51,545 nt of DNA from Nemertoderma westbladi (lineage: Eukaryota > Animalia > Xenacoelomorpha), in NCBI GenBank assembly GCA_032718475.1, contig JAUCBJ010004146.1:1-51545 (forward strand). Direction: 5' to 3'. Position 1 is the stretch's first letter; each line of letters opens with the position of its first letter. Below the pieces are notes generated by a model. It saw only the letters and a program-made list of their open reading frames with translations, was not told the origin of the DNA and did not search any database. This document shows, one piece after another, positions 1 through 51,545 of this stretch. The translations under genes and the position numbers were made by a program.

Positions 1-239
1 ATTACATAATATAACATTACAAGAAGGTATTACAATTATTATTGGTAAAGTAGGGACAAGTCATTCATGGCCCTAATTCTCGAATCAGTGCAACTAATGT
101 GCGTATTGCATAAATAATGCTACTGCCACTGGTGTCTATGCGCCGTGGAAGGCTCTCAATGACATTTGCTCTAATGTGTATGAATGAAGGTAGAACAAGT
201 AAGCTGGAGGTGAGTGACATACAGTACTAACTTGTGGGA

Positions 240-371
240 TTCGTCTCGCTAGCCATTCGCGGTATTTTGAAAAGCATACGAATGCTATTCTTATAAGCAG
301 TGAGCAATTTATTATGAATAGATTGTGAATAGTTTGTACTAGCCCATAGCGAGTTGCCATAAACATTAGTA
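240..371 (-). pseudogene. LINE ORF2 C-terminal remnant (post-RT region), continuing out of the 42-bp satellite
   Basis: Minus strand reads FRSYCTNVYGNSLWAS and NKLLTAYKNSIRMLFKIPR, matching the non-LTR post-RT pattern LFxxYCxxxYGxxLW...KLxVAYNNxxRxLF. Confidence 0.7.
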
Positions 372-2750
372 CAATAAGAACGAAAAATCGCACCTTTACA
401 TTCCTAGCACAACTATAAGAACGAAAAAGACGCACCTTTACATTCCTAGCACAACTATAAGAACGAAAAAGACGCACCTTTACATTCCTAGCACAACAAT
501 AAGAACGAAAAATCGTACCTTTACATTCCTAGCACAACTATAAGAACGAAAAAGACGCACCTTTACATTCCTAGCACAACTATAAGAACGAAAAAGACGC
601 ACCTTTACATTCCTAGCACAAATATAAGAACGAAAAAGACGCACCTTTACATTCCTAGCACAAATATAAGAACGAAAAAGACGCACCTTTACATTTCTAG
701 CACAACTATAAGAACGAAAAAGACGCACCTTTACATTCCTAGCACAACTATAAGAACGAAAAATCGCACCTTTACATTCCTAGCACAACTATAAGAACGA
801 AAAAGACGCACCTTTACATTCCTAGCACAACTATAAGAACGAAAAAGACGCACCTTTACATTCCTAGCACAACTATAAGAACGAAAAAGACCTTTACATT
901 CCTAGCACAACTATAAGAACGAAAAAGACGCACCTTTACATTCCTAGCACAAATATAAGAACGAAAAAGACGCACCTTTACATTTCTAGCACAACTATAA
1001 GAACGAAAAAGACGCACCTTTACATTCCTAGCACAACTATAAGAACGAAAAAGACCTTTACATTCCTAGCACAACTATAAGAACGAAAAAGACGCACCTT
1101 TACATTCCTAGCACAACTATAAGAACGAAAAAGACGCACCTTTACATTCCTAGCACAACTATAAGAACGAAAAAGACGCACCTTTACATTCCTAGCACAA
1201 CTATAAGAACGAAAAAGACGCACCTTTACATTCCTAGCACAACTATAAGAACGAAAAAGACGCACCTTTACATTCCTAGCACAACTATAATAACGAAAAA
1301 TACGCACCTTTACATTCCTAGCACAACTATAAGAACGAAAAAGACGAACCTTTACATTCCTAGCACAACTATAAGAACGAAAAAGACGCACCTTTACATT
1401 CCTAGCACAACTACAAGAACGAAAAAGACGCACCTTTACATTCCTAGCACAACTATAAAAACGAAAAAGACGCACCTTTACATTCCTAGCACAACTATAA
1501 AAACGAAAAAGACGCACCTTTACATTCCTAGCACAACTATAAAAACGAAAAAGACGCACCTTTACATTCCTAGCACATCTATACGAACAAAAAGGCGCAC
1601 CTTTACATTCCTAGCACAACTATAAGAACGAAAAATCGCACCTTTACATTCCTAGCACAACTATACGAACGTAAAAGACGCACCTTTACATTCCTAGTAC
1701 AACTATAAGAACGAAAAAGACGCACCTTTACATTCCTAGTACAACTATAAGAACGAAAAAGACGCACCTTTACATTCCTAGCACAACTATAAGAACGAAA
1801 AAGACGCACCTTTACATTCCTAGCACAACTATAAGAACGAAAAAGACGCACCTTTACATTCCTAGCACAACTATAAGAACGAAAAAGACGCACCTTTACA
1901 TTCCTAGCACAACTATAAGAACGAAAAATACGCACCTTTACATTCCTAGCACAACTATAAGAACGAAAAAGACGCACCTTTGCATTCCTAGCACAACTAT
2001 AAGAACGAAAAAGACGCACCTTTACATTCCTAGCACAACTATAAGAACGAAAAAGACGCACCTTTACATTCCTAGTACAACTATAAGAACGAAAAAGACG
2101 CACCTTTACATTCCTAGTACAACTATAAGAACGAAAAAGACGCACCTTTACATTCCTAGGACAACTATAAGAACGAAAAAGACGCACCTTTACATTCCTA
2201 GCACAACTATAAGAACGAAAAAGACGCACCTTTACATTCCTAGTACAACTATAAGAACGAAAAAGACGCACCTTTACATTCCTAGTACAACTATAAGAAC
2301 GAAAAAGACGCACCTTTACATTCCTAGTACAACTATAAGAACGAAAAAGACGCACCTTTACATTCCTAGCACAACTATAAGAACGAAAAAGACGCACCTT
2401 TACATTCCTAGCACAACTATAAGAACGAAAAAGACGCAACTTTACATTCCTAGCACAACTATAAGAACGAAAAAGACGCACCTTTACATTCCTAGCACAA
2501 CAATAAGAACGAAAAAGACGCACCTTTACATTCGTACAGTAGTACAACTATAAGAACGAAAAAGACGCACCTTTACATTCCTAGCACAACTATAAGAACG
2601 AAAAAGAGGCACCTTTACATTCCTAGCACAACTATAAGAACGAAAAAGACGCACCTTTACATTCCTAGCACAACTATAAGAACGAAAAAGACGAACCTTT
2701 ACATTCCTAGCACAACTATAAGAACGAAAAAGACGCACATTTACATTCCT
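372..2750. repeat. 42-bp tandem satellite, array 1 (~57 units; ataagaacgaaaaagacgcacctttacattcctagcacaact)
   Basis: Direct tandem repetition with point variants and 38-bp variants lacking gcac. Confidence 0.98.
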
Positions 2751-3671
2751 TTGGAATGAAGTATAAACATTTCGTCTTTTTTAAATTTAATTTAATTGAA
2801 TGGCATAATCCCTATAAATATTTAGAAGTTGCTGCAAACGAAACATTGTATTAGATAAATGTGATAAATCGTCCGCATAAAATAAATGAAACCTTTTAGG
2901 AATAAAACCTTTTACCGTTAATAGAACAACCAAATTTGCACCTGTTTAATGCAGTTACTTAGATCATCCATGTACACGTTAAATAAATATGGACTTAAAA
3001 TGCCCCCTTGTTTTGTACCATTCGTGACATTGAATTCATTTGAGTTATATTTACCCCACGAAACAAATAGTAATTGGTTACGATACCAAAAGCAAATTAT
3101 TCTTACAAAAATAACTGGTACTCCCCTAGTAATTAGTTTAGAGGATAATAGGTAATGATTACATCTGCCAAATGCCTTACTGGCATCCAACATATAAGTA
3201 AATACGTAAATACCGGGATATTATTTTCTAAATAAAATTTAACAGTCTCCTTAAAAGTGAGGACGCACAATTATGTGCCCGATTTTGATTTAAAACCAAA
3301 TTGGTTATCTGTGGTCTCTAGGTATTGTCTTATATTAGCCTCTCAAACAATTTGGAGAATGCAGTTGCAGAATGCAGAATGCATATTGCCCCCGTCTTGT
3401 CCTTAATTAAATTTAGTATCATAGACTCAATTAGTCCGGGTGGTATATAATCATGGCACAACATAGAACGCACCTTTAAAAAAATATTTTAGAAAAATAT
3501 TTTTATCAGGGAAACGTTTAATTATTTAATACTTTTTAGTTACTTTTACATGTACTTATAACGATTAGTATACAAATTAATTAACTTAAATAATGGAATG
3601 GCTAACCGTAAGTGCACGGGCCTGGTTAGTCTCCTCCCCCACTACTTACTGTATATATTTTTATCTAATGA
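498..3671 (+). repeat. Segmental direct repeat, copy 1 (satellite + LINE RT fragment + AT-rich tail)
   Basis: Near-identical to 13606-17129. Identity starts at aataagaacgaaaaatcgtacc and ends at ttatctaatga. The copies differ by a few SNPs, a 7-bp duplication near 3370 and satellite unit number. Confidence 0.93.
2751..3475 (-). pseudogene. Decayed non-LTR retrotransposon reverse transcriptase, copy 1
   Basis: LDASKAF, GTKQGGILSPYLFNVYMDDL, HLFYADDL (YADD at 2868-2879), KTKC; frameshifted. Confidence 0.9.
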
Positions 3672-3710
3672 CTAGAAAGCCTGTGGCCCTTCGGGCCACA
3701 GCTTTCTAGT
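3671..3710 (-). mobile_element. Helitron-type 3' terminus: hairpin ending in CTAG
   Basis: actagaaagcctgtggccc-ttc-gggccacagctttctagt is a near-perfect palindrome. It begins exactly where identity with the duplicate ends, and the duplicate shows an A|T site there (17129|17130). Confidence 0.6.
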
Positions 3711-3809
3711 GCACGTGCAGATGATATATGAATATGTGTGGGAGATTTGAGAACTGCATACGGAACAGACACCATCATTAAATAAAACACCACCCCCATA
3801 AGAGATAAC

Positions 3810-4935
3810 TGTCAAGTTTCAACTTTAGGCAGATTGTAAATAACAAAATTTCCAGAAAATGATCACTTTCAGATCCACCCTCTACCTGCGGACTGGTGAA
3901 ATGCAGACGGCGCTGCAGTTTGGTAAAGATGGGGTTTATGGTGAAGTAAAATGCCTGCCTTTCAAGTTTCAGCTTAAACAGATTGTAAATAACAAAATTG
4001 ATGTAGATGTTCACATTCAGACATTTCACCCTCTAGCGGTAGACTGAAGAACTGTGGACGACTCTGGGACTCCGTAAAGATACAGAATATGCTGTAGTAG
4101 ATTCCTGCCAAGTTCCAGCTCAATAGGATTAAAAAGAACCAAATGGGATGAGGTGTTCACTATCAGATATGTCGCCCTCTAGCGGCAGATGGGGGGACTG
4201 TATACAACTCTGTGACTCCGTAAAGGTACAGCCTATGCTGTAGTAGATGCCTACCAAGTTTCAGTCTAAACCGTTAGTAAATAACAAAGTTGGAGAAGAT
4301 GTTAACTTTCAGACATTTCACCCTCTAGCGGTAGACTGGGGAAGTGAATAGGATTCTGCAACCCCGTAAAGATACAGCCTATGATGTAGTAGATACCAAC
4401 CAAGTTTCAGCTCAAAATGATTAAAAAGAACCAAATGGGATGAGGTGTTCACTATCAGATATGTCGCCCTCTAGCGGCAGATGGGGGGACTGTATACAAC
4501 TCTGTAACTCCGTAAAGGTACAGCCTATGCTGTAGTAGATGCCTACCAAGTTTCAGTCTAAACCGTTAGTAAATAACAAAGTTGGAGAAGATGTTAACTT
4601 TCAGACAATTCGCCCTCTAGCGGCTGACTGTGGAACTGTAGACGACTCTACTACTCCGCAAAGATATAGCCTATGCTATAGTAGATGCCAACCAAGTTTC
4701 AGTCTAAAAGGATTGTAAATAACAAAGTTGGAGGAGATGTTAACTTTCATACATTTCGCCCTCTAGCGGCAGACGCGGGTAATGTAGACAACTCTGCGCG
4801 ACTCAGTAAAGATATAGCCTATGCTGTAGTAGATGCCTACCAAGTTCAGTCTAAATGGATTATAAATAACAAAGTTTGAGAAGATGTTAACTCTCAGACA
4901 TTTAGCCCTCTAACGGTAGACTGGGGAACTGTACG
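3810..4935. repeat. ~146-bp tandem array (8 units, partial 292-bp dimer), probably internal repeats of a non-autonomous Helitron/Helentron
   Basis: caagtt(t/c)cag-like anchor recurs near 3814, 3963, 4109, 4256, 4401, 4547, 4693 and 4841; each unit carries a ccctctagcgg-like motif. Confidence 0.85.
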
Positions 4936-4978
4936 CGCTTTTGAAGACCTTTAGCAGTTTAACCTGCCAAAATTTATA

Positions 4979-6131
4979 TGTCTTTTGGTTTATAAATAGA
5001 CTTTAACATATGACAAGTATTTAATACCAATAAACACAACATTAGCCGAAGCCAGCCTAGTGCGCGTCCATTCACCCGCTGGATATACCCGGGAGACTGG
5101 ATTTGGAGGGCTTAGATTTTTATTGCAGTGTAAGCTTACTGTATTATTCGATTGATCGTTAATAAATAATTTCTGACCAATATTATTCACTTTCGGGAAA
5201 TATTAACAGTTCCTTTAGGACGTGGCGCTCTATCTAGGTAAACAGAACTATGACTTATACTAAACACAACGGTAAGACGGTAAGGCTTATGATTCACGTA
5301 TGAGGCGCATTCTTTAGGAAATGCTTAGTTATCAGCCACAATCATGCACACTACCGGTACCGCACAATACTGCACACTAATCTGCCGACCGTCAATGAAT
5401 TTTATCATACATAAAGAGAACAGCAATTGACTCATGTAGTGCCTATCAAATAGCATTAAATTCACTACAAACCACGATAATATAAGTCGCAATCGCTATA
5501 TGTAACCTGTCTCTCTAACCTGTAGTGTATCAAGAAAATTGGGAAATTTGGGTTATTTATCGATGTTCTCCAAGTAATAATATTCAACCAACTGATACAA
5601 ATAATGACAACAGTAAATAGCATTAAGACGGTAGGTTAAGATATGATATGTGTAACACTGATAATGCAGCACTGATACGCTGATTGAACTGGACTGGTAA
5701 CAGTTATACGTTCTATAATCTAAGCCTACTAATGTTTCTTCTAAAGTCTGAAAACAATTGACTCCAGAGCCGGTGTTCTTGGCCTAGAAGCAACAACACA
5801 ACAGTAACACAGAAAACTATAAGACTGAACACGCCTAGTACGATCTGTAGAATATCTCCACGTCTAAGGCAAAAATCGCCCTGATTGGCTGTTAAGCTGA
5901 ACAAAGAACCATGTGTCCAACGGCCGTTTCCATGCCAGCAACCAGCTGTTAGATGTCGTAATCTGAATCATCAAGGCTACACTGTGCTAGAGGATTTGAC
6001 GCATTGCGGGTTTTGTGTCTTGCCATGTCCGCCAAAGCACACATATAGAAAAACAACTTTTATGTCCGTTAAAACACCCACACGGTACTTTGCGGGCAAG
6101 GGGACTGATTATATCCGCAAAAGCTTTTACA
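4979..6131 (-). repeat. Putative 3' LTR of the BEL/Pao element
   Basis: Minus strand purine-rich tgggagcgg (6140-6132) directly followed by TGTAAAA; AATAAA near 5120; possible ACA end at 4979. No second LTR in the window to confirm. Confidence 0.35.
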
Positions 6132-6208
6132 CCGCTCCCAGAAAATGGGATTCAAGTCTATAAATATACAAAATCACAGTTTCTAATATACGTAAATACT
6201 CTAAACAG

Positions 6209-6930
6209 TTAGTCTTTCTTGCGCGGACGGCGTTTACGCAGTTTTTTAAAGCTGGCCAGAGTCTTTTTCTCTTTGGGGCGAGCCACTTTACAAGGAGGGC
6301 TATAACTCCTGGGTGAAGGGTGCAATATGATTGCATCAGAGGGTGTAGGATTATGGTCGGTGTATCCGCCAGTCGAAGTGCCGGGAACGTCGGGGGAGAG
6401 GGGTCTAACGGCCTTGAGAGCGCGTTTTAGGACGGCCGCTCTTACGGGTCCTTTACGAGTGGTCTGAACGAGAGCCGTGGGTGGACCATAGGCAGTCAGA
6501 AACTTCCTGGGTTTAATGGTTCTTTCCAACTCGCGTTCGCGGGCTCGGTATTCGTAAGGCCGTCGATATACTTCCTGTAACTCGGGGTGAGCGTTAACAA
6601 ATAAGTCTCCATAGTCCGGATCCTGACGGATAAAATTGATTAGGTTATATGAATGAAGGTCGCTAGGATTAACACTCCTGAGAAATTTGCGTACGAACTT
6701 GGTTGAAATACATTCTCCGACGCGCTTCAGTAGTTCGTAACTCGATATGCGTGATTTCTGTTCGACAGAAGCGAATAGATAAGGATGGAACGCATAAACT
6801 CCTTCGTAAGCGCGTCCAGGATAATAACGATGGCGCATCACAATGTAAATCAGCGTTCGCTTCCCAAGCTCTGATGTAACGTAGTGTGATCATTTCATCT
6901 ACACTTTCCAAATCGTGATTAAAAGGGCAA
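6209..6930 (-). pseudogene. Frameshifted C-terminal continuation of the extra ORF, ending in a basic Arg/Lys-rich tail
   Basis: The +1 frame gives DCPFNHDLESVDEM..., which supplies the missing last Cys of CHHCQLKGH. A second shift near 6841 leads into the 210-aa ORF ending SFKKLRKRRPRKKD. Confidence 0.55.
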
Positions 6931-9900
6931 TCGAAACTGGTGTCCCTTTAGTTGACAATGGTGACATTGAGTCATAAATTGAGGGCAAACCGCAAAAATG
7001 TGCAAGTTATTGAGTCTGCAATACGCGCAATAAATTTCCATCGCCGGTTGTTCGTGGAAATAGGAACAGCGGACGTTTGTGTCCATGGGCGTAACATGGT
7101 CTCTCGATGTGCATAACCGACAACGTTGACGAGAAACATAGTTGGCATGGCGATAATCGTACGCAGTGAGACACTGTGGACCTTGATACCATTCTAGGAT
7201 GTAATCATTGTCGCTGTTCCGGGGCGCGATAGGCTGAATCTCCTCAGATTCTAGGCATATTGGTTCGTCTTCCCAGTGCATAGCTGAGGTGGGCGTGTCT
7301 GTCTCTTCAAGTGGACCTATTGTCTGAATTTCCACGACAGAATAACCTGTGGGGATTCGAGGTCTTTGTATAACAGAGGAGTGCAAGTTCGATATACAAA
7401 TCTCTTTGAAAATGGCAAATCCAGCGCTATCTAACTTCTCTGCAGCTGAGTTTCTTAGGCTGAGCTTGGTCAAAGCGCGGTCTTTAAATTGGCTATCCAC
7501 GTTGCGGAACGGGGTTAAAAATCGCCGGAAACATTCGAAGCGGAGGAATTTATTATGTTCATCTAGCTTAGCGAGTTTGGTCCCAAGTATTAATGGATGG
7601 GCGCGTATAGTACGACTGCACACATCGGCTAGCCAACCGGAAAGTGCGGTGTTTTCAAAGATCGTGTAGATAGCTAAGGAGGGACGGAGTGGAACACTCA
7701 TGAAGCTATACACGGCGCCAGGTGCGGTCAATGGTCCATCAAAGTATAATCGAGAATAATGGTCTCCGTATACTTGTTGATAGTTGATGGGATTTCCGAC
7801 TTTGAAATTCCATCCGTATTCCTGAAAGGCAAGATGTCCGATGGAAGTTCGTTGCACCTTTGTAATGTTGCTGGACGTATTAGCATACATGGTGCGGAAG
7901 AAACCTCGACCTTCTGCCCAGGGAGCAATCAGCTGCGTATCCACGAAAGGATATGGGATATTTTCCATATTCCGAAAGTCGTTTTGGAGATCTCCATAAA
8001 CAGCTGAGCCGATTTTAAGGATTCTTTCGTTGAACAACATCTCGAGTACGGGCTGGGGTAACATCGATCCATCGATACCCATGGCCGGTTTGCATTCGGT
8101 GTCAATGACGTAACGCTGCGCGAGTTCGAATTGTCCATGTTGGAGATTCTTTTGCGTTTCGGTGAGAGTTTCAAAGGAATAATCAATCACGTCGGAACAC
8201 GCTCGAGTAAACACGTGGGTAGAACCAGCTAATCCGCGTATGTGGATCATGCGCGTAGTTCCTAGTTCTCCGACCGGAACGCTACCTTCATTATCGTAGG
8301 TGACAACTCCATACATCTCAATGACATTAAGAGTTTCATTCCACTCTTTGGTGGCGTTCTCTAGGGTCATCCCTACTGGATGCCACAAGGTGGCGCATTG
8401 GTTAGCGTCAGGGAGATCACTATACTTCATGTGCCAAGTGGTATACGTCTCCACATTTCCATATCTTTGTATTTTCTCTTCTTCAAATAATACATCTAGA
8501 TTCCAATGGACTAATCGAGTTTTAATAAATCCATCGAGATTATAAGGAGGTTCTATATCCTTCTCGATTCGAGAAATGTTATATGGTTTTCTGAATGAGT
8601 TTACCTTTACTAACTGATCCAGATGTTTCTGCAATTGTTCGAGTTCGACAACGTCTAGAGGATTTATTAGTGGTAGAAACTTTAAATTATGCGTCGGGTC
8701 TTCTGGTTTTACCATATAATACTGAGTCAGATTAACGTAATAAGGGTGGTCTTTAATCCCATAAAACGAGTTCTGTAAAGGTCTAGCGCGTATGTTGACA
8801 TCGTGTACCATACGACGGACAAGATCCGCTCGATTGTCCGGAGGTTCAACGAGTATACCGTCAACACAAGCGGCCTCGATCGGCGGACGCTGTAACATAG
8901 GGGCGTCAGCGATAAGATTTTGCGATCCTGTACTGATATCAACCGGTTGGGGTTGTATCGTCGCGAAGAGTTTGTCTCCGAAATGTGGAACCATCGAGGG
9001 ATGACGGACGGTTTTAGAGTAGAGATCTGTCATAAGGATTTGAGCTTCGGGTTGGGCTAAAGCGGCTTCTTCTCTCTCGTCCATTTTCGTGTGTTTCTCC
9101 TCGAGTAGATTTTCTTCCGCTTGTCTCTGTAAGCGTTCATCTAGAAACTCTTGTAGAGAATACGTGCGTCCAAGCTCGATGTCCTCCTCGAGGTTTTGGA
9201 TTTCTCTATCGAACTGTGGCAAGGCTAACTCCTTCACCGATTGGACTTGTTGTTGTAATTTATGTTTCTCTAAACAATCTTGTGTTCCCTTTCCGATCTT
9301 CTGTCGAATAGCGTCTAAAGCGTTTCTTATAACGCTCTCCTCGACTTCCGTGGCGGGTTGCATCGGGTTTAATTCTGGACGATTGTAAGGATCAAATGGC
9401 GATATTAGATGCCCGCGTCCCAATCCGGCTAAGTAGGATGGGCGAATGTCTAACGAACCCACTACCGGAGCACCACCGATTAATTGTTCGGGTAGCACTA
9501 AATCTTTGAACAGTGAATATAGTTCGGGAGGATCAGTGATACTGTTAGGATCAAGAGTTTGAGGTCTCACTAAGGAATGAGGAGGCCTGACTGAGTATTC
9601 CGGAACTCTGATCATGGGTTTATTCAGTGATCGTTTAAGACGAGCGATCGTAGGTGATACGTCGAACAGGTTTCGCTCGAAACTCCCGTAAGTATAACGT
9701 GTAAAACTGTGTTTAGCGCAACGTCTCCGCGGATGTTTATGTCTTTCAGTTTGTTGGTTGGGTCTAGGGCATTCGTCACAATAATACCAAAGACGTACGT
9801 CCTGTAGAGGAAACGCGGGTGATCGTTCTCCAGTTTTGCAATATTCTTCCATTTGTTCAAAACTATCCGGGATAACAGGTAGTGGACGATCGGTGGTAAG

Positions 9901-10446
9901 ATACATCATAGTGAAATAGAGCCGTTTGAGTTCTACAATAGGGTCATGATGTATACCTTGAGGATATCGAGTCTCTAGGTTCTGCTGACTGGCGATGTTG
10001 AGATAGGTTTCTCTCAAAAATTCTAGGTAGTCGTTGAAGTCGATGCGTTTATCCGGTTCTTCAACGTTTTCTCTTTCCAGTCTGTTACGAATAGAATTTT
10101 CGTGATCTATTCTCGGTTTATCGTTACGACTCCGCTGGGTATGATATTTAAATAGAACCATTTCCCTTTCGGTGTCTACATCGTCCGTATCATGTAAATC
10201 GATAGGATGGCCGGTAGTTAGGAAGTCCATATACGTACCATTACGATGCGTATAGCGAGCGGTGAATTTTCGATAGTCCAATTCACGCGTAAGTTGCTCT
10301 TGGGACATCGGCGGTTCGATATAACGACCATCGTCCTCCGTAATGGTTGGATCGGCTTCACCGCGTATCAAGCTATCTACAAATGCTTGTAAAGGTAGAG
10401 TATATCGCTCCCTGATACCAAGATCATCTTCTATCAACTCCGTCAT
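6919..10446 (-). CDS. Retrotransposon extra ORF: 1175-aa protein with DEDDy-type 3'-5' exonuclease domain and C-terminal zinc knuckles
   Basis: Intronless ORF. ExoI GVVTYDNEG (D718/E720), ExoII LPQPVLEMLFNERILKIGSAVYGDL (D819), FVDTQ, ExoIII PLRPSLAIYTIFE (Y927/E931). Cys/His motifs CRLC..H..C, CAYC..H..C, CHHC....H; central coiled-coil-like region. Confidence 0.75.
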   Translation of the reverse strand: MTELIEDDLGIRERYTLPLQAFVDSLIRGEADPTITEDDGRYIEPPMSQEQLTRELDYRKFTARYTHRNGTYMDFLTTGHPIDLHDTDDVDTEREMVLFKYHTQRSRNDKPRIDHENSIRNRLERENVEEPDKRIDFNDYLEFLRETYLNIASQQNLETRYPQGIHHDPIVELKRLYFTMMYLTTDRPLPVIPDSFEQMEEYCKTGERSPAFPLQDVRLWYYCDECPRPNQQTERHKHPRRRCAKHSFTRYTYGSFERNLFDVSPTIARLKRSLNKPMIRVPEYSVRPPHSLVRPQTLDPNSITDPPELYSLFKDLVLPEQLIGGAPVVGSLDIRPSYLAGLGRGHLISPFDPYNRPELNPMQPATEVEESVIRNALDAIRQKIGKGTQDCLEKHKLQQQVQSVKELALPQFDREIQNLEEDIELGRTYSLQEFLDERLQRQAEENLLEEKHTKMDEREEAALAQPEAQILMTDLYSKTVRHPSMVPHFGDKLFATIQPQPVDISTGSQNLIADAPMLQRPPIEAACVDGILVEPPDNRADLVRRMVHDVNIRARPLQNSFYGIKDHPYYVNLTQYYMVKPEDPTHNLKFLPLINPLDVVELEQLQKHLDQLVKVNSFRKPYNISRIEKDIEPPYNLDGFIKTRLVHWNLDVLFEEEKIQRYGNVETYTTWHMKYSDLPDANQCATLWHPVGMTLENATKEWNETLNVIEMYGVVTYDNEGSVPVGELGTTRMIHIRGLAGSTHVFTRACSDVIDYSFETLTETQKNLQHGQFELAQRYVIDTECKPAMGIDGSMLPQPVLEMLFNERILKIGSAVYGDLQNDFRNMENIPYPFVDTQLIAPWAEGRGFFRTMYANTSSNITKVQRTSIGHLAFQEYGWNFKVGNPINYQQVYGDHYSRLYFDGPLTAPGAVYSFMSVPLRPSLAIYTIFENTALSGWLADVCSRTIRAHPLILGTKLAKLDEHNKFLRFECFRRFLTPFRNVDSQFKDRALTKLSLRNSAAEKLDSAGFAIFKEICISNLHSSVIQRPRIPTGYSVVEIQTIGPLEETDTPTSAMHWEDEPICLESEEIQPIAPRNSDNDYILEWYQGPQCLTAYDYRHANYVSRQRCRLCTSRDHVTPMDTNVRCSYFHEQPAMEIYCAYCRLNNLHIFAVCPQFMTQCHHCQLKGHQFRLPF

Positions 10447-11265
10447 ATCTGCTATCTGAGTTTATTAATATTGTAATGAGTTTATGTTTAGGCGAGCGGA
10501 CGTCGCTGCCTACCTCTCTTTGCCCCCGGACAGTGGGATTCTCAGCGCCGATGTACCGTCGTCGCGGTGTTTACGCCAACATGTAGCAACAGCACGACAA
10601 CGATAACCGGCACAAGTCACTCCACTGTCCGTCCCAAAGGCTTGGATCCACTTTAGGTTCTTTCTATAGGAGAGTTGGGCTACTTTCACAATTGCGACTA
10701 GCTACTGTAAACATACTTTAGCAGTAACATTCACCTATAAACGCACAAATTCCACACAACTGTCACCAATTGTACACATACAGGCCATTTGTCCGTTAGT
10801 CAGTGCCTTCCAGAATGTCACGTTATTACTGTGTATCCTTGGATACTAACAGTGTGCTATGTATTCTCTATGCTATGCAATGGGACAAGCTTTCTATTGT
10901 TCTTTTAACTTGCTTCTAATTCTAGCGTGGGTGTTGCTATGGTGACATTATGGAAAGCTAGCGGTAGAATTAGGGTAATTCTCATGCATACAGATCTGGA
11001 ATGCTATTTAATAGTAATTCTTTAATTGTCAATATCCTCCTTATACATGATTTTATTAATTTTATCGGCTATTGACTATATGTCGGAGATTCTCGCACTC
11101 TAATACACTCAATAGGATGAATCTCCGTTCCCATGATCTATTAATTAATGGAATTTTGGGAATGTTATAAATTGCACAAAATGACAATTTATGAAATTCA
11201 TTTAAGATATGAATTTAAATTTATTCCCGTGAATTTTATTATTTGATGGTAAAATTGACACAATT

Positions 11266-11521
11266 TTATTCCAGAGCATGTCTGGGGACCTAGGATCCTT
11301 AATTCTATAAAATTGTCTTTTAAGAGTATCGGTAAGCGCTGCGATATCTTAATTGACTAGAAATTTTAAAGGATCTGAATTTTACAGATTTTAATAAATA
11401 TTAAATTAATATTTAAGATGGGCACCGATTTATTCCAGAACTTGTCTGGGGACGTTAACCACTGATTCTAGAATTTGTCTTTCAAGTATATCGGTGGGTG
11501 CCGCGATAACTTAATCGACTA
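11266..11521. repeat. Two diverged ~95-bp direct repeats with conserved hairpins (11266-11360, 11430-11521)
   Basis: Both share ttattccaga-N5-tctggggac...ttgtcttt...tatcggt...gcgata...ttaat.gacta. Confidence 0.75.
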
Positions 11522-12066
11522 AAATTACAGATGGTCAAAAGGTTTAACAGATTTATTTGCGTTTTACGCTACTGTTATAGGGACATCACGCTACTATATG
11601 TATTATTTAATATAAAGTAGAAGAGCAATATCACACGAAGCAATGTCAGTGTGAAGAGGCAAGTCGTTTCCAAGGTCTACCCAGAGCTTGGTTTAGCCGA
11701 GACACGAGGATCTGAACTTTGCATTCCTAATACTCTGCCTACCAATAATACTTAAATATAGTAGGAGCTTTATTGTACTTTAATAAGTACTGACATGTCA
11801 TCTTACATGTAGTCTCGTATTTATAATATAATACGGACAGTAAGGAAAAAGAAAGAATTATTTCTCGCCGTCATATTAAATATATATTATGTGTAATTAC
11901 GTAATAAACACTAATATATTGCACTAACCTACTAAATAATCTAAAATAACATTCTACTAAATAAAATTAAATAAAACGATTATAATAAAGTACATAATAA
12001 CGTTCGAATATAAAAATATAATAAAAATAGATAGAATAATATAGTCATGCACCCACTCCAGACGTA

Positions 12067-13560
12067 TCACGTTGGGGAGTCCCTAGATGTTTGAGGAATT
12101 AGGGAGGTGGTCGTGGGAAGAGTGTCTTGCCTTCCATAGTTTCCGGAGAGTTCTCGGTCTCTTTCCAGTAAACATAAACGACCAACTGGGCGGTTAAGCT
12201 GTTGCGTCTCAAAGATTATGCCTGGCTTCTTGAAGTTACGCCGCATGACGACGAGTTCTACCGAGCGTACTAAACCATCATCCGAGATGTGAGTCTCGAT
12301 GATACGACCTGTCTGCCACCGCTTACGTGGAAGGTCTGAATCTACAATAAGCACCATATCTCCGGCGCTGACGTTTTCTTGCTGCGCAAACCACTTAGTT
12401 CGAAGTTGTAGCGTGGGCAGATAATGTTTCTCGAAATGGTCAGCGAAACGACGGGATAGCAACTGCATAAGTTGCCAAGTTCGACGGCAGTATTCGTCTC
12501 CGTCGGTAATCTCCGATCGTGGGAGCATGGCTACAGGTTTCTTCAGTAGGAAGTGCGCGGGTGTTAGCGCTTCCAGGGAATCGGGACTCGATGAGACTGG
12601 CATAAGCGGTCTCTCGTTGAGATAGGCAGCTATTTACTCCATTAACGTCCGCAAAAGTTCGTCGGTGAGATACGCGCACTATAACGTGGCACTATAAAGT
12701 GAAATGCGGTCTTGACACTTCTAATTAATCTCTCCCAACTTCCTCCCCACCAAGGGGCGTCGGCGGCGTTGAAGGTCCAGCTAGACGCTGTTATCCTTAG
12801 CTGATCGTCCACCTGTCTTTGGTTCCAGTCCTTCACGTATGCCTGGATTTCGTTGTTGGCACCAATGAAGTTCGTTCCCTTAACCGATCTCATGGTATTA
12901 CTAGTCCCGAAGCGAGCGATCTGTCAGAGTAAACTTAAGACGAAGCTGTTGGTAGATAGATCGTTCACCATATCGAGATGGATGTCTCTACAAGTCATAC
13001 ATACGAAGATGACACACCATCTCTTGACTATAGTCCTAGCACGATATACTTCAATAGGGCCAAATAAATCTACACCAGTATTAGTAAAAGGTGGTTCATA
13101 GAAGCTTACTCGTTCCCTAGGTAATTCTGCCTCTCGCTGTGTTAAAGGCCTACTGAATGCTTTCCTACAGGGTATGCAGTTCCTAAGAACTTGGTTCAGA
13201 GCTCTACGGGGTTTATAAAAATAATAGCGAGTTCGGATTTCGCTAAGAACTCGTTCTCTACCAGCATGATAAAGTTTACTGTGAACATCTACAATCATCT
13301 TGATTTGTACTTCAAGATTTCTAATGAGTATGGGGAATTTAGTGTCAAAGGATAATGGCGCATTGGTGAGTCTTCCTCCAACACGTATTAACCCATCTAT
13401 CATTGTGCTAGAGAAGCGATCCCTTAAGCACATCTGCGGATTTCTCAACAACAGGAAATACTTATCGGAATCCTCATAGCATTGCAGGAGTCTCAGTATC
13501 TGCTTATTGGTTTCTTCATGCTCCTGGTAACTGATTTTCTCCTTTAGGAACCGGTCGGAT
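12067..13560 (-). pseudogene. BEL/Pao pol 3' end: HHCC zinc finger, DDE integrase core and Pao C-terminal domain, with two frameshifts
   Basis: GLIRVGGRL, HSKLYHAG...CIPC, GVDLFGP, SVKGTNF (second Asp lost), PWWGGSWERL, LTPAHFL, YLPTLQLRTKW, DGLVRSV, split over three ORFs. Confidence 0.95.
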
Positions 13561-13605
13561 GTCTTATATTTGGGTAAATTTTTAATAACATGAACTAAAA
13601 ATAAA

Positions 13606-16215
13606 AATAAGAACGAAAAATCGTACCTTTACATTCCTAGCACAACTATAAGAACGAAAAAGACGCACCTTTACATTCCTAGCACAACTATAAGAACGAA
13701 AAAGACGCACCTTTACATTCCTAGCACAAATATAAGAACGAAAAAGACGCACCTTTACATTCCTAGCACAAATATAAGAACGAAAAAGACGCACCTTTAC
13801 ATTTCTAGCACAACTATAAGAACGAAAAAGACGCACCTTTACATTCCTAGCACAACTATAAGAACGAAAAATCGCACCTTTACATTCCTAGCACAACTAT
13901 AAGAACGAAAAAGACGCACCTTTACATTCCTAGCACAACTATAAGAACGAAAAAGACGCACCTTTACATTCCTAGCACAACTATAAGAACGAAAAAGACC
14001 TTTACATTCCTAGCACAACTATAAGAACGAAAAAGACGCACCTTTACATTCCTAGCACAACTATAAGAACGAAAAAGACCTTTACATTCCTAGCACAACT
14101 ATAAGAACGAAAAAGACCTTTACATTCCTAGCACAACTATAAGAACGAAAAAGACGCACCTTTACATTCCTAGCACAAATATAAGAACGAAAAAGACGCA
14201 CCTTTACATTCCTAGCACAACTATAAGAACGAAAAAGACCTTTACATTCCTAGCACAACTATAAGAACGAAAAAGACGCACCTTTACATTCCTAGCACAA
14301 CTATAAGAACGAAAAAGACCTTTACATTCCTAGCACAACTATAAGAACGAAAAAGACCTTTACATTCCTAGCACAACTATAAGAACGAAAAAGACGCACC
14401 TTTACATTCCTAGCACAAATATAAGAACGAAAAAGACGCACCTTTACATTTCTAGCACAACTATAAGAACGAAAAAGACGCACCTTTACATTCCTAGCAC
14501 AACTATAAGAACGAAAAAGACCTTTACATTCCTAGCACAACTATAAGAACGAAAAAGACGCACCTTTACATTCCTAGCACAACTATAAGAACGAAAAAGA
14601 CGCACCTTTACATTCCTAGCACAACTATAAGAACGAAAAAGACGCACCTTTACATTCCTAGCACAACTATAAGAACGAAAAAGACGCACCTTTACATTCC
14701 TAGCACAACTATAAGAACGAAAAAGACGCACCTTTACATTCCTAGCACAACTATAATAACGAAAAATACGCACCTTTACATTCCTAGCACAACTATAAGA
14801 ACGAAAAAGACGAACCTTTACATTCCTAGCACAACTATAAGAACGAAAAAGACGCACCTTTACATTCCTAGCACAACTACAAGAACGAAAAAGACGCACC
14901 TTTACATTCCTAGCACAACTATAAAAACGAAAAAGACGCACCTTTACATTCCTAGCACAACTATAAAAACGAAAAAGACGCACCTTTACATTCCTAGCAC
15001 AACTATAAAAACGAAAAAGACGCACCTTTACATTCCTAGCACATCTAAACGAACAAAAAGGCGCACCTTTACATTCCTAGCACAACTATAAGAACGAAAA
15101 ATCGCACCTTTACATTCCTAGCACAACTATACGAACGAAAAAGACGCACCGTTACATTCCTAACACAACTATAAGAACGAAAAAGACGCACCTTTACATT
15201 CCTAGCACAACTATAAGAACGAAAAAGACGCACCTTTACATTCCTAGCACAACTATAAGAACGAAAAATACGCACCTTTACATTCCTAGCACAACTATAA
15301 GAACGAAAAAGACGCACCTTTGCATTCCTAGCACAACTATAAGAACGAAAAAGACGCACCTTTACATTCCTAGCACAACTATAAGAACGAAAAAGACGCA
15401 CCTTTACATTCCTAGCACAACAATAAGAACGAAAAAGACGCACCTTTACATTCCTAGTACAACTATAAGAACGAAAAAGACGCACCTTTACATTCCTAGC
15501 ACAACTATAAGAACGAAAAAGACGCACCTTTACATTCCTAGTACAACTATAAGAACGAAAAAGACGCACCTTTACATTCCTAGTACAACTATAAGAACGA
15601 AAAAGACGCACCTTTACATTCCTAGTACAACTATAAGAACGAAAAAGACGCACCTTTACATTCCTAGCACAACTATAAGAACGAAAAAGACGCACCTTTA
15701 CATTCCTAGTACAACTATAAGAACGAAAAAGAGGCACCTTTACATTCCTAGTACAACTATAAGAACGAAAAAGACGCACCTTTACATTCCTAGTACAACT
15801 ATAAGAACGAAAAAGACGCACCTTTACATTCCTAGCACAACTATAAGAACGAAAAAGACGCACCTTTACATTCCTAGCACAACTATAAGAACGAAAAAGA
15901 CGCAACTTTACATTCCTAGCACAACTATAAGAACGAAAAAGACGCACCTTTACATTCCTAGCACAACAATAAGAACGAAAAAGACGCACCTTTACATTCG
16001 TACAGTAGTACAACTATAAGAACGAAAAAGACGCACCTTTACATTCCTAGCACAACTATAAGAACGAAAAAGAGGCACCTTTACATTCCTAGCACAACTA
16101 TAAGAACGAAAAAGACGCACCTTTACATTCCTGCACAACTATAAGAACGAAAAAGACGAACCTTTACATTCCTAGCACAACTATAAGAACGAAAAAGACG
16201 CACATTTACATTCCT
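13606..16215. repeat. 42-bp tandem satellite, array 2 (~63 units)
   Basis: Same unit and largely the same order of variants as array 1, with extra 38/42-bp units near 14000-14400. Confidence 0.98.
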
Positions 16216-16935
16216 TTGGAATGAAGTATAAACATTTCGTCTTTTTTAAATTAAATTTAATTGAATGGCATAATCCCTATAAATATTTAGAAGTTGCTGC
16301 AAACGAAACATTGTATTAGATAAATGTGATAAATCGTCCGCATAAAATAAATGAAACCTTTTAGGAATAAAACCTTTTACCGTTAATAGAACAACCAAAT
16401 TTGCACTTGTTTAATGCAGTTACTTAGATCATCCATGTACACGTTAAATAAATATGGACTTAAAATGCCCCCTTGTTTTGTACCATTCGTGACATTGAAT
16501 TCATTTGAGTTATATTTACCCCACGAAACAAATAGTAATTGGTTACGATACCAAAAGCAAATTATTCTTACAAAAATAACTGGTACTCCCCTAGTAATTA
16601 GTTTAGAGGATAATAGGTAATGATTACATCTGCCAAATGCCTTACTGGCATCCAACATATAAGTAAATACGTAAATACCGGGATATTATTTTCTAAATAA
16701 AATTTAACAGTCTCCTTAAAAGCGAGGACGCACAATTATGTGCCCGATTTTGATTTAAAACCAAATTGGTTATCTGTGGTCTCTAGGTATTGTCTTATAT
16801 TAGCCTCTCAAACAATTTGGAGAATGCAGTTGCAGAATGCATATTGCCCCCGTCTTGTCCTTAATTAAATTTAGTATCATAGACTCAATTAGTCCGGGTG
16901 GTATATAATCATGGCACAACATAGAACGCACCTTT
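16216..16935 (-). pseudogene. Decayed LINE reverse transcriptase, copy 2
   Basis: Same RT motifs as 2751-3475 (LDASKAF, QGGILSP, YADD). Confidence 0.9.
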
Positions 16936-17244
16936 AAAAAAATATTTTAGAAAAATATTTTTATCAGGGAAACGTTTAATTATTTAATACTTTTTAGTTA
17001 CTTTTACATGTACTTATAACGATTAGTATACAAATTAATTAACTTAAATAATGGAATGGCTAACCGTAAGTGCACGGGCCTGGTTAGTCTCCTCCCCCAC
17101 TACTTACTGTATATATTTTTATCTAATGATCTATTTTATTTGAAATAAATTTCATATGTGCAATTTTTGACTATGGGTGTAATAATAATAATAATAATAA
17201 TAATATAATAATAATAATAAAATAGAATTAAATAAACATGACAA

Positions 17245-18330
17245 AGTGTTACACAATAATTATGTACAAACCGTACTTAAATTGTTCCGACGAGACATTA
17301 TCCATACCTATAACTTTACCAATGGCCAGTTGGCTAATAGCGTTATCAATGTCCACTTTACCAAATACACAGTAATTAGAAGCGATAGTTTCAAATTGAC
17401 TATCTGCAAACACTCGGCTAGTGTCAGGTAGGTCACAATTATACAGATTAAAAAAGTCATCCTTCCATAGAATACCTATTTGCACCTCGCCAACAGCGTT
17501 CCCGACTTTGTTGGGAAGTGGGTTCTGATTGGTCGATACTCTATGTACCTGTGACCAAACATTTGTGTTACCAGCAGTGGAGTCTCACATCGCATCAGCA
17601 AGTTTACCATCGCGTATCTCTCGTTCGCGGCGCTTAACCTGTCGTAATACACGCTTAAACTGCGCTTTAGATGTTAGATACTGCCGATAAGCAGCACCTT
17701 GTCTAGGTGAACCCTGTGATCGCCATAAACGAAAAGAAAGATGAGCCTCCTTGTGGAAGGAGTCTACGTATCCATTCCAACCAAGAATGTGTTTATCGAC
17801 AGATACCGGTGCACCTTTATGTTTTACAGTGGGTATTGTCCTATCGGCAGCTACCCTAAACGCCTCACATACAACCTTATAATAAAATATTATCAATAGC
17901 ACCTATATACCAATCGTATGCACATTAAGTAATATTACACCGATTTAATATTTCAATCAGTTTATTGACATTATTATTTTGTAACAGGTTATCTACCAAT
18001 CTGTGATAGTAATATTTTCAGGTGATGCCTTCATAAGCTTATGATCTAGTAATACCTAATGCAGCATCATAGTCAATTATAAAATTATTAACGGAACCAG
18101 CAAGGCCGGTTGTACAAACAACGTGATCTAACCACGACTTCGTATATCATGAGCACCACTAACAAAGGTATGAGGGTATGAGAGCTATCTGGCTGGTAAA
18201 CAGTAGACATCAGCCAAGTACCTAATAATTATATTCATCAACCCAATCACATAGTTTAGTTAAAAAATTATTAAAATCGCTAGCAATACAGCACGACACC
18301 TCTGACGATTCAATTATACTGGATAGTACT
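17245..18330 (-). pseudogene. Upstream part of the same LINE ORF2 (APE endonuclease remnant, linker, RT start)
   Basis: IASDFN, TFVSGAH, SWLDHV, ILGWNGYV...HKEAHLSFRLW..GSPRQG, AISQLAIGKVIGMDNVSSEQFKY in the expected order. Confidence 0.8.
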
Positions 18331-18551
18331 AGATTGTTACAACAGTCGAAAACAGGCAAAAACAAGCGAAAACAGTTGGAATGTAGGGAAAACAGACGAA
18401 AACAGTTACATCCTTTAAAAATAATCATCCATGCATCCGGGTGAAAAGAGATATTGAAGTTGATATAAGTGGTCTAACATCCATGTCGAATTAACATAAG
18501 AGTTTAAACGGAGCAATGGATGGGTGGTGTATAGAAAAAACTCAGTTTCTT

Positions 18552-18590
18552 GCTATATTTCGATCTCCTTACGGATGACCGTCTTCAGGC
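18552..18590 (-). ncRNA. Minimal type I hammerhead ribozyme-like motif (Penelope-like element type)
   Basis: Minus strand GC-CUGAAGA-CGGUC-A-UCC-GUAA-GGA-GAUCG-AAAUAUA-GC: intact core, GNRA-capped stem II, palindromic stem III, stem I of only 2 bp. Confidence 0.6.
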
Positions 18591-18749
18591 TGTAATTTAA
18601 TAACCGGTACGTTGGCCTAACAGAAATTATAAATTGCACTAATTTGAAAATCCCGTTAAAGGTCAAATTGAAAACATTACATGGAGTTAATAGTCTACTG
18701 TAGAATTAATGAGCGAAGACGATATGTATGAAAGGATAAATGTATAATT

Positions 18750-19430
18750 AAATTAAGTATATGTAGTACTTTTGTAGTAGAAGCTTGAATATTTTGTTCT
18801 AATTTACCAAAAATGCACCAATGTAATTTAAGTACTGCATGTGTAGTAGTTGTTCTAGTCTACAAGAAATGCACCAATGTGAAAATAGTTAAAGTAAATT
18901 AATTAGGTACAGAATCAGGTGCAAATTTGAAAAAATAGTTACAACAAGTGAAAAAATTAATATAAGAGGTAAATTAAGTATATGTATTTTGTTGTTCTAA
19001 TTTACAAAAAATGCACCGTGGAAATAGTTCAAGTAAATTTATTAGGTACAGAATCAGGTGCACATTCGAAAAAATAGTTACAACAAGTGAAAAAATTAGT
19101 GACACCAAGTGAAAAAATTTTTATTGGAGAAGGTAACTTAAGTATATGTTGTTTTGTTGTTCTAATTTACAAAAAATGCACCAATGTGGAAATAGTAAAT
19201 TAATTAGGTACAGAATCAGGTGCAAGTTTGAAAAAATAGTTACAACAAGTTACAACAAGTGAAAACATACAATGTGAAAAAATACAATATGAGAGGTAAT
19301 TTAAGTATATGTAGTTATGTTCAAATTTGACAATAATTACAACAAGTGAAAATATTAATAGGAAAGGTAATTTAAGTATATGTAGTTAGTTCTAACTTAC
19401 AAAAATACACCAATTTGAAAATAATTAAAG
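18750..19430. repeat. Degenerate AT-rich tandem repeat, ~140-165-bp units, 4-5 copies
   Basis: attaggtacagaatcaggtgca near 18902, 19041 and 19204; ttacaacaagtgaaaa and ttaagtatatgt recur. Confidence 0.8.
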
Positions 19431-21510
19431 TTAATCCAAGTCACTGATTCACTACTATTGAAGTTAGGATTTAATTGGAAATGAAATTTAGCCCAAATTC
19501 CAGACTTGGAGGCACTTAGGATTTGACTTGGATTTCATTAGGAATTTACTTGGAAATCGGCGCTTACTTTGATATCTGGAAGGTGGACTGACTCAGACTA
19601 TGCTTGTGCAGGTCCACTTATTCTCTATCCTGTCAATCATTATGTTGTATAGAATGGACTAGACTCAGCATAAAGTTTGCGTAGTGTTCAGTTCATTACA
19701 TTGAGGTATGGATATCGATGTCATAGGATGGAAGTGTCATATATAAATTTATATAATTAATTAGAGTGAGTTAAACTTAGTTAGAGACTACATTCATCTA
19801 TCAATAATATATCCGACATCCAATATACGTTTGTTTGGGGCCTATCCAGTTGGTTATAATAAATTGCTAGATTAGTTCCTAAGTAAATATACATTCCGTA
19901 TCCTTTGTAGTTGTAAATCATGTATCTGTTTGAACTCAGTAGAAATAATGTGTAATGCGCCATTTTGTAAAGTTCACTGTCACAACATTGAATATAGAGT
20001 TTACGTTGTTATATTAAAGAAAAACAATTTTCTATTTTGGAACTTCCAGTTGGGGAAAATCCATTATAGGAAGATTACACTCCTCCTACTGTACCTTGTA
20101 TTACCAGCCTCTGACGTAAATAATATTTAAAATATAAACTCTAATAGATGAAATCCACACACATCCGCACATAGTTAACGTCCGTCGGCCGGTGGGCTCT
20201 GGAATAATTTAAGATCGGATTGAACTTACAAATAAATGTAGGATCACAACACACACTGTATTTATTACTATTGAACATATTTTGAGTAATAAAGATAAGT
20301 AACAATGTTTGTGTAATTATTAATAGAATAAATATTAGTTTATTTTCATTTATTAGTTTAATTAATAATTAGACAGGGGCTAAAACTGGGCGACTAAATA
20401 AATGTATGTTATCCACGGGAAATGTTCATTTCCTATAGGCCTACACATTGACATTCTGCTTACTATACAAACACTGCTTGCTGTAAGAGGAGTACAGGGG
20501 TAGATAATTGGGTGTTCAATTATTATTATAGTCTTAAAAATAAATATGGGCTATTAATTATTAGCAGCCCACTTACTGCCTAACACGCTGTATCTCATTG
20601 TGTAGTTAAATATCCTTTCGGCCAATAGTAAGTCATTGATTAGTCCCCAAGGAGGGCTAGGGACTATAGCCCCCCACACCTTGCCCCCCACCCACCCCCC
20701 CCCCCTCCCTTCCCGACATAGATAAACTGTAATATTGAAGATAAACTGTAATATTGAATGATATATTTTACTGAAACACACAAGTTTCGTATTTAAACAT
20801 AACTGCACCCACAAAGCACATTACACTCTCCAAGCAGATTCCGCAACATGTCACAATCCGTATCGCTACCACTACGAAAAATAAATGACATAACATCCTA
20901 CAGGAATTAACAGACCCTTATGAGTTTAGTGGTTTGTAACAAACTTAACCTCTTGGCATATTGATATTAATATTAATTATAAATTATATTTATTATACCA
21001 TGGAAATGGTTAAATTGCCAGATCTAAAAAGTTCGCACAATAATTTAAATAAAATTATTAAAAGTTTGACGTCCGAATACAATCAGATTACGCTTTAGCA
21101 GCCCAACTACTTGTTGAGGCGCACTCAACGTGTTGGCGGGCCTATTTTACACAAGCGGCGTTACCTTTACCGTATGGTAGTTAATGTGTCCAGATGTTGA
21201 GTTAAAGCCAGTAGTGTGTTCTTTGCATATTTAACATTAGCCTATGGGGAGTATTGTTGTTGTAAGATAAGTCAGGGGAAGGGAAATACAACTCAACCAC
21301 TAGACAAAGCGGCTCTCTTTACTACTTTCAGCTATCCCGGGAGGTTGATTGACAGACACTTCTAAGCTTTGATATTTAGCCGCTCTAGGTAGACTTGCAT
21401 TAGGCAAATTCCAAGTGATTTCCTAAAGGTTATTTATTTCCTATTAGGTTCCTATTAGGATCCTATTAGGATCCAATAGGACGTTATTTGAAAGCGTTAC
21501 TGTATCTTCC

Positions 21511-22951
21511 ATGGTCTATCCCATCATAGTAGACATGTACCGAACAACAAGAGTCCCACAAGAAATGAGAACAAATAAGTTGGTGCCAGTTCCCAAGAAG
21601 GGCAACCTAACACTCTATGGTTCTTTTCGGGGAATCTCATTGATCTCGATTGCTGCAAAGCTATACAATAGAATTCTATTAAATCGCATCAGGGATCCCA
21701 TTGAGAGACTGCTCCGTGGAAATCAGAATGGGTTCCGTAAAGGTCGTGGGACCATGGAACCCATTTTGGCACTTAGAGGGATAATTGAAGAGTTATGTAT
21801 CAAAAAAGAAAGACAGGCATCTGGCTGTTATCTTTGTTGACTTCTTCAAGGCCTTTGATTCAGTCTCCCGCTCACGTATGTTCAGCATACTTTCATTATA
21901 TGGGATTCCTGATGAAATTATTGCAGCAATCAGATCAGTATACGATGGTTCGACAACATCTGTGTCTACTGTTGACGGTGACACAGAACCATTTGAAGTG
22001 TTATGGGGCGTCCTCCAGGGAGACACACTTGCACCATTCTTGTTCATAATTGTGGTTGACTATGTTCTACGCATGTCCTTAGATCATCATAATGATGATG
22101 GGGTGATGATAACTCCACCTACTGGCTCCAGAAGTCGAGGAAATCCTGCCAAGTACCTAACTGATCTAGACTTTGCTGATGACTTAGGAGTACTCTCAGA
22201 ATCACTAGAGGGAGCCCAACGGCTCCTCAGCTCATTAGAACATGCTGCTTCTAGTGTTGGTATTTTTATTAACTCCAGAAAGACCAAAATTTTGACAGTT
22301 AACTTTGAAAGTTCTCAGCAAGTCTCTGATCGGATGAGCATAAGCTCAAAGAATGGTATGCTTGAGCATGTGGACGACTTCTGTTACCTGGGATCATGGA
22401 TCCGGAAGTCTGGTGAGGACCTTCGAATACGTAAGGGAAAGGCATGGGCAGCCTTGAATAGGCTTTCCAGGATTTGGAAGTCACCGAGAATTAATCGGAA
22501 ACTTAAGGTCCGATTATTTAGAGCAGCAGTAGTTCCAGTACTCCTCTATGGGAGTCCATGCTGGGCTCTAACTGCTGAGGACACCAAATATCTGGATGGC
22601 ACATTCACAAGAATGCTACGCCGGGTTCATTGTGTCAAGTACAATGCACACATCTCCAACCAGACACTATATAACATTGGAGGTATCTCATTGGTTCCCC
22701 CAAGCTTGACACTAGAACAAAATCGCCTCCGCTTTACAGGACATTGCTTTCGCCGTGTGGACCAGCCAGTGCATAATCTTGTACTTTGGCAGCCTCATCT
22801 AGTGAATAAGCATGGTGGACAGCCCATGACTTTCTTGAGACGCATCTTAAAGGACACTGGCCTTGAAGATGCGGATGATCTAGCAAATGTCATGGGTGAT
22901 AGGGAGTTGTGGCGGCGCAATTTTGTCGACAAGCCGGCACAGCATTCTTAA
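21511..22951 (+). pseudogene. RTE-clade LINE, 5'-truncated RT with one frameshift (~21800); 3' UTR probably to ~23320
   Basis: PVPKKGNL, FRGISL, QNGFRKGR, FVDFFKAFDSV, GVLQGDTLAPFLF, DFADD, FCYLGSW, LLYGSPCW. Confidence 0.93.
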
Positions 22952-23330
22952 AAATTCAGCTGCAATGCATCATGCCGATACTAGTAGTAATAATAGACCC
23001 TAGAACTTCATTCTGTTTGAAAGGAGAAGAACATAACAACCCTGACAACAACTTCTACGTACATTTCTTTCCTTTTAGCTTATTTTGTTTGTATGCGCAG
23101 TCAACTAATCCCTCACAGTTCTCGCTGCCAACGAGTGCTCTCGCGGTCTGCCTTTCCCTGCCTGTCTTTGGCCATAATTATAATGCTATTAGTACTTTAC
23201 TGGACAATTGAATTCCTGATGCTGATCGATGATGATCTACTTACACTAAGGAGCAGTACCGGCAGACCCAGACCCAGCGCACCCAGATCTCGCGGTATCA
23301 GCCATACTCATATACTTTCCTAGTTCATCC

Positions 23331-25391
23331 CTGTGGGGCGAGCCACGAAGTGAGTGAGCCTTAGCGTAGTGGTACCATTAATCAACCTGTGGGGCGAGCC
23401 ACGAAGTGAGTGAGCCTTAGCGTAGTGGTACCATTAATCAACCTGTCGTTCTGTCGTTCTGTCGTTCTGTCGTTCTGTCGTTCTGTCGTGTTCAATTTTA
23501 AACGTTAATAACTCGGCCAATCTTTGATGAAATCTATCCAAACTTGGTACACATGTTGTATGGCAAAAGTTTAGAAATTTTCCAAGTAGAATTTCCGTGT
23601 GGCCTTCGAGAAGCTAAGATAATAGCAGTTAATTAGTTAATTAAGTTGATTACGGTAAAAACACCATTTTCAACCTGCCTTTTAAAGGAAATTAATTGTT
23701 TTACAGTATAAGACTTCAATAATTATACTTAAAAAATATACAGATGTAATCCGCATACTCCATTCTATTATAGTTTTTAATTAGTTCAAGTGATTTGCTT
23801 TAATAATCGTGTCTTTAATTGATCTAAAGTAATTAAACCGGCATAAAAAATGTATTCTCATTAAATACTGCTCATTTATTGGTTAACATCCAAGTTGGCT
23901 TGATTCCCAGCAACACTTGAGGTATTCAGTCAGCCTTGCTTGTAAGAGGCAGACTGCTGCTGCTGCTAGTAGCCATCCATTCACTCACTCTCCATTGAAC
24001 TGGCTGATTGGAGGTGTGTGTGTATCGGGTTCAATGACATTAATATTATTACTAAAGTAACGTCGGGATGTTAATATTCACTGGAGCTATGAGTCTCTCT
24101 GGTTAGTTGAATGAATGAAATAAATAATTGTTTTACTGTTCCGAATATCAATGTTTATTTCTGTAGGCCAACTTACTGTATTATTATTTAATCTAAATGT
24201 ACATAATAGTTTAAATAAATTATTTCACAATTTCATTCCAATTCATACTGCTTACGCAACCATGCTAATTAGGTATATTAAATGGCAGGATTGTTTTTAA
24301 TTAAAATTTTTACAGAGCAAACAAGTATATTGTATTTAACTGAAAGTTAATTTATTTCGGTAAGTAGGCCTTGCGGTTTGTTAGTTTAGTTAGTATAATA
24401 AGTATCAAATATATTACGTGCTGCTGTACAGTAAACGCGGCTTTGCGTTATTGAATTACAGAATTGGCGGTACAAAGTACATTAATAGGGATCAGGCATA
24501 TTGCATTTATATAATTGTTGTTGTAAATGTACAATAATATGCGCCACTTTTATTTTAGTAACTGCAATGTGTATTTCATTTGTACCTGCAACCCATTAAA
24601 AAGGGCAGCTGAACATATCGCGGACAGGCTGACTATTCACCATAACAAAAAAACCCAAATCGCCGCAGTTCCACTTACAGTTCCATATTATTCTGTTTTG
24701 CAATTCAACCCAATTTATCTTCTCTGCTACACGCGGTTTTATCCACGAGTTTTGTAAAGTCCCGACTTATCGGGAATGACATGAACTTAGCGTCCGGAAT
24801 ATTCTGATCAGATTAAATCTACTTGGCGCTGTAATACTGCATCCCGTTGTACCAGAAGTTATTAAAACATACCGGCCCCTCAAATGCGTTTGCAGTGGGT
24901 TAGAGAACAACATATACCGCCCCAGTACAACCGCTATTTTGATAAGGTTCAATATATAATATATATATATGGTCTAACATATGATAGTTCACTAATCAGC
25001 TAATAGGCCTATTAATTCGTGAGATTTCAATTTATAAATAAAACTTACTCTGGACGAGCGCAACGATTGAACGACGCTTATAATAATTAAGACGAGTACG
25101 GCGTTGATTATATTCATATACACCACCTGGCTTTGCATATTTAACGTGCGATTGGAAATAAGTTCGTTCTACCCTTCCGTGGGTGGTAGATGTCACGGTT
25201 ATGTATTGGTGGTTGAGAAGGGTGGGGGGGGGGGGGGGGGGATTAAAAGGGGTGAACACGTACTGTCCCCCTTTCTTTGATTGATTGGTGGTGTGGGTAA
25301 ATTTCTCAAAACCTGATTTTGTGATACAGTCGCTTAATTTTAATTTGTATCTCATAACTGGACCTCGTGCTGCGCGAAGGCCCCACGAACG
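23331..25391 (+). mobile_element. Non-autonomous Helentron/DINE-like element, copy A
   Basis: Doubled 56-bp head with gtggggc (23331, 23387), (ctgtcgtt)n microsatellite, ~400-bp 5' block and ~330-bp 3' block shared with copy B, gccccac inverted motif at the 3' end. Confidence 0.6.
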
Positions 25392-26765
25392 TGTCGTTCT
25401 GTCGTTCTGTCGTTCTGTCGTTCTGTCGTTCTGTCGTGTTCAATTTTAAACGTTAATAACTCGGCCAATCTTTGATGAAATCTATCCAAACTTGGTACAC
25501 ATGTTGTTTGGCAAAAGTTTAGAAATTTTCCAAGTAGAATTTCCGTGTGGCCTTCGAGAAGCTAAGATAATAGCAGTTAATTAGTTAATTAAGTTGATTG
25601 CGGTGAAAACGCCATTTTCAACCTGCCTTTTAAAGGAAATTAATTGTTTTACAGTATAAGATTTAAATAATTATACTTAAAAATTATACAGATATAATCC
25701 CCATACGCCATTCTATTATAGTTTTTAATTAGTTTAAGTGATTTGCTTTAATAAATGTGTCTTTAATTGATCTCAACGTAATTAAACCGCACAATTATTG
25801 AGTACAAATTTAATCCTTCCCATCATTGGTCAAGTCTCTGCTGGTGTGGAGCTAGCTGCTGGGAGTTGTGGCTGTAGACTAACCTGAGAGGAATTGTAAT
25901 AGAGGCAACCAGTATTGCTATTCCAGCCCAATCACTGAATTGTGTTTATTATAGGCTGGACGGGCCGCATAACCGTTCGACTATTACTACTATTGCTATC
26001 TCAGTTAAATGACAGATATAATAACATAAATACAATCCATGGCATGGCTGTTGTAGGCTTCTGAAATAGTTTATTCCACAATGTATATGTCTGGTTATTT
26101 TTTAATTGAATTTTTGCAAAGTAGTAAAATTAATGTTCTTAAAAATAATATTATTATTTTATATGTAACCTAGGAAATTAGCTACATTTTTTCGCTGCAG
26201 CTTTAAGAGTGTACATTGATTTAATATTATTTCAATACCCATATTACTACATCGGCATAATATGCGTTGGCGTTGTATCACACATCTCCACATATCACAC
26301 ATCTCCACATAGATGTATCAACAGTTACTCGCACAGTTTCGAAACTTCGCATAGTTATAACTGTATAAAGATCGTCAGTCTGCGTTTAGGAAAAATATTT
26401 TATGACAAAACAGGACAAGCGACGAGCGCAACGAGGCATATAATGAAAACGAGTACTGCGTTTATTATATTCCTATAAACCACCTGGCTTTGCATATTTA
26501 ACGTGCGATTGGAAATAAGTTCGTGCTACCCTTCCGTGGGTGGTAGATGTCGCGGTTATGTATTGGTGGTTGGGAAGGGTGGGGGGGGGGGGGGGGGGGA
26601 TTAAAAGGGGTGAACACGTACTGTCCACCTTTCTTTGATTGATTGGTGGTGTGGGTAAATTTCTCAAAACCTGATTTTGTGATACAGTCGCTGCATTTTA
26701 ATTTGTATATAATAACTAGGCCTCGTGCTGCGCGAAGTCCCCACGAACGTGTTCTCAAGTCCTGT
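25392..26765 (+). mobile_element. Non-autonomous Helentron/DINE-like element, copy B, head-to-tail with copy A
   Basis: 25392-25790 matches 23443-23840; 26420-26753 matches 25055-25393; interiors differ. Confidence 0.6.
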
Positions 26766-27814
26766 ATCCTTTAAGCAGGCGTTTGAGAAATGTCATTGGC
26801 TCATGATGCCAATACGCAACTTCCAGACAGTAAAAATTGTAATTATATTGTTTACAATAAGCCTTCAAGTAAATAACAATTTTGTTTAATTTACATATGT
26901 ATGTAATTTGCACAGTGCTCCTATTACTATACAGTATATATTCTTATCTTAATCGTTGTGTTTATATATCTATGTTCTATGTTTATATCTTAAATAAATA
27001 ATTACAATTCCTATCTGCTGTGGGCTTTGCAGCTATTGGTGGTTGCCCTGTAAACTACTCTAGAAGGAAAACAGGCTGCTATCATAGATCAGCTGATTCT
27101 TTTGTTCTTTCAATTTTCGATTTTCGTTGTTCGTAATGTTACTCATTATACAACCATTCTGCCATTACCATGACTGCATGTTTAGGCCTATGCCTACAGT
27201 GTTGCCTGCTGTTTGTTGCTGTAGCATAGCATGTAGGGGTAGATTACAGTACCGGCTGACCGATACTAATACAACATTGACAAACACAGTGACAACATTT
27301 TTAGTACCGGTAAACTTATCCATTCCAGTATTCAGAGTGGGGTGTTTTCAGCCATTGCCAGATTGGTGTATTGTAGTACTGTAGTATTTGCAGTATCTAC
27401 AGTAGGCATGTCTTTCTGACAATCTGAATATTCTGGTATTGGCTGTTTGGGGATTGGACATGTTGTCTGGCAAATAACTGCTGAACTGTAGGTGGACTGG
27501 TACTTTCACTGGTCACTGTCAGACTGTGCTGCTGTGGTCTGGTGGTAGTGGGTAGAATTGAGGTTGTAGCTTGAAGTTGCCCATCTTCAGATCTAATAAT
27601 TTAGTTAAAGTTCCGAGTTGTTTTAGTTCTGTAGTTAGGTCAGTCTGTCAGTATGTTGTCGGTGGTAGGCCTATGCGAAAGGTGTTGGTGGTTGTCGCTT
27701 GGCGGTGGCTTAGCCTATTACAGTATTAGTCAAACCCGGTATACAGCAGTACAGGTATACTTATACTGTTATACCTGTATACAGGTACAGAGGTACTGTA
27801 TACAGAGGTATACC

Positions 27815-29038
27815 CCAGGTTGCAGAGTATGGCAGTTTTCGACCAGATCTGGTGCGTGCAGCAACGAATCACGCCGCATGCAGGCGTGCAGCAGGCGTTC
27901 ATCAAGCGTGCAGGCGTGCCTGTTCAGTGTTCAGCCTGTTATAAGTAAAAAATCACCCCACGTGCAGGTGTGGCTGGAAAATTCATTAAAGTGATATCCT
28001 TATAAATATAATTGTGTAAAATTTTCTCGGCTCGCTTCGCTCGCCAATGCTCGCCAATTAATCATAACAACTATCTCAAAGCTGCAAAAGCATGCAAAGT
28101 GATATATCAGGCTGTCAGGTGTATACAGGCGAAGGGAGAACTCCAGGAAGCGAAGGACAGTAGGAAAGTCCCCAGTTCGAGCCCAGGTTGGAATATATGT
28201 AGAGTTTGTATGGAGTATGTATAGAGTATGTATGTCTGTCATGTAACAGTAGCAATGCACTGGCAACATATCCACTCTACTTGAAATTATATCAGTGTTT
28301 AAAAAGAGTTAAAAAAATTTCGCTCGCTTCGCTCGCGTTTGTAATTATATATCCTACTCATATCCATTATTTCGATTTCCCTATTAGGCTACTGTATCTG
28401 TTTATTAACCTACATCAGTACATGAGTTCGAGTTGTTTCAATTGTTCAAACCAATATAAAACCACATTCTCATGCTCGCTACGCTCTCAATTTAATCCAT
28501 AATCATATTCGACACACCACAATACAATAGTAGCAAAATTGTCTGCTCAATGACTGGGAGTCTATGGCTGTACAAGGATCGTGAGTTTTTCATCGATTTA
28601 TTCGCCCTCTGCTGATGTGTTTCTGTTTATGCTGTTATGTACAAAATTTTCTTCTCGCTACGCTCGAGGTTTTTTTTACTAGATTGATTCATTTAAGGCC
28701 TAATCAATTTGTCAATCGCCATACTGGCTTAAATAAGAATAACTACGGGCAAAAATTATACAGTAACAATGACTGAATGAGCATACAATACAGGCAAAGG
28801 ATGTCGAGTGAAACGGGCAAAGGCAACTTATAGTTATATTGGGCAGTCGGTCTCTACAGTCAGGCGAGACAGTAGATAGGCGTGCAGTTCAAAATTTTAC
28901 GCGTGCATTTTTTGTTGGCCAATACATTTTTCAGGCGTGCACAACAAATTTTTAAGGCGTGTACTGGTCATTCAGGCGTGCACAACAAATTTTTGAGGCG
29001 TGCACTGGTGCGTGCACTTGCCATACTCTGCGACCTGG
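27815..29038. mobile_element. Non-autonomous TIR DNA transposon with 8-bp TSD (hAT-like)
   Basis: TIRs ccaggttgcagagtatggca / tgccatactctgcgacctgg (one mismatch); TSD ggtatacc at 27807-27814 and 29039-29046; subterminal aggcgtgca repeats; no transposase. Confidence 0.85.
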
Positions 29039-29304
29039 GGTATACCTGTATACACTATACAGGTACCGGTTTCAGGCTGTCAGGTTGGCCTATCAATAGC
29101 ATTAGGCAGGTAGGCCTATCAATCAGGCCAACAATCCACATCACGCTTACTGGCGCTTACTTACACTTACGCCTACCACTTGGCAGCTTGGGCAGTTGGG
29201 GATGCTCTTCCATCTTCAGTAACTAAAAAAGCAAACTGGACGTTGCAGCTCTGGCTGTCTGGCATCTGGGACTTATCAGCTTATTTATCAATTCATTGAA
29301 GCTT

Positions 29305-29830
29305 TAAACACTTTGACTTTAATTTGCCTCAATTTGACTGGAAGGATCGTTCACATCCCGATAATAACACCTATAATAAATAACTTTGATAATTTTATAT
29401 TAGATAATGGACTTGACCAATTACAACTAAAACCAACTCGTCTAAATACAGAAATAATGTGCTTGATCTTGTGTTTACCACTGAAGACCAAGACATGTTT
29501 ATTTCAGACGTCGATACGAGTGTACCTTTTTCCACTAGTGATCACTATAGCGTAGTGTTCAGTATTGTTTCGCCAGATCACTATGTGCAACCTGAAAACC
29601 TGGGCTATTTTAATTTTAAAAAAAGGCGATTATGTTGGTTTTGTTGATTTTATTGAAGGACATGATTGGTCCGAAATTTTCAGTAACTGTGTGTGTAGTT
29701 GTAGACGATTACTGGTCGGCTTTGGCGGGGATTTTGAAATCAGGGATCGATAAATATGTGCCGTATACCACTATCAAAGTTAAAAGTAGGCCGTATCCTG
29801 CCTTTGTCAAGAATTTTCAGAAACAGAAAA
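29305..29830 (+). pseudogene. CR1-like LINE APE endonuclease fragment
   Basis: DFNLPQFDW, LDQLQLKPTR, LDLVFT, SDHYSV, NFKKGDY across frameshifts. Confidence 0.75.
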
Positions 29831-30467
29831 AAGTAGTAGAGTTAGTAAAGTTATCATCGACTAATTACAGCAATACTGCCCATGCCAAATAGTACATTCT
29901 TCTGTCTGTCTGTTCTTGTGTTAACCTCAATAAAAATTTGCGTAATTCCACCGGTACAATGAACTCCGAAATTAATATTATTATTATAGTAAATATGATG
30001 TCATATCTCAATACATCATTGTAACTTTCTAGTTCAGCAATATAAACCAACGTTTTAGGTTATATAAACCTAAACCACCGGACCAGTGTGCAGTGTAGTG
30101 TATGACCTTTTTCTAATTTCAACTTTTTCTTCCTATATTACGGTGCATTGTGGTGAAGGTAGGAAGGTGTCGGACTTTAAGGATAGTTATAATATAATAT
30201 TTACTTTATTTTGTTATGCTTATTTACCGCGAACAGAGATGTATCTTCAATTGAACTGAGTTTAATTTTTTCAAATTCTCTCTTTACAAGCCCTATATTT
30301 TAAATTATTAACACTATGTGATTATAATTTTAAATTTCATTTATAATATTAAGTACCGGTAATAGTTAATAAGTGCTTTCTTTTATTATGTATGTTATCG
30401 AGTAGAGGATATATTATTGAAAGTATAACCTACGATAACTACGAAACATCAACGGGTATGTTTAGAA

Positions 30468-32675
30468 TTGCCGCTCGGAGAAGTAACTAAACCTCAGAAT
30501 AGAACTAAAGCCGTGAGGTCAATAGACGTTGACAAACTAGGCGAATTGTTAAATCCAGACGAGTTCCAATCGGCACTTCATGAAGGAGTCAACTCTGCAT
30601 GCTCATATATTACATCAGCTATAATCAACTCTTCAACCACACCAACCCCACGAAAATAAAACCTTGGTTTGACAGACAATGTCATGCCGCAAGGAAGAAA
30701 CTGACATCGAGTCTACATGCCATGCGAGAAAGACCATCAATTTGTACATATAGAACCTATAGTGATCAGAAACGAGAATACAAACACATGTTAACAAACA
30801 AGAGAAAATTGTACCAGGCGAGGAAGGAACACAAACTGATCGAGGACTGTGAGTCTGACAAAACCTCGTTTTGGAACATATTGAAAGGTCCACAACCGAA
30901 ACCTGTTGCACACCAAGTTCCACAAGAATCGTGGCTTACCCATTTCAGCAAACTGCTGACAGCAACCCGCGCTCCGAACCTGCCAGACCTACCTGAAAAT
31001 CCAAGCAACTATCTCGATGCGCCATTCAGAGCCGAGGAAATTACCGCGGCGGTCTCGAATCAGAAACTAAACAAAGCAGCCGGGCCCGATGGAGTAACCA
31101 ACGAATCTCTGAAGTGGGGTTTCGGCCATCTCCTCCCATATCTACTCGCACTATTCTCGCTGTGCTTCACAACAGCGAGTTGCCCGACTGCGTGGCTCGC
31201 CTCCTATTTACTCCCTCTGTTCAAGGGGAAAGGAGCGAAATCCTCTCCCGACAGCTATAGGGGTATAGCGCTTCTATCATGTTTATTAAAAACATATACC
31301 GCCATACTAAGCTCGAGACTATATAAATGGGCCGAGCTATTCGGTATCTTACCAGAGCAACAATACGGTTTCCGCACAGCCAGATCTACGATTATGGCCG
31401 TTAAATGCCTCTACGACCGAATAAATGAAGCCCTAGCACCATCAGGTGGACATTTATACTGTGTATTCGTGGATTTCTCTAAAGCTTTCGACTCCGTAAA
31501 CAGAGAGATCCTATGCAAGAAGCTGTCCAGTTACGGAGTTAGCAGGAAGTTCATACGTGTGATATGGGCCCTCATTGCCGTTAACTTTGTATGTATCTGC
31601 ATTGGACCGTATATCATGGACCCAATAAGTCAATCGATCGGAGTTGTTCAAGGTGACCGACTCTCACCCCTGTTGTTCAGCCTCCTCGTCCCCCATCTAC
31701 CTGCATTCATTGCTATCGCAGCCTGTTGGGTAATTATGTATGCAGACGATCTCGTTATCGCCGGTGAATCCATAGCCGTTGTACAGGATGGACTAAACAA
31801 ACTATCTGAATATTGCGAGGTCAACGATCTAAAGGTCAACATATCGAAAACCAAAGCTGTTAAATTTCGCAACGGTGGCCGGTTGGCTCGAAGCGATGTT
31901 CTGATATACAACGGTTCCCCCATCGAGTTTCAACCTTCATTCGAATATCTCGGTGTGACGCTATCAACCAAAAACGGACCTAGGTCCCATTACGACCACC
32001 TGTATCGCAAGGGGATTGCCTGTTGTACGCGAATTGCAATAAAGGTAAAACTTAACGTTGTCTCGATTGCCACAGCAAGGAAAATATGGCTAGCGATCGT
32101 CCTACCGTCTGTTTCTTACGGCTGCAACATTTTCGCTACAGAACCAAATATAATCGAACTCGACCACATCCACCGCATACGTGCGTTTTATTGGAAACTC
32201 TGGTTTGGAATCAGTAAATACGCATCGTCGACCGCAATCCTTTCCAGTATTGACCACCCCGACTCCTCAGCTATTAACCCGGTCAATCTAACTGGTTATA
32301 GGCGTCGGGTAGCCGGTCAGCTGGTAGCCAACGGTTACCATCATAAACTATGTGCCACTCGGAACTGTTGGCGGCCAATCGAGGAGTGTCGCTGTTTATT
32401 GTGTGGCCAATCAGCAATCAGCTCGGAGCACTATACAATGTGCCCGGGTATCCCAGCAACCAGTTCGGGCCTCCGTACAGGGATGTTTCTTGCGGTCCTT
32501 ACCCTAAACCAATGACCCCCCCCCCCCCCCCCCCCCACAACCAAATAAAACTTTTTAATAGCACAATATTTTATATATTATTTTATTTATTTTGTAAAAC
32601 TTTTAATAACCATGTTGTTCATTTTACTCCATATGTTTGGAATTAAATACATGCAATTTGCAATAAATAAATAAA
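30468..32675 (+). mobile_element. 5'-truncated LINE (RTEX-like; clade uncertain): RT ORF to 32515 with C-terminal Cys/His motif, 3' UTR and (aaat)n tail
   Basis: KPWFD, AAGPDG, YRGIALL, QYGFR, FVDFSKAFDSV, QGDRLSP, YADD, YLG, CLLCG...EHYTMC; frameshift near 30600-30660; aataaataaataaa at ~32662. Confidence 0.9.
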
Positions 32676-32964
32676 TTAATTTAGGCCTATCCTATAGGCC
32701 TATATGTGTATATGCGAAGAAGATAAGGTAAATTTACGTAAAGATTTTATCTTTACGAGCAGTGGTGCTGTGCGTTTTCGTTTTCGCGTAATTTAAATTG
32801 GCGTATTAAACTATAACCTGCTGTACTGGCCTAACCATACAGGCAGTGTCCTTGAGGTTCCTAACTAATTCTAATTAATACGGTATTATTCATACTTTAT
32901 GAATGAGACAGCAGAGTGATTGTTCCATGTAATATATTGTAATACACAAATTTCGAATTAAACA

Positions 32965-34353
32965 ATGCATTTTGCCCGAGAAGTTTATTATTGTGTCTTT
33001 TTTTCAATATTGATGGGGGAATTTATCGCCCTTTCGATTGCTAAACCTCAACCATTGAAATGCTACAAATACGATAAGAACGGAGGGGAATTGACTACCG
33101 TTAATCAAACTTGCAATACCAGTACTGAGAATTTCTGTTATATAGTGTGGAACAAACAGCCACTGCACCCAACTCCCTTAACTTCTTCAGTTATACGGGG
33201 AAGTTGTTGGCAAGGTGCAGGTAGTGAGGATGAGTGCTCGAAAAATAGGTGCATCAGCGTACCTGATTATTCCACAAAACCGACACTCTACTGTTGTTGT
33301 GACGTTGATTACTGCAATTCAATCGATCAATCGCAATATTCCGGTGTAGATAAGCCTATTGCAGAGGAAGGGCGCGATGGTGGAAGAGACGTCCCGGGAG
33401 ATGAAGATATGGGATCCACCGTTACCGTTGGGAAAAGCAAACCCAATATCCACCACTCATACATCATTGCCTACACGTTGATCCCCTTGTTCGGTCTGAC
33501 CGCGGTCATCGCGATGATCTTCATCCTCTACCGACGGCGGATGTCGTTGTCCACCAGCGAGTATTCCGAGTCGCGGGACCGCATCGTGCCGGACTCGCCC
33601 CACCAGCTGCTCCCGGTCGCCCTCGAAGAGGTCCGCGCGCGCGGCCGATTCGGCGCGGTGTGGCGCGCCAAACTCGCGGTCCCCTGCGCCGGCGGGAAGC
33701 GATACCGAGACGTCGCTGTTAAAGTCTTCCCGATGCAGGATCGACAGTCGTGGGTCTCCGAGAAGGGAATCTACCAGCTCCCCGGGTTCCGGCACGACAA
33801 CGTGCTGCTGTTTATAGCCGCGGAGATCCGCGCTCAGGACCAGCCGCACAACCCAGAGTTCTGGTTGATCACTGATTACCACGGCAACGGGTCGTTGGCC
33901 GACTTTCTGAAGGGGCAGACGATAACCTGGAGTGAGTTGTGTCACATCGCGACTACAATGTGTCGCGGGCTCGCGTACGTCCACCAAGAGATCCCCGGGG
34001 ACCCCGGGAAACCCGCCGTGGCACATCGCGACTTTAAGAGTAAGAACGTGTTACTCAAGGCGGATCTAACAGCGTGCGTGGCCGACTTCGGGTTGGCGTT
34101 GAGTTTCGAGTCGGGGCGCAGCGCGGGCGACACCCACGGCCAGGTGGGCACCCGGAGGTACATGGCCCCCGAGGTCCTCGAGGGCGCCATCAACTTCTCC
34201 CGGGATTCCTTCCTCCGTATCGACATGTACGCGGTCGGGTTGGTCCTGTGGGAGTTGGTCTCGAGGTGTTCGCCTCCCGTCGGCACCGTGTTGGAGTACC
34301 GGCTCCCGTTCGAGGCCGAGTTGGGCTCCTCCCCCACACTGGAGGACATGCAG
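32965..34353 (+). CDS. ACVR2: Activin receptor type II (punt/ACVR2-like), coding exon 1
   Basis: Signal peptide, 10-Cys ectodomain ending CCCDVDYCN, TM helix, no GS box, ARGRFGAVW, VAVK, HRDFKSKN, DFG, GTRRYMAPE; donor CAG|gtacgt after LEDMQ. Confidence 0.93.
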
Positions 34354-34529
34354 GTACGTTACCAGTACAGCTACAGTTTTATTATTCTCTTTAAACATAA
34401 TTTTTAAACTTTTACCTCTTTTATGTTCCAAATATCAATATTTTAATTCATTTTATAACTCTATTGAAATACATAAAAAGTTACCATATAATGGAGTTCT
34501 ATTATACTTATGTAAACTAACAGTCTCTA

Positions 34530-34872
34530 GGGGTGACTACAAAACACCCAAGACCCAAAGAATAAAGACCTCTACAAAACACATGTGTTAACTTTCGTTT
34601 ATTGTTTTGGTTCCCCCAAAACGCCTCTGTAACCTGCTCCTTTACTAACCCGCTTCTTTAAATAACAATGGGACCTAACGCGACTTTACCTCATTGTTTT
34701 GTACAGGTCCCAAGGAGCGTTAGGTCCCATTGCCCTTTAAAGGCGTAGGTTAGTAAAGGAGCAGCTTACAGAGGCGTGTTGGGGGAATCAAAACAATACA
34801 CGATAGTTAACACATGTTACAATAGTATGCAGGTCTTTATTTATAATTGGGTCTTTGTCTTGCAGTCACCCC
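34530..34872. mobile_element. Foldback MITE in the receptor intron
   Basis: ggggtgact...agtcacccc termini; ~150-bp imperfect inverted arms (cgcctctgtaa/ttacagaggcg, caatgggacctaacgc/gcgttaggtcccattg); TSD unclear. Confidence 0.8.
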
Positions 34873-35008
34873 TCTGTCTAGTTCGGTTAGACCTATTATA
34901 ATGCCAATTATTTCACTTCTACAGCTACCAACCGGCACTTATAGAGATCCTCGTAATATAGATTATCGTCCTATTCGATAAACATCCTTTTTACTTTTAA
35001 TTACACAG

Positions 35009-35296
35009 GAACTGGTGGTTCACCGGAAGCGACGCCCTGAGTTCCCGTCTGGATGGCGTGCCGGGGATCCCGCCTTGGTTCAGTTGGCCCAGACCATCGA
35101 GGAGTGTTGGGACCAGGACGCGGAGGCGAGGCTGTCTGCGAGCTGCGCCGAGGGCCGGATGCGGGGGTTGGCCGACGAGTACAACCCGGACTCGGTGAAC
35201 GAGAAGGACTCCTTCATGCACACAGACATCATATCGGTGGGAGTACCGCCCTCCTACATAACTATACCGCCGCCACCGAGGGATATCGACATATAA
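35009..35296 (+). CDS. ACVR2: Activin receptor type II, coding exon 2 (spliced product 558 aa)
   Basis: Acceptor ttacacag|GAA in phase 0; [10 protein letters not shown]...[18 protein letters not shown]; short tail argues for ActRII over BMPR2. Confidence 0.92.
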
Positions 35297-36378
35297 CTCG
35301 GCCTGCATCGCGTTATGTCGTCATATAACACAACCTACATCGCGTTATGTCGATATATAACTCGGCCTACATCGCGTTATTTCGACATATAACTCGGCCT
35401 ATATCGCGTTATTTCGATATATAACTCGGCCTACATCGCGTTATGTCGTTGTATAACTCAGCCTACATCGCGTTATGTAGTCATATAACTCGGCCTACAT
35501 CGCGTTATTTCGATATATAACTCAGCCTACATCGCGTTATGTCGATATATAACTCGGCCTACATCGCGTTATTTCGATATATAACTCGGCCTACATCGCG
35601 TTATTTCGATATATAACTCGGCCTACATCGCGTTATTTCGATATATAACTCGGCCTACATCGCGTTATTTCGATATATAACTCGGCCTACATCGCGTTAT
35701 TTCGATATATAACCCGGCCTACATCGCGTTATTTCGATATATAACTCGGCCTACATCGCGTTATTTCGATATATAACTCGGCCTACATCGCGTTATTTCG
35801 ATATATAACTCAGCCTACATCGCGTTATTTCGACATATAACTCGGCCTACATCGCGTTATTTCGATATATAGCTTGGCCTACATTGCTTTATGTCGTTGT
35901 ATAACTCAGCCTACATCGCGTTATGTCGTTATATAACTCGGCCTACATCGCGTTATTTCGATATATAACTCGGCCTACATCGCGTTATTTCGATATATAA
36001 CTCGGCCTACATCGCGTTATTTCGATATATAACTCGGCCTACATCGCGTTATTTCGATATATAACTCGGCCTACATCGCGTTATTTCGATATATAACTCG
36101 GCCTACATCGCGTTATTTCGATATATAACTCGGCCTACATCGCGTTATTTCGATATATAACCCGGCCTACATCGCGTTATTTCGATATATAACTCGGCCT
36201 ACATCGCGTTATTTCGATATATAACTCGGCCTACATCGCGTTATTTCGATATATAACTCGGCCTACAACGCGTTATTTCGACATATAACTCGGCCTACAT
36301 CGCGTTATTTCGATATATTACTCGGCCTACATCGCGTTATTTCGATATATAACTCAACCCACATCGAGGGATATCGCT
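35285..36378. repeat. 32-bp minisatellite (~34 units; atataactcggcctacatcgcgttatttcgat) at the start of the receptor 3' UTR
   Basis: Direct tandem repetition starting in the last codons of exon 2. Confidence 0.95.
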
Positions 36379-38679
36379 AACTAGTTTGGATCTATCGTAC
36401 TACCCATTGTACCGTGTACCGTCAGTCTCAGAGGTTCAGTACATCTACGGAACGCAATAATCACCTGAGATTAGTTGTTCATTTGCAGTTGATTATATAT
36501 TAATGAGTCATTGGCGTCCCTCCTGTACCGCAGTGGCAACCATGTCGCACTCTGCATGCTATTATTAAGTATAAAATTTAAAAAATACAATTTCTAAAGT
36601 TATTACTAATAATAATAGTAAAGCTAAGCGCTTTTTTTATCGTAGTTACTAGTTTTGTAGCGGTTTTTTTGTGCTACGTTGTTTTATACTGTTAATGTTA
36701 AATTTTTTTATATTTTTTGTCTGACTTCAATGACATAAATTAGTTTCGTAACACTTTTTAATGTTTTTATTTCCATATAACCATTTATCATATCAACTCT
36801 ATGGAGTAGTTAGTGTTGGTTTGTAGTCAGTCTCACTCAGTATTATTCACTTTCATTACAATAATAACTCTGGTGGGTCTCATTAGAATAATGTACCAGA
36901 GGTTTCTGGTATAGATTATTATTAGTAAACTGGAATGGAGATATGGATGGGGGGGGGGGGGGGGGGGCTAATAACAGCTGATTACTCTCAAAAACTCAAA
37001 AATAAAGCTAACCTATTCTATATATAGTTCTATTATATTTTAGTTAAATTTCATTCAAACTAGGATCAGTTAAAAATAACGTTAAACCGTAACTGACTAT
37101 CATTTAATATATCAATTAATATCATTTTTTAATATCATAGTTTTCATGTTATATTATTATATTCGCTAATAATAAGTTTCGCTTTCGTGTTTCAAATGTT
37201 TATATTTAGTGGAGAGGCTTAACATAAAAAAAAGGTGACAAAACTGCCAACATTTTTTGTAAGAAAATCCCACAAAAACATTACAGAACTATGACTCCTA
37301 CATAGTTACCTACCAATGTAGTTTCCAGAGCAACGGAAATTTGTCTAATAATTTAATACGTTTTATTATCATTTGGCTGGTAGAATATAGGAAGTTTATT
37401 CACACAACTTCTATACTAAATAGGGTATTTAACCCAGCCAATCAGATTTGTCGACCTCTAAATCCTTGTTACCAAAAAATGTATTCTTTATGTTATAGAC
37501 TGTTGCGGTTTTTAAACTAAACCAAATAAATAACTTGCGCCTAAAATCAATAGAGTAATCACGATTTTATTATGTGAAAAATATCCGCTGACATTAGTGG
37601 AAATCATTAAATTGCCTTGCAGTGCAATTGTTTAATTTTTTGCATCAATTACCTTAATATATAGGGTAATTTTTGATATTTACAAATTGAATGGATGTAT
37701 GCGACTTATAGTTACAGAGATGTAGTAATTAATGTGCGATGTGTCTGTGTAAGTTTTGTTCCTTTCCCATTGAATAACAGCTTATAGAATTAGTTAAATT
37801 ATTCTGGAACATCACTATTTCTAACCGTATTCCCCCAACTCTATCTTTTATTTACTTGCATTATCCCAATTTCTTTAGAATTTCCAGCACTAAATATTAT
37901 CTTCCACTACAAATATTTTTTGGAGCAAGAAATTTTCACTTTTTGTAATTTTTCACGATTGGTGATTCACTCAATACTTTTGGAACTTGTGTCACTGTTT
38001 TTTCACTAAGCCACTCCTCTATATTCTTAAATGGTTTTATATATAATAAATAACCTTTCAATTTATTTGCAGTTAAATTGTATCTGTATATAACCTAATA
38101 TTTAACATGTTAATTAATTAAATCTTTAACACACAATATTTACTTATAAATACTAAACAATCTAAGTGACTTAAAATACATTACTGTATGGTTAGTTACA
38201 AGGTCGTCAACCAACATGCTAAAAAGGGTTCAGCACTCAGTTTGAGGTTTGATACACGAACCGATGATGTGAAGGAGTGAAAATAAATAAATCAGTTTCA
38301 GATTCAGAACACTACTGGGAAGTACTTTGCAACAAATATGTATGTTGTGTAGTTTTATCGTAAATCAAAAATCCAAAATCGTAACCTATTGAAATGATGC
38401 TGTACAACTGGACGGACATGAAACTATTGTTATTAAAAAAGGCGTAAATATTGTTTGTGGATCTATTACGGGAAATTCGAGCAGGATACAGTGGCGGCCT
38501 TAAACATAAGTTACAGTCTGCGCCGCCGATATTGGTGTATTTTATTTTGTCCTTGGGCTTTCAATTTGAAAATGAAAGTAGTTTTTATATTGTAATGACG
38601 TAGGTATACAAGTCTGTATTTTACTTAGACATAGACACGCTGCATATTGAGATCCTTGTGTCTTTACTCGTTTACGTAA

Positions 38680-38845
38680 TTATTCCCACTATGATAGACA
38701 GCGTGAAATACGGTGATAAATCCACTAGAGTTGACTAAGGTGATAATTCCCACTAGAGTCACCGTGAAATAAAGTGATAATTCCCTCTAAAGTCAGCTAG
38801 AAATAAGGTGATAATAAATTACCACTAGAGTCAGCGTGGAATAAG
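38680..38845. repeat. Short degenerate tandem repeat (~33 bp, about 5 copies)
   Basis: gtgataa...ccactagagtc...gtgaaata recurs. Confidence 0.6.
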
Positions 38846-39349
38846 TAATGGAAAACTAGTAATCTAATCCTCGTGGCTTTATTTTCTCTCATTCACTACG
38901 CTCGTTCGCGTAACAGACCCCTCGGATCAGCACACCATAAACTGTAAATAATTTATAGCTTTTGTTCAAATATTACTCGCAGACCTACGTATGTGCTTAT
39001 CTGATATAATTGTATTTATTTTGTTTATGTATTTTTGCAGTTCACTGACACAAATATATTTACTTATTCCCGTGTCATTTATGTTTACAAACAGCAGACA
39101 ATATGCTGTTTGTACAATACGACCACAACCATAAGTACTCGTAATGGGTTGCTACTTATTAATTTTTATGAAATGCTTGCTGTATCTCAATTATATGGGG
39201 AAAGTATTAATTACAAATTTATTGTCGGTGCTTCTCAATATGACTGGTACATAATTACATTAAATGGCATCAATATATTCAATAATGACATTTACTTGAT
39301 TCCATACTGTGGGCGCATGATGAATGAAAAGTAGGATAGGGAAAGGATG

Positions 39350-42300
39350 AATGGGATTTGGGACAGGGGGGGGGGGATAGGAGGTGGGACAGGGGAGGTA
39401 GGGATAGGAGGTGGGACAGGGGGGGTAGGGATAGGAGGTGGGACAGGGGGGTAGGGATAGGAGGTGGGACAGGGGGGTAGGGATAGGAGGTGGGACAGGG
39501 GGGTAGGGATAGGAGGTGGGACAGGGGGGGGTAGGGATAGGAGGTGGGACAGGGGGGGTAGGGATAGGAGGTGGGACAGGGGAGGTAGGGATAGGAGGTG
39601 GGACAGGGGGGGTTAGGGATAGGAGGTGGGACAGGGGGGGTTGGTAGGGATAGGAGGTGGGACAGGGGAGGTAGGAATAGGAGGTGGGACAGGGGGGGTA
39701 GGGATAGGAGGTGGGACAGGGGGGTAGGGATAGGAAATGGGACAGGGGGGTAGGGATAGGAGGTGGGACAGGGGGGTAGGGATAGGAGGTGGGACAGGGG
39801 AGGTAGGGATAGGAGGTGGGACATGGGGGGTTGGTAGGGATAGGAGGTGGGACAGGGGAGGTAGGAATAGGAGGTGGGACAGGGGGGGTAGGGATAGGAG
39901 GTGGGACAGGGGGGTAGGGATAGGAAATGGGACAGGGGGGTAGGGATAGGAGGTGGGACAGGGGGGTAGGGATAGGAGGTGGGACAGGGGAGGTAGGGAT
40001 AGGAGGTGGGACAGGGGAGGTAGGGATAGGAGGTGGGACAGGGGAGGTAGGGATAGGAGGTGGGACAGGGGGGGTTAGGGATAGGAGGTGGGACAGGGGG
40101 GGTAGGGATAGGAGGTGGGACAGGGGGGTAGGGATAGGAGGTGGGACAGGGGGGGTAGGGATAGGAGGTGGGACAGGGGAGGTAGGGATATGATGTGGGA
40201 CAGGGGAGGTAGGGATAGGAGGTGGGACAGGGGGGGTAGGGATAGGAGGTGGGACAGGGGGGGTAGGGATAGGAGGTGGGACAGGGGGGGTAGGGATAGG
40301 AGGTGGGACAGGGGAGGTAGGGATAGGAGGTGGGACAGGGGAGGTAGGGATAGGAGGTGGGACAGGGGGGGTAGGGATAGGAGGTGGGACAGGGGAGGTA
40401 GGGATAGGAGGTGGGACAGGGGGGGTAGGGATAGGAGGTGGGACAGGGGGGTAGGGATAGGAGGTGGGACAGGGGGGGTAGGGATAGGAGGTGGGACAGG
40501 GGAGGTAGGGATAGGAGGTGGGACAGGGGAGGTAGGGATAGGAGGTGGGACAGGGGGGGTAGGGATAGGAGGTGGGACAGGGGGGGGTAGGGATAGGAGG
40601 TGGGACAGGGGGGGTAGGGATAGGAGGTGGGACAGGGGAGGTAGGGATAGGAGGTGGGACAGGGGAGGTAGGGATAGGAGGTGGGACAGGGGGGGTAGGG
40701 ATAGGAGGTGGGACAGGGGAGGTAGGGATAGGAGGTGGGACAGGGGGGGGTAGGGATAGGAGGTGGGACAGGGGGGTAGGGATAGGAGGTGGGACAGGGG
40801 GGGTAGGGATAGGAGGTGGGACAGGGGGGGTAGGGATAGGAGGTGGGACAGGGGGGGTAGGGATAGGAGGTGGGACAGGGGGGGTAGGGATAGGAGGTGG
40901 GACAGGGGAGGTAGGGATAGGAGGTGGGACAGGGGGGGTAGGGATAGGAGGTGGGACAGGGGGTGTTAGGGATAGGAGGTGGGACAGGGGAGGTAGGGAT
41001 AGGAGGTGGGACAGGGGGGGTAGGGATAGGAGGTGGGACAGGGGGGTAGGGATAGGAGGTGGGACAGGGGGGGTAGGGATAGGAGGTGGGACAGGGGAGG
41101 TAGGGATATGATGTGGGACAGGGGAGGTAGGGATAGGAGGTGGGACAGGGGGGGTAGGGATAGGAGGTGGGACAGGGGGGTAGGGATAGGAGGTGGGACA
41201 GGGGGGGTAGGGATAGGAGGTGGGACAGGGGAGGTAGGGATATGATGTGGGACAGGGGAGGTAGGGATAGGAGGTGGGACAGGGGGGGTAGGGATAGGAG
41301 GTGGGACAGGGGGGTAGGGATAGGAGGTGGGACAGGGGGGGTAGGGATAGGAGGTGGGACAGGGGAGGTAGGGATATGATGTGGGACAGCGGAGGTAGGG
41401 ATAGGAGGTGGGACAGGGGGGGTAGGGATAGGAGGTGGGACAGGGGAGGTAGGGATAGGAGGGGGGACAGGGGCGGTAGGGATAGGAGGTGGGACAGGGG
41501 AGGTAGGGATATGAGGTGGGACAGGGGAGGTAGGGATAGGAGGTGGGACAGGGGAGGTAGGGATAGGAGGTGGGACAGGGGAGGTAGGGATAGGAGGTGG
41601 GACAGGGGAGGTAGGGATAGGAGGGGGGGGTAGGGATAGGAGGTGGGACAGGGGGGTAGGGATAGGAGGTGGGACAGGGGAGGTAGGGATAGGAGGTGGG
41701 ACAGGGGAGGTAGGGATAGGAGGTGGGACAGGGGAGGTAGGGATAGGAGGTGGGACAGGGGAGGTAGGGATAGGAGGTGGGACAGGGGAGGTAGGGATAG
41801 GAGGTGGGACAGGGGAGGTAGGGATAGGAGGTGGGACAGGGGAGGTAGGGATAGGAGGGGCGGGGGTAGGGATAGGAGGTGGGACAGGGGGGTAGGGATA
41901 GGAGGTGGGACAGGGGGGGTAGGGATAGGAGGTGGGACAGGGGGGGGTAGGGATAGGAGGTGGGACAGGGGAGGTAGGGATAGGAGGTGGGACAGGGGAG
42001 GTGGGGATAGGAGGTGGGACAGGGGAGGTAGGGATAGGAGGTGGGACAGGGGGGTAGGGATAGGAGGTGGGACCGGGGAGGTAGGGATAGGAGGTGGGAC
42101 AGGGGGGGTAGGGATAGGAGGGGGGTAGGGATAGGAGGTGGGACAGGGGGGTAGGGATAGGAGGTGGGACAGGGGGTAGGGATAGGAGGTGGGACAGGGG
42201 GTAGGGATAGGAGGTGGGACAGGGGGGGTAGGGATAGGAGGTGGGACAGGGGGGGTAGGGATAGGAGGTGGGACAGGGGGGGTAGGGAAAGGAGGTGGGA

Positions 42301-45300
42301 CAGGGGGTAGGGATAGGAGGTGGGACAGGGGGGGTAGGGATAGGAGGTGGGACAGGGGGGTAGGGATAGGAGGTGGGACAGGGGAGGTATGGATAGAAGG
42401 TGGGACAGGGGGTAGGGATGGGAGGTGGGACAGGGGGGGTAGGGATAGGAGGTGGGACAGGAGAGGTAGGGATATGATGTGGGACAGGGGAGGTAGGAAT
42501 AGGAGGTGGGACAGGGGAGGTAGGGATAGGAGGTGGGACAGGGGGGAGGGATAGGAGGTGGGACAGGGGAATATGAGGTGGAACAGGGGATGTAAGGATA
42601 GGAGGTGGGACAGGGGGGGTAGGGATAGGAGGTGGGACAGGGGAGGTAGGGATAGGAGGTGGGACGGGGGGGGTAGGGATAGGAGGTGGGACAGGGGAGG
42701 TAGGGATAGGAGGTGGGACAGGGGAGGTAGGTATAGGAGGTGGGACAGGGGAGGTAGGGATAGGAGGTGGGACAGGGGAATAGGAGGTGGAACAGGGGAG
42801 GTAGGGATATGAGGTGGGACAGGGAATTTACCGCCCTTTTATATTAAGGGGCTAGGGCCTATAATTGATCCTATACCAGTAGGGATAGGAGGTGGGACAG
42901 GGGAGGTAGGGATAGGAGGTGGGACAGGGGGTAGGGATAGGAGGTGGGACAGGGGAGGTAGGGATAGGAGGTGGGACAGGGGTGGTAGGGATAGGAGGTG
43001 GGACAGGGGGGTAGGGATAGGGGGGACAGGGGGAGTAGGGATAGGAGGTGGGACATGGGGGGTTGGTAGGGATAGGAGGTGGGACAGGGGGGTAGGCATA
43101 GGAGGTGGGGCAGGGGAGGTAGGGATAGGAGGTGGGGCAGGGGAGGTAGGGATAGGAGGTGGGACAGGGGGGGTAGGGATAGGAGGTGGGACAGGGGGGG
43201 TAATGATAGGAGGTGGGACAGGGGGGGGGTAGGGATCGGAGGTGGGACAGGGGAGGTAGGGATAGGAGGTGGGACAGGGGAGGTAGGGATAGGAGGTGGG
43301 ACAGGGGGGGAGGTAGGGATAGGAGGTGGGACAGGGGGGAGGTAGGGATAGGAGGTGGGACAGGGGAGGTGGGACAGGGGGGGTTGGTAGGGATAGGAGG
43401 TGGGACAGGGGGGGTAGGGATCGGCGGTGGGACAGGGGGGTTGGTAGGGATAGGGGGACAGGGGGGGTAGGGATAGGAGGTGGGACAGGGGGGTAGGGAT
43501 AGGAGGTGGGACAGGGGAGGTAGGGATAGGAGGTGGGACAGGGGGAGGTAGGGATAGGAGGTGGGACAGGGGGGTTGGTAGGGATAGGAGGTGGGACAGG
43601 GGGGGTAGGGATCGGCGGTGGGACAGGGGGGTTGGTAGGGATAGGGGGACAGGGGGGGTAGGGATAGGAGGTGGGACAGGGGAGGTAGGGATAGGAGGTG
43701 GGACAGGGGAGGTAGGGATAGGAGGTGGGACAGGGGGGGTAGGGATCGGAGGTGGGACAGGGGGGGTAGGGATAGGTGGGACAGGGGAGGTAGGGATAGG
43801 AGGTGGGACAGGGGGGTAGGGATAGGAGGTGGGACAGGGGAGGTAGGGATAGGAGGTGGGACAGGGGAGGTAGGGATAGGAGGTGGGACAGGGGAGGTAG
43901 GGATAGGAGGTGGGACAGGGGGGGTAGGGATAGGAGGTGGGACAGGGGGGTAGGGATAGGAGGTGGGACAGGGGGGTAGGGATAGGAGGTGGGACAGGGG
44001 GGGTAGGGATAGGAGGTGGGACAGGGGAGGTAGGGATAGGAGGTGGGACAGGGGGGGTAGGGATAGGAGGTGGGACAGGGGAGGTAGGGATAGGAGGTGG
44101 GACAGGGGGGGTAGGGATAGGAGGTGGGACAGGGGGGGTAGGGATAGGAGGTGGGACAGGGGAGGTAGGGATAGGAGGTGGGACAGGGGGGGTAGGGATA
44201 GGAGGTGGGACAGGGGGGTAGGGATAGGAGGTGGGACAGGGGGGTAGGGATAGGAGGTGGGACAGGGGAGGTAGGGATAGGAGGTGGGACAGGGGAGGTA
44301 GGGATAGGAGGTGGGACAGGGGGGGTAGGGATAGGAGGTGGGACAGGGGGGTAGGGATAGGAGGTGGGACAGGGGGGGTAGGGATAGGAGGTGGGACAGG
44401 GGAGGTAGGGATAGGAGGTGGGACAGGGGAGGTAGGGATAGGAGGTGGGACAGGGGGGGTAGGGATAGGAGGTGGGACAGGGGAGGTAGGGATAGGAGGT
44501 GGGACAGGGGGGGTAGGGATAGGAGGTGGGACAGGGGAGGTAGGGATAGGAGGTGGGACAGGGGAGGTAGGGATAGGAGGTGGGACAGGGGGGGTAGGGA
44601 TAGGAGGTGGGACAGGGGAGGTAGGGATAGGAGGTGGGACAGGGGAGGTAGGGATAGGAGGTGGGACAGGGGAGGTAGGGATAGGAGGTGGGACAGGGGA
44701 GGTAGGGATAGGAGGTGGGACAGGGGAGGTAGGGATAGGAGGTGGGACAGGGGAGGTAGGGATAGGAGGTGGGACAGGGGAGGTAGGGATAGGAGGTGGG
44801 ACAGGGGAGGTAGGGATAGGAGGTGGGACAGGGGAGGTAGGGATAGGAGGTGGGACAGGGGAGGTAGGGATAGGAGGTGGGACAGGGGAGGTAGGGATAG
44901 GAGGTGGGACAGGGGAGGTAGGGATAGGAGGTGGGACAGGGGAGGTAGGGATAGGAGGTGGGACAGGGGAGGTAGGGATAGGAGGTGGGACAGGGGGGGG
45001 AGGTAGGGATAGGAGGTGGGACAGGGGGGTAGGGATAGGAGGTGGGACAGGGGGGGTAGGGATAGGAGGTGGGACAGGGGAGGTAGGGATAGGAGGTGGG
45101 ACAGGGGAGGTAGGGATAGGAGGTGGGACAGGGGAGGTAGGGATAGGAGGTGGGACAGGGGAGGTAGGGATAGGAGGTGGGACAGGGGGGTAGGGATAGG
45201 AGGTGGGACAGGGGAGGTAGGGATAGGAGGTGGGACAGGGGGGGTAGGGATAGGAGGGGGGTAGGGATAGGAGGTGGGACAGGGGGGTAGGGATAGGAGG

Positions 45301-48300
45301 TGGGACAGGGGGGTAGGGATAGGAGGTGGGACAGGGGAGGTAGGGATAGGAGGTGGGACAGGGGAGGTAGGGATAGGAGGTGGGACAGGGGGGGTAGGGA
45401 TAGGAGGTGGGACAGGGGAGGTAGGGATAGGAGGTGGGACAGGGGGGTAGGGATAGGAGGTGGGACAGGGGGGGTAGGGATAGGAGGTGGGACAGGGGGG
45501 TAGGGATAGGAGGTGGGACAGGGGAGGTAGGGATAGGAGGTGGGACAGGGGGGTAGGGATAGGAGGTGGGACAGGGGGGGTAGGGATAGGAGGTGGGACA
45601 GGGGAGGTAGGGATAGGAGGTGGGACAGGGGAGGTAGGGATAGGAGGTGGGACAGGGGAGGTAGGGATAGGAGGTGGGACAGGGGGGTAGGGATAGGAGG
45701 TGGGACAGGGGAATAGAGGTGGACAGGGGGTAAGGATAGGAGGTGGGACAGGGGGGGTAGGGATAGGAGGTGGGACAGGGGAGGTAGGGATAGGAGGTGG
45801 GACAGGGGGAGGTAGGGATAGGAGGTGGGACAGGGGAGGTAGGGATAGGAGGTGGGACAGGGGAGGTAGGGATAGGAGGTGGGACAGGGGAGGTAGGGAT
45901 AGGAGGTGGGACAGGGGAATAGGAGGTGGACAGGGGAGGTAGGGATAGGAGGTGGGACAGGGAGGTACCGATAGGGGTGGGCCAAATGACGTAGGGATAG
46001 GAGGTGGGACAGGGGAGGTAGGGATAGGAGGTGGGACAGGGGGGTAGGGATAGGAGGTGGGACAGGGGAGGTAGGGATAGGAGGTGGGACAGGGGGGTAG
46101 GGATAGGAGGTGGGACAGGGGAGGTAGGGATAGGAGGTGGGACAGGGGAGGTAGGGATAGGAGGTGGGACAGGGGGGGTAGGGATAGGAGGTGGGACAGG
46201 GGGGTAGGGATAGGAGGTGGGACAGGGGAGGTAGGGATAGGAGGTGGGACAGGGGAGGTAGGGATAGGAGGTGGGACAGGGGGGGTAGGGATAGGAGGTG
46301 GGACAGGGGGGGTAGGATAGGAGGTGGGACAGGGGGGGTAGGGATAGGAGGTGGGACAGGGGAGGTAGGGATAGGAGGTGGGACAGGGGAGGTAGGGATA
46401 GGAGGTGGGACAGGGGGGAGGTAGGGATAGGAGGTGGGACAGGGGAGGTAGGGATAGGAGGTGGGACAGGGGAATGGGAGGTAGGGATAGGAGGTGGGAC
46501 AGGGGGGGTAGGGATAGGAGGTGGGACAGGGGGGGGTAGGGATAGGAGGTGGGACAGGGGGGGTAGGGATAGGAGGTGGGACAGGGGAGGTAGGGATAGG
46601 AGGTGGGACAGGGGAGGTAGGGATAGGAGGTGGGACAGGGGGGGTAGGGATAGGAGGTGGGACAGGGGGGGTAGGGATAGGAGGTGGGACAGGGGGGGTA
46701 GGGATAGGAGGTGGGACAGGGGGGTAGGGATAGGAGGTGGGACAGGGGAGGTAGGGATAGGAGGTGGGACAGGGGGGGTAGGGATAGGAGGTGGGACAGG
46801 GGGGGTAGGGATAGGAGGTGGGACAGGGGAGGTAGGGATAGGAGGTGGGACAGGGGAGGTAGGGATAGGAGGTGGGACAGGGGGGGTAGGGATAGGAGGT
46901 GGGACAGGGGGGTAGGGATAGGAGGTGGGACAGGGGGGTAGGGATAGGAGGTGGGACAGGGGAGGTAGGGATAGGAGGTGGGACAGGGGGAGGTAGGGAT
47001 AGGAGGTGGGACAGGGGGGGTAGGGATAGGAGGTGGGACAGGGGAGGTAGGGATAGGAGGTGGGACAGGGGGGTAGGGATAGGAGGTGGGACAGGGGGGG
47101 TAGGGATAGGAGGTGGGACAGGGGGGGTAGGGATAGGAGGTGGGACAGGGGGGTAGGGATAGGAGGTGGGACAGGGGGGGTAGGGATAGGAGGTGGGACA
47201 GGGGGGGGATAGGAGGTGGGACAGGGGAGGTAGGGATAGGAGGTGGGACAGGGGGGTAGGGATAGGAGGTGGGACAGGGGAGGTAGGGATAGGAGGTGGG
47301 ACAGGGGGGGTAGGGATAGGAGGTGGGACAGGGGAGGTAGGGATAGGAGGTGGGACAGGGGAGGTAGGGATAGGAGGTGGGACAGGGGAGGTAGGGATAG
47401 GAGGTGGGACAGGGGAGGTAGGGATAGGAGGTGGGACAGGGGGGTAGGGATAGGAGGTGGGACAGGGGGGGTAGGGATAGGAGGTGGGACAGGGGAGGTA
47501 GGGATAGGAGGTGGGACAGGGGAGGTAGGGATAGGAGGTGGGACAGGGGAGGTAGGGATAGGAGGTGGGACAGGGGAGGTAGGGATAGGAGGTGGGACAG
47601 GGGAGGTAGGGATAGGAGGTGGGACAGGGGAGGTAGGGATAGGAGGTGGGACAGGGGAGGTAGGGATAGGAGGTGGGACAGGGGAGGTAGGGATAGGAGG
47701 TGGGACAGGGGGGTAGGGATAGGAGGTGGGACAGGGGGTAGGGATAGGAGGTGGGACAGGGGGAGGTAGGGATAGGAGGTGGGACAGGGGAGGTAGGGAT
47801 AGGAGGTGGGACAGGGGGGGTAGGGATAGGAGGTGGGACAGGGGGGGTAGGGATAGGAGGTGGGACAGGGGGGGTAGGGATAGGAGGTGGGACAGGGGAG
47901 GTAGGGATAGGAGGTGGGACAGGGGAGGTAGGGATAGGAGGTGGGACAGGGGGGTAGGGATAGGAGGTGGGACAGGGGAGGTAGGGATAGGAGGTGGGAC
48001 AGGGGGGGTAGGGATAGGAGGTGGGACAGGGGAGGTAGGGATAGGAGGTGGGACAGGGGGGGTAGGGATAGGAGGTGGGACAGGGGGGGTAGGGATAGGA
48101 GGTGGACAGGGGAGGTAGGGATAGGAGGTGGGACAGGGGGGTAGGGATAGGAGGTGGGACAGGGGAGGTAGGGATAGGAGGTGGGACAGGGGAGGTAGGG
48201 ATAGGAGGTGGGACAGGGGAGGTAGGGATAGGAGGTGGGACAGGGGAGGTAGGGATAGGAGGTGGGACAGGGGAGGTAGGGATAGGAGGTGGGACAGGGG

Positions 48301-50315
48301 AGGTAGGGATAGGAGGTGGGACAGGGGGGGTAGGGATAGGAGGTGGGACAGGGGGGTAGGGATAGGAGGTGGGACAGGGGGGTAGGGATAGGAGGTGGGA
48401 CAGGGGGGTAGGGATAGGAGGTGGGACAGGGGGGTAGGGATAGGAGGTGGGACAGGGGAGGTAGGGATAGGAGGTGGGACAGGGGGGGTAGGGATAGGAG
48501 GTGGGACAGGGGAGGTAGGGATAGGAGGTGGGACAGGGGGGTAGGGATAGGAGGTGGGACAGGGGGGTAGGGATAGGAGGTGGGACAGGGGAGGTAGGGA
48601 TAGGAGGTGGGACAGGGGGGTAGGGATAGGAGGTGGGACAGGGGAGGTAGGGATAGGAGGTGGGACAGGGGGGTAGGGATAGGAGGTGGGACAGGGGAGG
48701 TAGGGATAGGAGGTGGGACAGGGGGGTAGGGATAGGAGGTGGGACAGGGGAGGTAGGGATAGGAGGTGGGACAGGGGAGGTAGGGATAGGAGGTGGGACA
48801 GGGGAGGTAGGGATAGGAGGTGGGACAGGGGAGGTAGGGATAGGAGGTGGGACAGGGGAGGTAGGGATAGGAGGTGGGACAGGGGAGGTAGGGATAGGAG
48901 GTGGGACAGGGGGGGTAGGGATAGGAGGTGGGACAGGGGAGGTAGGGATAGGAGGTGGGACAGGGGGGTAGGGATAGGAGGTGGGACAGGGGGGTAGGGA
49001 TAGGAGGTGGGACAGGGGAGGTAGGGATAGGAGGTGGGACAGGGGGGTAGGGATAGGAGGTGGGACAGGGGAGGTAGGGATAGGAGGTGGGACAGGGGGG
49101 TAGGGATAGGAGGTGGGACAGGGGGGTAGGGATAGGAGGTGGGACAGGGGGGTAGGGATAGGAGGTGGGACAGGGGGGGTAGGGATAGGAGGTGGGACAG
49201 GGGAGGTAGGGATAGGAGGTGGGACAGGGGAGGTAGGGATAGGAGGTGGGACAGGGGAGGTAGGGATAGGAGGTGGGACAGGGGAGGTAGGGATAGGAGG
49301 TGGGACAGGGGAGGTAGGGATAGGAGGTGGGACAGGGGGTTGGTAGGGATAGGAGGTGGGACAGGGGGGGTAGGGATAGGAGGTGGGACAGGGGGGGTAG
49401 GGATAGGAGGTGGGACAGGGGGGTAGGGATAGGAGGTGGGACAGGGGAGGTAGGGATAGGAGGTGGGACAGGGGAGGTAGGGATAGGAGGTGGGACAGGG
49501 GAGGTAGGGATAGGAGGTGGGACAGGGGGGTTGGTAGGGATAGGAGGTGGGACAGGGGGGGTAGGGATAGGAGGTGGGACAGGGGGGGTAGGGATAGGAG
49601 GTGGGACAGGGGGGTAGGGATAGGAGGTGGGACAGGGGGGGTAGGGATAGGAGGTGGGACAGGGGGGTAGGGATAGGAGGTGGGACAGGGGGTGGTAGGG
49701 ATAGGAGGTGGGACAGGGGGGGTAGGGATAGGAGGTGGGACAGGGGAGGTAGGGATAGGAGGTGGGACAGGGGGGTAGGGATAGGAGGTGGGACAGGGGA
49801 GGTAGGGATAGGAGGTGGGACAGGGGGGTAGGGATAGGAGGTGGGACAGGGGGGTAGGGATAGGAGGTGGGACAGGGGGGGTAGGGATAGGAGGTGGGAC
49901 ATGGGGGGTTGGTAGGGATAGGAGGTGGGACAGGGGGGTAGGGATAGGAGGTGGGACAGGGGGGGGGTAGGGATAGGAGGTGGGACAGGGGAGGTAGGGA
50001 TAGGAGGTGGGACAGGGGGGGTAGGGATAGGAGGTGGGACAGGGGAGGTAGGGATAGGAGGTGGGACAGGGGGGGGTAGGGATAGGAGGTGGGACAGGGG
50101 GGTAGGGATAGGAGGTGGGACAGGGGAGGTAGGGATAGGAGGTGGGACAGGGGGGTAGGGATAGGAGGTGGGACAGGGGGGTAGGGATAGGAGGTGGGAC
50201 AGGGGAGGTAGGGATAGGAGGTGGGACAGGGGGGTTGGTAGGGATATGAGGTGGGACAGGGGGGTAGGGATAGGAGGTGGGACAGGGGGGTAGGGATAGG
50301 AGGTGGGACAGGGGG
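39350..50315. repeat. G-rich 26/27-bp satellite (~400 units; gtagggataggaggtgggacagggg[a/g]g) in two sub-arrays split at ~42825-42878
   Basis: Direct tandem repetition with variable G-run length. Confidence 0.98.
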
Positions 50316-51545
50316 CCGAAGAGCACCGAATGCAGACTGGACAGACTGATGAGGTTCTGATTAAGGACATGGAGGGCGGTTGGCGACTCGCCCTCGCGTT
50401 AGCAGATGATAGTGGCAATGGAGGAATTGGTCTATTGATGAATCCAACTGCACATGCAGCATTGGACAAAATAGACCAAATCTCTAACCGCATCATCCGT
50501 TGCCACTTCTCATGTTCTGGAAGACTGGCTAAGAAGTTTCCTAAAGTGGTTCTGATTGTGTGCTACTCTCCAACTAGTGTTGCCCCTGTAGAGGAGGTGG
50601 AAAATTTCTACCACAATCTACAAGCAGCTACTGATGGAGTGGATCAGCATGCATTCTTAACATTCCTGGGAGACTTTAATGCAAGTCTGCATCAATCACC
50701 TACATCGCCCTGGGTCTATAGCAATAGTGTTAACCGAAATTCTGTCCATCTTCAGGATTTTATCTCTGGAAATGGATTGTTTTCGGCTGGAACCCAGTTC
50801 AGGAAGCGAACTGGAAAGCTATGGACTCATAGTGGACCCTTCTCCAGTGATCACCGCCTTATTGTGGCCAATGTAAGACTTAGTCTGCGTGCTAGCAGAA
50901 CAACGAAATCTGCCTTGCCGCGGCATGACTGGTCCTCTCTGTTGCAACAGCCAAGTGTGAGATCCAGCTTCACACTACAGCTGAGCAACAGGTATGAGGC
51001 TCTTGCCTCTGAGGCGGCAGATCACTGTGAGGGCTATACTGCCATTACAGAAGCAGTTAAGTTAGCAGCTGCAGAAACAGTTCCTGTATACCCTCGAAAC
51101 AGGAAAAGGGCCCCCTGGACTGACAACAAAATTCAGAAGTGCCGAAATGACCTTCATAAGGCGCAGAAAGAGTCCCGACTCAAACAGACTACAGCGGCCA
51201 AGAATGCAGTTAAGGCTGCATCTAGGTCCCTGAACAGGCAGTACTCTGTTAATCTACAGGAGCTAATAAACCAACAGGTTGATGCCATCAATGATGCTGA
51301 CGACAACAGGCAATCATCCCAGGCATGGAAATCGATCAATTTGCTTACTGGGCGGAAAAGCCAACCAACCACCAAGGTTAAGGCTGAATCACCAGCCGAT
51401 CGCCTCAATGGTTGGAAAGCCCACTTTGAAAAGCTCCTCAATAATGACAGGGTATTGCCTGATAACTTTATAGAAGTAAAAGTGTCTGAGTCTGTACTCC
51501 CAGATATTCCCATTGGCGATGTCTCCTTTGCAGAAGTGAAGGCTG
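50316..51545 (+). pseudogene. RTE-clade LINE ORF: APE endonuclease and linker, 5'-truncated, open to the window end
   Basis: EEHR, GGIGLL, CYSPT, LGDFNA, NRNS, WTH, SDHRL, LSNRYEAL, WKAHFEKLLN in one frame from 50318. Confidence 0.9.

Follow-up and report, generated by a model that had tools for sequence, protein, structure and literature searches.

The window analyzed here, a 51,545-nucleotide stretch of Nemertoderma westbladi DNA (contig JAUCBJ010004146.1, assembly GCA_032718475.1), contains a high-copy LTR retrotransposon of the BEL/Pao type, represented by its 3' half, in which ORF3 is the third gene (Table 1). It is very probable that ORF3 represents element-borne cargo encoding an exonuclease-knuckle protein. 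The intronless frame was found as a first-pass annotation had described it, i.e., on the same strand as a Pao integrase, with its ATG 1620 nt downstream of the integrase 3' end at 12067, and upstream of a candidate polypurine tract and LTR.

Table 1. Features of the retrotransposon, numbered from the first letter of the window
Feature	Positions	Strand	Basis
BEL/Pao-type pol 3' remnant: integrase zinc finger, core, DUF5641	12067..13595	-	Pfam and frames
AT-rich non-coding spacer, 32.5% GC	10664..12066	-	high depth in 4/4 runs
Leader, 217 nt, predicted acceptor to ORF3 start; one upstream ATG	10447..10663	-	X4 joint
ORF3, 1175 aa, intronless	6919..10446	-	open reading frame
Putative exonuclease domain of ORF3	7600..8350	-	sequence searches and homologue
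Three zinc knuckles	6922..7122	-	sequence
226-codon open frame, basic tail with 14 K/R in 26 aa	6209..6889	-	frame and indels
Candidate polypurine tract of 8 nt (7 of them purines), adjoining the LTR on its 5' side	6132..6139	-	position only, weak
Candidate 3' LTR, 1202 bp, TGTA...TACA ends	4930..6131	-	sequence and run contigs

A high-copy BEL/Pao-type element

The pol remnant gave Pfam matches above cut-off to Integrase_H2C2 (PF17921, E 7e-8) and DUF5641 (PF18701, E 2e-21), and BEL-type integrase motifs precede DUF5641. This domain and the motifs WERLIRSVK, LNxRPL and LTPxHFL are what we take to be BEL/Pao markers. The second catalytic Asp of the integrase is lost in the window copy, as had been annotated, but in place of the two frameshifts reported there are in-frame stops at 12926 and 12636 and one frameshift region at ~12685. 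An unrelated repeat truncates the remnant at 13595, and contigs of other copies continue beyond 13596. The spacer that follows the integrase contains a ~127-nt direct repeat (74% identical) and ends on its 3' side with a pyrimidine tract and an AG splice acceptor.

Continuous read depth was observed over window positions 4900-13600 (the start is approximate) in all four public runs; the flank at 2700-3433 had zero depth in runs X4 and X5. Single X3 contigs within 6518-9564 reached depths of 5101-14039, compared with 57 for one flank contig, and over the public runs single contigs of the ORF3 stretch were ~90-250 times deeper than flanking DNA. Element copies represented by run contigs diverge by several per cent. 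Depth and copy variants thus point to a multi-copy BEL/Pao-type family and agree with the earlier view that ORF3 is encoded by an element and is not a host gene. Run types were guessed (X4 as DNA, X5 as RNA), and X5 cover was therefore not counted toward transcription; X4 depth is skewed to the 3' side and cannot rank the genes. An Rfam scan of 3600-13700 gave no real match.

It is very unlikely that ORF3 and the LTR belong to some other element, or to a gene of host origin, situated beside a BEL integrase fragment. Such an arrangement would be consistent with the absence of a 5' LTR and gag from the window copy and with the 1.4-kb spacer, which none of the run contigs listed crosses from integrase to ORF3. 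However, the common strand, the env position, the lack of introns, the many copies and the unbroken high depth over the spacer in four of four runs argue against it, as do loose contig ends at 12071, 11808 and 10869, which by eye resemble adjoining window sequence. We estimate the full length of the element at ~14 kb if its gag-pol is of normal size.

The candidate LTR has AATAAA at 5124 and a splice donor at 5520/5519, and its length compares with 0.2-1.2 kb for BEL/Pao LTRs (PMC8742986). Its outer end adjoins a 146-bp tandem array, and the boundary is perhaps a few bases off. No second LTR copy was detected within the window. The candidate polypurine tract is somewhat shorter than the ~10 nt found before the BEL/Pao 3' LTR. 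Another run of purines, at 6274, was dismissed as a candidate for the tract because it is inside the downstream frame and has no TG after it.

ORF3 is likely translated from an env-type RNA in which the LTR is spliced to ORF3, as suggested by the junction in one contig. This X4 contig (depth 493) fuses the LTR to the ORF3 leader exactly at a GT-AG pair, with CAG/GT in the LTR and a pyrimidine tract followed by TAG before the leader; 13 of the 19 bridging letters agree with the leader side, and a bare GT..AG is expected by chance at 0.0033 per joint. Among the joints listed, this one occurred in one of the four runs, and that run is the one guessed to be DNA. One X3 loose end, at 10659, has by eye no acceptor AG. 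A joint between 7272 and 10077 was rejected as a splice because it shows 5-nt microhomology and, by eye, no GT-AG in any register. Deletions of 7272-10077, which remove the nuclease, were found in three of the four runs. Since copies without most of the gene exist, the ORF3 protein would act in trans.

The putative exonuclease domain and a distant homologue

Four weak but agreeing searches suggest that residues ~700-945 of ORF3 are RNase D/DnaQ-like. In the ESM Atlas, top matches were DNA_pol_A_exo1 clusters at 0.93 and the 10 best family matches all agreed; the nearest clusters belong to the Pol A proofreading family and come from large DNA viruses. The NCBIfam RNase D model (TIGR01388) matched residues 798-843 with an E of 0.011, tblastn against 72,556 plasmids returned rnd as its single match (E 10), and hhalign to E. 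coli RNase D paired D819 with ExoII (E 1e-4). When a bacterial profile was compared with ORF3 (P0001), only the ExoII stretch scored (6.2 bits, versus at most 2.2 in 300 shuffles), and hhalign of P0001 to the bacterial profile had a probability of 10%. The ORF3 protein had no Pfam or PDB sequence match, PHROGs gave chance-level matches only, phage tblastn gave no match, scans of viral and metagenome contigs detected no relatives, and word-based homologue searches, each within a length range, yielded nothing new.

The residues D718, E720, D819, Y927 and E931 are as annotated in the first pass. D819 aligns with the ExoII Asp of RNase D. The assignment of ExoI to D718/E720 is a by-eye fit, located after a predicted strand; a profile scan of all windows placed this site 4th, and automatic alignment missed it. 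Automatic alignments placed ExoI at 753-757 and ExoIII at Y913-x3-S917, registers in which catalytic acids would be missing. Instead of the Y-x3-D of ExoIII, the sequence has Y927-x3-E931, with Y913-x3-S917 as the alternative; since no ExoIII register has Asp, we filed the nuclease as a DEDDy-like variant. The Y913 register was set aside because a homologue, P0003, matches Y927/E931 together with PL, Y and ENT; it is kept as a minority reading.

P0003 (an ENA protein of 648 aa, single member, from a 9,449-nt contig) was the only homologue found (E 1.3e-5), with 28% identity to ORF3 over 187 aa. All four acids and the Tyr of ORF3 are retained in it. It aligned over the whole domain to a profile built from 15 RNase D/Pol A exonuclease sequences (probability 90%, E 1.7e-6), and its ExoI ranks 1st in the profile scan. 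Like ORF3, P0003 consists of an exonuclease with YxxxE-N-T, a linker, three Cys/His knuckles and a basic C-terminus, but it is without the 640-aa N-terminal region. Its knuckles match those of retroviral nucleocapsid and Air2.

ORF3 shares with the RNase D/WRN/EXD/Mut-7/Rrp6 group (PF01612, TIGR01388) the ExoII segment with DTQ behind it and PL-x6-Y before ExoIII, as well as the ExoI-II-III order if ExoI is placed by eye at D718/E720. It differs from this group in having Glu at ExoIII and, by eye, a ~30-aa insertion after the third strand; its scores are far under the family cut-offs, and no HRDC domain was detected. AlphaFold2 gave no usable fold, either for full-length ORF3 as a single sequence (mean pLDDT 31.3) or for residues 653-1014 with one homologue (pLDDT 31.1). 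VIA-align and Foldseek searches with the latter model returned only unspecific helix matches, with nothing DnaQ-like among them; at pLDDT 31 this outcome is uninformative. Because both structure predictions failed, the RNase H-like fold is unconfirmed. Of the DEDDy domain previously proposed, the RNase D/DnaQ-like sequence and the YxxxE shared with P0003 stand, whereas the fold did not emerge from the models.

Signs of purifying selection were also seen in ORF3. Fourteen of the 24 differences listed between copies were synonymous, compared with 29% expected, and in a subset test the proportion was 14/21 against 0.29 (p 0.0004); the variants scored are a small set with the best support, out of 2262 and 756, and this sample is not random.

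Protein layout, knuckles and frame damage

The N-terminal 640 residues begin with an acidic N-terminus and include the CxxC/His motif noted earlier, now located at 223-246; the ESM Atlas had no usable match for residues 1-640. The coiled-coil-like region of the annotation corresponds to long helices at 371-453, a predicted coiled coil in a low-confidence model. We agree that ORF3 is not an Env, as neither a signal peptide nor a transmembrane anchor was found and hydrophobic segments are absent (the highest Kyte-Doolittle mean over 19 residues is 1.21).

The three C-terminal knuckles had been recognized previously, and the first two read CX2CX4HX9C (1109) and CX2CX5HX4C (1140). In the window copy, the third (1161) stops at CX2CX4H, where a frameshift leaves the fourth Cys in another frame. 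Relative to other copies, indels were detected near 6939 in four of four runs and near 6832 in three of four, the latter amounting to 3% of X1 depth only and being absent in X5. The 226-codon frame is probably the C-terminal part of ORF3, split here by frameshifts at these two sites. Judging from the indels of other copies and from the homologue, unbroken copies would make a protein of ~1,400 aa that includes the basic tail. In P0003, too, the sequence goes on beyond the knuckles to a basic tail; however, BLAST of P0002, the product of the 226-codon frame, against P0003 gave no significant match, and the likeness of the post-knuckle regions is thus by eye only. With its third knuckle frameshifted and indels at both sites, the ORF is not intact over 3.5 kb as had been claimed, and its contrast with a decayed integrase is unsupported because both are damaged in the window copy.

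The knuckles do not fit the pattern expected of a duplicated BEL/Pao Gag nucleocapsid. The Gag triple box ends with CX2-4CX3HX4H (partial text of PMC554778), whereas the third knuckle of ORF3 is of the CX2CX4H type and the first is CX2CX4HX9C.

Known env-slot proteins and possible function of ORF3

The rotifer precedent invoked in the first-pass annotation is real. Juno and Vesta LTR retrotransposons and Athena/Terminon elements of bdelloid rotifers carry a DEDDy ORF3 (Rodriguez et al. 2017, PMC5408684); this class of enzyme was captured by rotifer elements at least two times, and these ORFs have no clear tie to copy number or silencing (PMC5408684). Both they and the ORF3 described here are RNase D-like, occupy the env slot downstream of pol, have an altered catalytic motif and no transmembrane segment, and are putative in function. 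The rotifer ORFs have a DEED motif, Gypsy-like hosts and no coiled coil, whereas our ORF3 belongs to a BEL/Pao-type, high-copy element and combines D-E-D-E and YxxxE with a length of 1175 to ~1,400 aa, three knuckles, a predicted coiled coil and a basic tail. Cer13, also named as a precedent, is described as a Pao element whose Env resembles that of phleboviruses (PMC9094657, in part) and is not mentioned in PMC5408684 from abstract to discussion. Some BEL/Pao elements, Cer13 and Atlas among them, have a third gene that is env-like and occupies the position of ORF3 (PMC8742986; available portion of PMC9094657), but in ORF3 an enzyme replaces the glycoprotein and there is no signal peptide or transmembrane helix. 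Our search of the open-access literature, which extended neither to subscription papers nor to Repbase entries, returned no BEL/Pao element described with an exonuclease ORF and no description of a DEDDy ORF3 fused to knuckles.

We tentatively propose, from sequence features, that ORF3 may be an accessory 3'-5' RNA exonuclease which protects the element from RNA silencing or surveillance by its host, and we place this role somewhat short of probable. The element would be transcribed from its 5' LTR, with the LTR donor joined to the acceptor 217 nt before the ATG, and intact copies would give the ~1,400-aa protein including the downstream basic tail. Judging from its motifs, entry into the nucleus would depend on the tail, oligomerization on the coiled coil and the binding of single-stranded RNA on the knuckles. 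The D-E-D-E site may then shorten or degrade RNA 3' ends, antisense or small-RNA precursors targeting the element being the most likely substrates. A broader proposal is doubtful: that ORF3 and P0003 represent a new mobile-element protein family with at least two distant members, in which a D-E-D-E RNase D-type exonuclease and Air/nucleocapsid-like knuckles form a one-chain mimic of Rrp6 plus TRAMP, made by a high-copy BEL/Pao family from spliced subgenomic RNA as a suppressor of piRNA/siRNA silencing.

ORF3 could instead be a Rev/CERV-like or ORF1p-like chaperone that binds, exports or packages unspliced genomic RNA, its nuclease trimming the 3' end of the element's own RNA, although we consider this rather unlikely. 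CERV of C. elegans Cer1 is made from a spliced mRNA and required for gRNA export (PMC10309623, partial text), and ORF3 parallels it, by description, as an accessory LTR-element protein with inferred spliced expression and a nuclear-type basic tail that predicts nuclear location. The nucleocapsid-like knuckles of P0003 and the 3'-end processing of element RNA proposed for rotifer elements (PMC5408684) would also fit. CERV itself has a Gypsy host and no nuclease described in that part of the source. Against the chaperone reading, a conserved four-acid active site would be needless in an export factor, and such a step is not universal, since gag and pol suffice for the replication of most BEL/Pao elements (PMC8742986).

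A DNA-directed exonuclease, proofreading or clearing aberrant cDNA during reverse transcription of an unusually long element, is improbable. Although the nearest Atlas clusters are of the proofreading type and ssDNA is a possible DEDDy substrate (PMC5408684), ORF3 is a separate, probably spliced gene and not a domain of Pol, its copies diverge by several per cent, and RNase D provides the best profile matches. We give similarly little weight to a catalytically dead nuclease fold that would only bind RNA or divert piRNA factors of the host as a decoy, in the manner of EXD1 or Maelstrom. The Glu at ExoIII and the acid-free alternative registers would suit it, and dead DEDD derivatives do function in piRNA biogenesis (PMC5408684); against it, the four acids and Tyr persist in a homologue as distant as P0003, and DEDE sites can be active, as in RNase HIII, and are predicted for PhoExo I (PMC4538837, in part).

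If the ORF3 protein trims only the RNA of its own element, it would be a modest addition to known cargo. The arrangement of an exonuclease in the env slot is now extended to a BEL/Pao-type, high-copy family. This case supplies a precise candidate junction for splicing, indications of purifying selection, nuclease-less deletion variants and a second nuclease-knuckle protein, and with these in hand the role of an env-slot nuclease is now testable. To our knowledge, few self-encoded defences against small-RNA silencing are known in animal retrotransposons. If the broader proposal is true, silencing suppression by an exonuclease-knuckle protein would account for the expansion of this BEL/Pao family.

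Organization of the element and its copies

The window consists of repeat-rich animal DNA, in which the element lacks its 5' part, the break at 13595 being made by a 3.5-kb repeat; two contig records of other copies extend beyond this cut. The repeat is one of two segments flanking the truncated element, which are 98.9% identical in their unique part and represent either a recent duplication or an assembly artefact. Stop codons at 12926 and 12636 and a frameshift region near 12685 interrupt the integrase, whose second catalytic Asp is gone. The direct repeat in the spacer is a possible RNA or promoter element.

Features of the element and its surroundings
Feature	Position	Strand	Remarks
Pol remnant	13595-12067	-	Matches Integrase_H2C2 and DUF5641 (Pfam)
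AT-rich spacer, 1403 nt	between pol remnant and leader	-	
Leader, 217 nt	between spacer and ORF3	-	
ORF3, 1175 aa	10446-6919	-	
226-codon frame	6889-6209	-	3' of ORF3
Purine-rich run, 8 nt	between 226-codon frame and LTR candidate	-	
Candidate LTR, 1202 bp		-	TGTA...TACA termini; AATAAA at 5124
Direct repeat in spacer	11265-11391 / 11429-11554		74% identical
42-bp tandem array + LINE RT fragment, 3.3-3.5 kb	368-3671; 13600-17129		Two copies
Hairpin, near-perfect	3670-3711		CTAG start; end of first duplicated segment; Rfam, chance match only
146-bp tandem array	3813-4931		~7 units; LTR inside or beside it
LINE fragments	21448-22951; 30584-32515	+	RT by Pfam
Activin type II receptor-like exon	32962-34407	+	Single long exon: ectodomain, TM, most of kinase
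32-bp tandem array	35141-36500		
G-rich 27-bp satellite, 11 kb	39260-50560		Extreme GC skew
LINE fragment	50300-51544	+	Endonuclease-like by eye

Evidence on other copies was taken from public sequencing runs. The first-pass annotation had assigned the ORF to the retrotransposon, and read depth agrees with this: in all four runs it climbs at ~4900 and remains high through 13600, including the spacer. Region 2700-3433 had zero cover in two runs, X4 and X5. Single contigs of run X3 within 6518-9564 had depths of 5101, 5718, 7329 and 14039 versus 57 for a flank-identical contig, i.e. about 90 to 250 fold; single contigs were compared, and summed depth does not equal copy number. Among the contigs listed for the four runs, none bridged integrase and ORF3. 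That ORF3 is an unrelated neighbour of the element appears very improbable. Loose ends at 12071, 11808 and 10869 resembled (by eye) adjacent window sequence and were therefore taken as probable divergence rather than borders of the element.

Candidate nuclease region, knuckles and the homologue P0003

The ORF3 protein (P0001) had no match in Pfam and PDB sequence searches. Four weak results agree in suggesting that its nuclease region is RNase D-like. In the ESM Atlas, residues 640-1030 lay nearest to DNA_pol_A_exo1 clusters from large DNA viruses (0.93, with 170-174 features in common), 28-51% of whose members carry that family; the NCBIfam RNase D model matched at 798-843 (E 0.011); tblastn against 72,556 plasmids gave a single match, rnd (E 10); and hhalign aligned D819 to the RNase D ExoII motif (E 1e-4).

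A HMMER search of 1.84 billion representatives revealed one relative, P0003 (E 1.3e-5). This 648-aa ENA protein, encoded on a 9.4-kb contig, shows the layout of ORF3 and the frame behind it, with exonuclease, triple knuckle and basic tail. Against a profile built from 15 RNase D/Pol A sequences, P0003 aligned over the full domain (probability 90%), and a profile scan ranked its windows for ExoI and ExoIII first. P0003 and P0001 are 28% identical over 187 aa, with PL-x6-Y-x3-E-N-T of P0003 opposite Y927/E931; thus, the earlier reading of ExoIII as YxxxE is probably right, and this motif is probably a family trait. On the opposing side, P0001 itself scored at ExoII only with the bacterial profile (6.2 bits versus 2.2 for the best of 300 shuffles), and automatic alignments placed its ExoI and ExoIII in other registers. 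The assignment of D718/E720 as ExoI was made by eye, based on a helix, strand-D-x-E and two further strands as in P0003, apart from a ~30-aa insertion (also by eye). Two structure predictions yielded no confident model of the ORF3 fold. In other nucleases of the RNase H fold, Glu as the fourth catalytic residue is consistent with activity (PMC4538837, in excerpt). On these sequence features, ORF3 may be an active nuclease.

The three knuckles of P0003 matched retroviral nucleocapsid (E 1e-4) and, more weakly, Air2 (E 0.06), and its C-terminal end is basic. Those of ORF3 did not match the BEL Gag triple box (pattern as excerpted from PMC554778). ORF3 residues 1-640 contain a CxxC/His cluster and predicted long helices at 371-453 (low-confidence model), and the Atlas domain search gave no usable match for them. 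A hydropathy scan found no TM segment in ORF3, as the first-pass annotation had stated.

Integrity and probable expression of ORF3

The window copy is not intact, contrary to the initial claim: in the third knuckle a stop follows CxxC-x4-H, and the last Cys lies in a different frame. Other copies have an indel near 6939 in all four runs (29%, 21%, 55% and 59% of depth) and another near 6832 in three (3%, under 1%, 44% and 0%); a difference in length was likewise seen in a deep contig of run X3 that spans 6518-6869. In some copies such indels fuse ORF3 with the 226-codon frame, for a predicted ~1,400-aa protein whose C-terminal tail has 14 K/R in 26 residues. Among 40 differences listed of 2262, 14 of 21 ORF3 rows were synonymous versus an expected fraction of 0.29 under an assumed transition weight (p 0.0004); three further rows, all non-synonymous, make this 14/24, and one of two rows in the 226-codon frame was synonymous. 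Because rows were selected by support, this excess is a hint of purifying selection and not a dN/dS.

Deletions removing the nuclease were observed at 7272-10077 (3/4 runs) and 6370-9092 (1/4 runs). Some ORF3-deleting joints were deep (2918 in X4; 5167 in X3), and these copies are non-autonomous derivatives. A joint at 10209-10419 in other copies also deletes part of ORF3.

One X4 contig (depth 493) fused LTR position 5520 to the ORF3 leader. Since 13 of 19 bridging letters fit 10645-10663 and 4 fit the other side, the joint was set exactly between the CAG/GT of the LTR and a TAG preceded by a pyrimidine tract. The chance of a bare GT..AG pair is 0.0033 per joint, and with ~15 joints per table among those listed this match by itself is no more than suggestive; the AG/GT donor (frequency 0.002) and pyrimidine tract (0.001) make a chance origin unlikely. 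Among the joints listed, it occurred in one of four runs, X4, guessed to be DNA. As a spliced form would lack the primer site, X4 may be RNA, or the contig a retroposed or deleted DNA copy. A loose end at 10659 in X3 lacked the acceptor AG. ORF3 is probably expressed from a spliced RNA of this kind.

Possible function and precedents

Beyond the observed position, copy abundance, motifs, single homologue and single junction, we propose that ORF3 encodes a nuclear RNA-binding protein that behaves like an accessory factor. A third gene is missing from most BEL/Pao elements (PMC8742986), and DEDDy relatives process the 3' ends of RNAs and take part in small-RNA pathways (PMC5408684, in part). Because ORF3 would be separately expressed, is dispensable in cis and is mostly absent from BEL/Pao, and because of these DEDDy roles, we tentatively favour a nuclease that would counter host silencing or surveillance, although its activity and substrate are inferred. 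The next-ranked and rather unlikely alternative is that ORF3 chaperones or exports RNA of the element itself, a role for which CERV may be compared (PMC10309623, in excerpt). A cDNA proofreader and a dead RNA-binding fold are both improbable, and to the same degree; each still ranks above an unrelated neighbour.

DEDDy ORF3s are known from the rotifer elements Juno, Vesta and Terminons (PMC5408684; reviews PMC6431247, PMC5718144, PMC6338049; all as excerpted), but there they have a DEED motif and no coiled coil (same portion of PMC5408684). Searches of the open-access literature found no exonuclease ORF described for BEL/Pao (papers beyond it and Repbase may differ), and the word exonuclease does not occur in PMC3118150. 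The exonuclease ORF that the first-pass annotation ascribed to C. elegans Cer13 is a putative precedent, which such papers or Repbase entries may contain; the literature covered here assigns Cer13 to Pao and gives it a phlebovirus-like Env. The ORF3 arrangement is real, and is new relative to the rotifer DEDDy ORF3s, a known kind of cargo. The genomic context of P0003 would tell whether the nuclease-knuckle family goes with retroelements.
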